NCBI GenBank assembly: GCA_964486815.1
Contig: CAZAOO010000004.1
Location: 75,371-139,370 of the forward strand
Length of the DNA: 64,000 nt
Direction: 5' to 3'
Source: an uncultured Thiotrichales bacterium
GTDB taxonomy: Bacteria; Pseudomonadota; Gammaproteobacteria; UBA4575
Under the pieces are notes generated by a model. The model did not search any database and was not told the origin of the DNA. It was given only the letters and a program-made list of their open reading frames with translations. How positions within the stretch are numbered: position 1 is the stretch's first letter; every line of letters begins with the position of its first letter. The position numbers and the translations under genes were made by a program. Positions 1-64,000 of this stretch are shown here, piece by piece.

Positions 1-805
<805 letters not shown>

Positions 806-827
806 TCAAAAGTCTATCTAATATTAT

Positions 828-1331
828 TTATCGCATAGACTCTATTTTTAAAATTTGTTTCCCTGTAGCAATTCCAAGCGCACCTGAACGCACAAGCTCA
901 AAAACTATTTCTGATGGTACTGCTTTAATAGCACGATCAAGCTTTTCACCCACACCGGTTATCTCAATGATAATTGCGTCATTCGAGTCACTTACAACCC
1001 GACCTTTATATTCGTTCGTTAACGTTTCAATAGCCGCTTTCGCAACTTCGTTATCATGTAATTTTAACAATAACACTTCACGCTCAATATGCTTATCAGC
1101 TGTTAAATCGAGCACTTTTACTACATCTACCAATTTGTTTAGTTGGTTTACTATTTGCGAAATAACCTCATCACTACCTTCTGTAATAACGGTAATTCGT
1201 GAAACAGTTGAATCATCAGTTGGTGCAACGGTTAGCGATTCAATATTATAACCACGCGCTGAAAACAAGCCTGAAACTCTGGATAGAGCACCTGCCTCAT
1301 TTTCTAATAGTATCGAAATAATATGTCGCAT
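828..1331 (-). CDS. ilvH: Acetolactate synthase small (regulatory) subunit
   Basis: 167-aa protein MRHIISILLENEAGALSRVSGLFSARGYNIESLTV... with the ACT-domain signature of IlvH/IlvN. It lies immediately upstream of ilvC on the same strand. Confidence 0.85.
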   Translation of the reverse strand: MRHIISILLENEAGALSRVSGLFSARGYNIESLTVAPTDDSTVSRITVITEGSDEVISQIVNQLNKLVDVVKVLDLTADKHIEREVLLLKLHDNEVAKAAIETLTNEYKGRVVSDSNDAIIIEITGVGEKLDRAIKAVPSEIVFELVRSGALGIATGKQILKIESMR

Positions 1332-1491
1332 TAAGCAATAACTGTTTTGTATTTTTTATTATCAATAAAAAATATGCTCCAGCTAGTCAGCTAGAGCATA
1401 TTGATTCTTTAGTTTCGAAGCGGGTAACTAAGATTGTTTAGTTATGGCTAGACCGCCGTAACTAACTTAACAAATATTTATAGTTATTTTA

Positions 1492-1722
1492 TTACTTCTT
1501 CTTTATATGGAAATAAAACTTCCCGTCATTCTCTTTAGAATCTAAAAGGTCATTTCCAGTTTGCTTTGCAAATGCCTCAAAATCTTTAACTGCGCCAGGG
1601 TCAGTAGCAATAATATGTAACACTTTGCCAGATTCCATACCAGACAGCGCTTTTTTGGCACGTAAAATTGGTAACGGGCAATTTAAGCCACATGCATCTA
1701 ACTCTTGATCAAACTCAGACAT
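1492..1722 (-). CDS. TusA/SirA-family sulfurtransferase-like small protein
   Basis: 76 aa with a CPxP motif (LDACGLNCPLPIL) typical of the TusA family. Confidence 0.7.
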   Translation of the reverse strand: MSEFDQELDACGLNCPLPILRAKKALSGMESGKVLHIIATDPGAVKDFEAFAKQTGNDLLDSKENDGKFYFHIKKK

Positions 1723-1938
1723 CTTTAAAACTCCTTAGAAATACGTTCACAATAGTAGCCTATGGGCGCTTCAGCCCAAAGCCACAAATCATATTATAAT
1801 ATCATTATATTTTAATATATGTTGTAAAGACAATAATACAACCATAACTTAGATATGGTTATATATATAAATCAGTATCTGATTGAATAAACGTTACAAT
1901 ATTGCAAACGAATTGGTCATGAACCAGTCTTAATATAT

Positions 1939-3420
1939 ATGCATAACCTACAAACATGGCTGTTGAAAGCATCTTTACATCGAAAAAACATTGGCTACGT
2001 TTTATTCAGCTTTATTTTTGTAGTTACATCGCAAATATCATTAGCTGATAATAATTTACCTGATATTAGTGGTCCTGCAAGTGCAGAGCTCAGCATCTCC
2101 AAAGAAATTGAATTAGGCCAAATACTTATTTCTCAAGTACGCGGCCATCTTCCAGTATCTAACGACCCGGAGCTAAGTCAATATATCCATTCCCTAGGAA
2201 CAAGAATTACCTCCGCAAGCATTGATTCTAACTTTCCATTTACTTTTATCTTGATAAACAACACAGATGTCAACGCATTTGCCTTGCCGGGAGGTATTGT
2301 GGCCATCAATACCGGCCTCTTAACATTGAGCGAAAAAGAGAGTGAAGTGGCTAGTGTATTTGCTCATGAAATTGCCCATGTAACACAACGCCATATTGCT
2401 CGTAATTTTGCTAATGCAAAGTCATTCAGTGTAATTTCTGCACTTACGCTTCTAGGATCAATTTTAGCTGCTGCATACGGAGGTGGTGAATTGGGGCAAG
2501 CCGCAATTATCACAACACAATCCGGTTTACAAGAACGGCAACTTGCTTACTCACGAAGTTTTGAGCAAGAAGCAGATCGTGTAGGGATGCAGTTTTTAGT
2601 CGATGCAAATATTGATCCGCAAGGCATGCCAGCATTTTTTGAGAGATTAAATAAACATACACAACTTAACCGCGGCAAGATCCCGGAGTTTCTTAGCTCA
2701 CACCCGCTAACTTCAAATCGAATAAGTGAATCAAAGTCTCGAGCAAACCAATATAGCGGCTCATTCACATCCAACACGATTCATTTTGATTATGCTAAAG
2801 CCCGCGCTATCGCAATTTCCACTAGCCCTAGTCAGTTAGTTGATTTTTATAGAAAAAAGAACACAACACCCGGAAATTTAAGCGATACAGAAACATATAT
2901 ATATGCACTTAGCTTAAGCCGCACAGGCAAAAATCAACAAGCTTTACAACAGCTAAAACTAATTTCATTACATGCTGATAATGAATTAACCATCAAATTA
3001 GCAAACGCACAAATACTAATTGCTGATGGACAATTCTCGCAAGCGGAAAAACTATTAGCAACTTTGGAACAAATATACCCAAGCAACCCATCCATAAAAT
3101 ATTATTTAGCGACTGCATTATCAGAGAATGGAAACCCTCAACTTGCTTTACAAAAACTTGATCAACTCGATAATTCCAACCCAAATAATCCTTTATTTGA
3201 TAAGTTGAAAGCCAAAGTTGCAAGCAAGGCAAACATACCATGGCGCAGTCACGAGTCATTAAGTGACTATTATGCTGCACATGGTCAATACGAGACAGCA
3301 ATGGAACAAATACAGTTGTCATTGCGAGCAAACGGTATCGATAGTAATTCCAAAGCAAGAATTGAAGCGAAAAAAGAGTTGTTACAAGAAGCTCGCAAGA
3401 GACGCGATAACTTCAAATAG
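1939..3420 (+). CDS. bepA: M48-family Zn metalloprotease with C-terminal TPR repeats (BepA/YfgC-like periplasmic protease)
   Basis: HEIAHVTQRH (HExxH) zinc motif, N-terminal hydrophobic signal-like segment, TPR-like C-terminal half. Confidence 0.7.
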   Translation: MHNLQTWLLKASLHRKNIGYVLFSFIFVVTSQISLADNNLPDISGPASAELSISKEIELGQILISQVRGHLPVSNDPELSQYIHSLGTRITSASIDSNFPFTFILINNTDVNAFALPGGIVAINTGLLTLSEKESEVASVFAHEIAHVTQRHIARNFANAKSFSVISALTLLGSILAAAYGGGELGQAAIITTQSGLQERQLAYSRSFEQEADRVGMQFLVDANIDPQGMPAFFERLNKHTQLNRGKIPEFLSSHPLTSNRISESKSRANQYSGSFTSNTIHFDYAKARAIAISTSPSQLVDFYRKKNTTPGNLSDTETYIYALSLSRTGKNQQALQQLKLISLHADNELTIKLANAQILIADGQFSQAEKLLATLEQIYPSNPSIKYYLATALSENGNPQLALQKLDQLDNSNPNNPLFDKLKAKVASKANIPWRSHESLSDYYAAHGQYETAMEQIQLSLRANGIDSNSKARIEAKKELLQEARKRRDNFK

Positions 3421-3428
3421 ATTTGTTT

Positions 3429-4067
3429 CTAGTAATACGCTCTAACTGATTGCAAACTATTTAGTAATTCATGATGTTGTTGTTGCAACTGAGCACCCAA
3501 TCTGGACATTTGGAGCGCAACATCATCCACTTCCCTTACTTCTTTTGAAGTTGCAGTAGTCGTCTTAACTTTACAGTGCAAGTACTGATATTTTTTTAAC
3601 AAATAATTGTTATATAAAATACCATCTAAAAATGCCTTTGATTCAGTATAAAAACTACGAATTGCAATCCGCTCTTCTTTATTAGGTAGCTTATTTATTT
3701 GCGATGTGTCACTCGCAAACTTGTTGTATATATCCTCTACACCACTCCAAAATATGAATAAGCCGTTCTCCGCTTTACTTTCAGCTAGTTTGGTAGATAT
3801 ATCATTTCGGTAGGAATTTAGAAATATTGATATATCCTGCTTATAATTTTCACGCAGTTCTTTAATTCGTTGTAGTTCTTCTCTGTTTCTTGCTCTATGA
3901 TTTTTTGCAATTAAAATGTTGCTACGCATTCTACGCACAACATTAAATCCCCACAGCACCAACAACAGGATCGCAATAGCTGCAATACCTAATTTTAAAT
4001 TCGAGATCGATAAAACTGAGTCTATTATTTGCATGACTCTTAAGCCTCCAACTCCAATGGAAGACAT
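3429..4067 (-). CDS. Hypothetical single-pass membrane protein with a coiled-coil cytoplasmic region
   Basis: Hydrophobic segment GIAAIAILLLVLWGF followed by a charged, heptad-like region. No recognisable catalytic motif. Confidence 0.35.
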   Translation of the reverse strand: MSSIGVGGLRVMQIIDSVLSISNLKLGIAAIAILLLVLWGFNVVRRMRSNILIAKNHRARNREELQRIKELRENYKQDISIFLNSYRNDISTKLAESKAENGLFIFWSGVEDIYNKFASDTSQINKLPNKEERIAIRSFYTESKAFLDGILYNNYLLKKYQYLHCKVKTTTATSKEVREVDDVALQMSRLGAQLQQQHHELLNSLQSVRAYY

Positions 4068-4200
4068 AGAAATAGCAGAGAAAACTAATTGATATTCACA
4101 AATAGAGCTAAGTGGTGTATTTAAGACGACAAACGGCCAGCTAATGATCAGGAAAATTTATAAGCCTCTGATTTTTAATAACTTAGCATTATAATTTTTC

Positions 4201-6138
4201 TTAAATATTTGCGCGATTGGCAATAATTTCGTCCACCACTGACGGATCAGCAAGTGTAGAAATATCGCCCAGATTATCAATATCATTCTCTGCAACTTTT
4301 CTTAATATACGTCGCATAATTTTCCCAGAACGGGTTTTTGGTAGGCCAGGCGCCCATTGAATAATATCCGGTTTTGCAAAGGGCCCAATTTCCTTGCGCA
4401 CCAGTTGTACTAACTCTGCTTTTAACGCTTCACTTGTTTCAACTCCAGACATAGGTGTTACATATGCGTAAATACCCTGACCTTTAATATCATGCGGGTA
4501 ACCCACTACTGCTGCCTCCGCAATTTTTGCATGCAACACTAAGGCACTTTCAACTTCTGCAGTGCCTAGACGATGGCCAGAAATATTTAGCACATCATCG
4601 ACACGACCCGTAATCCAATAATAACCATCGGCGTCACGTTTACATCCATCACCACAAAAATACATTCCAGGATATTGTGAAAAATAGGTTTCTATAAAAC
4701 GTTTATGATCCCCATACACAGAACGCATTTGACCTGGCCATGGAAATTTAATGACTAAGTTACCCTGGCACACACCTTCCAGCTCCTTACCATTTTCATC
4801 AACAATTGCCGGTTGAATTCCAAAGAAAGGCTTACTGGCAGAACCAGGTTTTAAATCAGTTGCACCCGGTAATGGCGTAATCATGTGGCCGCCAGTTTCA
4901 GTTTGCCACCAAGTATCAACAATCGGGCAACGGCCATCTCCGACAATATGGTAATACCACTCCCACGCTTCTGGATTGATAGGCTCCCCGACAGTACCTA
5001 ACAAACGCAGACTTTTACGACTGGTTTTCTTAACCGCATCATCACCTAAACTCATTAATGCACGTAGAGCTGTAGGCGCTGTATAAAAACTAGCAACATT
5101 GTGCTTATCACAAACTTGCCAAAAACGGCTGCCATCAGGGTAATTTGGAACACCTTCAAACATAACCGTGATCGCACCATTACACAGCGGCCCATAAAGA
5201 ATATAAGTATGCCCGGTTACCCAACCTACATCGGCTGTACACCAATAGACCTCTCCATCTTGATAATCAAATACGTATTTATGAGTTATAGCTGCATATA
5301 AGAGGTAACCCCCAGTAGTATGTAAAACCCCTTTTGGTTTTCCGGTTGATCCTGAGGTATACAAAATAAACATTGGATCTTCAGCATCCATATGCTCAGG
5401 CTCACATACATCTGTCACAGTTGAAATCTGTTCGTGATACCAACAATCACGTGAATCATTCCAACTTATATTGCCATCTGTACGCTTTACAACTAATACA
5501 GTGCTCACATTAGGACACTCTTCTAATGCTTTATCTGTATTGGCTTTTAATGGTACTGGCTTGCCACCACGAACACCTTCATCTGCTGTTATAACCGTTT
5601 GGCAATCTGAATCTAATATACGATCACGCAATGAGTCTGGTGAAAAACCACCAAACACAACTGAATGCACTGCACCTATGCGAGTACATGCCAGCATTGC
5701 AAAAGCTGCTTCAGGAATCATCGGCATGTAAATACATACACGATCACCTTTTTTAACGCCGCGAGATTTTAAAACGTTTGATAGTTTGCATACTTCTTGA
5801 TGCAATTCTCTGTAACTGAATTTTTTATCATCATTGGGTTTATCACCTTCCCAGATGATTGCAGTCTGATCTCCTCGTGTATCTAGATGTCGGTCAATGC
5901 AGTTATATGAAACATTTAATCTAGCACCTTCAAACCAACGAATATGTCCTTTGCTATAATCCCAATCTAGTACGTTGTCCCATTTCTTATACCAGGTAAC
6001 AAATTTATCTGCCTGCTCTGCCCAAAATACTTCGGGATTTTCAATTGAAGCCTGATACATTGATTCATATTTTGCCGCATCTATATGTGCAGTTGACGAA
6101 ACTGATGCTGGTACAGGATAAACTTTATCTGTTGACAT
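4201..6138 (-). CDS. acs: Acetyl-CoA synthetase (AMP-forming)
   Basis: 645 aa with a typical Acs N-terminus ([25 protein letters not shown]), an AMP-binding motif [11 protein letters not shown] and a conserved C-terminal lysine region. Confidence 0.95.
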
Positions 6139-6180
6139 AGCATTTCTCCTTTAGACTTATTATTCTTTTAGTTAGATTAA

Positions 6181-8505
6181 TTATGCAGTTAATCGAAGAT
6201 ACAGCATAGGTAACTTTTCGGGCAAGTGTTCCAGTTTATCAATTACTGCTACATTTTTTCTGCCAAAAATTTTGTGTAAATAATTATCTCCACCTGCATC
6301 CAGACCCACACAAAAAGTATCTATACCTAAACGTGAAATAGACCGCACAACCTTTCGCGCATCTTCAACCAAGTATTGTTGATCCTCGACATCTATATCT
6401 GAAGGTTCACCATCAGAAATTACCAGCAACAACCTTCTATGGGTGCGTTGCGCCACTAAATCGCGTGTGGCATGCCTCATAGCTGCACCCATCCGGGTTG
6501 ATAATTTACCCTGTAAACCTGCCAAATAAGCACGTGCTGTGCTGTCATAGGGAGAATTGAAATCTTTTATACGATAATAATGCACATCTTCTTTGCCATC
6601 GGAACAAAATGCAGCAATAGCAAATGGGTCATTTAATTCAGACATTGCATAGGCAAGCAAACTAGTGGCCTGAATTTCAAGTTCTAATATTGATGCACCT
6701 GAAGCTTGAACTTTATCATTGGTTGAGTTAGAAATATCTAACAATACCATGACTGATAAATCACGATGTTTTCGTTCAGTAGTACTGTAAATTCTAGGAT
6801 CAGGTGTATCATCCATCCTGCGACTAATAACTGCATTAATACAAGCATCTAGATCTAAAGACTCACCTACACTTTGATGATGCAACCGTTCTGGCAAACT
6901 TACTTTAGCGGTTTGAATTAAATTTGTTATTCGATTAACAAGATTATTATGTTTTTCTAGAATTCTCTCAATTTTATATGCATTTCCAAAATCAGGAAAA
7001 TATTCCAACACACAGGCCCAGTTTGGTCGCTCAGACCCGGTTAAGTAATCATATTCTGGATAACGTACGGCAACTTCGGATTCTCTTTGTTCTGAATCTG
7101 TACTTTCTCGTGCATGATATTGTTGCTCATCTTCATCATTTTCCTTTTTATCTTGCTCACTAGAAGAATCATCTTCGACTTCTTCACGATCCATGTGCAT
7201 AGCTTCGATAAAGACTCCTTCATTATCTTCTTCCTGATCTTGTTGATCTCCAAAGTCCCACAAGCCCATATTATCGTCTCTATAAGCAGGTTCTACGACA
7301 TAAGTTTTAGCATTAAATTGTGCACGTAACTGACCTAAATCATTACCTAAAAGCACCCCGATCTTTCGGCACATAGCTGGATTCGTGATGTCATTTTGCG
7401 GATCAAAAAACATGTCACGGCCCTTTTGCACCCAACCATCTTTGTCTTTATATTGCTTATCGATAAGTGCACGTGCGAGTCGTGTTAATAACAGTGGCAC
7501 TAGTTTTGGTCCACTAGGTTTTGCAATATGAAATGGCTGCCAAAGTTTTTGCAAACCTGGAAAGGATTGCATCGCCAGATACTCAACACGAGCATCTTCA
7601 AGTAACGAAACCAAGGCTACTTGTATAGGTTTTAGCTCACCTAATGGAAATATCGTAGTTGAATGCACCAAGTGTGCGCCTACATGCGCAAGCCCTGCAC
7701 GAAAGATTTTCTCAGCTTGTTCACCATGAAAACCTGGAAACACTTCGGGAACCCTCACTACCCCATTACTAATTGAAATTCTCCTTAACGATAATGGTGA
7801 TGTAGACACTGGAAGATCTCGAATTGGTGGGCGTAAACTCCAAAGAGAAATCAAATAAAGCTTTAAACGACGATCAAGATCAGTGAAAACAACATCACCT
7901 GCTTCGTGTCTAAACCACTTTTCTGATTCAGGGTCAGTAAAATTAAAATAACTAATTTGACGTAAGGTATCATCTCCGGTTGAGCGCAACCCAGTTAGCA
8001 CCCAAGATTTAAATTGATCAGGCGTTAAGGTAGAAACAATCTTTTGTGTGCGTTCTAGAACCGCCAGCAAAGATTCGGGGGCGTTATAGATTATTTCTTC
8101 AATAGTCTTTAGCCAAAAAGTAAATGCCTGTATAGATTTTAATTCATGCGCCGCATGCACTGCAGATTTTGGCAACAATTCTGCTGCAGCTCGATTAACT
8201 TTAATTGCAGTTAACGAAACCGTTGGCGCTAAATTAATTGCTGCTTCAGGATTTAATAGTTTAACTAATTTTGGAGAATGGCGTGCATAAGAAAGAGGTA
8301 TTAAAGCACCATAACCAGCATGTGAAAGTTTATTGCAAGCAGCTTCCCAAAGCGGGAAATATTCATTTGGAAATTGATGTTTTGCTTCATTAATAAGAAA
8401 AGCTAGACGCGCATCGGGGTCTCCTGGTTCTTTTACAGGCTCTTGTCCTGGTTTTAAGGAATGCGAAGAAATTGCATACTTTCCTCGCGTCGTGGAGGCA
8501 GCCAA
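6181..8505 (-). CDS. cbbO: CbbO/NorD-type von Willebrand factor A (VWA) domain protein, partner of the adjacent MoxR-AAA+ ATPase
   Basis: 774 aa. A C-terminal VWA domain with MIDAS motif DISNS (VMVLLDISNSTND) and LLLVISDGEP. A central highly acidic low-complexity stretch. The length fits CbbO (~770 aa) better than NorD (~600 aa). It is translationally adjacent to the cbbQ-like gene. Confidence 0.75.
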   Translation of the reverse strand: MAASTTRGKYAISSHSLKPGQEPVKEPGDPDARLAFLINEAKHQFPNEYFPLWEAACNKLSHAGYGALIPLSYARHSPKLVKLLNPEAAINLAPTVSLTAIKVNRAAAELLPKSAVHAAHELKSIQAFTFWLKTIEEIIYNAPESLLAVLERTQKIVSTLTPDQFKSWVLTGLRSTGDDTLRQISYFNFTDPESEKWFRHEAGDVVFTDLDRRLKLYLISLWSLRPPIRDLPVSTSPLSLRRISISNGVVRVPEVFPGFHGEQAEKIFRAGLAHVGAHLVHSTTIFPLGELKPIQVALVSLLEDARVEYLAMQSFPGLQKLWQPFHIAKPSGPKLVPLLLTRLARALIDKQYKDKDGWVQKGRDMFFDPQNDITNPAMCRKIGVLLGNDLGQLRAQFNAKTYVVEPAYRDDNMGLWDFGDQQDQEEDNEGVFIEAMHMDREEVEDDSSSEQDKKENDEDEQQYHARESTDSEQRESEVAVRYPEYDYLTGSERPNWACVLEYFPDFGNAYKIERILEKHNNLVNRITNLIQTAKVSLPERLHHQSVGESLDLDACINAVISRRMDDTPDPRIYSTTERKHRDLSVMVLLDISNSTNDKVQASGASILELEIQATSLLAYAMSELNDPFAIAAFCSDGKEDVHYYRIKDFNSPYDSTARAYLAGLQGKLSTRMGAAMRHATRDLVAQRTHRRLLLVISDGEPSDIDVEDQQYLVEDARKVVRSISRLGIDTFCVGLDAGGDNYLHKIFGRKNVAVIDKLEHLPEKLPMLYLRLTA

Positions 8506-8514
8506 AGTATCACC

Positions 8515-9318
8515 TCACGCGCATGCTGCAATTGCCGAACTCAATGCATTACGAATATCGAGATCATCTGTAATCGGCAAAACTAACGCCACTTCGCAGG
8601 CTTCTTCTAAAGGAATCCCCTTGGATATAAGTTGCGCTGCGTAAATTAACATACGTGTGGATGCGCCCTCATCTAAACCATGGCCTTTTAAATTTCTAGA
8701 ACGTTCAGAAATTTTCACAAGTTTGGCAGCAGTTTTCATATCTATACCAGATTCATGTGTAATAATTTTCGCTTCGTCTTCAGCTTTAGGATAATCAAAA
8801 TCTATTGCTCCAAATCTTTGCTTAGTTGATTCTTTCAAATCTTTTAATACACTTTGATAACCAGGATTATAAGAAATTACTATTTGGAAATCTTTATTAG
8901 CTTTGATGACTTCATTTTTCTTCTCTAATGAAAGAATACGTCGATTATCTGTTAAGGAATGAATCACCACGCTGGTATCTTGCCTGGCTTCAACAATTTC
9001 ATCTAAGTAACAAATTGCACCATGGCGCACCGCTAAGGTTAATGGGCCATCATGCCAAACCGTACCATCAGCATCGAGTAAATAGCGCCCCACCAGATCC
9101 GAAGCGGTCATATCTTCATGACAAGAAACAGTAATCAGTGGTTTTTTAAGTTTCCATGCTATGTATTCCACAAAACGTGTTTTGCCACAGCCAGTGGGGC
9201 CTTTAAGCATCATCGGCATACGGTTTGCATATGCCGCCTCAAACAACTGAATTTCGTTATGAGTAGGAGAGTAGTAAGGCTCTTCCGTAATTAAATAATC
9301 ATCAAGATTCATACCCAT
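8515..9318 (-). CDS. cbbQ: CbbQ/NorQ/NirQ-type MoxR-family AAA+ ATPase
   Basis: 267 aa with Walker A GPTGCGKT and Walker [11 protein letters not shown]. Strong family signature strings are [35 protein letters not shown] and PITDDLDIR, typical of CbbQ/NorQ. The size is identical to CbbQ. Confidence 0.85.
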
Positions 9319-9370
9319 GCACTCACTATGTACTCAAAAATTTCAGCGAATTTAAAATGCGCATTATTAT

Positions 9371-9418
9371 TAAGAAAAAGTAAAGTGAAGACACAAATAA
9401 GCCTTCACCTTACTTTTT
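9371..9418 (-). terminator. Intrinsic terminator hairpin between amiE and cbbQ; it reads as a terminator on either strand
   Basis: GTAAAGTGAAG...CTTCACCTTAC forms an 11-bp stem with 1 mismatch. It is flanked by an A-run on one side and a T-run on the other. Confidence 0.5.
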
Positions 9419-9436
9419 ACAAAACTATATGCAAAA

Positions 9437-10471
9437 CTATCTGTGGGTCTTAGGGTTTGGAATGCCTTCAATTTCACACTCTTCTGTGCCCACTGTGGTT
9501 CTGGTAATGGATTCCACCATTTCACGTGCAGCTTCAGGATCTGTAATCCATTTTTTGTAAAAATCAAACGGACATTCTGCAACACCTGTGTCACCTTCAC
9601 CTGAATTAATTTTTCCGGTGTAGCCACGATGCAAAAGTTTGAACAGATGGTTTTCGGATTGCTGATTCTTGCGTGCATCACGAATTAGTGAAACCGATAA
9701 ATTGGCATATTGAACACCCATATCTTCTTCACCACATTCACCTAATGTACGTCCATCAAATCCAACGATGGCCGAATGACCAAAGTAAGAATACACTCCA
9801 TCAAATCCAGTAGCATTTGCAACTGCGACATAGGTGTTATTCATCCATGCCATAGCTTTTGCAACCAGGACTTGTTGATCCTTTGATGGATACATATAGC
9901 CTTGGCAACGGACTATTAGCTCTGCACCTTTCATTGCACAATCACGCCAAATTTCAGGGTAATTGCCATCGTCACAAATTATCAAACTAATCTTTAAACC
10001 CTTAGGACCATCAGAGACATAAGTACAATTTCCTGGATACCAACCTTCAATCGGCACCCACGGCATGATTTTGCGATACTTCTGAACAATTTCGCCTTTA
10101 TCATTCATCAAAATTAGCGTGTTATAAGGCGCTTTATTAGGGTGATCTTCATGACGTTCTCCAGTTAAGGAAAACACACCCCAAACTTTTGCATTACGAC
10201 ACGCTTCCGCAAATATTTCAGTTTCATCGCCTGGAATGCTCGATGCAGTTTCATACATCTCGGTTTCGTCATACATAATTCCATGCGTACTGTATTCAGG
10301 GAAAATGACTAAATCCATTCCTGGTAATCCCACTTTCATGCCTTCGATCATATTCGCGATATTGCGAGCATTATCGAGCACTTCTGCTTTGGTATGCAGA
10401 CGTGGCATCTTGTAGTTGACAACTGCAACACCTACTGCATCTTTACTACTTGATATATCACCGTGATACAT
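9437..10471 (-). CDS. amiE: Aliphatic amidase (acylamide amidohydrolase), nitrilase superfamily
   Basis: 344 aa. It is near-collinear with the P. aeruginosa AmiE sequence recalled from memory ([97 protein letters not shown]). The catalytic Glu/Lys/Cys context is conserved. Confidence 0.9.
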
Positions 10472-10591
10472 AATTTATCCTCCTCGTCTATTCACACCAT
10501 ATTTAGGTTAGGTGTAAAAACGACATGTTTTTACGAGTATATTTTTAACCTCAAACTAGTTATGTTTTCGGTCAACATTTCTCACACGCAT

Positions 10592-10636
10592 AAAAAAAGC
10601 CCTCGCAGATATAGAATATCCGTGAGGGCTTTTTTG
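10592..10636 (-). terminator. Strong intrinsic terminator/attenuator in the amiE leader, candidate target of AmiR antitermination; bidirectional
   Basis: On the minus strand this reads GCCCUCACGGAUAU-UCU-AUAUCUGCGAGGGC followed by U7, a ~14-bp stem with one mismatch. It lies ~120 nt upstream of the amiE ATG and downstream of amiR. An A7 run on the opposite side makes it bidirectional. Confidence 0.55.
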
Positions 10637-10799
10637 CCCAATCTTCTCAATTACAGAAGCATTATTGGTTCTGTATAATTTTAACTAGCTAGAATGCTAT
10701 GTGTTAATTAACTTTTTAGACTAATTTATTGAACACGTCAAGGGTGATTTTAATCATAATGCTATTTATATTATTGCTTAAAACTTGTATTTACAGGTT

Positions 10800-11402
10800 T
10801 TATTTAAGATTAACTTCTAAGGTTTTATCAGCGTTTACAATCTCTTGAGCAATATCTTCTGTGGTTAAACGTCGTTGCATGGCCCTACTGCGAATAAATT
10901 CATACGCTTGTTCATGACTAATATCATTCGCCCTCTCGAGTATTGCAACTGCATGTTCGACCGCATGAATCTTTCTTAACTTAGTCTCAAGTTTTTCAAC
11001 TCTGGAAGTCAACACCAATTCTTTTCGCCAACGAGTTCTTGCAATTACTAAATTAGCCAATAATCCAAATGGACGCACCGGTGTATTGATAATTCCATGG
11101 GCACCTATGTCATACACGGTCTGTAAAACTGTTGGGTTTTCATAATCAACAATAGCAATTATGGTAGGGCTATTCCTCTCATCTTTTAGCCATGATGGTT
11201 TCTCAGTGAAGGGATGCTCATGTAAAGATTGCAAAAGAACAACATCAGTATCGTTATGAATATCATTTGGACATGGCCAAACCATTCGAACTTTACAACC
11301 AATCCGTTCAATATGCTGGCAGATATCGCCACCTTGTTGATCTTGAGGATGCACAACAAGCACCCGCAATTTACGCAAGTCTTTTAAAATCTCTAAAGCC
11401 AT
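10800..11402 (-). CDS. amiR: ANTAR-domain transcription antiterminator response regulator (AmiR-like)
   Basis: 200 aa with a pseudo-receiver N-terminal domain (LRKLRVLVVHPQDQ.., IERIGCKV) and a C-terminal ANTAR coiled-coil/helix region (KLETKLRKIHAVEHAVAIL...EQAYEFIRSRAMQRRL). It parallels P. aeruginosa AmiR. Confidence 0.85.
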   Translation of the reverse strand: MALEILKDLRKLRVLVVHPQDQQGGDICQHIERIGCKVRMVWPCPNDIHNDTDVVLLQSLHEHPFTEKPSWLKDERNSPTIIAIVDYENPTVLQTVYDIGAHGIINTPVRPFGLLANLVIARTRWRKELVLTSRVEKLETKLRKIHAVEHAVAILERANDISHEQAYEFIRSRAMQRRLTTEDIAQEIVNADKTLEVNLK

Positions 11403-11404
11403 CG

Positions 11405-12583
11405 TTAATTTAACTCACTTTCAAAGTATTGCATACGATCCAAGCTTTTATCAGAACCAAGATCAACGAGATAAGGGTCGGGCTTAACTGGTGCATAAGT
11501 TTCAGCAACAATTTGAAACTTACCTTGATCATCAACTCGACCAATTTTAGGCCACAAATAGGTATGATGATTATCGGGATCAATTTGTATAGTCCCTTCT
11601 GGTGCATCAAAAATGGTCCCAAGTGTCGCAGTACGCACAATATCCGTATCAATTGTGCCTACACGGCGCAATACATCTGCAAAAAGATTAACTTGAAAAT
11701 AAGCGGCTTCGGCACATGCATTGGTGCATTCTGATGCTCCAAACATGGCTTTATAACTGTTTACAAATAGTAAATTAGCAGGAGTATCTACAGTTTCAAA
11801 ATAAGGCGCTGCTGTAATATGTCCTGCGCCAACTTCATGGCCCATAGCAGTTACTTCTGCCTCACTAGTGGTTAGACTTGCTATAGGCATTTGTCTTGGC
11901 TGCAAACCTGCACGCCAGTAACTTTTATAAAATTTACTTGTTGCAGCTCCAACTATCGTACTGAATATCACATTCGGACGTTTTTCTAGAATATCGACCA
12001 ATATAGGATCAATATCTTTATAATTTGCATCCAGTGGAAGATATTTTTCTGCAACTACCTTCCCTCCTGTAGATTGCAAAATATCTTTCATAATTCGATT
12101 TGATTCATAAGGATAAATATAATTAGATCCGACAAAATAAAAACGATTACCATATTGACTGAGCAAATAACGCGCTAAGAACATACTGTTTTGATTGGGT
12201 GTCGCGCCGGTATAGATAACATTTTTTGAATATTCAAACCCTTCGTACAATGTTGGGTACCATAATAATCCGTTATAGTCTTCCACGATCGGGATAACTG
12301 CCTTGCGAGCACTTGACATATAACATCCAAAAATTATTTTCGCAGAGTCTTTTGTAATTAAACGTTTAGCTAGTTGTCGAAATTTCTCTGGGTTGGATTC
12401 CGGGTCATAAACTATTGGCTCGATACGCCTACCATTCACACCTCCACGAGTATTTATTTCTCGAATGGCAAGCAAAGTTGCATTTAATTGCGTCTTCTCA
12501 ATAACTGATGTAGCACCAGTTTTAGAAAATAAAACACCTACTTTCCATGACAACTTGATCATTAGTCTGCCTTTAAGTAACAC
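11405..12583 (-). CDS. amiC: Amide-binding negative regulator/sensor, cytoplasmic type-I periplasmic-binding-protein fold (AmiC-like)
   Basis: 392 aa with no signal peptide. Strings shared with AmiC as recalled: FGCYMSSARKAV.P, YPT.YEGFEYS.N..Y.G..PNQNS, FVGS.YIYP.ESN, PIASLTTSEAEV, APYF...DTPA. It is coupled to amiR by a 3-nt spacing. Confidence 0.85.
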   Translation of the reverse strand: MLLKGRLMIKLSWKVGVLFSKTGATSVIEKTQLNATLLAIREINTRGGVNGRRIEPIVYDPESNPEKFRQLAKRLITKDSAKIIFGCYMSSARKAVIPIVEDYNGLLWYPTLYEGFEYSKNVIYTGATPNQNSMFLARYLLSQYGNRFYFVGSNYIYPYESNRIMKDILQSTGGKVVAEKYLPLDANYKDIDPILVDILEKRPNVIFSTIVGAATSKFYKSYWRAGLQPRQMPIASLTTSEAEVTAMGHEVGAGHITAAPYFETVDTPANLLFVNSYKAMFGASECTNACAEAAYFQVNLFADVLRRVGTIDTDIVRTATLGTIFDAPEGTIQIDPDNHHTYLWPKIGRVDDQGKFQIVAETYAPVKPDPYLVDLGSDKSLDRMQYFESELN

Positions 12584-12726
12584 TCTGCTAAAATTTTAAA
12601 GCATTAGTGATACACTTGTTAATAAATTTTATTAATTCAAGTGATAAAGATTATTCAATAGCTATATATTAATTAGATTGAAACTATCATTGCCTAATTA
12701 CATTAATAAAAAATATATATCCTAAA

Positions 12727-13575
12727 GTGGTAAATTTTTTCAAGCTTACAATGTCTGGCATCGCCCAGGTCATTGTTCAACACTGCCCACTATCAGGATT
12801 GATTATCTTAGCAAGTATTGGTATTCACTCGTGGAAAATGGCACTAGGTGCTTTATTTGGCGCATTTATTGGTACTGCGACTGCAAATATTCTCAACTTC
12901 AACAGGAAAGATATAACCTTAGGCATCTATGGTTATAACGCTACATTAATAGGAATTGCAAATATCTACTTTTTCCAAACTGCAACTATGTCAGTAATCG
13001 TATTTATCTTGAGCTGTATAGCATCCGTATTTATAACCCAATGGATCCCAAAATATCTAAAACTACCAGCATTTACTGCACCTTTTGTTTTTATCACCTG
13101 GGTCATCATTCTCTTTGCGGATGTAATAAAATTAAAACCATCAAATGACATTCTTAATTTCGCGGACAACATTCATACAGCTGGTCTTGGAGAAGCGGTA
13201 GGTCAGGTATATATACAGGGAAACGGAATCACTGGCGCAATAATGTTATTAGCTATTTTGCTTTGCTCAAAATCTAGTTTCATATGGGCTTTAGTTGCAA
13301 CAACATTAACATGGCTATTGGCACAATCACTAAATTACCCTGATACTAATATTCAAAATGGTCTTTATGGTTTCAGCGCTGTTTTAACCGCTATCGCTTT
13401 ACAAAATATGAAGCCGATCATATTTCCATTGACCGGTATCGTATTAACTGTTTTTGTTATGCATACTTTCATACTATCGGGTTGGCCATCATTAACCGCA
13501 CCTTTTGTGCTTATATCATGGGTGATTACGATTGTTTACCAAAATTATGAAAAAATCTTTAACAAATCCACATGA
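12727..13575 (+). CDS. UT-family urea channel/transporter
   Basis: ~10-TM protein with two internally homologous halves, each carrying the UT signature (GIYGYNATLIGIA / NGLYGFSAVLTAIA and LPAFTAPFVFITW / LTAPFVLISW). The start is uncertain: GTG at 12727 or ATG at 12751. Confidence 0.65.
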   Translation: MVNFFKLTMSGIAQVIVQHCPLSGLIILASIGIHSWKMALGALFGAFIGTATANILNFNRKDITLGIYGYNATLIGIANIYFFQTATMSVIVFILSCIASVFITQWIPKYLKLPAFTAPFVFITWVIILFADVIKLKPSNDILNFADNIHTAGLGEAVGQVYIQGNGITGAIMLLAILLCSKSSFIWALVATTLTWLLAQSLNYPDTNIQNGLYGFSAVLTAIALQNMKPIIFPLTGIVLTVFVMHTFILSGWPSLTAPFVLISWVITIVYQNYEKIFNKST

Positions 13576-14242
13576 AAAATTAACTATAGGATTTGATGTA
13601 TACGGAACTTTAGTTGATCCATTTGATATTAGTGTCAATTTACAGAAACTAATTGGCAAGAAAGCAGAACCATTCGCTGAAATTTGGAGACAAAAGCAAC
13701 TCGAATACACCTTCCGCCGTGGATTAATGAACCGATATGAAAATTTTGATATTTGTGTTCAACAAGCTATGCAGTATACAATTGAATATCTAAACGTAAG
13801 CCTTACAAGCAACGAGAAAAACTGTCTTCTTGATTTGTATTCAAATCTTAAAGCATTCCCAGATTCTGTATCTGCATTAGAACTACTAAAAAAAAGCAAC
13901 CATACTTTAGTAGCATTTTCGAATGGAGTGAAATCAACACTACAAACATTATTATCTAATGCAGGTTTAATCGACCATATCTCAGAAATAATAAGCGTAG
14001 ATGAATTGCAAACTTTCAAGCCAAACCCAAAAGTATATGAACTACTTGCTACAAAAACGAATTCAGAACCAACTAACTGCTGGATTATATCTAGTAATTC
14101 CTTTGATGTTATTGGAGGCAAATCTGCAGGCTTAAGTACTGCATGGATACAACGCGACTCGAGTAACGTTTTAGACCCTTGGGGGTACACGCCTGATATA
14201 ACTATAAAAAATTTGATTGAGTTTGCAGCATTTGTGCAGTAA
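13547..14242 (+). CDS. HAD-superfamily hydrolase, type II haloacid dehalogenase-like
   Basis: N-terminal motif FDVYGTLVD (DxYGT nucleophile motif) and a downstream S/T-K-D/D pattern. The ATG at 13547 is preferred over the TTG at 13532. It overlaps the urea channel gene by ~29 nt. Confidence 0.65.
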   Translation: MKKSLTNPHEKLTIGFDVYGTLVDPFDISVNLQKLIGKKAEPFAEIWRQKQLEYTFRRGLMNRYENFDICVQQAMQYTIEYLNVSLTSNEKNCLLDLYSNLKAFPDSVSALELLKKSNHTLVAFSNGVKSTLQTLLSNAGLIDHISEIISVDELQTFKPNPKVYELLATKTNSEPTNCWIISSNSFDVIGGKSAGLSTAWIQRDSSNVLDPWGYTPDITIKNLIEFAAFVQ

Positions 14243-14315
14243 CTTGTTACTACGATTTAATACTATTACGTACACAATAACTGCTTAATTCAATACACAT
14301 AATTATTATTATCCC

Positions 14316-14981
14316 ATGCCAAAACAAACAATTAAAAAGAAGCCTATTAGTCGTTCAAAACAAAAACGAACTTCAAAGTCTAAATCTGATTCATCAACCA
14401 CCACATCTTTCAAAATTGAAAATCATATTGGCAATGTAATACGAGAGCAAAGAAACTCTAATCATTTAACAATTAATGAAGTTTCTGATTTAGCAGGAAT
14501 TAGCGCAGGTATGTTAAGCCGTATTGAACGAGGAGATGTTTCTGCAAGCCTTGACACATTAGAAAAACTAGCAACAGCTTTAGGTATGCCAATATCTTTA
14601 TTTTTCAGAGACTATGATGTTCCAGAAGGCAGCGCGCAGTTAGTAAAAAAAGGCAAAGGCATGCAAGTAGTACGAAGAGGAACTAAAAATGGGCATAGCT
14701 ACCAATTGCTTGCCTATGAACAAGGCCCATCTAAATCATTCGAACCATTCTTGATTACTATGGATGATGCAAGTGAAGTGTTTCCTAGTTTTCAACATCA
14801 AGGAACCGAATTTATCTACATTCTCAAAGGTAAAATAGAATATCGCCATGGTAGTAATACTTATATTTTACTGCCTGGTGATTCTTTGATGTTTTCAGGT
14901 GAAGTCCCGCATGGGCCAGAAAAACTTATTAAAGTACCCATTGAAATGCTTGCAATAATTAATTACGCCACAGCAAGCTAA
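14316..14981 (+). CDS. XRE-family HTH plus cupin domain transcriptional regulator
   Basis: HTH_3 motif LTINEVSDLAGISAGMLSRIERG, a lysine-rich N-terminal tail and a C-terminal cupin domain (GTEFIYILKGKIEY...LPGDSLMF). It sits directly upstream of the mgs operon. Confidence 0.7.
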   Translation: MPKQTIKKKPISRSKQKRTSKSKSDSSTTTSFKIENHIGNVIREQRNSNHLTINEVSDLAGISAGMLSRIERGDVSASLDTLEKLATALGMPISLFFRDYDVPEGSAQLVKKGKGMQVVRRGTKNGHSYQLLAYEQGPSKSFEPFLITMDDASEVFPSFQHQGTEFIYILKGKIEYRHGSNTYILLPGDSLMFSGEVPHGPEKLIKVPIEMLAIINYATAS

Positions 14982-15174
14982 GTAAATACACCACACTACA
15001 TCTTTATTGCTGCAAACGACCACTAAAATTTAGTGCAGATTTTCTTAATTATCAGATAGATAATTATCTTTTTTAATTTTATATTTAACTATCTACCGAC
15101 TTCTCAATATTTTATTGACAGTAAACTTATTTTACGTATAGTAATATTTTACTAGTTCGGGAATATTCACAAAA

Positions 15175-16071
15175 ATGTGCGGAATCGTAGGTCTATTTGC
15201 AAAATCCAAACACATCGAGGCTGAACTAGGTACCTATCTAGCGCAAATGCTAGATGAAATGTGTGAGCGCGGGCCTGATAGTGCAGGTATTGCTATATAT
15301 AGAAACCCAACCGACAAAAATCATACCAAGATTACACTTCTGAGCATAAACCTAGAATATGACTGGAATGCAGTAGCACATGATTTAGAACAGCATTATG
15401 AAGGTAAAGTTGAATTCGAAGTTAGAGGAAATCAGGCAACTTACGTTGTACCTGGTAAGAAAGATGGTATTAATACTTGGCTAAGCAGCCATCACCCTGA
15501 ACTTACATTAACCAGTTCAGGAAGTGTAATTGAAATTTATAAGGCTAAAGGCCGACCATCTCATATCATTAATCGATTTAATGTTAAAGAGCTTACGGGA
15601 ACCCATGCATTAGGGCATACACGTATGGCAACAGAAAGCGCGGTCACAACTAATCATTCCCATCCTTTTTCTACTGGTGAAGATTTATGTCTAGTGCATA
15701 ACGGCTCATTATCAAACCACAACCGTTTACGCAGAACATTACAAAAAGAAGGAATTGTATTTCATACAGATAATGACAGCGAAGTAGCTGCAGGTTATCT
15801 CGCATACCGATTACAACAAGGCGACAGCTTAGATCAAGCACTTGAAGCTGCAATTGAAGACTTAGACGGTTTTTATACGTTTGCAGTAGGAACTAAAGAT
15901 GGATTTGCAGTAATGCGGGATCCAGTAGCTTGCAAACCTGCGATCATTGCCGAAACTGATGACTGGGTTGCCATGGCATCTGAGTATCGTGCTATCGCTG
16001 TACTACCTGGTGCAAAAACTTCAAATTGTTGGGAACCTGAACCCGCAAAAATCTATAGCTGGAAACATTAA
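15175..16071 (+). CDS. mgsA: N-methylglutamate synthase subunit A (class-II glutamine amidotransferase domain, GOGAT N-domain homologue)
   Basis: MCGIVGL N-terminal nucleophile Cys2, Ntn amidotransferase fold. It is followed by the GXGXG and FMN-domain genes. Confidence 0.75.
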   Translation: MCGIVGLFAKSKHIEAELGTYLAQMLDEMCERGPDSAGIAIYRNPTDKNHTKITLLSINLEYDWNAVAHDLEQHYEGKVEFEVRGNQATYVVPGKKDGINTWLSSHHPELTLTSSGSVIEIYKAKGRPSHIINRFNVKELTGTHALGHTRMATESAVTTNHSHPFSTGEDLCLVHNGSLSNHNRLRRTLQKEGIVFHTDNDSEVAAGYLAYRLQQGDSLDQALEAAIEDLDGFYTFAVGTKDGFAVMRDPVACKPAIIAETDDWVAMASEYRAIAVLPGAKTSNCWEPEPAKIYSWKH

Positions 16072-16093
16072 ATAAACATAACGTAAATAAAAA

Positions 16094-16780
16094 ATGACTG
16101 ATTTTGATTTAAGCCAGACAGAACTACGCGAATTAAATTCAGCGTTACATAATTCTGAACTCACAAGCAACCAAACTAACTGGAAAGTTACCAATACCAA
16201 TGGAGCCCATGCTATAGCGGTAGGAATTGATGCTTCATTACATATATTAGTAGATGGACACGTTGGATATTACTGCGCAGGCATGAACAAACTAGCTACG
16301 GTAACTATAAATGGACACTGTGGTCCTGGTGTTGCAGAAAATATGATGTCGGGAATTGTTTGGGTTAAAGGTAATGCCTCTCAGTACGCGGGGGCTACAG
16401 CACATGGTGGATTACTTGTTATCGAGGGTAATGCTAGTTCACGTTGTGGAATTTCTATGAAAGGCGTAGACATTGTTGTTAAAGGTAATGTCGGTCATAT
16501 GAGTGCATTTATGGCACAAACAGGTCGTTTAGTTGTCTGTGGTGATGCAGGAGATGCGCTTGGTGATTCATTATATGAAGCTAGGATATATATACGCGGT
16601 AAAGTTGCCAGCTTAGGCGCAGACTGTATTGAAAAACCCATGCAAGCAGAACACCAGAAAGAACTAAAAGAATTACTTTCTCGCGCAAATTTAAGCGAAT
16701 TCAATGTGAATGAATTTCGCCGTTATGGATCTGCACGAAATTTATATAATTTTAATATTGATAACGTAGAGGCTTACTAA
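16094..16780 (+). CDS. mgsB: N-methylglutamate synthase subunit B (GXGXG domain, GOGAT C-terminal domain homologue)
   Basis: Repetitive beta-helix GXGXG motifs (GNASQYAGATAHGGLLVIEGNASSRCGISMKGVDIVVKGNVGH). Confidence 0.75.
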   Translation: MTDFDLSQTELRELNSALHNSELTSNQTNWKVTNTNGAHAIAVGIDASLHILVDGHVGYYCAGMNKLATVTINGHCGPGVAENMMSGIVWVKGNASQYAGATAHGGLLVIEGNASSRCGISMKGVDIVVKGNVGHMSAFMAQTGRLVVCGDAGDALGDSLYEARIYIRGKVASLGADCIEKPMQAEHQKELKELLSRANLSEFNVNEFRRYGSARNLYNFNIDNVEAY

Positions 16781-16793
16781 AAGAACCTTATCT

Positions 16794-18125
16794 ATGTCAC
16801 AACAAAACGATAATAACTCGTGGCTTAAGGAATCTGCCACCTTCCCTCGCCATGTAATCGCAGAAATTCAACGTGCCGCAAACACAGGGCTTTATGATAT
16901 TCGGGGTTATGGGGCAAAGCGTCATGTACCTTCGTTTGATGATTTACTATTTCTAGGCGCAAGCATGTCGCGTTACCCTCTTGAAGGCTATCGGGAAAAA
17001 TGTGATACAAATGTTACGATCGGTACGCGTTTTGCCAAAAAACCCATTGAGTTAAAAATTCCAATTACTATTGCAGGCATGAGCTTTGGTGCATTATCTG
17101 CTCCCGCAAAAGAAGCATTAGGCCGTGGTGCAGATGCAGTAGGAACTAGCACTACTACAGGTGATGGTGGCATGACACCAGAAGAACGAGGTCATTCATC
17201 TAAACTCGTTTATCAACTACTACCTTCTCGCTATGGTATGAATCCAGATGATCTACGCAAAGCTGATGCTATTGAAATAGTTGTGGGTCAAGGTGCTAAA
17301 CCTGGCGGTGGCGGTATGTTGTTAGGACAAAAAATTAGTAAACGCGTAGCAGCTATGCGTAATTTGCCACAAGGAATAGATCAACGTAGCGCATGCCGAC
17401 ATCCTGACTGGACTGGTCCGGATGACTTGGAAATTAAAATATTAGAATTGCGTGAAATTACTGATTGGCAAAAACCCATTTATATAAAAATTGGTGCCTC
17501 GCGCACGTACTTTGACACCATGCTGGCTGTTAAAGCGGGTGCCGATGCTATTGTTTTAGATGGCATGCAAGGTGGTACCGCAGCAACCCAAGATGTATTT
17601 ATTGAACATGTGGGCATTCCTATCTTACCTGCAGTGAGATTAGCCGTCGATGCACTTGAAGAAATGGATATGCATAGGAAAGTACAATTGATTGTCTCTG
17701 GTGGAATACGCAGCGGTGCAGATGTTGCTAAAGCATTAGCACTTGGAGCGGATGCAGTATCTATAGGCGTTGCGGCTCTAATTGCTTTAGGTGACAACAG
17801 CCCTGACCTCGAAGAGGAATATCGGAAACTTGGCACCTCTGCTGGTTACTATGATGACTACCAAGACGGCAAAGACCCCGCTGGTATCACCACGCAAAAT
17901 GAAGAACTCGCAAAACGTTTTGACCCGGTTCAAGGCGGTCGAAAGTTAGCTAACTATTTAAGAGTGCTCACCTTAGAAGCGCAAACTCTTGCGCGCGCTT
18001 GCGGCAAGAGCCATGTACATAACCTTGAACCCGAAGATATGGTAGCACTAACTCTTGAGGCTGCTGCAATGGCAAGAGTACCCTTAGCAGGCACAAGCTG
18101 GATTCCAGGCAACAATAATTTTTAA
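16794..18125 (+). CDS. mgsC: N-methylglutamate synthase subunit C (glutamate synthase FMN-binding domain homologue)
   Basis: GltS FMN-domain hallmarks: IAGMSFGALS, QGAKPGGGG, DG.QGGTAA, SGGIRSGADVAKALALGAD. Confidence 0.8.
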   Translation: MSQQNDNNSWLKESATFPRHVIAEIQRAANTGLYDIRGYGAKRHVPSFDDLLFLGASMSRYPLEGYREKCDTNVTIGTRFAKKPIELKIPITIAGMSFGALSAPAKEALGRGADAVGTSTTTGDGGMTPEERGHSSKLVYQLLPSRYGMNPDDLRKADAIEIVVGQGAKPGGGGMLLGQKISKRVAAMRNLPQGIDQRSACRHPDWTGPDDLEIKILELREITDWQKPIYIKIGASRTYFDTMLAVKAGADAIVLDGMQGGTAATQDVFIEHVGIPILPAVRLAVDALEEMDMHRKVQLIVSGGIRSGADVAKALALGADAVSIGVAALIALGDNSPDLEEEYRKLGTSAGYYDDYQDGKDPAGITTQNEELAKRFDPVQGGRKLANYLRVLTLEAQTLARACGKSHVHNLEPEDMVALTLEAAAMARVPLAGTSWIPGNNNF

Positions 18126-18210
18126 AAAACTCAACATTACAAAGAATCGTTAAAAATTAAAATTTTTTCTAAATAATATTTATACTAATTAACATAGAGA
18201 AAGAATCACT

Positions 18211-19518
18211 ATGACAAAAGATTTAGCTCAAATAGCAAAAACAAAAGGCATTAAATATTTTCTTATAAGTTTTGTAGATCTCTTTGGTGTACTTCGTGCA
18301 AAACTAGTGCCAATGCGTGCAATCAAAGGCATGCAAAAAGATGGTGCTGGTTTTGCAGGCTTTGCTGCATGGTTAGATTTAAGTCCTGCAGACTCAGATA
18401 TGTTTGGAGTTCCTGATCCAGACAGCCTTATTCAGCTACCTTGGAATCCTGAAATTGGCTGGTTAGCTGCAGATTTATGGATGGATGGAAAAGAAGTTGA
18501 GGCTTCACCGCGTGTCGCATTAAAAAAGCAAATCGCAAAAGCACAAAAAAAAGGCTTCCGTGTGAAAACCGGTGTCGAATGTGAATACTTTTTATTAAAC
18601 CAAGATGGTACTGAGCTATTCGATACTTATGATACACAGACTAAACCTTGTTATGACCAACTAGCATTGATGCGCCGTTACCCACTTGTGAAAGAGATAT
18701 GCGATTGCATGTTAGAGCTAGGATGGGGGCCATATCAAAATGACCATGAAGACGCCAATGGTCAGTTTGAAATGAATTGGGATTATAACGATGTATTACT
18801 TACTGCAGACAGGCATGTATTTTTTAAATATATGACCAAAACCATTGCAGAAAAACATGGCATGCGCGCAACTTTTATGCCGAAACCATTTTCAAATTTA
18901 ACTGGTAATGGATGCCATTCGCATATTTCCATTTGGGATAAAACTGGCAAGAAGAATTTATTCATAAGTAAAACAGATGAACTAGGATTATCCAAACTTG
19001 CCTATCATTTTCTCGGCGGGGTACTGGAGCATGCAACCTCAATGTGTGCAATCCTAAATCCAACGGTTAATAGCTATAAAAGAATCAATGCTCCACGCAC
19101 CACATCTGGCGCCACCTGGTCTCCAAGTTCTATCACCTATACTGGCAATAACCGTACTCACATGATTCGAGTTCCCGATGATGGGCGCTTTGAATTACGT
19201 TTGATGGATGGTGCAACCAACCCTTACCTATCACAAGCCGCCATCATCGCGGCAGGTCTGGAAGGAGTTCAAAACAAACGTGATCCGGGTGAGCCAAGCC
19301 ATATAAATATGTATGAAGAAGGCCACACAATTAAAAACGCAAAGAAACTACCTTCTAATCTTTTGGATGCTTTGCGATTGTTAGAAAAAAATAAGATATT
19401 AAAACAAGAACTAGGGTCTGATCTTGTTGATGCTTACGTGAAGTTAAAAATGATTGAATGGCATCAATTCACAAGCCACCTTAGCCAGTGGGAAAGACAA
19501 AACACACTTGACTGTTAA
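18211..19518 (+). CDS. gmaS: Gamma-glutamylmethylamide synthetase (glutamine synthetase-family, lacking the adenylylation loop)
   Basis: 435 aa GS-like catalytic domain (GVECEYFLL, NGCHSHISIW, NSYKRI). It is sandwiched between the mgs and mgd genes, as in known methylamine NMG-pathway clusters. Confidence 0.75.
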   Translation: MTKDLAQIAKTKGIKYFLISFVDLFGVLRAKLVPMRAIKGMQKDGAGFAGFAAWLDLSPADSDMFGVPDPDSLIQLPWNPEIGWLAADLWMDGKEVEASPRVALKKQIAKAQKKGFRVKTGVECEYFLLNQDGTELFDTYDTQTKPCYDQLALMRRYPLVKEICDCMLELGWGPYQNDHEDANGQFEMNWDYNDVLLTADRHVFFKYMTKTIAEKHGMRATFMPKPFSNLTGNGCHSHISIWDKTGKKNLFISKTDELGLSKLAYHFLGGVLEHATSMCAILNPTVNSYKRINAPRTTSGATWSPSSITYTGNNRTHMIRVPDDGRFELRLMDGATNPYLSQAAIIAAGLEGVQNKRDPGEPSHINMYEEGHTIKNAKKLPSNLLDALRLLEKNKILKQELGSDLVDAYVKLKMIEWHQFTSHLSQWERQNTLDC

Positions 19519-19610
19519 AATTAATAATAAAATGTACTTTACAACTATTTCTATAATAAAACTTATTTCAGTAATATTGTGTCTTTTACCAAAGTGATTT
19601 GTAAATAAAG

Positions 19611-20852
19611 ATGCCCCTTGGGCTATTAAAATATGGCTTTAGTAAAGCCCATCCTGTTGAGCGGCATTTCAAAAAACCCGCCTCGCTTAAGTCTAGCTAT
19701 GATATTGTAATTGTAGGAGGCGGTGGGCATGGTCTTGCTACTGCATACTATCTTGCCAAGCAATACGGCATCACCAATGTCGCAGTTTTAGAAAAAGGAT
19801 ATCTTGCAGGTGGTAATACTGCTCGAAATACTGCAATTATTCGATCCAATTATTTAACTCCTGATGGCGTTCGTTTTTACGATGAATCTGTAAAACTATT
19901 CCAAAATTTAAGCAATGAGCTTGATTACAATATCCTTTACTCAGAAAGAGGCCATCTAACCTTAGCGCATACAGATGCTGCAATGCGTACTTCGCGTTGG
20001 CGCGCGGAAGTGAACAAACATCTTGGTGTTAATTCTGAAGTCGTTTATCCAGATGAGCTTGCAAAACTATGCCCACATTTGAACTTAAGCCAAAATGTTC
20101 GTTTCCCAATAATGGGTGCGTTATATCATCCACCAGGAGCTATCGCTAGGCATGATGCTGTAGCCTGGGGTTATGCACGTGGCGCATCTGACCGCGGTGT
20201 AGAAATTCACACGCACACTGAAGTTACTGGTTTTGATATTGAAAATGATCGTGTCGTTGGTGTCAAAACAAATCGTGGTGATATTCGCTGCGGTAAAGCA
20301 CTACAAGCAGTAGCCGGGTTGAGTTCAGATGTTTCTAAACTTGCAGGATTTAAACTACCAATTAAATCAATACCCTTGCAAGCTTGTGTCACTGAACCTG
20401 TAAAACCTTTTTTAAATATAATTGTTGTATCTGGCTCACTGCATGTTTATGTATCACAATCATCACGTGGTGAACTTGTGATGGGTGCTTCCAGTGACCC
20501 TTACCCACTTTACTCAACACGCTCAACTTTAGAATTTAAAGAAGAACTAATGATGCATTTGCTAGAACTTTTCCCTTTTGTTGGAAAATTAAAAATATTG
20601 CGTCAATGGGCAGGAATTACTGATATGACCCCAGACTTTAGCCCGGTAATGGGTTTCACTCCAATACAAAACTACTTTATTGATGCTGGCTGGGGTACCT
20701 GGGGATTTAAAGCAACGCCCGTCTGTGGTAAGCGTATGGCTGAAACTTTAGCTACCGACAGACTCCCCGACATACTTAAACCATTTGAGCTAGAACGTTT
20801 TTATCGATTCGAGCAAGTCGGTGAGCGTGGTGCAGCTTCTGTTGGACATTAA
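19611..20852 (+). CDS. mgdA: N-methylglutamate dehydrogenase subunit A (SoxB-like FAD oxidoreductase)
   Basis: Dinucleotide-binding motif VIVGGGGHGLATAYYLA and homology to the heterotetrameric sarcosine oxidase beta subunit. Confidence 0.75.
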   Translation: MPLGLLKYGFSKAHPVERHFKKPASLKSSYDIVIVGGGGHGLATAYYLAKQYGITNVAVLEKGYLAGGNTARNTAIIRSNYLTPDGVRFYDESVKLFQNLSNELDYNILYSERGHLTLAHTDAAMRTSRWRAEVNKHLGVNSEVVYPDELAKLCPHLNLSQNVRFPIMGALYHPPGAIARHDAVAWGYARGASDRGVEIHTHTEVTGFDIENDRVVGVKTNRGDIRCGKALQAVAGLSSDVSKLAGFKLPIKSIPLQACVTEPVKPFLNIIVVSGSLHVYVSQSSRGELVMGASSDPYPLYSTRSTLEFKEELMMHLLELFPFVGKLKILRQWAGITDMTPDFSPVMGFTPIQNYFIDAGWGTWGFKATPVCGKRMAETLATDRLPDILKPFELERFYRFEQVGERGAASVGH

Positions 20853-20876
20853 TATCTACTTGATAGACATGAAACA

Positions 20877-21164
20877 ATGAAATTAATGCCCTGCCCTGTA
20901 AATGGATTGCGTAACATCTCTGAATTTATTTGTGGAGGCGAACTTATAAATATGCCTGATCCAACTTCTGGTAGCGACCATGATTGGGCAGAATATCTAT
21001 TCATTGAAAACAATACTAAAGGCTTTGTAAGTGAATGGTGGATGCATGTGCCTACATCTTATTGGTTTATTGCTGAACGTAATACTGAGACAGAAGAAAT
21101 AATTAAAACTTACCCTGCTAACAAACTATTTAAACAACGAATAGATTTTAAAGAGAGCAAATAA
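20877..21164 (+). CDS. mgdB: N-methylglutamate dehydrogenase subunit B (SoxD-like delta subunit)
   Basis: 95 aa with the CPxxG...EF.Y.G pattern of the sarcosine oxidase delta subunit (MPCPVNGLRNISEFICGGE). Confidence 0.7.
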   Translation: MKLMPCPVNGLRNISEFICGGELINMPDPTSGSDHDWAEYLFIENNTKGFVSEWWMHVPTSYWFIAERNTETEEIIKTYPANKLFKQRIDFKESK

Positions 21165-21187
21165 GAAATTTCTCTAGCTATTAAGAT

Positions 21188-24094
21188 ATGCGTCTACCCG
21201 AATCAAAAGGATTGTATCTAGATCGTAGCAAAACGATCTCGTTCACATTCGACGGAAAAACCTATAAAGGTTTTTATGGCGACACCATAGCAAGCGCATT
21301 AGCTGCAAATAATATACAGGTCCTTTCACGTTCTTTTAAATATCACCGACCACGTGGCATTTTAACCATGGCAGGTCGCGATGCCAATTGTCTAGTTCAA
21401 ATTGCTGACGAACCTAGTGCACGTGCAGATACAACCCTCATTTCTCAAGATTTAGAAGTGCAGGCACAAAATGTTTTTGGAAGTCTAAATAATGATTGGG
21501 GTAGATTAATAGAACATTTAGGTAAATTTTTACCGGTAGGATTTTATTATAAAGCATTTTATAAACCAAAAGGCGCTTGGAAATATTGGGACAATATAAT
21601 ACGAAATTTTGCCGGGCTAGGAAAAATTGAGGCAACTGCAAAGCCCTATGCTAGTGATAAAGCTTACCGGTTTTGCGATGTGGCAATTATAGGTGGTGGT
21701 CCTGCTGGATTAAGTGCAGCACTACAAGCTGCAAATGCAGGTGCAGAAGTAATTCTGATTGATGAAAACCCGCTTTTAGGTGGTTCATTAAATTATGCAA
21801 GATTTGATGTAGATGAAAACCAAAATCGCTCTCTGAGAGTTGAATTGATTGCTGCAGTAAATAATCATCCTTCAATTACCCTCTATACAAATGCGTTATG
21901 TAGCGGATGGTTTGCAGATAATTGGCTATCAATAATGTGTGAAAATCGCATGCTCAAGCTACGCGCGCAAGTAGTTGTTGCAGCCACTGGTTCAATAGAA
22001 CAACCGGTAGTATTTCGTAATAATGATTTACCTGGAGTAATGTTAGGTTCTGCAGCACAACGTTTAATACGTTTATATGGTGTTGCACCAGGGAAAAAAG
22101 CCATTGTCCTTACTGGAAACAATGACGGATACGGTGTCGCATTGGATTTAATTGATTGCGGTGTAGCTGTACAGGCTGTAGTAGATATGCGGGCTACAGC
22201 TAGCATAACTTCGTTGATGATTGCAGTTAAAGACAAAAATGTTCAGATTTTACAGGGACATGTTGTATATGAAGCAATACCTGGAGCCGGTAAACGTAGT
22301 ATTACGCATGCTTTAGTAGATCAGATTACTTCAGAAGGAACAACTATAGGTAAGACACAAATAATTGAGTGTGACTTAATTTGTATGTCTGCAGGCTATT
22401 CACCTGCTGCACAATTACTTTGTCATTCTGGTGGTCAACTTGAATATGATGAAAAGGATGCAATTTTAAAAGTAAAACAACTACCAATCCATGGGAAATC
22501 TGTAATTTCAGGCTCAGTAAATTCTGTATTTGAGTTAGAAGCAACACTTAACGATGGCAAACATGCAGGCTGGAGAGCCGCTATGAATGCAGGATTTTCA
22601 GCTGATGAACCTCCAATTTCGAACAAAGATAAAAGTGTTAGCGAACAAAACTACCCGTGGCCAATATTTCCACATCCAAAAGGAAAAGAATTTATCGATT
22701 ATGACGAAGATCTACAAATCAAGGATATTGTGAACGCCGTTAAAGATGGATATGACGATTTAGAGTTAGTAAAGCGCTACTCAACAGTAGTGATGGGCCC
22801 ATCACAAGGAAGATATTCTGCACTTAACAATATGCGTTTAGTTACAAAAGAAACTAAACGAGCATTGCATGGCGTAACACTTACGACGCAGAGGCCTCCA
22901 TTTTCACCGGAATATATTCAACACTTAGCAGGTAAGGCTTTTCAGCCAGTTAAACATACAGCGATACATCACCGCCACATAGAGTATGGCGCGCAAATGA
23001 TGCCTGCAGGTGCATGGCTAAGACCTGCATACTATGGCAGTCCCAACAACAAAGAATACAGTATTGAAAAAGAAAATTTAGCCGTTAGGAATAATGTCGG
23101 CATTGTAGATGTATCAACCTTAGGCAAATTAGAAATTCGAGGACCTGATGCAGCGGAGTTTTTAAACCGTATGTATACGTTTGCTTATTCAAAACAGCCT
23201 AATCTTCGTTCACGCTACGTATTAATGACCGATTCTACTGGCGCGATCATTGATGATGGTGTTGCATGTCGCTTTGATGAACAACACTTTTATGTCACTG
23301 CTACCACCGGTGGCATAGACAGCGTTTATCGGAATATGTTGCGTTGGAATGCAGAGTGGAATCTGAATGTTGATATTGCCAATGTAACTGCAGCTTATGC
23401 TGCAGTAAATTTAGCCGGCCCAAACTCACGCGATGTGCTCACTGGATTAACAAACGATATAGAACTCAGTGCTGAGAAATTTTCCTACATGGAGGTGCGC
23501 AGTGGACACATTGCAAGCATCCCTGCGCGTTTATTACGCGTTGGATTTGTCGGTGAGCTAGGCTACGAAATTCATGTACCTGCCAGTCAAGGCGAAGCAT
23601 TATGGGACGCATTAATACTAGCAGGGAAAAAATATGAAATTTGCCCATTCGGAGTAGAAGCACAACGACTATTACGTCTTGAGAAAGGTCATATAATTAT
23701 TGGTCAAGACACCGATGGCTTAACCATTCCACAAGAAGCCAATATGGATTGGGCAATCGCTAAGAAGAAAGTATTTTTTCACGGCAAACGGGCGATTGAT
23801 GTAATAAATAGGCGCTCTCTCAGTCGTCAGTTAGTGGGATTTACCCTGCCATCTGGCTCACCATTGCCCCAAGAATGTAACCTTGTAATAAAAAATAATG
23901 AAATAACCGGTCGAGTCACTTCTGTTTCACACTCACCCATTCTCAAAAAAATCATCGGTTTAGCATTTGTGTCGCCAGACAGATCTGAAGAAGGTTCGAA
24001 AATTGATATAAAACTATCTAATGCTAATATTGTAAGTGCAACTGTATGCTCAATGCCTTTTTATGATCCAGATAATAAACGCCAAGAAATGTAA
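21188..24094 (+). CDS. mgdC: N-methylglutamate dehydrogenase subunit C (SoxA-like alpha subunit with folate-binding aminomethyltransferase-type C-terminal domain)
   Basis: 968 aa. An N-terminal 2Fe-2S-like/NAD-FAD region with the AIIGGGPAGLSAA motif. A C-terminal GcvT-like domain. Confidence 0.8.
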   Translation: MRLPESKGLYLDRSKTISFTFDGKTYKGFYGDTIASALAANNIQVLSRSFKYHRPRGILTMAGRDANCLVQIADEPSARADTTLISQDLEVQAQNVFGSLNNDWGRLIEHLGKFLPVGFYYKAFYKPKGAWKYWDNIIRNFAGLGKIEATAKPYASDKAYRFCDVAIIGGGPAGLSAALQAANAGAEVILIDENPLLGGSLNYARFDVDENQNRSLRVELIAAVNNHPSITLYTNALCSGWFADNWLSIMCENRMLKLRAQVVVAATGSIEQPVVFRNNDLPGVMLGSAAQRLIRLYGVAPGKKAIVLTGNNDGYGVALDLIDCGVAVQAVVDMRATASITSLMIAVKDKNVQILQGHVVYEAIPGAGKRSITHALVDQITSEGTTIGKTQIIECDLICMSAGYSPAAQLLCHSGGQLEYDEKDAILKVKQLPIHGKSVISGSVNSVFELEATLNDGKHAGWRAAMNAGFSADEPPISNKDKSVSEQNYPWPIFPHPKGKEFIDYDEDLQIKDIVNAVKDGYDDLELVKRYSTVVMGPSQGRYSALNNMRLVTKETKRALHGVTLTTQRPPFSPEYIQHLAGKAFQPVKHTAIHHRHIEYGAQMMPAGAWLRPAYYGSPNNKEYSIEKENLAVRNNVGIVDVSTLGKLEIRGPDAAEFLNRMYTFAYSKQPNLRSRYVLMTDSTGAIIDDGVACRFDEQHFYVTATTGGIDSVYRNMLRWNAEWNLNVDIANVTAAYAAVNLAGPNSRDVLTGLTNDIELSAEKFSYMEVRSGHIASIPARLLRVGFVGELGYEIHVPASQGEALWDALILAGKKYEICPFGVEAQRLLRLEKGHIIIGQDTDGLTIPQEANMDWAIAKKKVFFHGKRAIDVINRRSLSRQLVGFTLPSGSPLPQECNLVIKNNEITGRVTSVSHSPILKKIIGLAFVSPDRSEEGSKIDIKLSNANIVSATVCSMPFYDPDNKRQEM

Positions 24095-24100
24095 TTCACT

Positions 24101-24811
24101 ATGCCTAACAACACAATCACACCAGATAAATTTATACGACGTAGTTTTTTGTATAGAAAATTTGATGAACCTCAAACGACTTGGGAAGAAGTAAATGGCT
24201 ATGCAATAGTTTCTTACGTCAATAATAAAACTAACAATGCTCAAAATTTAGCTTTATGCGATTTAAGCTATTTGCAACGAATAGGTTTTAAAGGCGCTGG
24301 TGCCTGTGATTGGCTAAAGACTCAAAATATAAAAATTCCTAAGGATATAAATACAGCACTGACTACAGCGGATGACTGCATCGTCGCCAGACTTGGAAAC
24401 AACGATATATTGATATTAGACAGTATAAAAAACCAATCTAACGTACCAAAGACTTTAGAACAATCTTGGCAGCAAGACTATTCACAATCCAATAAGCCTC
24501 ACGGATTCATAGTGCCGCGACAAGATAGTCATGCATGTTTTAGTATAAGTGGAGTATGTGTTGCTGAAATGTTTTCGAAATTATGTGCAATTGACCTTCG
24601 TATGACTAAATTTGAAAATAATATGATCGTACAGACTTCTATGGCACGTCTTGGGGCAATCATAATTCGCCACGACTTAAACACACTAACAAATTATCTG
24701 GTATTAGTGGAAAGTGCCTCAGTAGAATATCTCTGGGATTGCATCATTGATGCTATGCAAGAATTCGATGGTCAAATTATTGGAACTTCTGCATTACTTA
24801 AATTAACCTAA
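24101..24811 (+). CDS. mgdD: N-methylglutamate dehydrogenase subunit D (SoxG-like gamma subunit)
   Basis: 236 aa. Assigned by size and position immediately after the SoxA-like gene, with a 6-nt gap. Confidence 0.65.
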   Translation: MPNNTITPDKFIRRSFLYRKFDEPQTTWEEVNGYAIVSYVNNKTNNAQNLALCDLSYLQRIGFKGAGACDWLKTQNIKIPKDINTALTTADDCIVARLGNNDILILDSIKNQSNVPKTLEQSWQQDYSQSNKPHGFIVPRQDSHACFSISGVCVAEMFSKLCAIDLRMTKFENNMIVQTSMARLGAIIIRHDLNTLTNYLVLVESASVEYLWDCIIDAMQEFDGQIIGTSALLKLT

Positions 24812-24935
24812 TAAGTCCTAATACTTATCAGTAGGTACTGTTACTATAATTAACCACTTATTTTATAGGTGTGAAACTATATACTGAATGAATTAATATT
24901 TTGATATTCAAATATTCGCAAAGCTTATTCTAAAG

Positions 24936-26231
24936 ATGGCTATAAATCGACGAGATTTCATAAAAGCCTCCTGTGCAGCTTCAACACTGCTCATTCCAAA
25001 ACTATCTATATCAAGGTCCAGGTCACCCTGGATCACTAAACGTGGCACTATCAAAATAGGTTTACTTTGGTCTTTAACAGGACACCTTAGTGTAATTGAA
25101 AAACCTTCACGAGATGTTGGTCTTTATTGGGCTGATAGTATTAATAAAAATGGTGGGGTCGCAGGCTTCCAAATTGAACCTGTTGTTATCGATGCAAGAT
25201 CTGATATGAAAACTTATCGGGAAGGTATTCAGAACTTGATGTTAAATGAAAATGTTTTGGCAACCTTCGGCGGATACACTTCAGCAAGCCGACGAGCTGT
25301 GATGCCATTAGTAACTTTGAATAATGGCCTCTTCTACTACCCGACTTGCTACGAAGGTAGAGAATGCTGGCAGCATATTATTTGTACCGGTCCTATTGCA
25401 AACCAACATTCTTATGACTTAATCCCTTACATGGTTAAAAACCATGGTCCCAGAGCCTATTTCATAGGGTCAAACTATATCTGGCCAAAAGAATCAAATC
25501 GAAACGCAGAGCGTTGGCTGCATAAAGCCGGTGGCAAACTCACTGGCGAATCATATATGCCACTTGGTCATGGTAATTTTGACCCAATTTTCAAAAAATT
25601 AAAAAAACACCAACCCGATTGGATTTTTTCTACTGTAATTGGAGATTCAGACTTATTTTTTAGAAAAGAGTATATCAAAGCTGGTTTTAGTCCCGATATA
25701 TTACCGACCGCTTCGTTAACAACATCTGAAATGGAAGTGAAACTAATGGGTGTGGAATATGGTGAGGGCCAGATACTTTCCGCACCTTATTTCCAAAGTC
25801 TGAGCAATGAAACTAATCAGCAATTCGTTGACCAGTTCCTAGCAAGCCAATACGGTGGTAGTGGTGTTACTCACTACAACATGGAAGAAACCTATTTAAC
25901 TTTTCTTTATTTTAAGAAAGCTGTTGAACTACTGGTTAATGAAGAAGGTGAATCTGCAATCAACCCTATGATGTTACGACAATACTCAGCTGGCTTAGAA
26001 TTAACAGAGCAAGAATCACCCGAAGGTGCAGTGCATATAGACAATAATAACTATAATAGTTGGCTTACCCCTAAAATTGGAAAGTTTGATGGCAATGGTC
26101 AGATTAAATTATTGTATCAGCAAGGTCATGCCATAGCCCCAGACCCATATATACTCTACCCTCAACGAGGCGAGTGTATGACAACTGGATTACACTTACC
26201 TAATGGCAAAGTAATCAAAGCAGCTTCTTAA
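24936..26231 (+). CDS. Tat-exported UrtA-paralog periplasmic binding protein (type-I PBP; urea/amide family), candidate ligand sensor for the downstream hybrid kinase
   Basis: Twin-arginine signal MAINRRDFIKASCAA. ~55% identity by eye to the bona fide UrtA at 29637 (GLLWS.TG.L.VIE, FGGYTSASRRAV.P, FYYPTCYEGREC, IGSNYIWPKESN, GGGVTHYNMEETYL). It is followed 55 nt later by a hybrid histidine kinase. Confidence 0.75.
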   Translation: MAINRRDFIKASCAASTLLIPKLSISRSRSPWITKRGTIKIGLLWSLTGHLSVIEKPSRDVGLYWADSINKNGGVAGFQIEPVVIDARSDMKTYREGIQNLMLNENVLATFGGYTSASRRAVMPLVTLNNGLFYYPTCYEGRECWQHIICTGPIANQHSYDLIPYMVKNHGPRAYFIGSNYIWPKESNRNAERWLHKAGGKLTGESYMPLGHGNFDPIFKKLKKHQPDWIFSTVIGDSDLFFRKEYIKAGFSPDILPTASLTTSEMEVKLMGVEYGEGQILSAPYFQSLSNETNQQFVDQFLASQYGGSGVTHYNMEETYLTFLYFKKAVELLVNEEGESAINPMMLRQYSAGLELTEQESPEGAVHIDNNNYNSWLTPKIGKFDGNGQIKLLYQQGHAIAPDPYILYPQRGECMTTGLHLPNGKVIKAAS

Positions 26232-26285
26232 TAGCATTCATATTTTTCTATTAAGATTAAATTTTATTTATTTATAAAATTAAAC

Positions 26286-28361
26286 ATGAAAAATACAGTC
26301 AAGAATATTATTAATAAAATGTCTGTTGGACAAAAAGTTCTGACAATAATATTTCTTGAAATTTTCTCTTATTCAGTAGTAACTACAATTGCACTGTCAC
26401 AAATTAGCTTGGTAGGTAATGTAGTTACGCAGACATCAGATCTATATTTACCCCTATTTAACTCATCTGAATCGATTCGACATCAAATACAAGATAGCCG
26501 ATTAAATTTAAAAGATATTATTTTTGTTGGTGACCGTGTAGTTTACGACAAGGAAGCTGAAGAAGCTTACATTGCTGCGCGTGGCCGCTACCAAGAAGCA
26601 AACAGTAAGATCAACGAAGAAATCGACTGGGCTGACAAGTTAATCAGCAAAGCTGCTTCACAAAAAGATAAACAATATAATTTAATCAGAGAATTCAGCC
26701 AGAACTTACTGCGCCAGCTATCTAGCCTTAGACAAGCCGGCCGTATTCATAATGTACGTGCTGAGAAAGTATTTCGACATGTAGAAGACGGTTCGTTCTT
26801 GATGGGAATGGAAATGGTTTCTGATGTCGAGGCAAGTGAAAAAACGCTTATTAATGAATTAGACGCACTTGTTAACGAACTAAGTAATCTTAATGATGCA
26901 TCAGTTGAATATGCAGATAGAGTTGAAAACACCGCATCCAGTTTTACTATACTTGCTTCAATCATCACTATTTGTATAGTTATCACTATTTTTTACTATG
27001 TGGTTAAAAGAAATATATCTGACCCTTTACATGCATTAACCGACACTATTAACTCCATTAGCGCATTACATGATGTTAAGGACTCAGAACAAGAAAAAGA
27101 ACTCATGTCACGCGGAGACGAACTGGGAATGGTAAGCCGAAGCTTCAGCACATTGAAACACGATTTAAGCGCACAAGATAAGAATCTGCGTAATGCAAAA
27201 GAGGAAGCTGAACGAGCAAATCGTGCAAAATCACAATTTCTGGCTGCAGCAAGTCACGACCTCCGCCAACCGCTACATGCAATGCAGATGTACATAACAG
27301 CATTACAACTAAAAATTAAAGACAAACACTTACTTAAGATAGTTTCAGATATCGATGCAGTTTCTATATCAACAGGACGTTTATTAAATTCAATCTTGGA
27401 TGTTTCACAGTTAGAAGCTGGAGCGGTAAAACCTCAAATCGAAGACTTTGCTATACAAGAAGTGTTGCACAGAGTTGCTCGTGGTTTTCGTCCAATGTCT
27501 TACCGTAAAGGAATAGCATTACATATTGTTCCATCAAAAGCATATGTGCGCAGCGATCCTATTCTATTAGAACAAATCATAGGAAACTTTGTTGCCAATG
27601 CCATCCGCTACACAGAAACAGGACGTGTATTATTAGGATGTAGACGTAGAAAAGGAAAACTATCTATTGAAGTTTTGGACACAGGGCCAGGCATACCCTT
27701 ACATCAACGTGATGCAATCTTCGATGATTTTCATCAACTAGATAATAAAGAACGCGATCGAGGCAAGGGACTTGGTCTTGGATTAGCAATAGTTCGGCGA
27801 CTTTCTATATGCCTAGACCATCAAATAGAACATACTTCCAGAGTTAACCAAGGATCACGTTTTGCTGTAATTGTCGAAATGGGTAATCGGCCCGCAAAAA
27901 ACATTCAACCAAGAAGGTATGAAACAACTTTGCTAGATTTAAATAATACTTCGGTATTGTTGATCGAAGATGATGCAATGGTGCTAAATGCAACCAAACA
28001 ACTTCTTGAGTCTTGGGGATGTAATGTAATCTGTGCTAAATCGGCAATAGAAGCAGAACGATTATTGTTTGACCCACAGAAAATTCCGGACATCATTATT
28101 GCTGACTACCGTCTACCAGAGAGTGTTAATGGCGTACAAGCCATTAATAATATTACTACGAAACTAGGCTATCCAATTCCCGCGTTTATTATTACAGGTG
28201 AAGCGAACACCAGCGAAGTTCGTAAAATTGCAGACCACGGTTACCACGTACTATCAAAACCAGTCCATCCTGCAAAATTAAGAGCGCTTATCTCTCATTT
28301 AATTCATGAGCCTAGGGATACTTTATTACCAACAGATCAACTCAAGATATCTGTTTTATGA
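26286..28361 (+). CDS. Hybrid sensor histidine kinase/response regulator with a ~180-aa periplasmic domain
   Basis: Two transmembrane segments bracket a periplasmic region, followed by HAMP-like, HisKA (AAASHDLRQPLHAM), HATPase_c (GLGLGLAIVRRL) and a C-terminal receiver (VLLIEDDAMVL...IIADYRLPE) domain. Confidence 0.85.
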   Translation: MKNTVKNIINKMSVGQKVLTIIFLEIFSYSVVTTIALSQISLVGNVVTQTSDLYLPLFNSSESIRHQIQDSRLNLKDIIFVGDRVVYDKEAEEAYIAARGRYQEANSKINEEIDWADKLISKAASQKDKQYNLIREFSQNLLRQLSSLRQAGRIHNVRAEKVFRHVEDGSFLMGMEMVSDVEASEKTLINELDALVNELSNLNDASVEYADRVENTASSFTILASIITICIVITIFYYVVKRNISDPLHALTDTINSISALHDVKDSEQEKELMSRGDELGMVSRSFSTLKHDLSAQDKNLRNAKEEAERANRAKSQFLAAASHDLRQPLHAMQMYITALQLKIKDKHLLKIVSDIDAVSISTGRLLNSILDVSQLEAGAVKPQIEDFAIQEVLHRVARGFRPMSYRKGIALHIVPSKAYVRSDPILLEQIIGNFVANAIRYTETGRVLLGCRRRKGKLSIEVLDTGPGIPLHQRDAIFDDFHQLDNKERDRGKGLGLGLAIVRRLSICLDHQIEHTSRVNQGSRFAVIVEMGNRPAKNIQPRRYETTLLDLNNTSVLLIEDDAMVLNATKQLLESWGCNVICAKSAIEAERLLFDPQKIPDIIIADYRLPESVNGVQAINNITTKLGYPIPAFIITGEANTSEVRKIADHGYHVLSKPVHPAKLRALISHLIHEPRDTLLPTDQLKISVL

Positions 28362-28441
28362 ATTCTCTTTTTATGAATTCTGGCTCATTGAAGTTTGGAC
28401 AAAAATATAGTCTGAAGCTAGAACATACATCTATCCCAGAT

Positions 28442-29140
28442 TTATGAATATTCTTTATCTCTTTTAAGTTGCGAGTACATGGCCACAGCTTCCGTACGGT
28501 TTTGTACGTTTAAAGTTTTAAAAATGCGAGATGAATGCATTTTAACTGTCCCGACATTTAAACCAAGATCATTTGCAATGTCTCTGTTCGGTTTACCAAG
28601 CGCCATGAGGTCTAATACTTCCAGTTGTCGCGGTGTAAGTTGCGTGTAGCCCTTCTCTAAAGAGCTCCCAAATGATTCTGCTGTGTAAGTTTGCTCAAGT
28701 GCTTGATCATCGCTAGATGAAACTGTCCCTAAAATATGTGGAGGTACATACACTCCACCAGATAAAACCAATTTTATTGCACTCATCATCACTTCTGGTG
28801 ATGATGTTTTAGGTATATAGCCCATTGCGCCCGCAGCCAGAGCGCTACGTATTGCTGCTATATGCTCTCTAACCGAGACTACGATTACGGGTACATCAGG
28901 CCACTCTTTACAAATTTGTTTAATACCTTCCATGCCACTCATACCAGGCATTAAAAGATCCAGCAATAATAAATCTACAGAGTTACCTTCATTTAGAAAG
29001 TCTAAAGTTTGCTTAAAACCACTAGTCTCGACAATTTCTACATTCTCTTGAACTAATTTAACTAATTGAACAAGACCGCCACGTACCAATGCATGATCAT
29101 CTGCTACCACAATTCTAAAAATTGAAGAATCAACACTCAT
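28442..29140 (-). CDS. NarL/FixJ (LuxR-type) response regulator
   Basis: Receiver domain (IVVADDHALVRGGL, LLLLDLLMPGMSG) and a C-terminal LuxR HTH (LTPRQLEVLDLMALGKPNRDIANDLGLNVGTVKMH). It is divergent from urtA. Confidence 0.85.
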   Translation of the reverse strand: MSVDSSIFRIVVADDHALVRGGLVQLVKLVQENVEIVETSGFKQTLDFLNEGNSVDLLLLDLLMPGMSGMEGIKQICKEWPDVPVIVVSVREHIAAIRSALAAGAMGYIPKTSSPEVMMSAIKLVLSGGVYVPPHILGTVSSSDDQALEQTYTAESFGSSLEKGYTQLTPRQLEVLDLMALGKPNRDIANDLGLNVGTVKMHSSRIFKTLNVQNRTEAVAMYSQLKRDKEYS

Positions 29141-29420
29141 AAGAATTCAAATAATTACTCTTGTTTTTATAGCCTTTAGCCAACAATTAATTCTGTTTGC
29201 TGCCTATTCAAGTAAATAAGCACAAGGAATTATGTACAATAATAAGCAAAGAAATTGAATGCAATACATTTCTCAAGTAATTGAATAATAGATAATTTTA
29301 AATACTCTCATCCTAAACTTAAGCAGAAATCTATTTGTAATGATGACTGTTTTACCAATATCTTAATTCACACACATATCAGTATTAACGTGATTTGCCA
29401 TTATGACAGATACGTAAGGC

Positions 29421-29492
29421 TATATGTATTGACCCAGTTGCCTATATATGATTCACTATATGCCATAAGTCTATATACTTATGACCGTGTCC
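29421..29492. promoter_or_regulatory. Conserved promoter/operator block upstream of urtA; TTGACC...ATATATGATTCACT...GCCATAAGT-N6-ACTTATGAC
   Basis: The sequence tattgacccagttgcctatatatgattcactatatgccataagtctatatacttatgacc is re-found with few changes upstream of dmfA1 (34865-34935). The palindromic core is shared with 50748-50782. Confidence 0.4.
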
Positions 29493-29636
29493 TTAAAAAT
29501 TTTTTTGAGGCACAACAAACATTCGATTCTAACAACTCTGAGATTGGCATCCGAGACGCTCTGCGCATACTTAACCAGTAGCAACAAACCACGTGAGGCT
29601 TTATTGCTGGCCGCCACTCAAACGTAAGGAGAATTT

Positions 29637-30971
29637 ATGAAGAAAAACAAGCCTATTAGTAATAAACGAAGAGCGATCCTCAAAGGTTCGGCTGCAGGCG
29701 TTACTGCAGCGGCTTTAGGATTCCCATCGTTTTTTGTTAAAAACGCATCCGCTGCTACACCTTGGATAAAGAAGGGTGATAAAACCATTAAAGTAGGCTT
29801 ACTTTGGTCTACAACTGGAAATTTAGCGGTTATTGAAAACGACTCAACTCAAGTTGCTCTATATGCAATCGATGAAATCAATGCCGCGGGGGGGGTTGCT
29901 GGAAAAATGATTGAACCCATCGTTATTGATGCTAAATCAGACATAAAAGTCTATTCAGAAAAAATAAGTCAGTTGATCTTAAAAGATCGCGTAATTTCAA
30001 CCTTCGGTGGCTACACATCAGCAAGTCGTCGTGCAGTTGCACCGATTGTAATGGCACGCGATCATCTTTTCTACTACCCAACCTGCTATGAGGGTCGCGA
30101 ATGCACACAAAACATTATTAACACTGGGCCGTTAGCAAACCAACATTCACAAGACCTTATTCCATTCATGGTGAAGGAATTTGGCCCTAAATGTTATTTA
30201 ATTGGTTCCAACTACATTTGGCCAAAAGAGTCCAATAAAAATGCCAAAGTGTGGTTAGAACGTGCAGGTGGTGAAATAGTAGGTGAAGATTATGTACCGC
30301 TTGGTGGTTCAGAATTCATACCAGTTTTCAATAAAGTACGTCAAGCCAAGCCAGACTTTATCTTCTCAACAGTTGTAGGTGATTCAGATATCGCTATGCA
30401 CAAACAATTCTTACAAGAAGGCTTTAAGTCCGACAAACTCCCTATTGCTGCACTTACAACAGGGGAGATTGAAATACGCGCTATGGGTGCCGAAGCTGGT
30501 GCTGGACATTTCCTTTCTGCACCTTATTTCCAAACTCTGGACAACCCTACTAATCAGAAATTTGTAGAAGGTTATCTAGGTAGTAAATATGGTGGTGGAG
30601 GTGTAACCCATTACAATATGGAAGAAACATATCTATCGCTATATGTATGGAAGTATGGTTTAGAGAAGGCGTTAAAAGAAACCGGCAATATCGAAGACAT
30701 TACTCCACGTATGATTCGTGATGTTTCTGGCGGCATAAGAGTTGAAGACGATGTTTCTCCAGAAGGCTTGATTTGGATTGATCCTGACAACTTCAATACT
30801 TGGCTTAAACCAAAAATAGGTCAATGTGGATCAGACGGTCAATTCAAGATAGTAAAAGCTGCTGATGAGCATGTTGCACCGGATCCGATGTCAATCTATC
30901 CAGAACGAGGCGTATGCAAGGCAGATGGTTTACATACACCGGACGGAGAAATTAAAACCAACGTGCTTTAA
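29637..30971 (+). CDS. urtA: Urea ABC transporter substrate-binding protein
   Basis: 444 aa type-I PBP with a Sec/Tat-like signal (RRAILKGSAAGV). It is followed by the urtBCDE permease and ATPase genes. Confidence 0.9.
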   Translation: MKKNKPISNKRRAILKGSAAGVTAAALGFPSFFVKNASAATPWIKKGDKTIKVGLLWSTTGNLAVIENDSTQVALYAIDEINAAGGVAGKMIEPIVIDAKSDIKVYSEKISQLILKDRVISTFGGYTSASRRAVAPIVMARDHLFYYPTCYEGRECTQNIINTGPLANQHSQDLIPFMVKEFGPKCYLIGSNYIWPKESNKNAKVWLERAGGEIVGEDYVPLGGSEFIPVFNKVRQAKPDFIFSTVVGDSDIAMHKQFLQEGFKSDKLPIAALTTGEIEIRAMGAEAGAGHFLSAPYFQTLDNPTNQKFVEGYLGSKYGGGGVTHYNMEETYLSLYVWKYGLEKALKETGNIEDITPRMIRDVSGGIRVEDDVSPEGLIWIDPDNFNTWLKPKIGQCGSDGQFKIVKAADEHVAPDPMSIYPERGVCKADGLHTPDGEIKTNVL

Positions 30972-31197
30972 ATTTAAGCTTGATTCGTGTGAGTAGCAAC
31001 TTAGGCATACATGCTGAAGTCGTTACTCACTTCGAGCAAGAATTTGCTAATAAACGTTAGCTTTTTAGGTCGTTAGTTTGAGCACATAAAAGAATAGTAA
31101 CTACCTGTGTATGCATTATAAAAATAATGTTTATAAAACTAAAAAATGCTAATTGCAGTTATGCCCTAACAGGTAAATTCAAGGAGAAGATTAGTTA

Positions 31198-32100
31198 ATG
31201 AGCCTTCATGATTTTTGGACCCCTTTTTCTTTATATCCATTTTTAAATGCACTTTTTATTGGAATTAGCCTCGCAAGTATTTTTTTTATTGCTGCACTGG
31301 GACTAACCATAATTTATGGTGCGATGGGTGTCATTAACATGGCACATGGTGAATTCATCATGTTGGGTGCATATACAACTTATGTATTTCAACATTTTTT
31401 AGGCGTGCCATTTCTACTCTGTTTGCCCTTGGCTTTTATTGTGCTTGCATTAATTGGCTTACTGATTGAACGAGGAATCATACGGACGCTCTATCAACGA
31501 CCGTTAGATACACTATTAGCAACCTGGGGATTATCACTAATTTTAATACAAGGTATACGCTTAATTTTTGGTGGTGATCCCAAATACATAGGAGTGCCTA
31601 AATTTTTAGATTTTCAAATCGCAGCCAACTTTATTCATTTATCAGGAGTACGGCTCTTCATAATTATTTTTGCAATTTTAATCGGTTTTGCAACTTGGTT
31701 CCTGATGTACAAAACCACTCTAGGGATGCGGGTCCGTGCAGTGATGCAAGATAAAGAAATGGCGGCATCTTTTGGTATCGATGCTAATAAGATTTACAGC
31801 ATTACTTTCGCTTATGGCGCTGGATTGGCAGGTGTTGCAGGAGCTTTGTTTGGTGCACTGAAAACACTATTCCCTGATATGGGTAGCGGTTATATTGTTG
31901 AAGCTTTTCTAGTAGTAGTAGTTGGAGGTATCGGGCTGCTTGGCAGTATGTTTAGCTCAGCTATTCTTGGACAATTGAGTTCAATATTCTCATACTTTAC
32001 CAACGAAACCTTCGCACGCTTCATTTTGTTTACACTCATTGTTATATTTCTTAGATTTCGTCCACAAGGCCTTATCACTGATGGGGCAACGCGACGCTAG
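31198..32100 (+). CDS. urtB: Urea ABC transporter permease (LivH-like)
   Basis: 300 aa polytopic LivH-family permease. Confidence 0.9.
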   Translation: MSLHDFWTPFSLYPFLNALFIGISLASIFFIAALGLTIIYGAMGVINMAHGEFIMLGAYTTYVFQHFLGVPFLLCLPLAFIVLALIGLLIERGIIRTLYQRPLDTLLATWGLSLILIQGIRLIFGGDPKYIGVPKFLDFQIAANFIHLSGVRLFIIIFAILIGFATWFLMYKTTLGMRVRAVMQDKEMAASFGIDANKIYSITFAYGAGLAGVAGALFGALKTLFPDMGSGYIVEAFLVVVVGGIGLLGSMFSSAILGQLSSIFSYFTNETFARFILFTLIVIFLRFRPQGLITDGATRR

Positions 32101-32139
32101 TTATAAGAACCGCACTATAGAATCTGGAGAATTAACAAA

Positions 32140-33231
32140 ATGAATGGCAATATTTATCACAATCGCAAAGCACAGTGGGCTATTTATATTGTGGTATTTG
32201 TGTTGCTTGCGTTGTTACCTTTTGTATTTGATAACCCTTTCACCTTAAACCAGTTTGCTCGTTATATTATTTTTTCATTAGCGGCTGTATCGGTATCGTT
32301 GGTTTGGGGATATGGCGGAATATTAAGCTTAGGCCAAGGCATTGCTTTTGGAATGGGTGCTTATGGAATGGGTGCCACGATGCAAATGCAATTTCAAGAT
32401 CCTGAATCGGATCCGATTCCTACATTCATGTTGACCAACGAATTAGAATCCTTGCCTCTAGTTTGGGAACCGTTCTGGTCAACACCTATTGGGTTATCGT
32501 TAGCCATTGGAATACCAACACTATTCTTTTTAGTTTTTGGTTACATGATGTTTCAAGCAAGAGTCGCGGGAGTGTTCGTGGCTATTATGACCTTAGCAAT
32601 GCTTTCGGCGTGGTATAGCGTGACATACGACATGCAACCTTTTACTGCAGGTTTTAATGGTATTTCACCACCGTCACCCTTTGAAATATTTGGTACGCAG
32701 ATTGATCCCTATAGTTCGACTGCCTATTGGATTTGTGTTGCTTTTCTCGCCATTCTAACTTTAGGTACTAAATTTATGTTGCATACAAAATTTGGACTCA
32801 TCGTACAAGCCATGCGCGATGATCCAGAACGCGCACGATTCTTAGGTTACAGCGTGGCTTACTATCAAACAGTTTTGTTTACTCTTTCAGGATTCATTGC
32901 TGCTTGTGCAGGAATATTATGGGTCATGATTACCCAATATGTATCACCTACTTCAATGGAAATTATGTTAAGTATTTCTTTTGTCATTTGGGCAGCTGTG
33001 GGTGGTCGTACCTCATTACTAGGGGCTATTATTGGAGCCTTTTTAATTAATTGGGGGCAAAGTTATGCAGGTGATGAGTTTAGACAATTATGGCTAATCA
33101 TTATCGGAAGCATATTTCTAGTGGTTGTATTATTTCTTCCAAAAGGGATCACAGGACTGTTTGAATATTTATTAGGAAAAATTTCTGGAAACAATAGTGA
33201 AGCTAATAATACAACGGGGCAAAAAGTATAA
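32140..33231 (+). CDS. urtC: Urea ABC transporter permease (LivM-like)
   Basis: 363 aa LivM-family permease with an N-terminal extension. The stop overlaps the urtD start (TAATG). Confidence 0.9.
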   Translation: MNGNIYHNRKAQWAIYIVVFVLLALLPFVFDNPFTLNQFARYIIFSLAAVSVSLVWGYGGILSLGQGIAFGMGAYGMGATMQMQFQDPESDPIPTFMLTNELESLPLVWEPFWSTPIGLSLAIGIPTLFFLVFGYMMFQARVAGVFVAIMTLAMLSAWYSVTYDMQPFTAGFNGISPPSPFEIFGTQIDPYSSTAYWICVAFLAILTLGTKFMLHTKFGLIVQAMRDDPERARFLGYSVAYYQTVLFTLSGFIAACAGILWVMITQYVSPTSMEIMLSISFVIWAAVGGRTSLLGAIIGAFLINWGQSYAGDEFRQLWLIIIGSIFLVVVLFLPKGITGLFEYLLGKISGNNSEANNTTGQKV

Positions 33232-33974
33232 TGGCAATACTTGAGCTTAAAGAAGTTACAAAAAAATATAATGATTTTTCAGTCATTAATGGATTAAACC
33301 TCAGTGTCAATGAAGGTGAATTACGATGCTTAATTGGCCCTAATGGTGCAGGCAAAACCACTTCATTAGACTTGATTACTGGTCGTCAAAAGCTCACTTC
33401 GGGAACCGTACACTTTGATGGTAAAAATATCACAAAGTTAATGGAGAAACAGATAGCTATCTTAGGCATAGGTAGAAAATTTCAAATACCTGCGATATTT
33501 AAGGAATTAACCGTGCGAGAAAATTTTGAAGTAGCACTTACTAGCAAAATTGGCCCATTTCAAAACATGAATCCATTCTCTACAAATAGAGGAAAAAATC
33601 ACTATAACAAGATTATAGAGCTTACAGGTTTAGGCAGCCGACTAAATGATATTGCTGGTTTACTATCTCATGGAGAAACTCAGTGGTTAGAAATTGGTAT
33701 GGTGCTAATGCAAAAACCACGACTATTGTTGATGGATGAACCTACCGCAGGGATGACCGAACAAGAAACAGAAAAAACTTCAGAGATTTTTAAAGAATTA
33801 AAAGGTGACCACACTTTAGTTGTAGTCGAGCACGATATGTCTTTTGTGAAAAGTATTGCTGATGTTATCTCTGTTATGCATCAAGGCTGCATGCTTGCCG
33901 AAGGAACCTTATCTGAGATTGAACAGCACCCTAAAGTTAAAGAAGTATATCTCGGCACAGAAGGAATTAATTAA
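33231..33974 (+). CDS. urtD: Urea ABC transporter ATP-binding protein
   Basis: Walker A GPNGAGKTT, signature LSHGETQWLEIG, Walker B LLLMDEPTAGM. Confidence 0.9.
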   Translation: MAILELKEVTKKYNDFSVINGLNLSVNEGELRCLIGPNGAGKTTSLDLITGRQKLTSGTVHFDGKNITKLMEKQIAILGIGRKFQIPAIFKELTVRENFEVALTSKIGPFQNMNPFSTNRGKNHYNKIIELTGLGSRLNDIAGLLSHGETQWLEIGMVLMQKPRLLLMDEPTAGMTEQETEKTSEIFKELKGDHTLVVVEHDMSFVKSIADVISVMHQGCMLAEGTLSEIEQHPKVKEVYLGTEGIN

Positions 33975-33975
33975 C

Positions 33976-34671
33976 ATGCTAGAACTAAATAATGTTACTT
34001 CCTTCTATGGCAAAACACCCATCCTTCAGGGTATCAATATCTCCATGCAAGAAGGCCAATGTCTATGTGTTCTTGGCCGAAATGGCGTAGGCAAAACCAC
34101 ATTGCTACAAACCATTATGGGTCTTACAACGAGCATGACGGGCACACTAAAAATCAATAATCAGGACTTTTCTAACCAACCCACGCATGCACGCGCGCAT
34201 GCAGGCTTAGGCTATGTACCTCAGGGTCGTAGAATTTTAGGGAAATTCAGTGTGCGTGAAAATATTGTACTTGGCACTTTCGCACGCAACGACAAATCCA
34301 ACTCACTACCGGAATCTTGTTTGAAACTATTCCCTTATCTGGCAGATAATCTTGATAAACGTGCAGGTTTACTATCTGGTGGGCAACAACAACAACTCGC
34401 CGTAGCAAGAGCCTTAGCAACGGACCCAAAAGTTTTATTGCTCGATGAGCCCACGGAAGGCATTCAACCTAATATCGTAGAAGAAATACAAAACACCCTA
34501 CATCATTTAAATAAAGATATGGGAATGACACTGGTTCTGACTGAACAACACATAAAAATTGCTAAAAAATTAGCAGACTTATTTATTATCATGGATATCG
34601 GCCACATTGTCGCACATGGCCCGATTAGTGAACTCACTGAAGAGCTTGCGCATAAGCACTTGACTATTTGA
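33976..34671 (+). CDS. urtE: Urea ABC transporter ATP-binding protein
   Basis: Walker A GRNGVGKTT, signature LSGGQQQQLAVA, Walker B LLLDEPTEG. The ATG at 33976 directly after the urtD stop is preferred over the longer overlapping ORF at 33856. Confidence 0.85.
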   Translation: MLELNNVTSFYGKTPILQGINISMQEGQCLCVLGRNGVGKTTLLQTIMGLTTSMTGTLKINNQDFSNQPTHARAHAGLGYVPQGRRILGKFSVRENIVLGTFARNDKSNSLPESCLKLFPYLADNLDKRAGLLSGGQQQQLAVARALATDPKVLLLDEPTEGIQPNIVEEIQNTLHHLNKDMGMTLVLTEQHIKIAKKLADLFIIMDIGHIVAHGPISELTEELAHKHLTI

Positions 34672-34864
34672 TTTTATTATAAGAACTAATAAACCATCCT
34701 GATAAAGTCAGCTATAAGTTACGTCTAGTATCTACTTGATTAACATACATTCAGTAAGTCGAGTTTTGTCGAATTATTAAATGATTCAACCTACTCTACG
34801 AGTCTTCTATATTTGCAATATCTATCGATACAGATAGCCGATCTTTCTTAATATTTCGCAGTAG

Positions 34865-34935
34865 TTCTATATTGACCTATAAGCCAATATATGATTCACT
34901 TATGGTCATTAGACAGTAGTCTTTTGGCTATAATT
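34865..34935. promoter_or_regulatory. Second copy of the conserved promoter/operator block, upstream of dmfA1
   Basis: The sequence ttctatattgacctataagccaatatatgattcacttatggtcattag aligns with 29421-29492. TTGACC, ATATATGATTCACT and the half-site ACTTATGG are shared. Confidence 0.4.
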
Positions 34936-35060
34936 GCGCATGCTTTTATATTGATTGCATATATAAAAATGGTCAACTCAAAACCTGAGGATCAAGCTTA
35001 TTAAATACAACATTTTTTAACTCATCACTACAACTCATGCAATTTGCGGAGGAAGAATAA

Positions 35061-35510
35061 ATGATATCTATACCTAAAAAAGGAACTCCTGAACGTGAAA
35101 GACTTATCGCTACTCACAAGGAATGTATCGAATCCATGAAAGGTGTACCTGGCTGCACCATCATGAAGTGTGAAACTCAAGGCGACACCACCAACATTTC
35201 AGGTGGATTTCAAGAAGACCCATTACTAAATAAAGTTTTAATTCGCATGCGCACAGCCATGCCAGGAAACTTTGGAGGAAAATTAGTAGTGATTTGTACA
35301 AAAGTAGAAAAAGAATGGCGTATTGGACGGCTATCAGGTATTCGCGGTGTTCCACCAACATTTGTCGGTAAGAAAGTTTATGACAACGAACAAGATCCGC
35401 AACATGACATCTTCTTAATGCGCTTAGATGAACTAGATGAAGAAGATGGATATCCCGAGCACTTTAATGAAGGTTGGAAACGTCGAAATGATAATTGGAC
35501 GGTAACCTAG
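35061..35510 (+). CDS. dmfA1: N,N-dimethylformamidase small (alpha) subunit-like protein
   Basis: 149 aa with a GGAGG RBS. It is positioned immediately upstream of the large-subunit gene, as in known dmfA1A2 operons. The segment RIGRLSGIRGVPPTFVGKKVYDNEQDPQHDIFLMRLDEL is homologous to the 113-aa small protein at 44755 and to the C-terminus of the permease at 45149. Confidence 0.55.
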   Translation: MISIPKKGTPERERLIATHKECIESMKGVPGCTIMKCETQGDTTNISGGFQEDPLLNKVLIRMRTAMPGNFGGKLVVICTKVEKEWRIGRLSGIRGVPPTFVGKKVYDNEQDPQHDIFLMRLDELDEEDGYPEHFNEGWKRRNDNWTVT

Positions 35511-35563
35511 ATAACGGATTAGACATAATAAATAAAGAATAATTTAGATCAGGAGAACATGAT

Positions 35564-37963
35564 ATGTGTGCAATGAGATTAACGGGTTACGCTGATAAGT
35601 TTGGCGTCCATCCCGGAGATACAATTAAATTCCATGTGAATTGTGACGGACCCAAAAAATATGATTGCCAAATCGTAAAAATGATTCATGGCGATACTAA
35701 TCCACGTGGCCCTGGGTTTATTGAAAAAAAAGTTTCTGCTAAATGTAACGGTGAATATAAAGGTAGACCACAAACTATCTATAGTGGTTCTTATGGTTAC
35801 ACAGATGACTTCAGCCACTTTCAAGTTGAATCCTTTACTATGCAGTGTTGGATTTGGCCAACAACACCAAAAACGCATCCAAAATATTGGCGTCATGGTG
35901 CGCAAGGTTTAATGACAAAATGGTGTAAGGGCAAAGGTTATGGATTATTTATTAACGAAGATGGTTGTTTGGAATTACGCATAAACAACAAGAAAATTAC
36001 CACAGGTGCCCCCATCCGTGATCATGCCTGGCATTTTGTTGCTGCAACGTTTGATGCTAAAACTGGCAAGGCAACTCTTTATCATGAGCCACAGATTCAG
36101 TATGCCTTGGACCCTGATATCCCACCTGTTACAGAGAAAATTAGCGGTAAAATCCAACACACTGATGGTGTTCCATTTGCAGTAGCAGCGTATGCGGATG
36201 GCGCAAGTTCAAATCCGCAGGCACAAGCTTCACGCCCTGCAGGCATGATCATGACAGGCCATTACAATGGCAAAATCGATAGCCCAAGACTGTGTAGACG
36301 CGCATTAAGTCGACAAGATATTGAAACCATGAAGCTTGGTGCACAGCCCGGCTTAACTGAACGCCGACATAGTGGTCCTACAGGCCCATTGTCTGAAGCT
36401 ATAGTGGGTGCATGGGATTTCTCAGATGGAATAAACACCATGGTAGGCATAGATCACGGTCCATACTTATATGACTTAGAAATTGTAAATTGTCCAACTC
36501 GAGCAATGACCGGATATAACTTCTCGGGTCACAACTTTGATTGGAAACACGCACCTGAAGAATACGGTGCAATTCATTTTCACGATGACGATGTCGATGA
36601 TGCACGCTGGGATGTTGATTTCGAATGGGATGTACCTAAAGGCACTGACAGTAAATTTTATGCTGCAAAACTAACCACAGATTCTGGTGACGAAGAATAC
36701 ATACCGTTTTGGGTGGTTCCACATGTTGGCGAAGAGACCGCTAAAATTGCTTACATGGTGCCAACGATTAGTTATATGGCTTATGCAAACGAACACCTTG
36801 CAAACAATGCAGGTGGTGCAGAATTGTTAGTCTATCGTGTACCGATCATGCAAGACCAAAACATGTTTTTAAGTGAACACCGTGAATATGGTGGTTCTAT
36901 TTATGACACCCATACAGATGGTAGTGGTCTATGTTTGTCATCGCGTTTACGACCAATCTTGAGTATTCGTCCGAAATACGATCACTTTTTAATGCAAGCT
37001 CCATGGCAATACCCTGCTGATCTACACATGATCTATTGGCTGGAAGAAATGGGCTACGAATATGATTGTATTACCGACGAAGATGTTACCTATGATGGTC
37101 TAGCACGACTTGAGAATTACAATGTCGTAATAACGGGTTCTCACCCAGAGCACAACAGTGGTCCACAACTAGATGCTTTACATAACTATACACAACAAGG
37201 TGGACGCTTGATGTATATGGGTGCTGATGCTTGGTATTGGATCCATTCGTATCATCCTGCATACGATAATTTAGGTCGAGGCATTGTTACCGAGATGCGT
37301 CGTTGCGAATCTGGTATTCGCACCTGGCGTGCAGATCCTGGTGAGTATTATCACCAAGGCACTGGTGAACTCGGTGGTATGTGGCGTTATCGCGGTCGCT
37401 ATCTGCACTCCGTTGCCGGTACTGGAATGTCTTCAGAAGGTTTCGATATTTCTTCCTACTACTCACGAACTTATGAAAGTAAAGATCCTCGTATATCTTG
37501 GGCATTTGACGGCATTGCTTATGATGAGAAGATTGGAAACTTTGGTTTAGTCGGTGGTGGTGCCGCAGGAACAGAGCTCGACATTGTCGATACTATGTTA
37601 GGTTCTCCTCCGCACACCTTAGTAGGTGCTACTTCTGCTGGGCGTCACACGGAAGCTTACCTTTTGGTAATGGAAGACTATGGCTTTAGCCAGCAAGGTA
37701 TTGATGGTACACAACATCCACGTGTTCGATCTGATATTGCATTTCATGAAACTCCGAATGGTGGTGGATGTTTTGCATTTAGCTCAATAGCTTTTTGTGG
37801 ATCACTTCCATGGAACAATGGTAAGAACAACATTTCTACATTAGTAGGAAATGTTTTAGATCGTTTCATGAAAGATGGACCATTACCTGCAGCACCTAAG
37901 AGCGCTTACATTCATCGTGGACGTGCAGATCACGATCCAGCAATGAACAAAAAAGCGAAGTAA
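35564..37963 (+). CDS. dmfA2: N,N-dimethylformamidase large (beta) subunit
   Basis: 799 aa. N-terminal strings MRLTGYADKFGVHPGDTIKFHVNCDG...HGDTNPRGPGFIEKKV plus the overall length and domain layout fit the DMFase beta subunit (~760-800 aa). It is a paralogue of the 773-aa ORF at 42395. Confidence 0.7.
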   Translation: MCAMRLTGYADKFGVHPGDTIKFHVNCDGPKKYDCQIVKMIHGDTNPRGPGFIEKKVSAKCNGEYKGRPQTIYSGSYGYTDDFSHFQVESFTMQCWIWPTTPKTHPKYWRHGAQGLMTKWCKGKGYGLFINEDGCLELRINNKKITTGAPIRDHAWHFVAATFDAKTGKATLYHEPQIQYALDPDIPPVTEKISGKIQHTDGVPFAVAAYADGASSNPQAQASRPAGMIMTGHYNGKIDSPRLCRRALSRQDIETMKLGAQPGLTERRHSGPTGPLSEAIVGAWDFSDGINTMVGIDHGPYLYDLEIVNCPTRAMTGYNFSGHNFDWKHAPEEYGAIHFHDDDVDDARWDVDFEWDVPKGTDSKFYAAKLTTDSGDEEYIPFWVVPHVGEETAKIAYMVPTISYMAYANEHLANNAGGAELLVYRVPIMQDQNMFLSEHREYGGSIYDTHTDGSGLCLSSRLRPILSIRPKYDHFLMQAPWQYPADLHMIYWLEEMGYEYDCITDEDVTYDGLARLENYNVVITGSHPEHNSGPQLDALHNYTQQGGRLMYMGADAWYWIHSYHPAYDNLGRGIVTEMRRCESGIRTWRADPGEYYHQGTGELGGMWRYRGRYLHSVAGTGMSSEGFDISSYYSRTYESKDPRISWAFDGIAYDEKIGNFGLVGGGAAGTELDIVDTMLGSPPHTLVGATSAGRHTEAYLLVMEDYGFSQQGIDGTQHPRVRSDIAFHETPNGGGCFAFSSIAFCGSLPWNNGKNNISTLVGNVLDRFMKDGPLPAAPKSAYIHRGRADHDPAMNKKAK

Positions 37964-38076
37964 GGCTTGGTACTTTTGCAATACATTGGCTAACTTAAGT
38001 AAGTTGAATTATTTCAAAATGTGTAAACCTCCAAAGCATCATTGACACAATCAGGTGTCAATGATGTACAAGGCAA

Positions 38077-39291
38077 TTGAATTACAATAACGTTGGATGG
38101 TGCAATATGGATTTTCATCCAGATATGGGTTACATAGAGAATGGTGTCGATCTCACCAATAATGATTTATATAAATCGACAAACCTACCCTTCGGACAAG
38201 CTTCGATACTTCCACCCTTTTCGTATCAATCAAAAATTTTTAGTGATCTAGAAGATGAAAAACTCTGGACACGCAATTGGATAGCTGTCGGATTCACTCA
38301 TGAAATACCTAACGCAGGAGATCTTTTACCCTTCACAGTCGGACATCATGGCTTACACGTTCAACGACAAGAAGATGGCAGTTTAATAGGTCGGTTCAAT
38401 AAAGCTCAGCATGGCGGATGTCGTGCAGTACCACTGCAATGCCAAACTGGCAAGAAAACCAAATGCTCCTTTACCTCTTGTGGTTACAGTCGTGACCGAA
38501 ATGTTATTCACGTACAAGAAATTGGGGAAAATACCCCGACCATGCATCAATATATAGGATTAATTCCTGAAAGATTATTGCCTGTAAAAGTAGAAGTTTT
38601 AGGTTCAATTATTTTTATTAACCTAGATAATGAATGCAATAAGCTTGCAGATGAATTCTCGGCAGTAGCCAAGGATATCAAATTATCTTTAAACGAAGAT
38701 TTTATATTACAAAATAATGTGTGGATTGAATGCGCCTCAAATTGGAAATTTTCTGGGCGCGCTTTCTTTGATGGAAATAACATATGCAATAGTATTTCAA
38801 ATCATAGCAATAATAATATTTACAATTTCTTTATTAGTCAAAATGTTTCTACTCAAGAAATAGGTCTAAATATTGATGATGCTAATGAAGATAATATGAA
38901 TTATGTACAACTAAGTTGGTTATTCCCTAACATAGTGCTTATTCAACACACAGATTTTCTTGTAAGCGTAATTTTACAGCCCACAAACATGGGCGAAACT
39001 AATTTACGCACTTCTTTGTTTTTAAAAGACCATTACAGAAATGATGTTGCATCCCACCTGCTAACAAATTTGCGAGAATACATGCAATCCATCACATCAA
39101 GAGCACTACAAATGCAAAGTCAAGCTGATGAGCTAACTGCGCCGGGCGCTCCTGAATTTAAAAGCAACATGATTCCAATTGAAACGAATTTGGCAGGTTA
39201 CTCTTTCAATCGTTACATAATTGGAAAAATTGAAAAAGAGCATCAGTATTACTGGAACGCACCACTATATAGCAACAATATTAGGCGTTAG
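38077..39291 (+). CDS. Hypothetical protein with an N-terminal Rieske/ring-hydroxylating-oxygenase-alpha-like region in which canonical cluster ligands are replaced by a 4-Cys pattern
   Basis: The spacing W..VGFTHEIPNAGDLLPFTVG..GLHVQRQEDGSLIGRFN mimics the Rieske-oxygenase N-terminus. Where CxH / CxxH are expected, the sequence reads QHGGC...C-x7-C-x4-CGY. An Asn-rich low-complexity insert is present. Confidence 0.3.
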   Translation: MNYNNVGWCNMDFHPDMGYIENGVDLTNNDLYKSTNLPFGQASILPPFSYQSKIFSDLEDEKLWTRNWIAVGFTHEIPNAGDLLPFTVGHHGLHVQRQEDGSLIGRFNKAQHGGCRAVPLQCQTGKKTKCSFTSCGYSRDRNVIHVQEIGENTPTMHQYIGLIPERLLPVKVEVLGSIIFINLDNECNKLADEFSAVAKDIKLSLNEDFILQNNVWIECASNWKFSGRAFFDGNNICNSISNHSNNNIYNFFISQNVSTQEIGLNIDDANEDNMNYVQLSWLFPNIVLIQHTDFLVSVILQPTNMGETNLRTSLFLKDHYRNDVASHLLTNLREYMQSITSRALQMQSQADELTAPGAPEFKSNMIPIETNLAGYSFNRYIIGKIEKEHQYYWNAPLYSNNIRR

Positions 39292-39326
39292 TAATCCTGG
39301 AAATTAAAATAATATTAGATTAAGTA

Positions 39327-40013
39327 ATGGCAAATAAAAAGGAAAACAATATGAACCAAGCACGTCAAGCATATAACAAGGGTGACTATGAAAGAGCACA
39401 TGATATTTGGCTGACACAAGCCGAAAATGGCAGTCCTGAGGCACAAGCTTGGCTGGGATCTTTATATGCGAATGGTGAAGGTGTTGATGCCGATGAAAAA
39501 AATGCCTTATCTTGGTACGAAAAAGCTGCTGAACAAGGCAACTCAATGGCACAAGCTAATGTAGGTGCAATGTACTATATGGGGCAAGGTACCAGCAAAA
39601 ATGTCGATAAAGCCATCAAATGGCTATCCGCTGCTGCTGAGAATGGTGATGTTAATGGATTATTCAATCTAGCGGTTATTTACAGCAAAGGTGAAGATGT
39701 TGAAAAAAATACCGAACGTGCTGCTGAGCTATATCAACAAGCATCTGAACAAGGCCATTACCCTTCACAATCTCGTTTAGGTTACATGTATGCGCATGGA
39801 CAAGGTGTAAAAAAAGATCGTATCAAAGCTTATATATGGTTAAGCCTTGCTGCACAGCATGGTATCGGCACTGCATTAAGTGAGCTCGAATCAATCGTGA
39901 AAAGCATGTCTGCAGAAGAAAAAGCTATGGGGGCAACATTATCAGAGCAATGGCGCAATAAAACTGGGGCCAACAAAATGCAAGTTGCATTGCAACCTGC
40001 CCCCTCAAATTAA
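39327..40013 (+). CDS. Sel1-like repeat (TPR-related) protein
   Basis: Five or more repeats of the A..G.A.A...LG..Y..G.GV..D...A..W(Y/L)..AA.QG pattern. Confidence 0.75.
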   Translation: MANKKENNMNQARQAYNKGDYERAHDIWLTQAENGSPEAQAWLGSLYANGEGVDADEKNALSWYEKAAEQGNSMAQANVGAMYYMGQGTSKNVDKAIKWLSAAAENGDVNGLFNLAVIYSKGEDVEKNTERAAELYQQASEQGHYPSQSRLGYMYAHGQGVKKDRIKAYIWLSLAAQHGIGTALSELESIVKSMSAEEKAMGATLSEQWRNKTGANKMQVALQPAPSN

Positions 40014-40060
40014 ACCTAACAGCTAATAATCGGCCAAATTTTTATTTACTAGCTATATTT

Positions 40061-40366
40061 ATGATTTACAGCGTTCAACAAATCAAATTTGAAATTCTTG
40101 CCCACATCAAAGAATTTGGTGGTGAATTTAAGGACTGGTATGTTGGCATTGCAGCAGACCCTAAAAGTACATTGTTTAAAAAACATAAAGTACATAAAGA
40201 AGATGATATATGGCTTCATAAACAAGCACTCACTTTCACAGCATGCAAAACTACTCAAAAATATTTTTTGGATATTTTAAAAACAGATGGAGAAGAAGTT
40301 TCAGAGGGCGATGAGGATACTGATTGCGTCTATCTTTATAAAAAAAGTAGTCGCACAATTCCTTAA
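40061..40366 (+). CDS. Hypothetical small protein
   Basis: 101-aa ORF with no recognisable motif. An alternative overlapping-frame ORF exists at 40089-40280. Confidence 0.25.
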   Translation: MIYSVQQIKFEILAHIKEFGGEFKDWYVGIAADPKSTLFKKHKVHKEDDIWLHKQALTFTACKTTQKYFLDILKTDGEEVSEGDEDTDCVYLYKKSSRTIP

Positions 40367-40488
40367 TGGGTTATTGCATAAATATGCTTACATTAAATTT
40401 AATGTAATTAATTTGATGAAAGTTTTTTTACATGTCTTCTTGCTAAACCCGGTATAAGGTAGTGTCCGAGCTACCTAGGTAAATTAGA

Positions 40489-41859
40489 ATGAGTGTTACG
40501 GTCAAAAGAGCTGTAACCATATTAGTAGCGGCGATGCTATTAATTCTTATAACAGTTCTAATTGTCATGACAATTAGACCAATTTCTCTGCCATTCCTAT
40601 CAAATTATATTGAAAATCAGTTAGAAACCCATCTCCACACATACTATATAGATTTTTATGATGCTCGAGCTCGTTGGCGACCTCTCAAAGGCACCTTAGA
40701 ATTTCATTTAAATTCAGCTCGTGCACTAGATCATGGTAAAAATGTACTTGTTTCAATCCCAAAAGTTTTAGCTGAAGTGAGAACAGAGTCTATCTTTAAT
40801 AAACATTTAATTCTTCAACACTTAGAATTTCAAGAACCTAGAATTAGTTTTACACGTACTACTGATGGTTCATTAAAATTTGACATTGGTAGTAGCGATG
40901 ACGGGTCCTCAGGAAAGATATTGGAAACCATTCTTATTAATATGGATACCACACCAACATTGCCTTCATCAACTAATGAATCGGTTACCGATCTTCGTAT
41001 TGTTAATTCCGACCTCACCATTAGCGATGAAATTACGGGTTCGTTATTACATGCGCCCAACGCAAATATTACCTTAATAGCTAAAAATGAAGGTATTGGA
41101 TGTGCATATGACTTTAATGTTTTTGCGCGAGGAGAATATTTACATTTATCTGGGGACTGTTTGTATAAAACTGCTACTGAAGAATTCGATCTATCAGTAA
41201 ATCTCGATGAAATTCGACCTGCTTTGCTTACTGAAATTTCACCACAATTCTTTTATCTTACTCCATTAGAAGTAAGACTATCTGGAGAAGTACGATTAGA
41301 GTTAGACAAGTTTCTTACAGTTAAAAAAGCAGAGTTCGACCTTACAAGTGGAAATGGTTCATTAGAAATTATTGACTATTTTGGCAAAAATCTAGATATA
41401 AATGCATTTCATATAGCTGGGAAAACATTAAATAATTTTTCGCATATTGAATTTGATAATGTAATGGTACAGTTGGATAAAGCAAAAGCTGAGGCAAGTG
41501 GTCTCTTCTTAATTGATAAAGAAAACTTGGATTTCAAATTAAATGCTTTTATTTCAGGCACACTAATAACAAACCTTCTTCCCCGTTGGTTTTCCTATTT
41601 AGAAACAGATAATTTGGACTGCATAAGCTCATTATCATCAAATAATCTTAAACGATCATCATTAACTATAGATGGTATATATAATCTTAAACAAAATCAG
41701 ATAAATGCCATTGGGAAAATATCTTGCTTAGATCAAAGATTAGCAGACGATGACATTAATCACTCAATAACCAAATATTTAGAAACTAAAATTAACAGCA
41801 CGCAAAAATTTAGTGTAGACGGAACTTTTGAATCGCCCAATTTGAAAACAATTCAATAA
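40489..41859 (+). CDS. AsmA-like/DUF3971-like membrane-anchored protein (possibly a truncated member of the YhdP/AsmA family)
   Basis: N-terminal signal-anchor (VTILVAAMLLILITVLIVMTI) followed by a long beta-rich, Ser/Thr/Asn/Asp-rich region typical of AsmA-like proteins. Confidence 0.35.
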   Translation: MSVTVKRAVTILVAAMLLILITVLIVMTIRPISLPFLSNYIENQLETHLHTYYIDFYDARARWRPLKGTLEFHLNSARALDHGKNVLVSIPKVLAEVRTESIFNKHLILQHLEFQEPRISFTRTTDGSLKFDIGSSDDGSSGKILETILINMDTTPTLPSSTNESVTDLRIVNSDLTISDEITGSLLHAPNANITLIAKNEGIGCAYDFNVFARGEYLHLSGDCLYKTATEEFDLSVNLDEIRPALLTEISPQFFYLTPLEVRLSGEVRLELDKFLTVKKAEFDLTSGNGSLEIIDYFGKNLDINAFHIAGKTLNNFSHIEFDNVMVQLDKAKAEASGLFLIDKENLDFKLNAFISGTLITNLLPRWFSYLETDNLDCISSLSSNNLKRSSLTIDGIYNLKQNQINAIGKISCLDQRLADDDINHSITKYLETKINSTQKFSVDGTFESPNLKTIQ

Positions 41860-42120
41860 AATATGTTTATAATTATATACCTTGCATAAATGATTAATGA
41901 GGTATTGAATGATTAAGCGCTGAGCACAGTAACGCTGTGTCACAGTAATGTTTATAAGTATTTAACTTACCATCTTTCGCTGTCCATAAATGAACCGTTT
42001 GCACTTCTAAATCCTGGCCAGATACTGTGGCTTTGGTTCGGTAAACCTTGCACAATTATATTTTCACCATCTACACTTCTGAAAGTTCCCCTCTACTGTT
42101 TACAAGCTTATAATAACGTT

Positions 42121-42368
42121 CTGCTTACTGTTTTATATTTTTACTCATGTATTTATATCCTCCCCATCAAAATACAGGTTTATTGATGTAACTCTAGGTG
42201 ATTTAACAAAACATATTTACGTCAAACACCATTAGTAGAATTAATAATTATGCATAGCCATAAGTATGTATAAAATATATTTATTCTTAATAGTTAATTG
42301 ATTAAGTAGTGCAATATTAAGGAAATAAACGAGTTATGACGTAAGAATATTCATTTAACTTGAATACC
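42121..42368. repeat. Direct repeat copy D (~250 bp), downstream flank of the ABC/DMFase-like operon; a degenerate copy of 50610-50956
   Basis: Aligns over its length with 50610-50956 in the same orientation (ctgcttactgttttatattttTACTCATGTaTTTATATCCtCCCC...CAGGTTTATTGATGT...gccataagtat...gacgtaagaatattcatttaact). Confidence 0.6.
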
Positions 42369-42394
42369 TTCTAAATACAAATCAATTACATTTA

Positions 42395-44716
42395 TTATCT
42401 CCACTGTTTTTCTTCAAGCGTCCAGCTTCCCCCTGGAAGTTCACCATCCTTAATAAAATTATCGACAACATTTTTAAGCAAGCTTGAAGCGCCATTTTTA
42501 TAATCATTTGCAGGCAAAGCTGATCCAAAAGCAATTGAGCCTGTGCTAAACACAGCACCATTATTGGGTGCTGTAAAATAAGTTATATCTGCGCGTACAC
42601 GATAATCTAAGCTACCAACTAAGCCTGCATAGGCATACAAAAGCTCTTCCGTTACTACCACATAGTTATCACTATGCCCTCCCGATGAGGCAATAATTTT
42701 AGTATGCGGCGGCGTACCTAATGAGAGATCGTAGCGATCTAGCTCAATTCCCGCAGCACCACCATAAGCTAAACCTTCATCACCAAAAACCTCATCCTCA
42801 ATTCCTTCTGTGAGCCAAGAAACGGTTCGATGATAGCTATCAGGCATTTTCCTAAAAGGTGCACTAGTTTCAAATCCTTCTGCAATAAAACCTACGCCGG
42901 TAAGTTTTTGCGGTGCACGCCCACGTGTTCTCCACAAACCACTCTTCTCACCTGTGGTTTGCAAATAGTGTTCACCAGCTTTTGCCGCCCAAGCACGCAT
43001 ACCTGAATCTAATTTTCTAACTTCCATACACCAAGGTTCATCCTCATTAAAACCGATACACCAGTAATAACCATTGCCACCCATATATATGAGTCGCCCA
43101 CCTTGAGCTACAAAGTCTTCTTGTGCATCTAACATCCGTTCCGAAACATATTCTGGATGTGTGCCAGTCATTACACAGTTATAAGGTTCTAATGCACTTA
43201 ATTCTTCCTGATGTAAATCTTCATCAGTAATAATGTCATAGTCATAACCACTCGCTTCAAGCCAAGCTATAATGGAAAGATCAGCAGGAAATTGCCACGG
43301 CACATTCATACTTGATATGCGATATTTCGGTCGCATATTTACGATGGGCCTCTTATAGGAACTGAATGACACACCCGCACCATCCTCATAACTGTCGTAC
43401 GTTGACAATCCAAATTCACCATTTTTATAAATTTCAATATCGACATCACTGATTACAGGTGGTTGCCCTGTCATAGGTTGTATTATTTGTGCATCAAAAC
43501 TTAATTTTTCATTTGCATAGGCAAGATAACTAGCAGTAGGAACCAAAAAACATAATTTAGATGTAGGTTTAGCTGGTCTTACAAAAAAGACTACATATTC
43601 TTCACCCAACCCATTACCACTACCTGCAGTTAAACGAAATGCATATACTCCACTTTTTAAATTTTCCGGGACCTGCATAGATTTAGTTACTTCCCAATTA
43701 CAATCTGTAACTGACTCAGGGTGGAACTCAATACCTCCATACTCATACGGTGCCAGCCTGAAACAATCATTTTTCCCTGACCAATTCCAACCTGTTAAAC
43801 CTCGTACAGGATGATTTACACCAACTGCATTAAGTTTATGGGGACCAATATCGACAACCGTGTTACCGATACCATTTTCCGTATAGCCTTCCGTTGTATC
43901 CCAGTACGCTAAGATAGAGTTTTTGGGTGGCAATTCGCCGGAACAAACTTTGTCTAATTCATCACGTGAAAGAGCTCGATTACAAATACCCGGGCGATCA
44001 ATTTTTCCGAAATACATGTCGTTAACAAAATTACCTCTTAATTCATGAAAATCTAATGCTCCTGCAATCATGAAAGGAACATCTTGTCTGTTTTTTTGTT
44101 TGAACCTAAGGGTAGTTTGCATGTGCGAGCTAAAATCATATGGCGTAACCTTTCCAATTAACGAGTTATAGCGATTCATAACTCCCTCTTGAAAAAGAGT
44201 TACTTTACCGCTACTAGGATCAAAACTTGCAGCTACGAAATACCAGACTTTATCTACTAGTGGTAATTCAGAAGCAATATAGTCAATCTCTGCGCCATCA
44301 CCCACCCAAAATTCGAGATGACCTTGCGGATTTATACCGATTCCATAACCCTCATTGGTGCGCGCATCTACTCGCCCTAATAGAGTTTGGCGTAAACCTT
44401 TTTTAGAGATGGTTGGCCAGATATAACAGAATATAGTGAAACTTCCTTCAACACATAGATGCTGATTTGGATCATCAACAACCAAATGCGAGCCTAACTG
44501 AGTGAACTGTTTTTTAACATCCCATTCCCCATTCACTGGACATTCAACTTCTTCTTCAACAAAACCTGGGCCGTCTACATGCTCGTCACCATGTATAAGG
44601 CGTACAAGTTGGGCATCTGCTGTTTTTGTTCCATCTGCATTTACATGAATATCAATATCCTCACCTTGTTTAACAGATATTTTATTCGTATATCCAAATA
44701 TTTTAATTTCAGCCAT
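42395..44716 (-). CDS. DMFase large-subunit paralogue (N,N-dimethylformamidase beta-subunit-like amidohydrolase), substrate unknown
   Basis: 773 aa. Clearly homologous to the ORF at 35564 along its whole length (MAEIKIFGYTNKISVKQGEDIDIHVNADG...LIHGDEHVDGPGFVEEEV vs MRLTGYADKFGVHPGDTIKFHVNCDG...MIHGDTNPRGPGFIEKKV). It is the last gene of an ABC-importer operon. Confidence 0.7.
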   Translation of the reverse strand: MAEIKIFGYTNKISVKQGEDIDIHVNADGTKTADAQLVRLIHGDEHVDGPGFVEEEVECPVNGEWDVKKQFTQLGSHLVVDDPNQHLCVEGSFTIFCYIWPTISKKGLRQTLLGRVDARTNEGYGIGINPQGHLEFWVGDGAEIDYIASELPLVDKVWYFVAASFDPSSGKVTLFQEGVMNRYNSLIGKVTPYDFSSHMQTTLRFKQKNRQDVPFMIAGALDFHELRGNFVNDMYFGKIDRPGICNRALSRDELDKVCSGELPPKNSILAYWDTTEGYTENGIGNTVVDIGPHKLNAVGVNHPVRGLTGWNWSGKNDCFRLAPYEYGGIEFHPESVTDCNWEVTKSMQVPENLKSGVYAFRLTAGSGNGLGEEYVVFFVRPAKPTSKLCFLVPTASYLAYANEKLSFDAQIIQPMTGQPPVISDVDIEIYKNGEFGLSTYDSYEDGAGVSFSSYKRPIVNMRPKYRISSMNVPWQFPADLSIIAWLEASGYDYDIITDEDLHQEELSALEPYNCVMTGTHPEYVSERMLDAQEDFVAQGGRLIYMGGNGYYWCIGFNEDEPWCMEVRKLDSGMRAWAAKAGEHYLQTTGEKSGLWRTRGRAPQKLTGVGFIAEGFETSAPFRKMPDSYHRTVSWLTEGIEDEVFGDEGLAYGGAAGIELDRYDLSLGTPPHTKIIASSGGHSDNYVVVTEELLYAYAGLVGSLDYRVRADITYFTAPNNGAVFSTGSIAFGSALPANDYKNGASSLLKNVVDNFIKDGELPGGSWTLEEKQWR

Positions 44717-44754
44717 TTTTTATTATTCCCAGATTAAATAGTTATCCATTAAAT

Positions 44755-45096
44755 TTAGGATTCCATTAGATCACTAATTCTTTTCAAAAATACCCCGTGG
44801 TAAGCATCTTCAATTGTTTTAAATTCCTTGCCTTCAACAATACGAGGAAGCTCACCTCTCACACCTGAAAGTGCAATGATTTTGAATGAACTAGTTTTAT
44901 TGTCGCGCTTAATCGCATATTTATTTTTTTGTGGTGCACTACAAAAATAATGCAACAATCTCGAAAGAGGTTCACTGTGCTGCCCATGAGAGTTGTTTTC
45001 ATGCTCTTGTATGACATCTTGGCAGACTAAAGTTTTTAGAAATTCGCTTTGTTTTTTATCGAAATATTCACGATAAAAAATATCTTTATCCTTCAC
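44755..45096 (-). CDS. DMFase small-subunit-like protein (free-standing)
   Basis: 113 aa with an apparent GTG start. ~60% identical to the C-terminal 115 aa of the permease encoded immediately upstream. Homologous to DmfA1 at 35061. Confidence 0.55.
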   Translation of the reverse strand: MKDKDIFYREYFDKKQSEFLKTLVCQDVIQEHENNSHGQHSEPLSRLLHYFCSAPQKNKYAIKRDNKTSSFKIIALSGVRGELPRIVEGKEFKTIEDAYHGVFLKRISDLMES

Positions 45097-45148
45097 TTCA
45101 ATTTCTTCTTCAATGGATATGGATTAATATTATTATTAATTATTCTTA

Positions 45149-46798
45149 CTATGATTCCAGCAAATCGTATACACGTCTTACAAAAACACCATGGTAAGCA
45201 TCTTCGATAGTTTTGTATTCTTTATCTTCGACTAATCGTGGAGACATTCCTCTTACCCCCGAGAACGCTACAATCTTAAATGTATTTGAAATTCCATCGC
45301 GTTTAATTGCATATTTATCATTTTGAGGAACACGACGAAAATAAAGTAATATTCTTTCTAGTGCTTCACTATGTTGTCCTAGAGGTTTACTTTTATGTTC
45401 ATTTATTACTTCATCACACACTAGATTTTTTAAATAATCTCTTTGCATCTTGTCGAAACGCCGATGGTATATATGATCTTTATCGCAGATCTCCGTCGCC
45501 TCTTCTGGTAAGACATCACCACCTTTTTCAGCGCGAGCCGACCGCCACTCCCCTTTCTTTTTATCACGCCAAGCACGAAATTGTTGTTTCATGCCAAATA
45601 GACCTTTGTTTAAAAATAACACAACGAACAGCATTAATAGTCCTATCATAACGTGTCTTACAGGCCCTAAAGTAATCAAAACTTTATCCAATATAACTAC
45701 AATCAGTGTGCCAATAATTGCACCTTCTGCTTTCCCGATACCACCAATGGTAAGCATAGCCAAGCCAAGCAAAAGAGTATCAAAACTAAATATTGAAAAA
45801 GCTACTCCTCTGTAATGTGCAGCATAAAAACCACCAATGAATCCAAGCGCTACTGAAGAAACAAGAAATACGGTTATTCTTGCCTGCTTATAATTCACAC
45901 CAGTAGCTTCAGCAAACGCTTCTCTTTTCTCGGGTGCCATTTTTAACAGTCGACCAAGACGTTTACCATCTACAAATCTAAACAAAAAAAGTGCAGCAAT
46001 TAATAATGCAAAAGCTCCATAGTATGAGACCAGTGATTGCATTAATGGTGGCCAATCAGAATTTATGTACGTTGAGGCACCATATAAACCTCCTGAAGCA
46101 GAACCAAATTCTTTTGAGGTAACCATATAAACTCTACAAAGCTCATTTAAACCTAAAGTCAACAATGCATAGTAAAATCCATCTAAACGCATTGCCGGTA
46201 ATGCAATGATCCCACCAAAAATAAATCCGATAGCCATTCCAATTAAGGGTAATGACCACCACGGATAGCCTAAATTTATCGATAACCAAGAAGTACAAAA
46301 TGCTGCCACACCAACTACTGCATAGGTGGCAAGTGAAAAAATACTCGCCGTACCAATCACTAATGTCCAACATACATTTATCGCAGCAAATATTCCAAAC
46401 ACCGCTCCTGCCGTAAGAAGTGTGTTCTGCATACTTTCAGGAAAGAAAAGAGGTGCTAAAGCTAATGCTGTTAAACCTATTACCCAATAAATAGGGCGTT
46501 TATCCACAATTAGTTTTTGAGCTTTAAGAGACTTTATATTGTAATAGCCTCGTACATGTAACAAGGTTCTTCTAGTTGGCCACCACCTCAATCTTTTCCA
46601 AAGACGTTCCCCATGATTTTTCCATTTATATATATATTTAAACCGACCTACTTTATAGAGAGGCACGTTATAAGTTTTATTTTTATCCCAAATTGATCCA
46701 GGATCCTCTACTTTTATTGAAGGAACTTCATAATTTCCACCTTTATCTCCCCAAACCGATAGTGGATTCTTCCAGGTATACTTTTTAGTATTGCTCAT
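45149..46798 (-). CDS. ABC permease (LivM/UrtC-type) fused to a C-terminal DMFase small-subunit-like domain
   Basis: 549 aa. Residues ~100-410 form a LivM-family polytopic permease. Residues ~430-549 (…HIYHRRFDKMQRDYLKNLVCDEVINEHKSKPLGQHSEALERILLYF…KIVAFSGVRGMSPRLVEDKEYKTIEDAYHGVFVRRVYDLLES) repeat the sequence of the next gene. The start overlaps the upstream permease stop (ATGA). Confidence 0.7.
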   Translation of the reverse strand: MSNTKKYTWKNPLSVWGDKGGNYEVPSIKVEDPGSIWDKNKTYNVPLYKVGRFKYIYKWKNHGERLWKRLRWWPTRRTLLHVRGYYNIKSLKAQKLIVDKRPIYWVIGLTALALAPLFFPESMQNTLLTAGAVFGIFAAINVCWTLVIGTASIFSLATYAVVGVAAFCTSWLSINLGYPWWSLPLIGMAIGFIFGGIIALPAMRLDGFYYALLTLGLNELCRVYMVTSKEFGSASGGLYGASTYINSDWPPLMQSLVSYYGAFALLIAALFLFRFVDGKRLGRLLKMAPEKREAFAEATGVNYKQARITVFLVSSVALGFIGGFYAAHYRGVAFSIFSFDTLLLGLAMLTIGGIGKAEGAIIGTLIVVILDKVLITLGPVRHVMIGLLMLFVVLFLNKGLFGMKQQFRAWRDKKKGEWRSARAEKGGDVLPEEATEICDKDHIYHRRFDKMQRDYLKNLVCDEVINEHKSKPLGQHSEALERILLYFRRVPQNDKYAIKRDGISNTFKIVAFSGVRGMSPRLVEDKEYKTIEDAYHGVFVRRVYDLLES

Positions 46799-47676
46799 TG
46801 CTCACGCGCCTTATCCAAAAGACCCGCAATACCTCTTGGTCTGATAATTAATATTGTAATAATCACAAGAAACTGTGTGATCAACACATATTGCCCACCT
46901 AATAACCTCGATGTAAGCGCTTCAGTCAGACCAAGAATGATGGCAGCAATTACAGCACCTTGAACACTTCCGAGACCACCGCATAACGCTATGCTCACAC
47001 CTTTGATTAATGGAGTTAAACCGCTAAAGGGTGATATATAATAAGTCTGAGACAGAAGCACAGCCGAAAGACCCGCCATACCTCCAGTAATTGCCATTAC
47101 ATAAAAGCCTGTTTTCCTTATCCCAATACCAACAATAGATGCGGCATGAGGGTTCATCATCATGGCTCGTATTTCTAAACCGCGTCTACTGGACTTCATC
47201 CATAGCACAACAAATATCAACATCAATATGGAACAGACTATTATTCCAATTTTATCAGAGGTTAAAACGGTGTTACCTATAGAGACTTTCCAATAACCAA
47301 ATACTTCAGGCAGTGCTTTATTTTTTGGACCAAAATACCAAAGCAAACCCTGTGAGCCAATTAAGCTAATCGCCAGTGTTCCAATCATGCCCCTAATGGT
47401 AAAATTTGGCTTGTCATGTAGCGGTATAAAAACCAACATACAAATGATAATCCCTCCAAGTGCTCCAATTAATATTCCAGCAGCAATCACTACGACTGGA
47501 TGATCAGAAATCATTCGCGCTGCTAAGTAAGCACCATATCCTGCAAATGAAAAAATAAATCCATAACTTAGATTCAGCAACCCCAAACTTGACCAAGTAA
47601 TAGAGACCGCTACGGCTATAAGGCCATAAATACAAGCTACTATAGTTGCATTAATTAATATGAAACTTATATCCAA
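46795..47676 (-). CDS. ABC permease (LivH/UrtB-type)
   Basis: 293 aa polytopic LivH-family permease. Confidence 0.85.
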   Translation of the reverse strand: MDISFILINATIVACIYGLIAVAVSITWSSLGLLNLSYGFIFSFAGYGAYLAARMISDHPVVVIAAGILIGALGGIIICMLVFIPLHDKPNFTIRGMIGTLAISLIGSQGLLWYFGPKNKALPEVFGYWKVSIGNTVLTSDKIGIIVCSILMLIFVVLWMKSSRRGLEIRAMMMNPHAASIVGIGIRKTGFYVMAITGGMAGLSAVLLSQTYYISPFSGLTPLIKGVSIALCGGLGSVQGAVIAAIILGLTEALTSRLLGGQYVLITQFLVIITILIIRPRGIAGLLDKAREQ

Positions 47677-47706
47677 ATCAAACCCACCTTAAATACTATT
47701 TACGGA

Positions 47707-48414
47707 CTACTTTAATTGCATTGACAAAGCAGAAGTTGCTTCACCTTTTAATTTTCCAGCATGCATTCCAATAACACGATCTACATTGCCTTCTAATAGA
47801 GCAACGTTTTGTTCAGCGATAATCATTGCTGAATTACTTAATTCTATTTTCAATAGCGCTTCCATTACACCCTTGCCAATTTTTGGTGCCAATCCCAACG
47901 ATGGTTCATCTGCAAGATAAAGTTTTGCATCCATCATCAACCCTCTTCCTATAGAAACCATTCTTCGTTCACCACCAGACAATCTTGCAACAGGTGTTTT
48001 TAATAATTTTTTTAATGGTTCAAACAAATCTAAAACTTGTTCTTTTCTTTGTTTTCGATTTTTCCAAGCTTGTTTTGTGAAAGCACCACTGTCTAGATGC
48101 TCTTCAACTGTTAGACCATGAAATATTTCATCTCCTTGGGGCATAATAGCGAGTCCTTGCCTAACAATATGATGCGTATAACGCCCCGGCCCTTGACTTC
48201 GCGTTCTACCAATTTGATTTCCATTAAATAAAATTGAGCCACGTTGCCAACCGGTTAGTCCCGCAATACCATAAAACAGTGTGGTTTTCCCATGGCCATT
48301 TAAACCCACCAATCCAACGCGTTCTCCAGAGCTAACTATTAAATCTAAGTCATGTATTACACGCAATGGGCCATAGCCTGTTGACAATCCCTGAACATTT
48401 AGTATTTCACTCAT
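47707..48414 (-). CDS. ABC transporter ATP-binding protein (LivF/UrtE-type)
   Basis: Walker A GLNGHGKTT, signature LSGGERRMVSIG, Walker B LYLADEPSLG. Confidence 0.85.
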   Translation of the reverse strand: MSEILNVQGLSTGYGPLRVIHDLDLIVSSGERVGLVGLNGHGKTTLFYGIAGLTGWQRGSILFNGNQIGRTRSQGPGRYTHHIVRQGLAIMPQGDEIFHGLTVEEHLDSGAFTKQAWKNRKQRKEQVLDLFEPLKKLLKTPVARLSGGERRMVSIGRGLMMDAKLYLADEPSLGLAPKIGKGVMEALLKIELSNSAMIIAEQNVALLEGNVDRVIGMHAGKLKGEATSALSMQLK

Positions 48415-49142
48415 TAGGCAGTCTCAAAATATGCAGCTTGTACTTTTGGACTGTTAATTATCTCTTTGAGCGAACCCTGTGCGATTACTTCGCCTGCATC
48501 CATGACAACTACTCTGTCAGCAATGGTTTCCAGGAGTTCAATTCTATGTTCTACAATTATTACTGCGATATTCATTTCTTTAGAAAGCATTCTTAGAATC
48601 TCGTCTATCTCATCTATTTCAGAATTGATTAATCCAGCAGCAGGTTCATCCATTAACAACAATTCTGGCTTATGCATGAGAAGATTAGCCAGCAATAGTT
48701 TGCGTCGGTTGAACGTTTTAAGTTGAGTATTAAACACATGTTCGTCCACAACAAAATCAACTAGATCCGCTGCGTATTCCGCATCGAAACGTGTGAGATA
48801 AGGCTTATAAGCTTGCCTTACCGCTTTGAATGTTTCGCCTACAGTAAGGTCTTCGGGAACCACTGGAGTTTGAAATGTTCGACCAATCCCAATTCGCGCA
48901 CGTTGATGAAAGTTCATGCCAGTAATGTTTTTTTGTTTATAAGAAACATTACCAGTTTTTGGCGTGTATCGACCTGAAAGAATTTCAAGCAAGCTAGTTT
49001 TACCTGCACCATTTGGACCAATGATGCCTAATACTTCTCCGGGTTTAATTTCTAAATTAATGTCTCGTAATATCTCTCTACCACCCAAATCGAGGGACAA
49101 GTTCTTGCACGAAAACAAAGGGGCAAAAGTTTGATCATCCAT
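48414..49142 (-). CDS. ABC transporter ATP-binding protein (LivG/UrtD-type)
   Basis: Walker A GPNGAGKTS, Walker B LLLMDEPAAGL. The stop overlaps the next gene's start. Confidence 0.85.
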   Translation of the reverse strand: MDDQTFAPLFSCKNLSLDLGGREILRDINLEIKPGEVLGIIGPNGAGKTSLLEILSGRYTPKTGNVSYKQKNITGMNFHQRARIGIGRTFQTPVVPEDLTVGETFKAVRQAYKPYLTRFDAEYAADLVDFVVDEHVFNTQLKTFNRRKLLLANLLMHKPELLLMDEPAAGLINSEIDEIDEILRMLSKEMNIAVIIVEHRIELLETIADRVVVMDAGEVIAQGSLKEIINSPKVQAAYFETA

Positions 49143-49168
49143 GAAATTCGCCCCACTATTCTTTTACG

Positions 49169-50515
49169 TTACCCCCACCAAGGAGCTGGCTGAAGTTTGG
49201 ATTCTGCTATTGCATTTGGCCAAACAATTTTGTGCTGCACGTCTTGTACTTGCACAAAAAGTTGACCCATACCAGTTTCATGCGAATCTGATTGATTTCC
49301 GAAACCATTGTCTGGATAGTGAAGAGCTTCTTGATATTCATTATCCATGTCCATCATTCCGCACACACCTCTATCTGGATTCGCTCTTACCCAAGCACAA
49401 TTCTTCTTGAAGTCTTCTGGTGTAGTATCCAATGCCTTAGTAGCATTCCACGCTTTCTCAAGATACTTAACGATGTCATAACCATTACCTGTATACACAA
49501 GACCCATGGTATTTCTTTCGTCATCACCAAACTCAGGAAAGCGTTTCAAATATTTTTTCCTAAAATCTTTTCCTTTTTTATCGCCATAAATCCCTAATAC
49601 GGTGCTCCAACAAAAACCTTCTGTTGCACGACCTCCAAGCTCTAAGAACTCAGGCTGTGACGGACCATACTGCAGATAAACGAGTGAATCTTTAACAGGA
49701 TCTGAACTAAATTGTTTACAAAATGCCGCATACTCAGAGGCTACCCAGTGATCAATCATAATTGCACCAGCATCCACTTCTTTAAGTCTTTGCATGACTG
49801 GCGACCAATCATTTACTGGGTATTGAATGTCTGTAACTTCTGCCAATTCAAAATCATATTTTGGAATGGCTTCTTTAGCGGCTTTAAGAATCGTTTGGCA
49901 ATAACCTACTTGTTCAGCAACAATGTGTATTTTTCTATTCTTAGGCTTCCATCCTTGCTCTTTTTCCATTTGTTGAAGCCAAAGCGGATAGGTCCAACCG
50001 TAATTCACTTCAGATGGGTCGGTTTGCAGCACATGGCTGTATTTTTCTGGCTCTGCTTTATATGCCTCAGTTGCATTTCGTTGTGTGTTGCCCTGTAAAT
50101 ATGGACATTTATATTTTGCAGATTCATCCATAGCAGGTATAGGCGCAAACAAAAATGAATTAGAGATCGCATGTACTTTTTTATCTATACATGCGGCAAT
50201 CGCTTGCCTACAACTTTCAGGATTAAGCTTGTCAACATCCGGAACAAATAACTCTAACTCTCTTCCTAATATTCCACCTGCTGCATTAATTTCTTCTTGA
50301 GCTAGAATGGAACCGTTAAGGTGATCTTGATCATCAGCAACACCATAGGGTGTTGACAAGGATGACGGGATACCTAATAAGATTTTATCTGATGCATCTA
50401 CTCGCCTCACCCATGGCGCAGGAAATGCAGAGACCACTGCACCTGCTGCAACTCCTTTTAATATTTTTCGTCTTGTTTGTTGACTTTTATTCAGCTTCTT
50501 CTCTTTTTTTCTCAT
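49169..50515 (-). CDS. Tat-exported periplasmic substrate-binding protein of the Liv/Urt/amide family (divergent from UrtA)
   Basis: 448 aa with twin-arginine motif TRRKILKGVAAGAVV and a type-I PBP fold. It is the first gene of the operon, with a GGAGG RBS. Confidence 0.8.
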   Translation of the reverse strand: MRKKEKKLNKSQQTRRKILKGVAAGAVVSAFPAPWVRRVDASDKILLGIPSSLSTPYGVADDQDHLNGSILAQEEINAAGGILGRELELFVPDVDKLNPESCRQAIAACIDKKVHAISNSFLFAPIPAMDESAKYKCPYLQGNTQRNATEAYKAEPEKYSHVLQTDPSEVNYGWTYPLWLQQMEKEQGWKPKNRKIHIVAEQVGYCQTILKAAKEAIPKYDFELAEVTDIQYPVNDWSPVMQRLKEVDAGAIMIDHWVASEYAAFCKQFSSDPVKDSLVYLQYGPSQPEFLELGGRATEGFCWSTVLGIYGDKKGKDFRKKYLKRFPEFGDDERNTMGLVYTGNGYDIVKYLEKAWNATKALDTTPEDFKKNCAWVRANPDRGVCGMMDMDNEYQEALHYPDNGFGNQSDSHETGMGQLFVQVQDVQHKIVWPNAIAESKLQPAPWWG

Positions 50516-50609
50516 AGTCTCGTCCTCCGAGTGAATATCAAAAATACCGGTTAGATATATTTCATTTTTAAGGATTCAAAAATAGATAGGCGATATTGCG
50601 ACAAGGAAT

Positions 50610-50956
50610 CTGCTAGTTCTTTTATATTTCTACTCATGTGTTTATATCCTTCCCCTTAGACACAGGTTTATTGATGTGACTGCTTCCCATTTAATAAAAT
50701 GTATTTACGTTAATTACCCTTACAAAAATTAACTAATTATTATGTATGGCCATAAGTATATATATAGTTATATACTTATGGCTAGTATAAAATATAGTAT
50801 ATATATATTTCTTATAATCAATATACGTATAACTAATTACAAAGCTATCCATATATTGTAGATTTTTTCGTATATATCAGAAAATTTATGCATCAAAAGT
50901 TACAAAGAAAAGCATATATGAGACATGACTTAAGAATATTCATCTAACTCAAATAT
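50610..50956. repeat. Direct repeat copy U (~350 bp), upstream flank/promoter region of the ABC/DMFase-like operon and of divergent ureE
   Basis: Aligns with 42121-42368. It contains an extra TA-rich insert and a complete 35-bp palindrome. Confidence 0.6.
50748..50782. promoter_or_regulatory. Perfect inverted repeat GGCCATAAGTATATA-N-TATATACTTATGGC; candidate operator in the divergent promoter region between the ABC/DMFase-like operon and ureE
   Basis: 14-bp arms that are exact reverse complements. The half-site GCCATAAGT recurs at 29462-29470 (with partner ACTTATGAC), 34887-34895 (ACTTATGGT) and 42256-42264. Confidence 0.45.
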
Positions 50957-50991
50957 GTACTGAATATCAATAAATTGTAAGAAATCTTCTG

Positions 50992-51441
50992 ATGATAGAA
51001 ATAAACCAAGTGCTTGGTCATTCACATGATTCGAATCTAGCGAATCAACTTCATGACTTATCACACCATAACAAAGTCGAATATATTGTTTTGGATCATG
51101 CAAATTTACAACGCCGTCGTTTTCGCACACAAACAGATCAAGGCACAGACTGCGCTGTGACAATAGCTCGTGATAATAAATTATCTAATGGTGCAGTTTT
51201 ATTATTAGAAAAAGATCGCGCCATTGTGGTGAAAATGGCTGAGGATCAGTGGCTTTCGCTCCACCCTAAAGATATTTCATGTGCGATTGAACTTGGCTAC
51301 TTTGCTGGCAATATGCATTGGCGAGTTAAGTTTGAGAATGAACGTCTTGATATTGCACTTGAAAGCCCTAAAGAAACTTATCTTGATCGATTACAGATAT
51401 TTTTTAACCAAAATAAAATAACTCTCGTTAAGCATGACTAA
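50992..51441 (+). CDS. ureE: Urease accessory protein UreE (no His-rich tail)
   Basis: 149 aa with the GNMHW motif (GNxH of the UreE metal-binding domain). Layout as in K. aerogenes UreE. Confidence 0.75.
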   Translation: MIEINQVLGHSHDSNLANQLHDLSHHNKVEYIVLDHANLQRRRFRTQTDQGTDCAVTIARDNKLSNGAVLLLEKDRAIVVKMAEDQWLSLHPKDISCAIELGYFAGNMHWRVKFENERLDIALESPKETYLDRLQIFFNQNKITLVKHD

Positions 51442-52114
51442 AGAAGAACAAATACTTACTCTTTTACAACATGGAGATAGCTTTTTTCCTTCTGGAGCAG
51501 TATCGTTTTCTTGGGGCTTGGAAATGTTAAATAACGACCAAGTCATCACTTCAATTAATGAGCTCAATATATTTATTGAAAATCAATTGCTTGAGAGATG
51601 GGCCCCGTTTGAACGTGTTGTCTTGGCTCATTCTTATGATCATGCTGATGATATCGAACATGTAATTTCCATTGATAGACTTGTTGAATGTATGACCTTA
51701 GCAAGTGAACTAAGAGATGGTTCAAAAAGATTAGGGTCTGCACTTTTAACTATATATCAACAACTAAATAACCCAATAGCAGACCGTTACCTCAAGCTAA
51801 GTTATGAAGGAAAAGCATTAGGTCACTTGCCGATTACCCAGGCTCTGGTGTGGAACTCGCTTGGTTTATCACGTAATTCAGTATTAATGTTATCTGCATA
51901 TAACTTTTGTGTTTCAGTGCTTGGAGCGGCATTACGGCTTGGCATTGTCGGTCATATAAACTGTCAAAAAAGTTTAACTGCATTTAGCCAACTAATTAGT
52001 GAAATTTTAACTTGGCCCATTCCCGCAATAGAAGATATTCATGCCTTCACTCCTTTTGCCGACATTGCATCGATGCGTCATGAAAATTCAGAGATTAGGC
52101 TATTTGCAAACTAA
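51434..52114 (+). CDS. ureF: Urease accessory protein UreF
   Basis: 226 aa, helical. The motif LLQHGDSFFPSGAVSFSWGLE matches the UreF N-terminus (FPxG..s.S.GLE). Confidence 0.8.
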   Translation: MTKEEQILTLLQHGDSFFPSGAVSFSWGLEMLNNDQVITSINELNIFIENQLLERWAPFERVVLAHSYDHADDIEHVISIDRLVECMTLASELRDGSKRLGSALLTIYQQLNNPIADRYLKLSYEGKALGHLPITQALVWNSLGLSRNSVLMLSAYNFCVSVLGAALRLGIVGHINCQKSLTAFSQLISEILTWPIPAIEDIHAFTPFADIASMRHENSEIRLFAN

Positions 52115-52145
52115 AAATAATTACTCAAAGATTCGGAGATAAACC

Positions 52146-52841
52146 ATGCTACTAACACCCACTGAATATGAGCGTTTAACTATTTACACTGCGGCCGAAC
52201 TTGCAAGAAAAAGAAGAGAGAAAGGCTTGAAATTAAATCATCCAGAAGCAACAGCTATTATTGCTGACGAAATTTGTGAAGGAGCAAGAGAAGGTCGAAG
52301 TGTTGCAGAAATGATTAGCTTTGGTTCAACAATATTAAGCACCGACGATGTTATGCCTGGTGTTGGAGATATGATGCACATGCTTCAAGTTGAGGCTACC
52401 TTTCCTGATGGCACCAAATTAGTCACCGTACATGAACCGATACGATCAGGTAAAAAGAAAACTAAAGGAAATATCGTACCAGGGGAAATTATACCGGGTG
52501 ATGGTGATATCAAAATTAATGCAGGAAAACGCTCAAACAAACTAAAAGTACTTAATACAGGTGACCGCCCTGTACAAATTGGTAGCCATTTTCACTTTTT
52601 TGAAGTTAATCCAGGATTAGATTTTAAACGTAGTGACGCATTTGGAAAACACCTGGATATACCCGCCGGCACCGCAGTGCGTTTCGAGCCAGGTGAAAGC
52701 AAAGAAGTACAACTGGTTAATTTTGGTGGCGCTAGAGAAATACATGGCTTAAACAGTTTAACGAATGGTTCAACTACCAATGATGTTAAAAAACAAGAAG
52801 CCTTGCTCGAAGCTAAAAATCGTGGATTTAAGGGGGCATAA
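52146..52841 (+). CDS. ureAB: Urease gamma-beta fused subunit (Helicobacter-type UreA)
   Basis: Residues 1-100 are urease gamma ([11 protein letters not shown]...LKLNHPEA...[19 protein letters not shown]). Residues ~107-231 are urease beta ([17 protein letters not shown]...). Confidence 0.9.
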
Positions 52842-52845
52842 GAAA

Positions 52846-54558
52846 ATGATTAAAATTTCGAGAAAAGAATATGCAACTATGTATGGCCCTACCAAAGGAG
52901 ATGCAGTGCGTCTTGGAGACACCTCATTGTTGGCAGAAGTTGAACAAGACTGTGCCGTTCCGGGTGATGAATGTTTGCATGGTGGCGGTAAAACTTTACG
53001 CGATGGATTGGGACTAACTCCGGGCTATGACAGTGCAGCAGGTTCCTTAGACATGTTGGTTAGTAACGCACTGATAATTGATCCCGTATTAGGCATTGTC
53101 AAAGCCGATATAGGAATTAAAGAAGGTAATATAGCAGGCGTCGGCAAAGCTGGAAATCCTGCGACTATGGATAATGTAGACCCTGATCTTGTTTGCGGTG
53201 CTGCAACTACGGTACGAGATGCAGAGGGACTTATTGCAACACCAGGTGGAATAGACGTGCATGTGCATTTTGATAGTGCGCAGTTATGTGATCACGCAAT
53301 TGGTTCAGGCATTACCACCATGCTTGGTGGATCGTTGGGCCCAATCACCGTTGGCATAGACTGTGGCGGAGCATGGAATGTTGGCAAGATGTTACAAGCT
53401 TCTGAGCAATGGCCAATAAATTTTGGATTTTTAGGCCGTGGTAATTCTTCTAAACCTAGATCTCTGGTCGATCAACTTGCAGGTGGCTGTTTAGGATTAA
53501 AAATTCACGAAGATTGGGGTGCTATGCCAGCTGTAATTGACACCTGTCTTTCTGTTGCTGACGATTTAGATTTTCAAGTACAACTTCATACCGATACACT
53601 CAACGAAAGTGGCTTTGTTGAAAATACATTAGCTGCCATAAATGGCCGCACAATTCATATGTATCACACCGAAGGTGCAGGTGGAGGACACGCACCTGAC
53701 ATTATTCGAGTTGCGGGTGAATATAATTGCCTACCCTCTTCCACTAATCCAACCAATCCATACACAATCAATACATTTGATGAACACTTAGACATGACCA
53801 TGGTATGTCATCATTTGAATCCTGCTATCCCAGAAGATGTAGCCTTTGCAGAAAGTCGTATTCGTGCACAAACCATCGCAGCGGAAGATGTAATGCATGA
53901 TCTTGGTGCGATTTCTATGTTGGGCTCTGATAGTCAAGGAATGGGACGTATCAATGAAGTCATTTGCCGGACTTGGCAATTAGCAAGCAAGATGAAAGAT
54001 CAACGCGGTCGACTTGAAGAAGAACAAACGAAGCTTGGAGATAATGAAAGAATAAAACGTTATATAGCGAAATACACCATCAACGCCGCACGTACATTTG
54101 GTATTGATCAATATATAGGCTCATTAGAAAAAGGAAAAATGGCAGATATAGTGTTATGGAAACCCGCATTTTTTGGAATAAAACCAGAATTAATTATAAA
54201 AGGTGGTTTTATAGTTTGGTCCGCAATGGGTGACAGTGCTGCGTCACTCATGACTTGCGAACCCCTAGCGATGCGACCTCAGTGGGGAGCGTTCGGAAAT
54301 GCTAAACAACAGTTGAGTGCTAATTTTGTAAACCAGTCAGCAGTTGATGCCAATATTGGCGAAAAGTTACAACTACAAAAAACCTGCCTTGCTGCGCAAG
54401 GTACACGAAAACTTAATAAAGGCCATATGCTACACAACGATAATTGCCCAAAAGTGACGGTTAATCCTAATACATTCGATGTATTTGTCGACGGTGAACT
54501 GGCCACTTGTGAACCCGCTGAGACACTACCATTAACCCAACGATACATGCTTCGATGA
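52846..54558 (+). CDS. ureC: Urease alpha subunit
   Basis: Ni-site motifs [49 protein letters not shown]. The ATG at 52846 ([10 protein letters not shown]) is preferred over the longer overlapping ORF at 52765. Confidence 0.92.
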
Positions 54559-55181
54559 ACAAAAAAGCTTCTCAAAATGGCCCCGCGCGAGTCGGCATAG
54601 GTGGACCTGTAGGCTCAGGTAAAACAGCGCTGATCGAACAACTAATTCCTATCTTTATTACTCGTGGAAATGAAATTGCAATTGTAACTAATGATTTAGT
54701 TACACGTGAAGATGCTAAGCGACTACAACAATCTGGTTTACTTGCCCCAGAGCGAGTGGTTGCAGTAGAGGCAGGTGCTTGTCCGCACACCGTCATACGA
54801 GAAGATCCTACACTAAATATACAGGCTGTAAATCGATTAGACCAACAATTTGAAAACTTAGATATCATTTTGATTGAAAGCGGTGGCGACAACCTTGCTT
54901 CTACTTTTTCTTTGGATCTTGTGGATTATTGGATGTTTGTAATTGACACTTCAGAAGGAGATGACATCCCGCGTAAACGTGGGCCTGGTATTGTACAATC
55001 TGACCTATTAGTAATCAATAAAATTGATATCGCTAAATACGTAGGTGCAGATGTTGATTTAATGGTGAGAGAAGGACAAGAAGTTAGAGGTAACAAACCT
55101 CTAGTGCTCACTAACTGTAAAACAGGACAAGGAATTGAGGATGTGGCTAACCACATTATCAACAACGTGCTCTTTAAATAG
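54555..55181 (+). CDS. ureG: Urease accessory GTPase UreG
   Basis: P-loop [16 protein letters not shown] and NKIDIA motifs. Confidence 0.92.
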
Positions 55182-55193
55182 TATAGAAAATAA

Positions 55194-56003
55194 ATGACAA
55201 ATTTATCACTAGAATTTGCAAGAAATTGCGATGGGAAAACATTCCTTGAATACCAATATGCATCATACCCATTTCATATTTGTAGAACTCAATACCTTGA
55301 GAATGATCCACCTGGAATGGCTAATATCTATATTCAGTCTGCGTCTGGCGGAATATATGAAAATGAAATCCTAACTACGAATGTTATTGCTAGTACGGGT
55401 TCATACAGTCACGTAACTACACAAGCCTCAACCATCGTACATGGCATGACGGATGGCAGTGCATATCAAACAGTAAATATTAATGCTATAGATAACTCAT
55501 ATACAGAATATGTATCTGACCCATTAATTCTTTTCCCTCAGTCAAAATTAAGCACAACTATAAATATATTTGCAGATCAAACCAGTACGGCTGTGATTGC
55601 AGATGCATTTTTACTACACTTTTTAAATGGTGAAAATCGAGTCTTTAAGCAATTAAAAAGCTATTTGCAAATTCACGATGAAAATAATCAATTACTGGCT
55701 AAAGATGTCTACATAATTAATCCAGTGAACTTTTTATCTACAGGACGAAAATATATAGGCATGGGTACTATTTCAATTATAAATCGTTCAATCAACACTG
55801 AAGGCATGTTAGAACGATTACAAGAAGCGATTAAAGCTAATAAAAACGTTTATGGAGGCGCTACCTTATTACCAAATAACTGTGGAATCATAATTAAATT
55901 CTTAGCCCCTGATGGAGATTTTCTAAAAAAGACGATTACTCAACTATGGATGGATATTAGAGAATTATTAGTAGGCACAAAACCAAACATACGAAAGAAA
56001 TAA
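55194..56003 (+). CDS. ureD: Urease accessory protein UreD (UreH in Helicobacter nomenclature)
   Basis: 269 aa. Assigned by position after ureG and by its beta-helix-like composition. Confidence 0.7.
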   Translation: MTNLSLEFARNCDGKTFLEYQYASYPFHICRTQYLENDPPGMANIYIQSASGGIYENEILTTNVIASTGSYSHVTTQASTIVHGMTDGSAYQTVNINAIDNSYTEYVSDPLILFPQSKLSTTINIFADQTSTAVIADAFLLHFLNGENRVFKQLKSYLQIHDENNQLLAKDVYIINPVNFLSTGRKYIGMGTISIINRSINTEGMLERLQEAIKANKNVYGGATLLPNNCGIIIKFLAPDGDFLKKTITQLWMDIRELLVGTKPNIRKK

Positions 56004-56014
56004 TAATATTTAAC

Positions 56015-56671
56015 ATGACTTTATTATTCATACTTGCTATTAGTATCGGCATCCGTCACGCATTTGAGCCTGACCATATGGCAGCTGTTCTGACAGTTTC
56101 AACACAATCTAATTCCTTATCCGCAACTGCCAAACAAGGCGCTATCTGGGGCGTAGGACACACCATAACCCTATTCATATTCAGCATGATATTAATGGGT
56201 TTGGATATTAAAATAGATGGAAGTGTGTTTGTATTTTTTGAATTTATTGTCGGTATAGTTTTAATATGGATGGGCCTAGATGTAATTAATAAATCCAAGA
56301 TTTTATTACATGCTAGAGTAAAAAAGAACACTAATTCTTTAATGAAAACTAAAAATGATGAAACTAAACTATCATTAAAATTACTTTCGGTAGGATTATT
56401 GCATGGTGCAGCTGGATCTGGTGTAATTATTGCGCTTGTAAGCACTACAATAGACTCTATTTACTTAAAATTTACATATATAGCATTATTTAGTATTGGA
56501 TTAATTTTAAGCATGTCTTTACTCTCAATGCTTATGACTATGCCCTTACATAGCAGAGTGAAAATTATTCCTTTTCGGTATTTTAAGGTAATAACTGGGA
56601 CACTAGCATTATTGATTGGCATGAAAATACTTTACCAATCTAGCGCACAAATAGGCACATTATTTGTTTGA
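56015..56671 (+). CDS. Nickel permease, NicO/UreH-like (HX4DH family)
   Basis: 6-TM protein with the N-terminal HAFEPDH motif (HX4DH nickel-transporter signature) and a second His-containing helix (LLHGAAGSG). It lies directly after the urease cluster. Confidence 0.5.
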   Translation: MTLLFILAISIGIRHAFEPDHMAAVLTVSTQSNSLSATAKQGAIWGVGHTITLFIFSMILMGLDIKIDGSVFVFFEFIVGIVLIWMGLDVINKSKILLHARVKKNTNSLMKTKNDETKLSLKLLSVGLLHGAAGSGVIIALVSTTIDSIYLKFTYIALFSIGLILSMSLLSMLMTMPLHSRVKIIPFRYFKVITGTLALLIGMKILYQSSAQIGTLFV

Positions 56672-56730
56672 TAAAATACTGCAATAAAATAATCTGCAAC
56701 ATTATCTATACATCTAGATTTAAATTATTA

Positions 56731-57405
56731 ATGAATTTCAAAATTTGTGAAGATGTTTCTGCGCTTAGCATAAAAGTTGCATTTCTTATAATTCATAACA
56801 TTGACAACAATCATTATGATGATTCACTCAAACATAAGATGGATATATTTTATGCTCAATTTCTGAGGAAGTACTCAACTAAAAGCCTTGAAAATGATGT
56901 AAACATTATAGGTTATAGACAACTGCATGAAATAATAGGCATTACTGATAAATCCTTGATCTCCTCACCTGAGAGTTTAATAAATTTACTTTTCAAATAT
57001 AAGTCATTACGATCTATCAATTTTATTGTTGACACGTATAACTATATAGCAATTAAAAACAAGATATCTATAGGCGCCCATGACGTAAAGCATATAAATG
57101 GAAATGTCAGATTATGTTTTACCGTAGGTGATGAAAAATTCATTCCCTTAGGTAAAAATAAACCAAAAACAATTAGTTGTGGAGAATATTGCTATATAGA
57201 TGACGATAATGAAATACTATGTAGGCTAGATTCTAGACAATGTGATAAAACTAAAACTACAGTAGACACTAAAGATTGCCTGTTTATAATTCAAGGGCAC
57301 AAAAATATAGCATTAGGGTTAATAAAAGCAACTGCAGAGGAACTACTGGCTACTTTCAGACCATACGTTAAAAATGTAAAAGAGAGTATTTTAATAATAA
57401 AATAA
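56731..57405 (+). CDS. B3/4 domain-containing protein (PheT B3/B4-like)
   Basis: Assigned from overall architecture only. The start at the ATG 56731 (MNFKICEDV) is preferred over 56668. Confidence 0.35.
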   Translation: MNFKICEDVSALSIKVAFLIIHNIDNNHYDDSLKHKMDIFYAQFLRKYSTKSLENDVNIIGYRQLHEIIGITDKSLISSPESLINLLFKYKSLRSINFIVDTYNYIAIKNKISIGAHDVKHINGNVRLCFTVGDEKFIPLGKNKPKTISCGEYCYIDDDNEILCRLDSRQCDKTKTTVDTKDCLFIIQGHKNIALGLIKATAEELLATFRPYVKNVKESILIIK

Positions 57406-57414
57406 CCTAGTTAC

Positions 57415-57858
57415 TTAGATTAATTTTCGAAATGCGACCATTGAAGATCGAATAAACCCATGCTGCTGATAAAACCGGTGAGCTCCATAATTATCGAAAT
57501 CTGTGAGCAAAGTAATCCGCTTGCAACCATTCTCTTTGGCTAAATCAAGAGAATATTTCATCAAGCTTGAACCCACACCTATTCCTCGCATCTTCGGAAA
57601 TACAACCATATCTTCAAGAATTGCAACTCGACTACCGAGTGCAGTTGATATGGTATACAAAATATTGGCCATTCCAATGACTTTATTTGAATCTATAGCA
57701 ATCACTATTGCACCGACGTCTGATTTAGTAATTATTTCTCTTAAACCTTCGCTTTGAATCTCAGCATTTGGTTTAAATTCCACTTCTTGCTCAAATAAAT
57801 AATTTAATAACTCACATAAATCAGGAATATCATCTAAATTTGCTTTACGTAACTGCAT
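57415..57858 (-). CDS. GNAT-family N-acetyltransferase
   Basis: Acetyl-CoA binding motif FPKMRGIGVGSSLM (R/Q-x-x-G-x-G/A). Confidence 0.75.
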   Translation of the reverse strand: MQLRKANLDDIPDLCELLNYLFEQEVEFKPNAEIQSEGLREIITKSDVGAIVIAIDSNKVIGMANILYTISTALGSRVAILEDMVVFPKMRGIGVGSSLMKYSLDLAKENGCKRITLLTDFDNYGAHRFYQQHGFIRSSMVAFRKLI

Positions 57859-57898
57859 AACGTTATCGATTTATCTGATTACTGTTTGATACATAACA

Positions 57899-58264
57899 TC
57901 AGGTTAGCGTCGTGTAATAGGTTAATACTTCTGAAAAAACACCCGATGAATTCACCTTTATCAACCCAGCACCTTTAATATTGGTACCAGGAATCACCCA
58001 CATACATGAAGCAGTAATTATTTGATTTTCTTCTGAAGTAAGTACTTCTGTAAGCTCCATAAATGGTTTGGGTAGATTACCGTTACATAGTGTTTTTACA
58101 GTCTCCTTCATCTCATTAAGATAGTTGCTAAATTTATCCTTTGAGATTTTCCCTACATTAGGATCGTCCAATATGTATTCATTTGTAATTGCTTGCAATA
58201 TTATATCTGCATCACCATTTTTCCAACCTTCTGCATACTGCCCTAGATGATCTAATGCATTCAT
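57899..58264 (-). CDS. Hypothetical protein, possibly with an NTF2/SnoaL-like fold
   Basis: 121 aa with no catalytic motif. Confidence 0.3.
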   Translation of the reverse strand: MNALDHLGQYAEGWKNGDADIILQAITNEYILDDPNVGKISKDKFSNYLNEMKETVKTLCNGNLPKPFMELTEVLTSEENQIITASCMWVIPGTNIKGAGLIKVNSSGVFSEVLTYYTTLT

Positions 58265-58288
58265 AAGTCACTTCCTAGATTTAATGTA

Positions 58289-58816
58289 TTATTTATATAG
58301 TGTAATTAGTGAATCTAAACCAGCTAAATATATATCACTTATAATTTTTTTAACCACATCATTGCTTTCATCTACAGCATTAAAAGTGGACTGCCAAATT
58401 ACTTCAGCCTCATTATTACCAACTTTTTTGACCGTTAAAGTTGCATGGTAATTTTCAACTGGTAATGGAGATTCTAGTATTACATATTGTAATGACATTG
58501 CAGCCTCATCATAAAACTCAAGTTTTTCTATAATACTGGATTCATCCCCTAGTGTTAAAACTCTAATATCACCCACATCTTTGCCTGTACCTATCAATGC
58601 ACTAGCAAATACAGCTGGATGCCATCTATCTAGCACCTGAAAGCCACCTATTAGTGCCCAAACTGCTTTGACAGGAGCTTTTACAATGACTCTCTCTTCT
58701 ACCATCAGCTGTTGAGCTTGAAGATTCGTAGAGCACCCTAAGCCAATCAAAAGTACTGTTAAAATAGCGGTAGTATATTTAATTTTATTTTCCCTAATTT
58801 GTGATTGTAATTTCAT
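58289..58816 (-). CDS. SRPBCC (Bet v1/START-like) lipoprotein
   Basis: Signal peptide with lipobox LIGLGCS. A polyketide-cyclase-like fold pattern (W..I..F....W). Confidence 0.45.
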   Translation of the reverse strand: MKLQSQIRENKIKYTTAILTVLLIGLGCSTNLQAQQLMVEERVIVKAPVKAVWALIGGFQVLDRWHPAVFASALIGTGKDVGDIRVLTLGDESSIIEKLEFYDEAAMSLQYVILESPLPVENYHATLTVKKVGNNEAEVIWQSTFNAVDESNDVVKKIISDIYLAGLDSLITLYK

Positions 58817-58836
58817 ATGCGACTCCAGAATTTTTA

Positions 58837-59121
58837 TTACTTATTTCTATTGATAATTAACCTGCAAACAAAAACAATAAAAACTCCCCATAACATGCTA
58901 TTCAGTATAAATGGGATCTGACTGGCTACTCCACTAGTACCCACATAGTTAGAATTTTCAAATATAGTTACAATCGGAAAAAACAACATCTCAACGAGCC
59001 AGTAATTAATTATTTGCATTATTTTTAACTCTTTCCCCGTATCAAAATAATGAAAAGCGTGAGCAAATGACTTAGTAGACAACCATACGCTTATTAAATA
59101 ATGAATAATTGAAATACTCAC
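58837..59121 (-). CDS. Hypothetical small membrane protein
   Basis: 94 aa with 3 hydrophobic segments. Confidence 0.3.
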   Translation of the reverse strand: MSISIIHYLISVWLSTKSFAHAFHYFDTGKELKIMQIINYWLVEMLFFPIVTIFENSNYVGTSGVASQIPFILNSMLWGVFIVFVCRLIINRNK

Positions 59122-59310
59122 AACTAAGATAGTAGATTTTATTCTAACGAATATACGTCAGCCATTCCATATATCGCAAATAATATATCCAGACGATGAA
59201 TACGAATTAACTAAGAATCATTTTGTATATATTGTGAATAGCCTATTGGAATAAATAGTTTAAGAATATTGAACACAATATTAAATATAATAATTAAATA
59301 TAATATTTAC

Positions 59311-59862
59311 TCAAATTAACTCATCCACACTAACTACATTCGCATATGCAAACGCCAAAGCAGACATTGAAGCGGTATGTACATCTACAGCAGAAACTGT
59401 TTTGCCTAAATATTCTATATCACGAGTAGCACATGCATCTTGAACAACAACACATTTAAATCCATAATCTGCTGCAGCACGTGTAGTAGCCTCAATACAC
59501 ATATGACTCATTGCCCCACAAATCACTAAATTAGTTATATGTTTTTCATTTAATTGATCAAGCAGATTAGTTTCACGAAAACTGTTTGGGAAATTCTTGG
59601 GTATAACTTTTTCACTAGGCAATGGATCTACACTGCCATGTATTTTGGAACCTTCAGTATTCGGTAACAAGAATTCTGCTTGCTGGTCCTTAAATGTATG
59701 TTGAATATGAAATGTCAATAGATTTTGATCTCTAAATTTATCTAAAAGCATTCTTGCATTTGAACTTGCTAAATCGATACCCATTAACTCCATATTTCCA
59801 CCTGGAAAATAATCATTTTGAATATCAACAAGGAGTAATGCTGGCTTCATACCTAACCTCAA
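59311..59862 (-). CDS. Isochorismatase-family cysteine hydrolase
   Basis: The strings ALLLVDIQNDY and VICGAMSHMCIEATTRAA match the catalytic Asp...Lys...Cys triad context. Confidence 0.8.
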   Translation of the reverse strand: MRLGMKPALLLVDIQNDYFPGGNMELMGIDLASSNARMLLDKFRDQNLLTFHIQHTFKDQQAEFLLPNTEGSKIHGSVDPLPSEKVIPKNFPNSFRETNLLDQLNEKHITNLVICGAMSHMCIEATTRAAADYGFKCVVVQDACATRDIEYLGKTVSAVDVHTASMSALAFAYANVVSVDELI

Positions 59863-60056
59863 TATTTTGAATAGAATTTTATATGATAATCCTCCATATT
59901 TCAGATGTATTGATTACCCATATATTTTTTATGGTCTATTTTCTCTACAATTAAAATATACTAGTCTATATTGTGGAATTGAGTAAAAATTGAGACTATT
60001 ATCTATTCAAATTTGTAGCCTCATATTTGTAAAACAAAAATAAATATAACTTATAT

Positions 60057-60449
60057 ATGGAGAGTGTTATGAACGAAGAAACTAAAGCTAAATTATTAAA
60101 AATCTTTTTAATCGTCACAGGAATATTCTTTGTTATTGGTATTTATCCAATGATGAATTGGATTGCACCAGAAAGCTGGGGCTGGAGTCCAAGACAAAGT
60201 CAATATGAACAAATGATCGTTGTGATATATGCAACACTTGGAGTGTTCTTAGTACTCGCAGCTAAAAGCCCAAACGAACATAGGAGCCTTTTATGGTTCA
60301 CGGTTTGGTCCAGCATTACGCACGGCGGTATCATGCTGTATCAAGCGCTAACCAGTGGCGGGCACGAACATGCAAACTTGTTTGGTGATATACCTGCACT
60401 ATTTGCAGTTGCTATTGTTTTATGGTTCTTGATGCCTAAACGAGCTTAG
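60057..60449 (+). CDS. Hypothetical membrane protein (3-4 TM)
   Basis: 130 aa, hydrophobic, with no known motif. Confidence 0.35.
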   Translation: MESVMNEETKAKLLKIFLIVTGIFFVIGIYPMMNWIAPESWGWSPRQSQYEQMIVVIYATLGVFLVLAAKSPNEHRSLLWFTVWSSITHGGIMLYQALTSGGHEHANLFGDIPALFAVAIVLWFLMPKRA

Positions 60450-60513
60450 CACAAGCACTAAAGATATTTTTGAATTCGAGGTTAAGTTATATGATCTAAT
60501 CTATCCTTAGTGT

Positions 60514-60948
60514 CTATAATTTAACTTCTTCAAAATCATGCACGCGTATTTTTTTGGACAACGGTATCAGGACTTTTTTAACAACACTTTGGCGCACAGG
60601 ATGAACAAGATAACGCTGCAGATAGATTTCATTTTTAAAAACCATATATAAACCTACATCAAAACTATCATCAACTATTTCTCTATCGCTAGATATTGAT
60701 TTCCCTACTCGCATTTCTTGCAAGCCGGGAATCTCTCTTAATTGATTCGATCCATCAATAACTTGTTGAATATGCTCTTGATTTCCCTGATCTTTTAACC
60801 AGATTAATACAATATGTATGACTGTATTATCTTGTGTTTTCTCAGCTGCTGTTACCACACAAGCCAACAGCGCTATACACAATATAATCATGCTTATATA
60901 TAAGCGCATCATGTATCTAATTTCTTTACCGAGAATATAGGTAGCCAA
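60514..60948 (-). CDS. Secreted Dabb-type (stress-responsive alpha+beta barrel) domain protein
   Basis: N-terminal signal/anchor followed by a VIHIVLIWLKD ferredoxin-like dimeric alpha+beta barrel pattern. Confidence 0.45.
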   Translation of the reverse strand: MATYILGKEIRYMMRLYISMIILCIALLACVVTAAEKTQDNTVIHIVLIWLKDQGNQEHIQQVIDGSNQLREIPGLQEMRVGKSISSDREIVDDSFDVGLYMVFKNEIYLQRYLVHPVRQSVVKKVLIPLSKKIRVHDFEEVKL

Positions 60949-61018
60949 ATGGTAGCAACAACACCTGTCTGATCACTATCATTTTCAATGGTTATATGCC
61001 CTTGATGAAATTCTGCGA

Positions 61019-63111
61019 TCAACGCGCAATGTATAAACCGGTTCCTAGATGGATTTCGTTTTTACAAGGATCTCTTTTATAGTTTTGCTCACGTACGGAC
61101 ACCATCGATTCAAACAACCTTCCCTGCATTTTTTCAGATAATAAGAGCCCTTTGTTAAAGATGGTTAGCTTTGCTTGTTCGATTTCTTTGCTAAGCGTTA
61201 TCTTTATCGGGTCATCGAGGTTATTAAATTCAACTGCATTCGCAACCACTTTATCAATTAGTTGTGCAATATTTTCTGGTACACCTTTTATTTGTAAATC
61301 GATATTACAGATTTCAGTTTCAAATACGTATTCATCATATGCTGCCTGATAACCTTCTGAGCACCCTTGCACTAACTTGGTTAAATTAAATACCTCTTTC
61401 TCACTGGACTGTAACGAATGTTCAAGTCTTATAGCTTCGCTCATATTTGTTAAAATTGAATTCAATCTCTTGATACCTACTTGTGCACGCTGCATATATA
61501 TTTTTGCTTCTTCGCTATGATCCAACATTACTAAATTATCTAAAGAAGACCTCACAACGGTTACAGGTGTACGAAATTCATGTGAAAGTCGCGAGGTCAT
61601 GTTTTCTAAATAGCTATTGTACTGGCCCAATCTACTAACGATGCTAGAAAAGCTCCTTGAAAGATCGCCAATCTCATCATTCACGCTCGAACCTTTAAAT
61701 TAAGCATGAATACGGCCATTCTCATCTATGACATGTTCTGCTTGACTACGTAATTTACGTATACGATAAGATATCCTCGATGCAAAAAGAAATAAGGCTA
61801 AAGTACTTAACAACATCACAGCAAGAATTACGCTAAACAATCTTTCTAAAGCTTTGTTCCTAATCGTGCGTATGCCATTGGTAGTTCCTTCAGCAACCAC
61901 TACTCCATCACCTTCTCACCGACCCATATAGGATGTGCCGCAGATATCACTACTGCTTTCTTGTCTGGTGTGAGATACCAGGATGGCTTTACCTCACCGA
62001 GAATAGCATCATCTATTTGAGATCCGGCTAATTCAGTGGCTTCTTCAAGCTCATCTATAAAGTCTTTTGGTGGACGCGTGAGCAGTTGATAATAAATTGG
62101 GTGTAGATATTTATGCTCCATGCGTTGCAGCCAAGATAAGGATGCTTCTCTATCATCATTGACGTTATCGATTGCCCCTGATGCAGAGCGTATATCACCT
62201 ATTCTCGCTAAAACACGACGATGGGAATCTATTACCCAGATTCTTGAGTTAGATCGTGCCAAACCTTTTAATATTTTCTCAATTTCAGAAGAAGGTACTA
62301 GCACTGTACCAAGTTGATCCGAATGTTGGGTATTGGAGGTACCGACAATGTTCTCTATCTCACGAGTTCGGTTGTTATCAACATCATAAATAGCAAACCC
62401 TAACTTGTTGCCAATCATATCTAGTGGAATACGTAGTTCTACATTATAGCCTCTTGGCGTTTCAAGCCAATTTCCTTGTATTTTATTTACATGCTGAACA
62501 GGGTAAACACTCCCCTCATCAGGTTTTATTAAGTAGGCATTAATCCATCCAGGCTTCTCATTTGAAATAATATAGCGTTGAAATTGATCTTCTTTATCTA
62601 TTAATGCCAAATGAATACTGTCATTATGATGTATATTAAATGTGTTTTCTTTTTTATATACAATATAATCATCAATTACTTCAAACATGACATATAAGTA
62701 ATTCTCATATTTGACTAGCATCTGCTTAAAGCTAAGCGAAGCTGGATTATATTCACTTTTATTTTCTAGCACATAATCATCACCATAATAATATGGTTGA
62801 TAATTAAAATATTTCCACTCTTGCAAGTCTCCATCTAGTTGAATCGGATCAGATATATCTACTGCATATAAGTCTCTTCCTTTCCTTACGTCACTTAGAA
62901 AACTCGCCTGAGAATTAAAAAGATTGGGACGCTCATGTAAAGCAGTTTCTGCAGCACTTACTGTGCCAACCAAGGTTTGTTCTTGACCTTTACGTAAATA
63001 TTTTTCCATTTCCCATACATATTTATAACCCAACCATGGAATAGCAAATAAAAAACTGGACAAGAAAACTAATTTTAGACGCAAGCCTATTCTTGGCTTA
63101 AATAGAGACAT
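61019..63111 (-). pseudogene. Sensor histidine kinase split into three ORFs (periplasmic sensor 61900-63111; TM2/HAMP fragment 61700-61900; HisKA+HATPase 61019-61684) by a frameshift and an in-frame TAA
   Basis: The sensor ORF ends at a TAG overlapping a GTG (taGTG at ~61900), which continues in another frame. The HAMP segment then ends ...ENGRIHA-TAA-FKGSSVNDEIGDLSRSF, with the TAA in frame in the middle of the HAMP motif DEIGxL..F. The downstream ORF carries HisKA (LSHEFRTP) and HATPase_c boxes. Confidence 0.6.
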
Positions 63112-63117
63112 AATATA

Positions 63118-63819
63118 TTACTTAGAAACGCTAGAGTTCCAGCGATAACCCATACCATATACTGTATCTATACAATCAAAATGTGGATCTATTTGAATAA
63201 ATTTTTTGCGTATGCGCTTGGTATGTGAAGTGATCGTACTATCATCTACAACCATCTGAGATTCTTGCATAAGTTGTTGGCGATTTTTCACATGTCCAAT
63301 ATATTTAGCCAATGCGTGCACCATCCAGAACTCTGTTACGGTTAAATCCACATCTTTATCTTGCCATTTTATGATCATGCGTTGTGTACCCATACTTAGA
63401 TCTCCCTGCTTTAATATAGCCTCTCCTGTGGCTGGTTCACCCATAGCATATTGGCGTCGAAATAATGCAGCAATACGAGCCAGCAGATGTGGAAAACTAA
63501 TATCCTTTGTTAAGTAATCATCTGCACCAATTCGCAAGCCACTTACGGTATCTACATCTCTATCACGTGCAGTAAGAAAAATAATAGGCAATGTCTCAGA
63601 CATGGAACGTAATGTTCGACATAAGGTAAAGCCTCCATCCATCTCGTCTTGCAAACCTATATCAATAACCGCCAAATCTGGAAGCCTTTACTCAAATACC
63701 GCCATAGCATCTTTACGATTGGCAAAAGTTTGTACGCTATAGCCTTGTTTACGCAATGCATCTGCATAATTTTCTCTTAAAGCAAACTCATCTTCAATTA
63801 CTGCTACACGACGACTCAT
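63118..63819 (-). pseudogene. OmpR-family response regulator interrupted by an in-frame TAA in the receiver domain
   Basis: From the ATG at 63819 the sequence reads MSRRVAVIEDEFALRENYADALRKQGYSVQTFANRKDAMAVFE-TAA-RLPDLAVIDIGLQDE... The receiver domain is otherwise colinear, and a winged-helix C-terminus (TVYGMGYRW) follows. Confidence 0.6.
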
Positions 63820-64000
63820 AACTCTTTAGCTTATATATATTAGACCGACTAAAACTATGCTGATTAATTACTGCAAAACCAGCTAGTTTGCCAAATTGCC
63901 TTTTTCTTGCCACATTTAAACCGCAAAAGGTCTATTTTCACACCTAAAAGTGTCACAAGTGTTTTGTTAAATACCCTTAACCTAATCGTAGATCTAATGG

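Follow-up and report, generated by a model that had tools for sequence, protein, structure and literature searches.

The operon for an ABC transporter and DMFase-like proteins in this DNA is bracketed by long direct repeats, and the question that the locus raises is how such repeats came to stand there. All positions refer to the window, the whole 64-kb stretch that was analysed. The operon genes were assigned by our own Pfam search together with precomputed Pfam annotation of the identical contig, and lie between two conserved flanks:

42395..50515, minus strand: ABC-transporter/DMFase-like operon, seven genes (ORFs, Pfam)
49169-50515, minus strand: periplasmic binding protein (SBP), first in transcription order (Pfam)
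48414-49142, minus strand: ABC ATPase 1 (Pfam)
47707-48414, minus strand: ABC ATPase 2 (Pfam)
46795-47676, minus strand: permease 1 (Pfam)
45149-46798, minus strand: permease 2 (Pfam)
44755-45096, minus strand: DMFase alpha-like small protein (Pfam)
42395-44716, minus strand: DMFase beta-like protein, 773 aa, last in transcription order (Pfam)
50992..51441, plus strand: ureE, which opens the divergent urease cluster; left flank, conserved in all relatives (Pfam, synteny)
40489..41859, plus strand: YhdP/DUF748-like gene; conserved right flank (Pfam, synteny)

The gene order of the operon is repeated in 30+ loci, and the 70-94% identity of its proteins across Alpha- and Gammaproteobacteria is suggestive of horizontal spread. 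Relatives have a 5.4-kb glutamate-synthase-like cluster that separates a snoaL gene from the YhdP-like gene. This cluster is deleted in the window, where the only match to it is a 33-39% paralogue at 15175-18125.

Comparison of the window with itself by blastn aligned the intergenic regions on either side of the operon, 42120-42387 and 50609-50976, colinearly and in the same orientation at approximately 75% identity. The match falls into two blocks, 42120-42284 with 50609-50779 (172 columns with 75% identity and 8 gaps; E 1e-26 in a search of the whole window) and 42325-42387 with 50914-50976 (76% over 63 columns, E 3e-7). The Smith-Waterman score of the pair was 93, against 23.4 +/- 2.9 in 200 dinucleotide shuffles (z=24). 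These statistics bear out the same-orientation repeats that had been proposed from the sequence alone, and the core strings quoted for them are present in the DNA. Over the intervals originally given, 42121-42368 and 50610-50956, MAFFT returned a mean column identity of 73%; that span stands, but the repeat reaches slightly further, on one side to 42387, leaving 8 nt to the stop codon that closes the operon, and on the other to 50976, 16 nt short of the ureE start codon. No third copy was found in the 64-kb window by blastn. The longest run identical between the two copies is the 16-nt block ACATCAATAAACCTGT, which lies at 50662-50677 on the minus strand in the 50.6-kb copy.

The seven genes of the operon all lie on the minus strand, which places the 50.6-kb copy on its promoter side and the 42.1-kb copy behind it. 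The sequence-only reading had taken the 42-kb copy as the upstream promoter and the 50.6-kb copy as the degenerate duplicate, and so had the two roles reversed. We refer to the repeat as P, and to its copies and the elements associated with them as follows:

50609..50976, minus strand: P1, promoter-side copy, orthologous to 3428-3807 of the related locus L003 (72%) (blastn)
42120..42387, minus strand: P2, degenerate copy, ~100 nt shorter than P1 (blastn)
50551..50637, minus strand: stub ORF of 28 codons with RBS GGGGAAGGA at 50647-50655; remnant of snoaL copy 1
41894..42148, minus strand: snoaL copy 2, a pseudogene with RBS GGGGAGGA and ATG at 42148 (tblastn, alignment)
50749..50782, no strand: perfect palindrome GCCATAAGTATATA-ACTATA-TATATACTTATGGC with 14-bp arms in P1, candidate operator
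50702..50714, minus strand: conserved block ATTAACGTAAATA, kept in four of the five P copies

In minus-strand orientation, P consists of AT-rich non-coding DNA with conserved blocks, followed by GGAGG, an ATG and approximately 11 codons of a SnoaL/NTF2-like gene. In the alignment, homology spans the distal spacer, the RBS and snoaL codons 1-11 in both copies, and the minus-strand 3' end of each reads GGAGG-N8-ATGAGT(A/R)AAATATAAA. The earlier suggestion of a duplicated regulatory module is supported by this arrangement, in which promoter/operator DNA, RBS and the first SnoaL-like codons are present twice. On the P1 side, the stub ORF opens with ~11 codons (MSRNIKELAD...) from the 5' end of snoaL copy 1, the remainder of which is deleted, and 35 nt separate the end of the stub from the ATG of the SBP gene. 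On the P2 side, snoaL copy 2 is an 85-codon frame matching SnoaL_2 proteins with three in-frame stops; its lesions are a nonsense mutation at codon 8, an internal deletion of ~146 nt with a frameshift, and a further 2-nt deletion. A chance ORF is unlikely given a tblastn E value of 2e-33, and the 3' third of the pseudogene is 84-88% identical to intact orthologues. It is the sole snoaL homologue detected in the window by tblastn, and the snoaL copies form a star-like tree. P2 would be left without a gene to drive, and appears to be eroding.

The spacer between the divergent ureE (start 50992) and the operon is almost wholly occupied by P1. We infer that P1 is the working promoter/operator of the operon in the window, in which case it would necessarily hold the divergent ure promoter too; sigma-70 consensus scans are uninformative in DNA this AT-rich. 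A five-way alignment of the P copies revealed conserved blocks. The P1 palindrome is predicted to form a DNA hairpin (z=-6.2), and its arms are identical at 14 of 14 positions between the window and L003, around a 6-nt centre that is wholly different. None of the three P2 copies in that alignment has intact arms, these being either degenerate or half-deleted; in the window P2, only the right arm is retained (42257-42270), and no hairpin is predicted (z=+0.4). The P1 of L003 has a further palindrome, ATTAACGTAAA-TACT-TTTACGTTAAT, with the block ATTAACGTAAATA as its left arm, and the version of this block in the window P2 reads TTTGACGTAAATA at 42214-42226. Searches against Rfam 15 gave no RNA family in 41.5-51.5 kb at E<=1, bar a chance CRISPR-DR match inside a gene, and none at gathering thresholds in the whole window.

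The half-sites of the P1 palindrome, GCCATAAGT and ACTTATGGC, were found again upstream of a second, paralogous ABC/DMFase-like operon in the window, and the motif CATAAGT-N4-20-ACTTATG has two occurrences in the window where 0.02 would be expected. The related element is:

29462..29485, no strand: 24-bp palindrome GCCATAAGT-CTATAT-ACTTATGAC, related to the P1 palindrome

This palindrome lies 150 nt upstream of the SBP gene of the second operon, and adjoins genes for a NarL/FixJ-type response regulator (28442-29140) and a hybrid histidine kinase (26286-28361). Its region is kept at 46 of 48 positions in one relative, against 57% identity for the rest of the upstream spacer. Half-sites common to the upstream regions of both operons suggest shared regulation, and the two palindromes would probably bind the same regulator. 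However, the half-sites are spaced 16 nt apart in P1 and 6 nt apart at the second operon, so the two need not be bound by one and the same protein. Operators of the LuxR/NarL/FixJ family (GerE HTH), such as the lux-box-like 20-bp inverted repeats, resemble the perfect inverted repeat of P1, and the likeness extends to the second site, where a related inverted repeat stands beside a regulator gene of this type and is strongly conserved in a relative; the 10-nt difference in half-site spacing between the two candidate sites departs from that pattern. The inverted repeat, the regulator gene adjoining one of the sites and the 46/48 footprint make only a circumstantial case that the palindromes may be NarL/FixJ-type operators. 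A LysR-type or other dimeric regulator would be equally possible as the binder, and we know of no named operator that the two palindromes match.

The states of the locus differ among relatives. In L003, whose beta protein is 93% identical to that of the window, ureE is followed by P1, an intact gene for a 133-aa SnoaL_2 protein, the SBP gene 26 nt further on, the remaining operon genes, P2 and a 3' remnant of snoaL; its P1 and P2 are 77% identical. Because both L003 copies have the long form, the shorter length of the 42-kb copy in the window reflects deletions of ~100 nt. L002 carries the downstream P copy, in the order beta, P2, 27-codon snoaL remnant and intact GATase/GXGXG-Glu_synthase cluster, on a contig that is cut upstream. 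The non-coding part of P is restricted to the window, L002 and L003, with two of the three contigs truncated. The operon is absent, with both flanks syntenic and a single snoaL, in L036, L041 and L073, and the ureE-snoaL spacer of these three is unrelated to P. L006, L072, L074/75, L045 and L043 have the operon at this site, oriented as in the window, and no P repeat was found in L006, L072, L074, L045 and L043. Neither the spacers of all these relatives, empty or filled, nor that of the second operon showed significant similarity to P. A single snoaL is also found in L045, L043, L006 and L072, and snoaL is natively the first gene of the glutamate-synthase-like cluster in L036, L041, L073, L043, L045 and L006. 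Filled and empty operon alleles are interleaved among relatives ranked by flank identity.

These comparisons make it likely that the repeats are two diverged copies of a P-snoaL module, which arose by a clade-specific segmental duplication and have since decayed in part. The homology is colinear across non-coding and coding DNA, both copies are found in L003 and the downstream one in L002, and outgroups have a single snoaL. The module would have measured ~0.75 kb, comprising ~350 nt of promoter/operator DNA, the RBS and the SnoaL/NTF2-like coding sequence. Before the duplication, the operon (8.1 kb) would already have stood between ureE and the snoaL-led glutamate-synthase-like cluster, and the common ancestor of the window, L002 and L003 would have carried the module on both sides of it. 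We infer that the likeliest route was tandem duplication of a ~9-kb unit followed by loss of one operon copy; Campbell-type re-insertion of an excised circle is an alternative route that would give the same product. By either route P would have replaced the earlier promoter region of the operon, giving the order ureE / P1-snoaL1-operon-P2-snoaL2-glutamate-synthase-like cluster. Redundant parts would then have decayed lineage by lineage: snoaL1 stayed intact in L003, L002 and L003 have in common a single deletion by which P2 runs into the final 27 codons of snoaL2, and in the window snoaL1 was cut to an 11-codon stub, snoaL2 disabled and the glutamate-synthase-like cluster wholly deleted. As in known segmental (tandem) duplications with partial deletion, the copies are direct, the unit is a promoter with a gene start, and the redundant gene copies decay independently, as stub, pseudogene and deletion fusions. 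The locus differs in that the pair is non-tandem, 8.5 kb apart, rather than a simple tandem array, and a two-operon intermediate was not observed. The exchange of the operon's native upstream region for a neighbour's regulatory module also resembles promoter capture or replacement.

The paralogous P copies are 70-77% identical and the orthologous ones 72-77%, which requires either duplication near speciation or some gene conversion. In a four-way alignment, nine sites group the copies by genome and eight by position, with the two kinds of site set apart along the sequence (Mann-Whitney p=0.011), a hint, from only 18 informative sites, that gene conversion may have occurred between the copies in the past.

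The repeats could instead be the footprint of an insertion, with the operon arriving as a cassette and the repeats representing duplicated target or att-like sites left by transposition, site-specific integration or single-crossover entry of a circle carrying P-snoaL. The repeats do bracket the operon exactly, from 8 nt past its last stop codon, as a Campbell-type event would predict. Operon presence varies at this site among close relatives, as it does for attL/attR islands and Campbell integrations, and the wide protein identity noted above suggests horizontal spread. We nevertheless consider an insertion footprint unlikely. The cassette acquisition suggested among others by the sequence-only reading found no support in the empty-site comparison which that reading had called for, and in which the spacer was unrelated to P in three of three relatives, and five relatives carry the operon without the repeat, contrary to the pattern of an att-bounded island. 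Moreover, att repeats are short and exact or nearly so, and usually derive from the 3' end of a tRNA or tmRNA, whereas those described here are 270-370 nt long, 75% identical and include a gene start, far above the length of a target-site duplication. The genes of 38-57 kb are those of an ABC transporter, DMFase-like, urease, YhdP-like and Sel1 proteins; no tyrosine or serine recombinase gene was found among them by Pfam and synteny, the earlier statement that transposase and integrase are lacking is correct for this interval, and the window contains no tRNA or tmRNA. An IS or composite transposon, which would be marked by a transposase gene, terminal inverted repeats and a target-site duplication of 2-14 bp, was also rejected, with no transposase in 38-57 kb and flanks that are long direct rather than inverted repeats. 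The flexible genomic islands of marine bacterioplankton, which undergo homologous exchange in their conserved flanks, are a parallel for an operon present or absent at a fixed locus (here between ureE and snoaL-glutamate-synthase-like cluster/yhdP), and account for the operon polymorphism but not for the clade-specific P-snoaL duplication.

Direct orientation, variable operon presence and the hint of gene conversion would also be expected if the repeats were now driving RecA-dependent excision or tandem amplification, with copy number or presence varying in the population. Efficient RecA recombination in E. coli usually needs ~25-30 nt of perfect identity. At 75% identity and with a longest identical run of 16 nt, the P copies are poor substrates for recombination now, be it excision or amplification; the empty-site relatives hold no P copy, hybrid included, and the conversion signal comes from few sites. 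An active role today, as had been suggested, is thus very unlikely. That a small mobile or repetitive intergenic element of the MITE or REP type settled at both ends of the operon by chance is more improbable still: P is AT-rich, non-coding, palindrome-bearing and confined to one clade, but it lacks terminal inverted repeats, its similarity continues into the snoaL RBS and coding sequence, and beyond the two copies in 64 kb none occurs elsewhere in ~0.9 Mb of related loci, nor did a metagenome scan return anything other than chance matches. A convergent origin, in which two unrelated promoters came to share regulator-binding motifs and nothing was duplicated, might explain blocky conservation and the recurrence of palindrome half-sites at a third, non-homologous promoter. 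It is effectively refuted by the alignment statistics: the match is colinear over ~270 nt with its blocks in the same order, takes in non-motif AT-rich spacer, RBS and 11 codons, and recurs as the same pair in L003.

If the P-snoaL module was duplicated as proposed, the event may also have rewired regulation. We tentatively raise the possibility, which we regard as rather doubtful, that GCCATAAGT-N6/16-ACTTATGGC is the operator of an undescribed amide/urea-responsive signalling system, for which the sensor binding protein, hybrid kinase and NarL-type regulator at 24.9-29.1 kb are the candidates. Copying of P to either side of the operon would then have put a second DMFase-like uptake and hydrolysis operon, and initially the glutamate-synthase-like cluster, into one regulon, and gene conversion would have kept the copies alike for some while.

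Long direct repeats around an accessory operon resemble the scar of a mobile element, yet comparison with relatives points to a promoter and gene start that were duplicated locally, with the redundant parts now in decay; the repeats are most likely an ordinary segmental duplication. A candidate operator is common to the two paralogous DMFase-like operons. The relatives provide a natural series at one locus, from empty to filled, to filled with a duplicated promoter, and on to a later stage in which snoaL decays and the glutamate-synthase-like cluster is lost. Such a series lends itself to studies of how a nitrogen-scavenging operon that spreads horizontally becomes part of the regulation of its host.

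The two intergenic regions bordering the seven-gene ABC transporter/DMFase-like operon (42395-50515) share a similarity that is real and far above chance. The sequence-only reading had placed direct repeats at 42121-42368 and 50610-50956, and both intervals align colinearly in the same orientation, with 73% mean column identity (MAFFT). A repeat search of the window returned five in-register repeat families at a constant offset of ~8,490 nt. By blastn, the regions share one block at 42120-42284 and 50609-50779 (75% in 172 aligned columns; E 1e-26 when searched against the full window) and another at 42325-42387 and 50914-50976 (76% in 63 columns; E 3e-7). The 64-kb window has no further copy. 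We term the 50.6-kb copy (50609-50976) P1, the 42.1-kb copy (42120-42387) P2, and the non-coding part of the module P. The Smith-Waterman score of P1 against P2 was 93, compared with 23.4 +/- 2.9 for dinucleotide shuffles. A metagenome-wide scan with the P motif GTRATTAACGTAAATAYNTTT returned 26 loci, all of them chance matches without flanking similarity or related genes.

The orientation of the operon determines which copy lies in front of it:

50515..49169, minus: binding protein (SBP) gene, first in the operon
minus: two ABC ATPases, then two branched-chain-type permeases
minus: DMFase alpha-like protein, 113 aa
44716..42395, minus: DMFA2_C (beta-like) protein, 773 aa, last operon gene
50992 (start), plus: ureE, divergent from the operon

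As 7/7 operon genes are carried on the minus strand, P1 sits between the operon and the divergent ureE, and P2 starts 8 nt past the stop codon of the last operon gene. The 42.1-kb copy had been labelled upstream and the 50.6-kb copy downstream; on a minus-strand operon these labels are reversed. The adjoining urease cluster has the unusual order ureE-ureF-ureAB-ureC-ureG-ureD, with the accessory genes ureE and ureF first, and its gamma and beta subunits are fused in a single 231-aa protein (52146-52841). The longest alpha-subunit ORF (52765-54558) has a 77-nt overlap with the fusion gene; since the product called in relatives is 570 aa long, translation probably begins further downstream.

On the minus strand, P1 and P2 end in a strong RBS and the same gene start (GGGGAAGGATATAAACACATGAGTAGAAATATAAAA in P1, GGGGAGGATATAAATACATGAGTAAAAATATAAAA in P2). 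The 85-codon frame that follows P2 (42148..41894) aligns with a SnoaL/NTF2-like protein in tblastn (E 2e-33), and its intact orthologue has a SnoaL_2 Pfam match. This gene, snoaL2, carries a nonsense codon at position 8, an internal deletion of ~146 nt with frameshift, and a 2-nt deletion. Of snoaL1, the copy behind P1, ~11 codons are left within a 28-codon stub ORF ending 35 nt before the SBP start. The shared RBS and snoaL start identify the repeat as two copies of a module in which a non-coding leader/promoter region is joined to the first part of a small gene.

We compared 34 loci encoding relatives of the 773-aa protein, and further loci found via snoaL, ureE and regulator homologues. The host lineage is uncultured, marine and gammaproteobacterial (~38% GC), and related MAGs are labelled Thiotrichales or Gammaproteobacteria. 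Among relatives and the window, one locus was observed in four states: empty, filled without repeats, filled with P on both sides, and the decayed form of the window. In the empty state (loci L036, L041 and L073), both window flanks are syntenic and the operon is absent; a spacer of ~320 nt separates ureE from an intact 133-aa snoaL, behind which lie GATase (302 aa), GXGXG+Glu_synthase (653 aa) and a GltD-like protein of 842 aa (Fer4_20/Pyr_redox), then a convergent YhdP-like gene and the second DMFase-like operon. In relatives, the glutamate-synthase-like (glt-like) cluster between snoaL and the YhdP-like gene is split. In the filled state without repeats (L006, L072, L074/75, L045 and L043), ureE and snoaL flank an operon oriented as in the window, and the spacers on either side of it are unrelated to P; the beta protein of L045 is the nearest to that of the window (95%). 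The operon has P on both sides in L003 and the window. In L003, P1 next to ureE leads into a complete snoaL, the SBP gene begins 26 nt after it, and beyond the remaining operon genes P2 is joined to what is left of a second snoaL, its 3' end. In L002, beta is followed by P2, a snoaL remnant of 27 codons and a glt-like cluster that is intact, and the P2-snoaL deletion junction is identical in L002 and L003. The window has reduced snoaL1 to a stub and snoaL2 to a pseudogene (84% identical to L003 snoaL1, 83% to L036, 82% to L045), and has lost the orthologous glt-like cluster, located as follows:

L036, 10426-15802: glt-like cluster
L002, 7684-10535: glt-like cluster
window, 41860-41894: equivalent junction, cluster lost

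A glt paralogue (33-39% identity) at 15175-18125 is the sole glt-like cluster kept in the window. The L002 contig (CAXMUG010000037.1), deposited under the MAG label 'uncultured Mycobacterium sp.', has 85-89% nucleotide identity to the window and also carries the P2 module; it is almost certainly a mis-binned gammaproteobacterial contig.

The repeats had been proposed as a footprint of cassette acquisition, a duplicated regulatory module, or a substrate for excision or amplification. If they had accompanied the operon's arrival, sites without the operon should retain one repeat copy. The sites of L036, L041 and L073 each carry a single snoaL behind a spacer other than P, and several relatives hold the operon in place without repeats; the repeats are thus not the footprint of its arrival. 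The non-coding part of P was restricted to the window, L002 and L003 among the loci compared, and the promoter region is doubled together with the snoaL 5' end. The repeats arose later, through a clade-specific doubling of the P-snoaL module, in agreement with the second proposal. The native place of snoaL is as first gene of the glt-like cluster, and its position upstream of the operon is therefore the derived state. The simplest route would be tandem duplication of a ~9-kb unit and subsequent loss of one of the two operons, giving ureE and then P-snoaL-operon-P-snoaL-glt; re-integration of an excised circle would be a formally equivalent route to the same arrangement. By eye, the ureE-proximal ~70 nt of P1 resemble L072 and L074, and a 'TATACTA' block aligns, but Smith-Waterman scores against the upstream spacers of these two loci were within shuffle range, as were those of P against the upstream spacer of L006, the downstream spacer of L072, the L036/L073 spacers and the second-operon spacer. 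The snoaL tree did not point to a parental copy: it is star-like, and the remnants are too short to use.

Present-day excision or amplification between the copies is unlikely, as identity between P1 and P2 is 70-79% depending on segment and the longest stretch without a mismatch spans 16 nt. In E. coli, efficient RecA-dependent exchange generally needs a longer perfect run. No transposase or integrase was found around the operon, as had been stated, and no tRNA gene was found. In a four-way alignment of P1 and P2 from the window and L003, the informative sites comprise 9 that unite the copies of one genome, 8 that unite copies in equivalent positions and 1 of crosswise type. The position-type class is distal and the genome-type class proximal (Mann-Whitney p=0.011; small sample, AT-rich alignment), which suggests, within the limits of such a sample and alignment, partial gene conversion between the copies after the lineages split. 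Three-way site counts in the RBS-proximal segment reflected branch lengths only (unique changes: window P2 13, L003 P1 16, window P1 2).

Phylogenetic footprinting of five aligned P copies revealed a conserved block on the ureE side (AATATTCTTAAGTCATG-CTCGTTTAT), a palindrome, GT(A/G)ATTAACGTAAATA, ACATCAATAAACCTGT and the RBS. In L003 P1, the GT(A/G)ATTAACGTAAATA block is part of another perfect palindrome, ATTAACGTAAA-TACT-TTTACGTTAAT. Both P1 copies (window and L003) have the main palindrome in perfect form, with identical 14-bp arms around a wholly different 6-nt centre, whereas in the P2 copies it is degenerate (L003, L002) or half-deleted (window). This pattern argues for selection on the palindrome in front of the operon and none behind it. 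The half-sites GCCATAAGT/ACTTATGGC have one further occurrence in the window, at 29462-29485 (2 occurrences of the pattern against 0.02 expected). The binding-protein gene of another, paralogous uptake/hydrolysis operon (24936-37963 with its preceding genes) starts 150 nt downstream of this site:

24936-26231: sensor-type binding protein
26286-28361: hybrid histidine kinase
28442-29140, divergent: NarL/FixJ-type response regulator, 232 aa
29637, plus: UrtA-like Peripla_BP_5 binding protein
plus: permeases, ATPases, 149-aa alpha-like protein, 799-aa DMFA2_C protein

The site adjoins the response regulator and histidine kinase genes, and lies within a 48-nt island of which 46/48 positions are conserved in a relative (regulator 86% identical), against 57% identity in the spacer on the island's upstream side. 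Half-site spacing in the two palindromes is 6 versus 16 nt. These comparisons point to P1 as the operon's working promoter/operator, with a putative regulator in common with the paralogous operon. The divergent ure promoter must also lie inside P1, because nothing else is upstream of ureE. Rfam searches of the locus at a permissive threshold, and of the whole window at gathering thresholds, gave nothing relevant, and neither copy matches a family. Sigma-70 consensus counts in P1 and P2 equalled shuffle expectation and were uninformative, and no terminator was found in either.

The ~150 nt from the second-operon palindrome to the start codon (window 29500-29636, compared with L076 2482-3000) are unusually well conserved, at 79% versus 57% for the spacer beyond the island, and may represent additional operator sites or a structured 5' leader; this stretch has no Rfam match. 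Operon-bearing relatives without P share another upstream motif, TATATACTAYCAGTTAACTAACT-NN-CAGTTAA, with two CAGTTAA repeats (L072 8451-8942; L074 7388-7817; L006 3665-4207), so that their native promoter may answer to a different regulator. A palindrome match in the operon-bearing L007 (15095-15112) is unrelated to the locus: it is a LysR-type box (CATAAGT-N4-ACTTATG) at the cbbR start. The divergent cbbR-cbbL pair (14198-16874; LysR regulator, form I RuBisCO) indicates autotrophic potential in at least L007.

The seven-gene order is kept, with proteins 66-94% identical, across Gammaproteobacteria, Rhodospirillales, Hyphomicrobiales and SAR11 (L004-L035) in varying contexts, consistent with horizontal spread of a nitrogen-scavenging cassette. 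In the window, a conserved four-gene block is the meeting point of the two DMFase-like operons, which are convergent. The 549-aa permease (45149-46798) has a C-terminal DMF_alpha-like domain (residues ~428-549) homologous to the adjacent small alpha gene (44755-45096), and the SAR11 (Pelagibacterales) loci L018, L020, L023, L024 and L026 have no separate alpha gene, beta directly following the permease. This arrangement suggests that the hydrolase may dock on the transporter via the permease-fused alpha domain. We found no literature directly relevant to the operon's function.

The event itself is of a known kind, a segmental duplication with replacement of a promoter, after which the redundant parts decay. 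More interesting are its by-products, a candidate shared operator and a natural allelic series at this locus.

Follow-up and report, generated by a model that had tools for sequence, protein, structure and literature searches.

A DMFase small-subunit domain fused to the permease of a Liv/Urt-type ABC importer, encoded together with its candidate amidase partner

Introduction

The LivM/UrtC-type permease of an ABC importer operon at 42395-50515, on the minus strand of the window (the 64,000-nucleotide stretch of DNA from an uncultured Thiotrichales bacterium analysed here as a whole), ends in a domain homologous to the small (α) subunit of N,N-dimethylformamidase (DMFase), and the same operon encodes a homologue of the large (β) catalytic subunit of that enzyme. 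On balance, we consider it probable, with considerable room for doubt, that this is an importer with its own tethered hydrolase, in which the α tail would keep the β amidase against the transporter's inner face.

Operon organization and transporter type

Seven open reading frames run on the minus strand from 50515 to 42395, spaced from a 4-nt overlap up to a 52-nt gap, and a search for terminators inside 42395-50515 found none. The seven-gene operon described in an earlier note on this DNA was thus recovered, each reading frame at its given coordinates. The first gene (49169-50515) encodes a periplasmic substrate-binding protein (SBP) of 448 aa (Peripla_BP_6, E 1.6e-21), for which Tat export had been claimed, and whose N-terminus, when the sequence is read, indeed carries a twin-arginine motif (T-R-R-K-I-L-K, within the signal QTRRKILKG...VDA/SD). 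Two ABC ATPases follow: ATPase 1 (48414-49142, 242 aa) is UrtD/LivG-like, with ABC_tran and BCA_ABC_TP_C domains and 167 bits to the UrtD model, and ATPase 2 (47707-48414, 235 aa) is UrtE/LivF-like (ABC_tran E 4.7e-27; UrtE model, 134 bits). The LivH/UrtB-type permease (46795-47676, 293 aa; BPD_transp_2 E 1.5e-28; UrtB model, 103 bits) has a stop codon overlapping by 4 nt the start of the gene for the fused LivM/UrtC-type permease (45149-46798, 549 aa), in which BPD_transp_2 covers residues 133-393 only. The last two genes encode a free small (α) subunit of 113 aa with a GTG start (44755-45096) and the large (β) catalytic subunit of 773 aa, which is devoid of a signal peptide (42395-44716; DMFA2_C E 7.5e-92, plus Laminin_G_3).

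With a pair of BPD_transp_2 permeases, a pair of ABC ATPases and a periplasmic binding protein of type I all encoded in a single operon, the system is a member of the HAAT family (TC 3.A.1.4) and has the same five-component layout as LivJHMGF and UrtABCDE. To this Liv/Urt type also belongs FmdDEF of Methylophilus, a system for short-chain amides and urea. None of the five transporter proteins comes near the equivalog cut-offs of the Urt and Liv models, as seen with the NCBIfam Urt set (score/cut-off in bits: UrtB 103/250, UrtC 44/296, UrtD 167/304, UrtE 134/286 and UrtA 17.5/493), even though the Urt and Liv models are still their best family matches; the other transporter of the window, at 31198-34671, scores above all four UrtBCDE cut-offs. 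The SBP is far below the cut-offs of both UrtA and LivJ, among solved structures it is closest to 3h5l_A, an entry from structural genomics for the binding protein of a 'putative BCAA ABC transporter' (130 bits), and a comparison with solved structures matched no characterised relative.

In two respects the system departs from other Liv/Urt importers. The LivM-type subunit has an N-terminal extension of about 100 aa and some 150 aa of C-terminal linker and α domain, and the signature motif of the LivG-type ATPase family is degenerate. ATPase 1 has LKTFN in place of LSGGQ, and a degenerate C-loop of the form L[KED][TA][FLM][END] is present in 72/72 of its homologues; UrtD and UrtE of the window, by contrast, have canonical signature motifs. 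As ATPase 2 is canonical in its motifs (Walker A, LSGGE and Walker B), LSGGQ-type consensus is found at one of the two ATPases and not at both.

Architecture of the fused permease

The permease can be divided into four segments, all on the minus strand. Residues 1-101 (46496-46798) form an N-terminal extension that is hydrophilic, very basic (24 K+R) and rich in Trp, and is predicted to be cytoplasmic by hydropathy and charge tally; a Pfam search with these residues gave no match, and across 40 homologues they include invariant positions such as W9, P12, W16, W37, W67, R69, R71, W73, P74, T75, R76 and R77. Residues 102-402 (45593-46495) make up the LivM/UrtC-type transmembrane domain (BPD_transp_2 at 133-393, E 8.6e-21), with about ten helices according to the AF2 model and hydropathy. 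Next comes the basic linker KQQFRAWRDKKKGEWRSARAEKGGD (residues 403-429, 45512-45592), delimited by conservation, AF2 and charge pattern, which shows a positive-inside distribution of charge and is predicted to form a single long helix leaving the last membrane helix (helix 400-426 in AF2, at low confidence); W410, R411, K413, K414, E417, R419, R422, E424, G426 and G427 are invariant in 40 homologues. Residues 430-549 (45152-45511) constitute the DMFase small-subunit domain (DMF_alpha, PF26354), assigned by identity, fold and the family match. The basic linker, the basic N-terminal extension, the approximately ten helices and a β subunit without signal peptide together predict that the permease tail and β share the cytoplasmic side, while the AF2 model of the full-length permease is poor (pLDDT 59.9) and does not fix where the tail lies with respect to the ATPases.

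The striking conservation of the linker could also reflect a processing site, in which case the tail would be a delivery device, cleaved off after insertion of the permease and released as soluble α, with the enzyme free in the cytoplasm. The free α subunits of relatives start with MLPEDTIE..., resembling the LPEEATE at the start of the fused domain, which fits such a release. Nevertheless, the cassette contains no conserved protease gene, the linker is predicted to be a helix that carries on from the last membrane helix, a one-to-one supply of a 13-kDa subunit by way of a membrane protein would be costly, and we know of no precedent for a permease tail released in this manner, so that this explanation appears very improbable.

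Relationship of the fused and free small subunits

Residues 439-549 of the permease align without gaps to the 113-aa protein at 67/111 identical positions (E 9e-48), in agreement with the roughly 60% identity claimed previously. Both are DMFase small-subunit homologues, as had been proposed: the free protein matches the Paracoccus small subunit 6lvb_B with an E value of 4.5e-10, the fused tail with 4.5e-8 over chain residues 17-127, and both resemble DmfA1 in fold as well, with two strands and four helices in a length of about 110-130 aa. The AF2 model of the tail domain (pLDDT 86) retrieved DMFase small-subunit chains as its sole PDB match in Foldseek (TM 0.74-0.77), and PF26354 is precomputed both on a protein identical to the fused permease (P0117) and on the gene call identical to the free α (L086, L087). 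Nineteen alignment columns are conserved in fused and free α sequences alike, 12/19 of them identical in Paracoccus DmfA1.

At the DNA level the tail and the free α gene share 65.8% identity, a value that drops to 43% for the third base of codons, and none of their identical stretches exceeds 14 nt, which identifies them as old paralogues rather than the product of an assembly duplication. The fused α domains form a single clade (81/81), and across 47 loci their mean identity is 75%, against 46% for the free α subunits of the same loci; the fused copy is the more conserved in 1081/1081 locus pairs, which points to a stronger constraint on it.

Distribution of the fusion

A survey of other genomes, suggested in the earlier note, covered the best 80 GTDB loci, and in 80/80 a continuous reading frame joins the LivM transmembrane and α domains and is followed by a large-subunit gene. 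Already annotated in databases as 'branched-chain amino acid ABC transporter permease', this is no oddity of one genome but a large conserved family. The best 120 protein-database matches all combine PF02653 with PF26354 in 478-556 aa (547-556 aa in 119, plus one partial), and bacteria of marine and soil habitats, SAR11 among them, commonly have the fused design. The literature searched contained no description of a fusion between an amidase subunit and an ABC permease, nor of a transporter-tethered heteromeric amidase, as the earlier note had already supposed.

Some database entries do give the tail as a separate 'protein' of 147-202 aa, as would be expected if the fusion had arisen through faulty assembly, a frameshift or wrong gene calling, or were a functionless recent local duplication. 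The contigs behind these entries, however, are either short ones or long-read ones riddled with errors, the latter having all the operon's genes broken into pieces, whereas the identical 549-aa protein was called in two independently assembled runs, SRR3310977 and SRR3310984 (four contigs are listed with it). With the continuous frame in every surveyed locus, the low third-position identity of tail and free gene, and the single, well-conserved clade of fused domains, this explanation is refuted, and its probability is negligible.

The surveyed loci differ in whether a second α is present. Fifty of the 80, this window among them, have a free α beside β. In the remaining 30 loci (525 kb examined, about 20 kb per locus), which include SAR11, Bradyrhizobium, Rhodopseudomonas and Hyphomicrobium, no second α-like reading frame was detected, even at E<=1, and the β gene begins 1-88 nt past the permease stop (1-5 nt in the 11 loci of Pelagibacterales/Pelagibacteraceae, that is, SAR11). 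Likewise, plasmids of Agrobacterium (pAt), Rhizobium and Aminobacter showed no α besides the fused one. The gene order in Bradyrhizobium is fused permease, β, α, β, which amounts to one α per β if the permease tail is counted. In loci without a nearby free α, the permease tail thus appears, judging from gene content, to be the sole visible partner for β.

The large subunit

The 773-aa protein was likewise correctly recognized as a DMFase large-subunit homologue, since it aligns end to end with 6lvb_A (598 bits). It has the domain order and length of DMFase β subunits (a DMFA2_C domain after a lectin-like domain, about 770 aa), scoring 309 bits to PF20254 (DMFA2_C) against a cut-off of 27, with Laminin_G_3 also matched. 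Alignment to the Paracoccus large subunit, called for as a check on the mononuclear iron site, showed the site of two Tyr and one Glu to be intact: the iron ligands Y399, Y440 and E521 correspond to Y400, Y440 and E522 of the window β, and the essential H519, N547 and E657 to H520, N548 and E658. All six residues occur together in 76/81 aligned large subunits, and the YYHENE set is present in the window β and in every first-position β. The pocket residue F693 of Paracoccus is Tyr in the window β.

Both subunits are homologous to those of the characterised DMFases of Paracoccus (DmfA1/DmfA2, 6lvb, encoded by dmfR-dmfA1-dmfA2 on pAMI2) and Methylobacterium sp. DM1. Common to the Paracoccus enzyme and the window are the Laminin_G_3 plus DMFA2_C architecture of β, the iron ligands, the catalytic residues and the four-helix, two-strand α. 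In contrast, the characterised enzymes are soluble, with a free α and a locus lacking a transporter, whereas one α copy of the window forms the C-terminal part of an ABC permease; moreover, the transporter-linked β subunits, with about 40% identity to DmfA2, form a clade of their own. In Paracoccus, the large subunit produced without α lacks activity and has lower stability, and the active site's entrance is located at the α/β interface (PMC7686228).

Proposed mechanism

Taken as a whole, the operon would encode a binding-protein-dependent uptake system of the HAAT (Liv/Urt) family, one that takes in a small neutral amide and in which the cytoplasmic end of the LivM-type permease provides a basic, stalk-like linker and then a complete DMFase α domain. 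This domain would bind the 773-aa iron-dependent β as free α does in the Paracoccus enzyme, placing the active-site entrance beside the exit of the translocation path, so that hydrolysis could turn a membrane-permeant amide into formate plus methylammonium or dimethylammonium, which are charged, before the amide diffuses back. The free α of this window may fill the second α site of a β2 dimer, or support a soluble pool of enzyme. We infer the α-β contact at the membrane and the channelling, as well as the substrate. The loci and pAt plasmids that lack a free α support tethering, given that DMFase β is inactive without α, and the docking of the large subunit on the permease, put forward earlier, seems the stronger for the conservation of the fusion in all 80 loci, the 30 loci with a fused α only and the marked conservation of the fused domain. 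Two observations were counted against tethering: in the 50 loci that keep a free α the tail is not the sole possible partner, and DMFase is an α2β2 enzyme, as against one LivM per transporter.

Those 50 loci would also fit a regulatory role, in which the tail binds β or a product solely as a means of gating the transporter (trans-inhibition) or of signalling whether enzyme is available, while a soluble α2β2 enzyme containing the free α carries out hydrolysis. The conserved degenerate ATP site, suggestive of unusual control of the ATPase cycle, points the same way, and C-terminal regulatory domains are found in the ABC importers MalK, MetN and ModC. To our knowledge, though, such domains have so far been seen on the ATPase and never on the permease; the tail retains the α family signature, and the loci and Agrobacterium plasmids devoid of free α have a catalytically intact β that, by analogy with Paracoccus, should depend on α. 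A regulatory tail is therefore unlikely, if a good deal more credible than a cleaved one.

Coupling of uptake to an enzyme has precedents in PTS group translocation, fusions of SulP transporters to carbonic anhydrase, and vectorial acylation by FadL/FadD. Tethering would share the logic of these transport metabolons, namely that a solute converted at the inner face is trapped and its gradient maintained. It differs in that uptake relies on a primary active ABC importer, with the coupling only a proposal in this case, and in that the permease is joined not to a catalytic protein but to the non-catalytic small subunit of a heteromeric metalloamidase.

A further-reaching version of tethering is tentative, with the doubts slightly outweighing the arguments. 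According to it, widespread ABC importers carry an obligatory α in their permease, on which the amidase is assembled, perhaps co-translationally (as the SAR11 β genes starting so close to the permease stop suggest), and the substrate, a natural methylated formamide of seawater and soil, passes directly into the α/β entrance, the tail being the sole α in SAR11, Bradyrhizobium, Rhodopseudomonas and Agrobacterium. If this is true, such a natural compound would explain the origin of a 'xenobiotic' DMF-degrading enzyme.

Genomic context and candidate substrate

The window encodes a second amidase pair at 35061-37963, which had been called canonical and the transporter-linked pair divergent. These labels have to be reversed: the large subunit of the second pair reaches 509 bits to 6lvb_A, compared with the 598 bits of the transporter-linked β, and its small subunit gave no PDB match, with only its C-terminal half matching the α-subunit profile. 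By sequence comparison, the transporter-linked pair is thus closer to characterised DMFase.

An N-methylglutamate pathway is encoded at 15175-24811 of the same island, with the mgsABC/gmaS genes 18 kb from the operon in this window, and mgsABC and/or gmaS adjoin the cassette in about 17 of 83 loci, SAR11 included. This frequent association indicates an N-methylated formamide, for instance N-methylformamide or DMF, as the most likely substrate, which is offered as a guess; the amine product would then feed the N-methylglutamate pathway.

Several observations were counted against this assignment, namely the approximately 40% identity to DmfA2, the separate clade, an acylase homologue, and an SBP lacking a characterised relative. 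The acylase, 8huy, acts on N-acetyl-(R)-beta-phenylalanine and is a full-length homologue of the window β (354 bits), much more distant from it than DMFase, with a PDB entry that gives the large chain only; the large-subunit fold thus also takes non-formamide substrates, which calls for caution. DmfA proteins of Alpha- and Gammaproteobacteria have been detected in Pacific metaproteomes (PMC9477243).

Organization of the cassette and its relation to N,N-dimethylformamidase

The seven open reading frames (ORFs) that the earlier note attributed to this minus-strand operon are all present in the ORF listing at the coordinates assigned to them. When read in the direction of transcription (50515 to 42395), the operon encodes, according to Pfam, a binding protein (49169–50515, Peripla_BP_6), two ATPases (48414–49142 and 47707–48414, both ABC_tran), a LivH-type permease (46795–47676, BPD_transp_2) and a LivM-type permease of 549 residues (45149–46798), in which the BPD_transp_2 match covers residues 133–393 only. 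These are followed by a free 113-residue protein (44755–45096) and a 773-residue protein (42395–44716, Laminin_G_3 plus DMFA2_C, the latter at 309 bits), referred to here as α and β after the small (DmfA1) and large, catalytic (DmfA2) subunits of N,N-dimethylformamidase (DMFase). The Tat export proposed for the binding protein is borne out by direct reading of the sequence, which carries a twin-arginine signal near the N-terminus (...QTRRKILKGVAAGAVV...). The α and β genes lie in different reading frames. A terminator scan found no terminator on the operon strand, and a promoter scan of the operon returned fewer promoter-like sites than in shuffled sequence.

The relationship of these proteins to DMFase, and that of the permease tail (residues 430–549), is confirmed by matches to the Paracoccus enzyme: β aligns end to end with the large chain (6lvb_A, 598 bits), and both the free α (E 4.5e-10) and the tail (E 4.5e-8, chain residues 17–127) match the small chain (6lvb_B). 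The small proteins gave no match in Pfam or NCBIfam scans, the Pfam set having been scanned without the small-subunit model PF26354, and their homology was established via the PDB matches, precomputed Pfam tags and a custom α profile. At the structural level, the AlphaFold model of the tail (pLDDT 86) consists of four helices, of which the terminal ones are long, and two strands, the same arrangement as described for the Paracoccus small subunit (PMC7686228), and Foldseek searches of this model against the PDB retrieved DMFase small-subunit chains only (TM 0.74–0.77, probability 1.0). With regard to catalysis, the residues that Arya et al. reported as iron ligands or as essential, namely Y399, Y440, E521, H519, N547 and E657 (PMC7686228), are all conserved in the window β as Y400, Y440, E522, H520, N548 and E658, while the pocket residue F693 is replaced by Tyr in the alignment with 6lvb_A. 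Unlike the canonical DMF locus of P. aminophilus pAMI2, which consists of dmfR-dmfA1-dmfA2 without a transporter, the window cassette includes an importer. A natural fusion of the two subunits was also encountered in the 891-residue database protein P0355, where an α domain (residues 34–123) precedes a large subunit (residues 149–887) that is 33% identical to the window β; judged by its sequence, this protein provides separate "Rosetta stone" evidence that α and β are partners.

The fusion is not an assembly artefact

The permease tail closely resembles the free α, as had been claimed: residues 439–549 align without gaps to the 113-residue ORF at 60% identity (E 9e-48). Such a resemblance could in principle be produced by an assembler duplicating the neighbouring gene. 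At the DNA level, however, the two sequences are 65.8% identical, agree at only 43% of third codon positions and share no common run longer than 14 nt; they are old paralogues under purifying selection rather than an assembler-made duplication. Moreover, the identical 549-residue protein, followed by the same genes for the 113- and 773-residue proteins, is found in two separately assembled sequencing runs, with four contigs carrying it according to the index. These observations, together with the recurrence of the fusion in all of the 80 loci described below, exclude the artefact.

A search with the tail alone at first suggested that the fusion was absent elsewhere, since it returned proteins of only 73–208 residues. 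These hits are fragments, encoded on contigs that are either short or long-read and riddled with frameshifts, and a full-length permease query recovered the fused family. In three long-read metagenome contigs (L001–L003), for instance, frameshifts break every cassette gene and have given rise to spurious "proteins" of 147–202 residues in the protein database.

A large and conserved family of fused permeases

The fusion is not an oddity of a single genome. A GTDB scan, with one genome per species, yielded 237 relatives, the best 80 loci of which were analysed by our own ORF calling and phmmer labelling; all 80 match over the membrane tail, the linker (residues 403–429) and the α domain, and all contain one continuous ORF joining the LivM membrane domain to α. 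Wherever the contig is long enough, the order of the cassette is binding protein, ATPase, ATPase, LivH, LivM::α and then the large subunit. Carriers include gammaproteobacterial metagenome-assembled genomes (MAGs), Roseovarius sp. 217, Rhodobacter, Zavarzinia, Dongia, Hyphomicrobium, Methylopila, Bradyrhizobium, Rhodopseudomonas, Verminephrobacter, Rubrivivax and many Pelagibacterales single-cell genomes. Among the best 80 of the 237 relatives, L004 and L006 (a Thiotrichales MAG) come nearest to the window, with 90–93% over the queried tail. The labels of L004 as Mycobacterium and of L037 as Oceanobacillus probably reflect mis-binning or contamination, both having proteobacterial-type cassettes. 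With the full-length protein as query, 702 clusters were retrieved at E<=1e-30, and the best 120 of these all combine PF02653 with PF26354 in proteins of 478–556 residues (119 of 547–556 residues and one partial). One sequence of SAR11 type is recorded in 136 blocks of the collection. The cassette is present in tractable strains, such as Agrobacterium tumefaciens 186 (pAt), Roseovarius sp. 217, Rhodopseudomonas and Bradyrhizobium.

The tail as the probable small subunit of the neighbouring enzyme

The gene content of these loci bears directly on the role of the tail. In 47 loci, among them the window, the fused permease and β are separated by a gene for free α; this gene is missing from 30 of the 80, where β starts 1–88 nt past the permease stop; in 11 Pelagibacterales/Pelagibacteraceae (SAR11) loci this distance is 1–5 nt. 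When the six-frame ORFs of these 30 loci (525 kb) were all searched with an α profile, no other α-like sequence emerged, even at E<=1. Likewise, 21 plasmids of Agrobacterium, together with further ones of Rhizobium and Aminobacter, carry the fused α copy only. Since the Paracoccus large subunit is inactive and less stable without its small subunit (Arya et al., PMC7686228), the simplest reading of an intact β accompanied by no nearby α other than the tail is that the tail serves as α for β. Three Bradyrhizobium loci, in which the order is fused permease, β, α, β, have one α per β only when the tail is counted. The second β proteins of these loci (L051, L065 and L071) carry Y440C together with E657G or E657A, and that of Aminobacter pMDW2 (L084) carries E521A and E657A; the first β after the fused permease retains the full catalytic set in all four. 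Judging from these substitutions, the second copies may be non-catalytic partners.

Across the 47 two-copy loci, the fused domains share a mean identity of 75% as against 46% for the free α proteins, and the fused α is the more conserved in all of the 1081 locus pairs. In a neighbour-joining tree the fused domains form one clade (81/81), which indicates that the fusion arose once and that the two α sequences of the window are not recent duplicates of one another. The α family signature has been retained, as fused and free copies have 19 conserved alignment columns in common, 12 of them identical in Paracoccus DmfA1; fused copies have additional invariant positions, among them the LPEEATE motif at the domain start and much of the basic linker. 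In a distance tree with one outgroup, whose topology is provisional, the transporter-linked β proteins form one clade apart from DmfA2 and from the large subunit of the second DMFase-like pair of the window. Within it, the β type associated with a free α appears nested inside the type lacking one.

The earlier suggestion that the enzyme could dock on the transporter is considerably strengthened, by inference, by this comparative evidence. Set against it is a difference in stoichiometry, with one LivM per transporter and an α2β2 DMFase.

Topology and peculiarities of the transporter

Residues 1–101 of the fused permease contain 24 Lys and Arg, and the linker after the membrane domain is also strongly basic (a hydropathy scan with overlapping segments was used for the charge tally only). 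The full-length AF2 model (pLDDT 59.9), whose quality is too low for positioning the tail against the membrane domain, has approximately ten membrane helices followed, at low confidence, by a long helix at residues 400–426. Given these basic ends and the helix count, and because the window β has no signal peptide, both the tail and the enzyme are expected to be cytoplasmic. One may speculate from the model that the 27-residue helix, which at ~40 Å would be about as long as an ABC ATPase dimer is high, forms a stalk lifting α past the ATPases. The N-terminal extension (46496–46798) is hydrophilic and has many invariant Trp, Arg and Pro residues across 40 homologues; it has no Pfam match, is modelled by AF2 at low confidence, and may serve as a further site of docking in the cytoplasm.

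The five transporter proteins of the cassette score far under the Urt and Liv equivalog cut-offs. In addition, the LivG-type ATPase (48414–49142) reads LKTFN at the site of the ABC signature LSGGQ, and a degenerate signature of the form L[KED][TA][FLM][END] is found in 72 of 72 LivG-type homologues. The partner ATPase is canonical (LSGGE), as are the window's own UrtD and UrtE. Thus, the whole family has one non-consensus ATP site out of two, a conserved degeneracy that is unusual among importers.

Genomic context and candidate substrate

The genes of the window form an island concerned with small nitrogen compounds. They encode an amidase of the AmiE type along with AmiR and AmiC (9437–12583), a urea channel (12727–13575), a UrtA-like sensor, a hybrid histidine kinase and a LuxR-type regulator (24936–29140), a Urt-type transporter directly 5' of the second DMFase-like pair (29637–34671) and a urease cluster (50992–57405). 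The N-methylglutamate pathway is complete, comprising N-methylglutamate synthase (mgsABC, 15175–18125), a GmaS-type ligase (18211–19518, TIGR03105, 676 bits) and N-methylglutamate dehydrogenase (mgd, 19611–24811). Of 83 related loci, 30 have homologues of the kinase and regulator on the flanks of the fused cassette, and in ~17 of the 83 mgsABC and/or gmaS adjoin it, directly after β in SAR11. The Paracoccus enzyme accepts DMF, N-methylformamide, N-ethylformamide and formamide, and neither acetamide nor urea (PMC7686228). On the basis of this specificity and of the methylamine-gene context, our best guess for the cassette substrate is an N-methylated formamide, which would yield methylamine and formate. 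No close characterised relative of the cassette binding protein was found, and the large-subunit fold includes an N-acyl-amino-acid acylase besides DMFase.

The second pair (35061–35510 and 35564–37963, plus strand) had been called canonical and the cassette pair divergent, labels that have to be reversed, as the second pair is the more distant from DMFase. Its large subunit matches 6lvb_A at 509 bits, compared with 598 for the cassette β, and carries N547D; its 149-residue small protein has no PDB match and resembles α in the C-terminal half only (36 bits with the custom α profile). The ABC transporter directly upstream has UrtB, C, D and E proteins (31198–34671) that pass the NCBIfam equivalog cut-offs, and a binding protein scoring below that of UrtA. 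The pair is, in other words, a further transporter-linked amidase in a non-fused form. Just 3' of it, a 404-residue protein (38077–39291, plus strand) has only weak matches, at 48 bits to the model of the glycine-betaine monooxygenase GbcA and at E 0.005 to Ring_hydroxyl_A, and may be a divergent Rieske-type oxygenase for a methylated amine.

Novelty and meaning of the fusion

DMFase has so far been regarded as acting on a synthetic solvent, and its folds were reported as previously undescribed and of obscure evolutionary descent (PMC7686228). Close relatives are found here in SAR11, roseobacters, rhizobia and purple bacteria, with a dedicated and, from sequence, putatively high-affinity importer and beside methylamine-oxidation genes, a context suggestive of a natural substrate and of an overlooked marine route of methylated-nitrogen and C1 cycling. 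A full-text literature search found no paper on the fusion, in line with the earlier note, whose author was not aware of any description, nor any on a natural DMFase substrate or on marine N-methylformamide. Passing mention is made, in two marine papers, of DmfA protein from Alpha- and Gammaproteobacteria detected in the Pacific (PMC9477243) and of a DmfA gene in SAR11 gene clusters (PMC10308929). The domain combination is visible in databases via the Pfam DMF_alpha model, yet appears to be uninterpreted. Both component families are known; the novelty lies in their covalent union and its implications. If the proposed reading is right, we know of no other primary active ABC importer that would be covalently joined to a subunit of the enzyme consuming its substrate. 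This arrangement would represent a hard-wired transport metabolon, and a means by which a small, uncharged, membrane-permeant solute could be accumulated.

Where the fused permeases are named, among the best 120 of the 702 clusters and in RefSeq entries from Aminobacter and Agrobacterium plasmids, they are annotated as "branched-chain amino acid ABC transporter permease". An apparent archaeal permease fusion on Halalkalicoccus jeotgali plasmid 2 (L092:7779-8321) proved to be a soluble α without any hydrophobic segment. This and other free soluble α proteins (P0028, P0041, P0067 and others in the databases) are misnamed, in RefSeq as "inner-membrane translocator" and at JGI as "branched-chain amino acid transport system permease protein", names apparently transferred from the fused permeases.

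Follow-up and report, generated by a model that had tools for sequence, protein, structure and literature searches.

In the 64-kb stretch of DNA analysed here (the window), a urease gene cluster headed by ureE and an amide-import/DMFase-like operon are transcribed divergently from a shared intergenic region, and this region carries a long palindrome. The operon has the same gene order in a second uncultured gammaproteobacterial genome, L071, whose solute-binding protein (SBP) is 94% identical to that of the window. Further sites resembling the halves of the palindrome lie upstream of urtA, next to a candidate sensory system, and upstream of dmfA1. An amiC/amiR-like/amidase cluster is also encoded in the window. 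The coordinates of the genes and sites are collected in Table 1.

Table 1 Genes, sites and predicted promoter elements discussed in the text, numbered by position in the window
Feature	Position	Strand	Remark
Candidate sensory system	24936–29140		Synteny conserved in L163–L173
UrtA-like binding protein	24936–26231	+	Part of the candidate sensory system
NahK/ErcS-type hybrid histidine kinase	26286–28361	+	Part of the candidate sensory system
NarL/FixJ-type response regulator, GerE helix-turn-helix	28442–29140	-	Divergent from urtA
Conserved block TTGACC-N14-TGA-TTCACT	29429–29457	+	Hexamers invariant and spacing fixed in 14 promoters
urtA-upstream 8-6-8 site CCATAAGT-CTATAT-ACTTATGA	29463–29484	+	One G-to-A in the right arm of the window
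dmfA1-upstream module TTGACC-N14-TGA-TTCACT-TATGG-TCATTAGA-CAGTAG-TCTTTTGG	34872–34927	+	Degenerate 8-6-8 site
Frameshifted SnoaL-like pseudogene of the decayed copy	41894–42147	-	Frames match the product of snoaL in L071
Intergenic module, decayed direct-repeat copy	42120–42387		One arm left, CCATAAGT at 42258–42265; downstream of the DMFase-like large-subunit gene
SBP, two ABC ATPases, two permeases, DMFase-like small and large subunits	42395–50515	-	Operon presumably controlled by the palindrome
Truncated SnoaL_2-family leader-gene remnant (snoaL'), 28 codons	50551–50637	-	Intact, 133 aa, in L071 (7187–7588)
Live copy of the intergenic module	50609–50976		snoaL 5' end, promoter region, palindrome, AAGAATATTC block at 50932
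Promoter-like TGGCCA-18-TATACT toward ureE	50747–50776	+	Consensus match only; wholly inside palindrome and flank
Left arm GCCATAAGTATATA	50749–50762		Core half-site CCATAAGT at 50750–50757; same in L071
Mirror promoter-like TAGCCA-18-TATACT toward the snoaL'/SBP/ABC/DMFase-like operon	50755–50784	-	Hexamers same in L071
Spacer TATAGT, 6 nt, unconstrained	50763–50768		2/6 shared with L071 (GAAGGA on this strand)
Right arm TATATACTTATGGC	50769–50782		Core half-site ACTTATGG at 50774–50781
ureE, ureF, fused ureAB, ureC, ureG, ureD, NicO-like and B3_4-domain genes	50992–57405	+	Urease cluster, divergent

The main palindrome is an exact inverted repeat of 34 bp with 14 + 14 bp arms, GCCATAAGTATATA-TATAGT-TATATACTTATGGC (50749–50782); the preliminary description had given its 14-bp arms correctly and its start one nucleotide too early, at 50748. 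It ranks first by length among the perfect inverted repeats of the window, where the runners-up have 12-bp arms, and a naive estimate made by hand puts the number of such repeats (14-bp arm, loop ≤30 nt) expected by chance at roughly 0.02 per window. In L071 the arms were identical at 28/28 positions, as against 2/6 in the spacer and 72% in the rest of the intergenic DNA; with a background identity of 72%, a complete match over the 28 positions of the arms would have a probability of ~9e-5. Conservation between the two genomes extended to the arm positions outside the promoter hexamers (AAGTATA / TATACTT). The symmetric palindrome is real and conserved.

The palindrome was found in these two genomes, the window and L071. 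Five close relatives that share the operon (L003, L004, L005, L061 and L075) have other DNA upstream of it, with unrelated repeats and no palindrome, and L168, in which ureE and snoaL are present and the operon is absent, is likewise without the main palindrome. The possibility that the element travels with snoaL as such could be dismissed, because the snoaL orthologues of L168, L169 and L170 carry no palindrome.

Upstream of urtA, the near-palindrome with an N6 spacer that had been reported earlier is present at 29462–29485 as GCCATAAGT-CTATAT-ACTTATGAC, and six relatives carry the perfect form CCATAAGT-N6-ACTTATGG at the same place. The complete chromosome OZ252002.1, of this lineage, has the urtA site. 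Across these seven taxa, in which the neighbouring regulator is 70–100% identical, the arms were invariant except for the G-to-A of the window's own right arm, and the adjacent 14-nt spacer and the downstream DNA varied freely. The conserved half-site is the 8-mer CCATAAGT; a 9-bp unit had been claimed, and the outer G of its left arm is not conserved. Upstream of dmfA1, the sequence ACTTATGG does occur as claimed, at 34898–34905 and thus 11 bp away from the position given for it (34887–34895), but this copy stands in the wrong register and is no homologue of the palindrome arms. Their homologue at dmfA1 is the degenerate site TCATTAGA-CAGTAG-TCTTTTGG at 34906–34927, again with N6 spacing.

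Fourteen promoters could be aligned in one register, TTGACC-N14-TGA-TTCACT-N5-half-N6-half-CCAT, with a junction hexamer TA(T/G)ACT in 11 of them and T1, A2 and C5 of this hexamer invariant. At urtA, TTCACT would be the -35-like partner of a -10-like TATACT at 29474–29479, and the consensus scan calls TTCACT-16-TATACT; at both urtA and dmfA1 the left half-site would then lie in the spacer between the -35-like TTCACT and the -10-like TA(T/G)ACT, with the right half-site starting within the latter. All of these hexamers, including those of the main region, are predictions in AT-rich DNA, where the number of promoter-like matches is not above that in shuffles. The -10 element alone could account for part of the conservation of the right arm. 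As an alternative, with a promoter TTGACC-17-TTCACT that has an extended-10 TG, transcripts would have the palindromes at their 5' end.

The spacing of the half-sites was not constant: it is N6 upstream of urtA and dmfA1 but N16 in the main palindrome, and therefore one rigid dimer cannot bind all three sites alike. The difference is 10 bp, one helical turn, so that the half-sites stay on the same face of the helix.

The numbers of half-sites by themselves are not significant. With one mismatch or fewer allowed, the 9-mer was seen 20 times in the window against 16 expected; the exact 8-mer was seen 5 times against 2.3 expected, a number reached by 9 of 100 shuffles; and in 346 kb of related DNA, a portion of the genomes concerned, sites with ≤3 mismatches stood at background (11 versus 7.8). 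Placement and conservation are the non-random part. The exact 8-mers of the window lie, 5/5, inside four regulatory intergenic regions, and the zero-mismatch sites in the 346 kb occurred only at the expected promoters. A near-match in L075, TCATAAGT-N4-ACTTATGG, is an unrelated LysR-type T-N11-A box at the start of a LysR gene.

The intergenic module is itself duplicated. Direct repeats flank the DMFase-like operon, and both genomes carry an old second copy beside a dead snoaL gene. A half-site at 42256–42264 had been listed in the preliminary description as one more recurrence at a promoter; a half-site is indeed present, at 42257–42265, but it lies inside the decayed duplicate of 50609–50976 and is no independent recurrence, and the supposed promoter of a live gene is the dead member of a pair that arose when the intergenic segment was duplicated long ago. 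The window's left copy is without the ~32 bp that hold the second arm. L071 has a decayed copy of its own, in which the 8-mer half-sites have 1 mismatch on the left and 3 on the right; since both arms can still be seen there, the palindrome predates the duplication, and the left copy of the window lost its arm by deletion. These decayed copies serve as a natural control, and the loss or mutation of their arms argues for an operator in the live copy.

We lean towards reading the palindrome as a putative two-fold symmetric operator for a sequence-specific transcription factor (probably a dimer or a tetramer), placed on the core promoter(s) and belonging to one small regulon. The site has two-fold symmetry, its arms are kept while the spacer and flanks diverge, and its half-sites recur at functionally related operons; judged from the sequences, the recurrence at the urtA, dmfA1 and snoaL'/SBP promoters supports such a reading, as this is the pattern expected of the operator of a dimeric regulator. 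The operator would cover the core promoter(s) in the divergent region between ureE and the snoaL'-SBP-ABC-DMFase-like genes, and its half-site CCATAAGT would be reused as CCATAAGT-N6-ACTTATGG at urtABCDE and in a weaker form at dmfA1A2. A protein bound at urtA or dmfA1 would occlude RNA polymerase, and for this reason the site would most likely mediate repression, relieved by the substrate or by a nitrogen signal. The position over the predicted -10/core promoter likewise suits a repressor-type operator and not an upstream activator site. Because the same half-site stands at three operons for scavenging nitrogen from amides and urea, we infer one small regulon, possibly with urease. The regulon proposed at the outset is therefore kept in part: the urtABCDE, dmfA1A2 and snoaL'-SBP-ABC-DMFase-like promoters share the conserved symmetric motif, and urease would join them via the divergent arrangement only.

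As to the protein that might bind, the foremost candidate, by adjacency only, is the linked NarL-type response regulator. A specific proposal, that this LuxR/NarL-type protein binds the site when phosphorylated and so switches on urt, dmfA, the DMFase-like importer and urease, appears possible but rather doubtful. Inverted repeats containing TAAG are the targets of NarL-family proteins such as GacA/UvrY and RcsB, and the candidate belongs to the NarL/FixJ family and has a GerE helix-turn-helix. Its gene and urtA are transcribed away from each other, and the site lies between them, in 7/7 of the taxa that keep the motif, and in L075 the DMFase-like operon adjoins another LuxR-type response-regulator gene that has a triple palindrome of its own. 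There is also a precedent in DmfR, a LuxR-family activator of dmfA1A2 in Paracoccus aminophilus (PMC4543880). Against this, the site overlaps the predicted -10 and the promoter spacer instead of lying upstream of or at the -35, and activation from there is unlikely; neither the window nor L071 has a regulator gene near the main palindrome. The presence of the motif does not track the recognition helix of the response regulator either: in L174, a 61% orthologue, the helix GTVKMHSSRIFKTL is essentially unchanged and the region upstream of urtA is without the motif. The regulator is linked to urtA in all relatives, and the comparison with L174 neither establishes nor eliminates it as the binding protein. 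Other conserved blocks would be equally good sites for the response regulator, namely TTGACC at about -55 and GCAAAGAAT…TGCAAT…ATTTCTCAAG nearer to the regulator gene. Searched against metagenomes, the response regulator gave only matches of ≤41% identity. The XRE/cupin protein (14316–14981), which had also been suggested, finds no support; the flanks of its own gene are without the motif. A fuller model, in which one regulator would use the same half-sites at N6 and at N16, and a single N16 operator would gate two interdigitated divergent promoters and couple urease to the DMFase-like operon under a system for sensing urea or amides, made up of the UrtA-like periplasmic sensor, the hybrid kinase and a NarL-type repressor, has in our view a low probability.

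An unlikely alternative to an operator is that the inverted repeats act as RNA, with a stable stem-loop at the very start of the mRNA that shields it from 5'-end-dependent decay or is the target of an RNA-binding regulator. Such a stem-loop would be 5'-terminal if transcripts start just upstream of it, from TTGACC-17-TTCACT in the case of urtA and dmfA1 or from the TATACT/TATGCT that lies 1 nt before the main palindrome. TTGACC, the fixed 17-nt spacing and the TG two bases before TTCACT are indeed invariant in the 14 promoters, a -10-like TATACT/TATGCT stands directly before the main palindrome in three copies, and the dmfA1 version of the window pairs better if G·U is allowed; TTCACT, however, does not have as its second base the A that is nearly essential in a -10 hexamer. 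The predicted hairpins are stable (-18.4 kcal/mol for the main one, z = -5.3 and -6.5, and -6.7 to -13.1 kcal/mol for the others), but such stability is automatic for any palindrome. No compensatory change was seen in the 8-bp arms across the seven taxa, nor any of the G·U type, the arms of the main palindrome do not vary at all, and the changes in the dmfA1 arms break pairs, whereas a genuine RNA stem at 38037–38066, taken from the same loci at the same divergence as a positive control, covaries with several changes. An Rfam scan of 28000–52000 at E ≤ 1 returned one unrelated weak match, in coding DNA. An ANTAR antiterminator target was considered because of the amiC/amiR-like/amidase cluster in the window. 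ANTAR targets consist of two tandem hairpins with A-x-x-G-x-x hexaloops beside a terminator; the sites here have a single hairpin each, with loops ACUAUA, UCCUUC and CUAUAU that do not fit these hexaloops, and this class was rejected.

It is also quite improbable that the symmetry arises with no separate regulator, from a pair of divergent sigma-70 promoters that interleave in one shared stretch of DNA (T[A/G]GCCA-18-TATACT on either strand). Bidirectional promoters arising by sequence symmetry are common in bacteria, and the consensus scan found the same 9/12 promoter on both strands of the palindrome, with the hexamers kept in L071. Yet the arm positions outside the hexamers are conserved too, and promoter-like matches are, as noted, no more numerous than in shuffles. 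At urtA and dmfA1, moreover, the left half-site CCATAAGT falls in the promoter spacer, where RNA polymerase has no sequence need, and it is nevertheless invariant; the N6 sites also have no matching -35 on the opposite strand.

That the palindrome is a non-functional by-product, whether of a local inverted duplication in TA-rich DNA of low complexity or as a relic of the rearrangement that duplicated the segment, is very improbable: its centre is TA-rich, the locus with its direct repeats flanking the operon is plainly rearranged and the second arm falls within the ~32 bp absent from the window's left copy, but the two arms of the decayed copy in L071 make the palindrome older than the duplication, its arms match at 28/28 positions over a 72% background, and the same half-sites stand at urtA in seven taxa.

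Several other classes of element were tried and rejected. The three regions have no terminator-like sites and the stem is A+T-rich, which does not fit an intrinsic terminator, with its G+C-rich stem and the run of T behind it. A terminal repeat of a mobile element does not fit, as no transposase is adjacent and the repeats on either side of the operon are copies of the intergenic segment in direct orientation; viral and plasmid collections gave no match. Comparison of the aligned promoters by eye with the consensus sequences showed unfit spacing or sequence for sigma-54, NtcA (GTA-N8-TAC), Nac (ATA-N9-TAT) and CRP/FNR sites, and also for MerR-type activation through the promoter spacer and for a resemblance to the -10 of sigma-32.

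If confirmed, the operator would offer a first handle on the co-regulation of urea uptake, dimethylformamidase, the DMFase-like system and possibly urease in uncultured Arenicellales-like marine Gammaproteobacteria. It would also provide a searchable signature, CCATAAGT-N6/N16-ACTTATGG on a TTCACT/TA(T/G)ACT promoter, for finding members of the regulon in metagenomes, and would help to give a physiological role to the uncharacterised DMFase-like operon. The mechanism itself would be ordinary, an operator on a promoter; all that is unusual about it is the occurrence of the half-sites at two spacings that differ by one helical turn.

Among known systems, one close to this is DmfR, the LuxR-family activator of dmfA1A2 on plasmid pAMI2 of Paracoccus aminophilus (PMC4543880, citing Dziewit et al. 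2010). No other regulator of a DMFase operon has been described, and DmfR and the candidate here are members of one broad helix-turn-helix family; it differs in organism and gene context, being neither linked to urt genes nor accompanied by a UrtA-like sensor or a hybrid kinase. Beyond DmfR, our literature search found no regulator or operator described for urt/DMFase clusters of this type.

The sites resemble those of NarL/FixJ-type regulators (GacA/UvrY, the RcsB box, the DegU inverted repeat) in being inverted repeats with a TAAG half-site, and a NarL-family gene adjoins one of the sites here. The GacA/UvrY box is TGTAAG-N6-CTTACA; compared with such boxes, the site described here has a longer half-site (8 bp) and another spacing, and it lies over the -10 and not upstream of it. 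PuuR-type XRE/cupin proteins, known from the putrescine regulon of E. coli, bind AT-centred palindromes of ~20 bp as repressors, and the XRE/cupin protein of the window is weakly PuuR-like. No CCATAAGT-type site flanks its gene or the neighbouring N-methylglutamate-pathway genes, and the gene is unlinked to any of the three promoters. There is also a likeness to lac O1, tetO and the LexA and Fur boxes, the classical repressor operators that overlap the core promoter: in both cases a dyad of ~20–34 bp would lie over the -10 and the transcription start, with conserved arms, a free centre and reuse across one regulon. What would set the present site apart from them is the use of two spacings, N6 and N16, and the position of the main site over two interdigitated divergent promoters.

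We searched the whole 64-kb window (37.9% G+C) exhaustively for perfect inverted repeats with arms of at least 10 bp and loops of at most 30 nt. The longest, termed here the main palindrome, is GCCATAAGTATATA-TATAGT-TATATACTTATGGC (50749-50782; 14-bp arms, 6-nt spacer), and the runners-up had 12-bp arms. The preliminary description had reported this exact repeat with a start one base early, at 50748. In L071, a related locus from a second genome, the equivalent site is GCCATAAGTATATA-TCCTTC-TATATACTTATGGC, with the ATG codons of ureE and snoaL lying 216 bp and 106 bp away, respectively. The arms of the two genomes agree at 28/28 positions, versus 2/6 in the spacer and 72% in the remaining intergenic DNA (gaps excluded); at a 72% background, the chance of all 28 arm positions matching is about 9e-5. 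The main palindrome was not found in five close relatives that have the operon (L003, L004, L005, L061 and L075), whose upstream DNA differs and carries other repeats, or in L168, where ureE and snoaL are joined to a different downstream operon. Upstream of the same DMFase-like operon we observed TAAACA-N4-TGTTTA three times beside a divergent LuxR-type regulator gene in L075 (about 9300-10000), ACTATCAGTTAACTA twice in tandem in L061 (about 1560-1610), and the repeat TATATACTATCAACTAATT in L004 (about 9700-9760). Sequence comparison indicates fast turnover of regulatory DNA ahead of this operon.

Pfam and NCBIfam annotation bore out the genes called in the preliminary description. The nearest relatives belong to uncultured Gammaproteobacteria, and their MAGs carry the label Arenicellales or Thiotrichales. 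The urease cluster places the accessory genes ureE and ureF ahead of the structural ones, and the gamma and beta subunits are fused into a single 231-aa protein (52146-52841). Elsewhere, 9437-12583 (minus strand), adjoining methylamine (N-methylglutamate pathway) genes, holds genes for an aliphatic amidase (NCBIfam equivalog) and an AmiC/UrtA-like binding protein, together with one of 200 aa; the 200-aa gene has no family match in the window and occupies the AmiR (ANTAR) position by analogy with the related locus L164, and the region makes up a second, independent amide-sensing system.

Coordinates of genes and gene remnants around the inverted repeats
Feature	Position	Strand or orientation	Basis
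UrtA-like binding protein	24936-26231		Pfam/NCBIfam
NahK/ErcS-type hybrid histidine kinase	26286-28361		Pfam/NCBIfam
NarL/FixJ-type response regulator	28442-29140	minus	Pfam/NCBIfam
urtABCDE	29637-34671		Pfam/NCBIfam
dmfA1/dmfA2	35061-37963		Pfam/NCBIfam
Frameshifted pseudogene	41894-42147	minus	
Operon: SBP (49169-50515), two ABC ATPases, two permeases, DMFase-like small and large subunits	42395-50515	minus	
28-codon gene stump	50551-50637	minus	
ureE, ureF, fused ureAB, ureC, ureG, ureD, NicO-like gene	from 50992	divergent from SBP operon	

Two direct repeats of roughly 80% identity, 42120-42387 and 50609-50976, flank the DMFase-like operon on both sides, and each opens, on the minus strand, with the ribosome-binding site and ATG of a broken gene. 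The corresponding gene is intact in L071 (SBP 94% identical), where it stands first in the SBP operon and has a 133-aa SnoaL_2/NTF2-like product. The left copy in the window keeps one palindrome arm, and the other falls in about 32 bp absent from that copy. The second copy in L071, downstream of the DMFase-like gene, has decayed to GGCATAAGTATATA-TCGCTA-TATATCCCTATGAC; since both mutated arms are still recognisable, the duplication and the palindrome are older than the split of the two genomes. In both, the copy before the live operon is perfect and the copy beside the dead gene is decayed. The half-site noticed at 42257 is therefore present but is no independent recurrence. This ancient duplication of the ureE-snoaL intergenic module, in direct orientation (L071, 6834-7186 and 15733-16094), encloses the SBP/ABC/DMFase-like operon of 8 kb in the two genomes, which suggests arrival or rearrangement of the operon by recombination between module copies; a third arrangement occurs in L168 (ureE / snoaL / glutamate-synthase-like genes / yhdP-like). 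A strongly conserved block, GACATGACTTAAGAATATTCATCTAACT, lies 45-75 nt upstream of ureE in all four module copies (window 50918-50950 and 42329-42361; L071 about 6869-6902) and may be a ureE-proximal regulatory site; its core, TAAGAATATTCAT, resembles an RcsB-type NarL-family box.

By number alone, half-sites are unremarkable in the window: the 9-mer with at most one mismatch occurred 20 times versus 16 expected, and the exact 8-mer CCATAAGT five times versus 2.3 expected (9 of 100 shuffles reached 5). All five exact 8-mers fall outside coding DNA, in four regulatory intergenic regions. The near-palindrome described upstream of urtA was recovered with its N6 spacer (GCCATAAGT-CTATAT-ACTTATGAC, 29462-29485). 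The dmfA1 half-site is also real, at 34898-34905 instead of 34887-34895; the ACTTATGG assigned there is a TTCACT-TATGG junction just upstream of the true element of two 8-mers around N6, TCATTAGA-CAGTAG-TCTTTTGG. This element has the same spacing and weaker arms (CCATAAGr-CAGTAG-ACyTTTGG in relatives).

Response-regulator orthologues (70-88% identity) were traced to six more loci, with the synteny sensor-kinase-regulator<>urtABCDE-dmfA1A2 in all six. When the promoters were aligned in register, a single module was found in 14/14 cases: TTGACC - N14 - TGA - TTCACT - N5 - CCATAAGT - N6 - ACTTATGG - CCAT, with N14 fixed in length and variable in sequence. The urtA 8-mers are invariant across the seven taxa, except for a G-to-A change in the window's own right arm, and their N6 is (C/A)TATA(T/G). 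A half-site of 9 bp, as first proposed, does not hold at urtA, where the ninth base (G) is not conserved on the left arm. The urtA sites of four of these relatives (L166 and L171-L173) are uninterrupted palindromes of 22-26 bp. Within 346 kb of related DNA, sites without a mismatch were confined to the urtA promoters of six loci (N6) and to the main palindrome of the window and L071 (N16); sites with up to three mismatches were at background level (11 in the window versus 7.8 in shuffles). The motif was absent from the urtA upstream region of L174, a more distant locus (regulator 61% identical; 57% G+C). That region (about 9470-9540, minus strand) keeps CCATATGG-CAGTAG, which exactly matches the left portion of the dmfA1 element of L172 and is followed by GGTTGACA; it is possibly a module remnant in another promoter layout. 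The presumed urtA 5' leader (29510-29560) contains a highly conserved stretch, AACATTCGATTCTAACAACTCTGAGATTGGCAT, and the dmfA1 leader (about 34985-35000) a similar one, CTGAGGATCAAGC; neither matched Rfam.

The main site reads CCATAAGT-N16-ACTTATGG, exactly 10 bp wider than the N6 of urtA and dmfA1, so the half-sites would lie on the same helical face, though not equidistant. The spacing is thus not the constant one of a single rigid dimer. The protein might be flexible or tetrameric, there might be two modes of binding, or the extended AT-rich inner arms (ATATA), likewise conserved in the window and L071, might play a part.

Joining the last three bases of the spacer to the first three of the right arm gives a hexamer that, across the 14 promoters, reads TATACT, TAGACT, TAGACC or TAGTCT (T1, A2 and C5 invariant; T6 in 12/14). 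This hexamer stands 16 nt after the invariant TTCACT, and a consensus scan at urtA independently calls TTCACT-16-TATACT. Under this reading, the left half-site would fall in the promoter spacer and the right one would run from inside the predicted -10 to about -2, a repressor-type placement. In the main palindrome each strand carries a scan call of T(A/G)GCCA-18-TATACT, one towards ureE and one towards the operon; both predicted promoters lie within the palindrome, so a bound protein would cover both. Such calls rest on similarity to the consensus in AT-rich DNA, and shuffled sequence yields no fewer of them. A competing promoter is conserved to the same degree in the 14 cases: TTGACC-17-TTCACT, with a poor -10 and a TG two bases upstream; its use would put the palindromes at the transcript 5' end. 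Repression rather than activation is the likely mode.

The inverted repeats could instead act as RNA hairpins, a reading we favour less. The repeats fold stably as RNA (for the main one, -18.4 kcal/mol, z = -5.3 and -6.5), but stability is common to any palindrome, and the arms carry no compensatory or G·U-type substitutions across seven taxa; differences in the dmfA1 arms disrupt pairs without compensation. Unlike these arms, a control stem covaries in the same relatives. This perfect 12-bp-arm palindrome, CATCATTGACAC-AATCAG-GTGTCAATGATG (38037-38066), lies between the dmfA2 stop and a Rieske-type oxygenase-like gene, lacks a T-run and is conserved in six relatives. Its outer pairs vary in a compensatory way (CATC/GATG, CGTC/GACG, TATC/GATA, CGCC/GGCG) and it has single changes that are compatible with G·U pairing. 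It thus behaves like an RNA stem, and is probably an intercistronic stem-loop with a role in processing or stability. An Rfam scan matched the inverted repeats to no family, and terminator scans of the promoter regions found none. Together with the lack of compensatory arm changes and the covarying control, these results favour sequence-specific DNA recognition rather than RNA pairing.

The pattern first noticed holds up and is biologically meaningful: the main palindrome is best read as a conserved symmetric cis-element that lies on the DMFase-like import operon's predicted core promoter, faces urease and has its half-site in common with the urtA and dmfA1 promoters. The regulon proposed earlier is supported in part; the proposed regulators are not established. 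The response regulator belongs to the generic NarL/FixJ family (best NCBIfam matches, ErdR and NarL, far below cutoffs; best structural relatives by sequence, NarL and VraR). Its gene always adjoins the urtA site, and does not adjoin the main palindrome. The regulator's recognition helix, GTVKMHSSRIFKTL, is practically the same in 8/8 orthologues, including that of L174, where the motif is absent. The predicted site position is also atypical for activator binding. The other candidate, the XRE/cupin gene (14316-14981; product weakly PuuR-like), has no such motif around it. Between the regulator gene and urtA, closer to the former, lies a conserved block, GCAAAGAAtTnnAtTGCAATAnATTTCTCAAG (window 29243-29283; L163 about 9856-9891; L164 about 9843-9878), which in L163 forms an almost perfect palindrome of roughly 20 bp around TATTGCAATA; it is a candidate alternative site for the response regulator or for its autoregulation. 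The one precedent found in the literature is DmfR, which belongs to the LuxR family and activates dmfA1A2 in Paracoccus aminophilus (PMC4543880). The motif is previously undescribed, though of a familiar kind.
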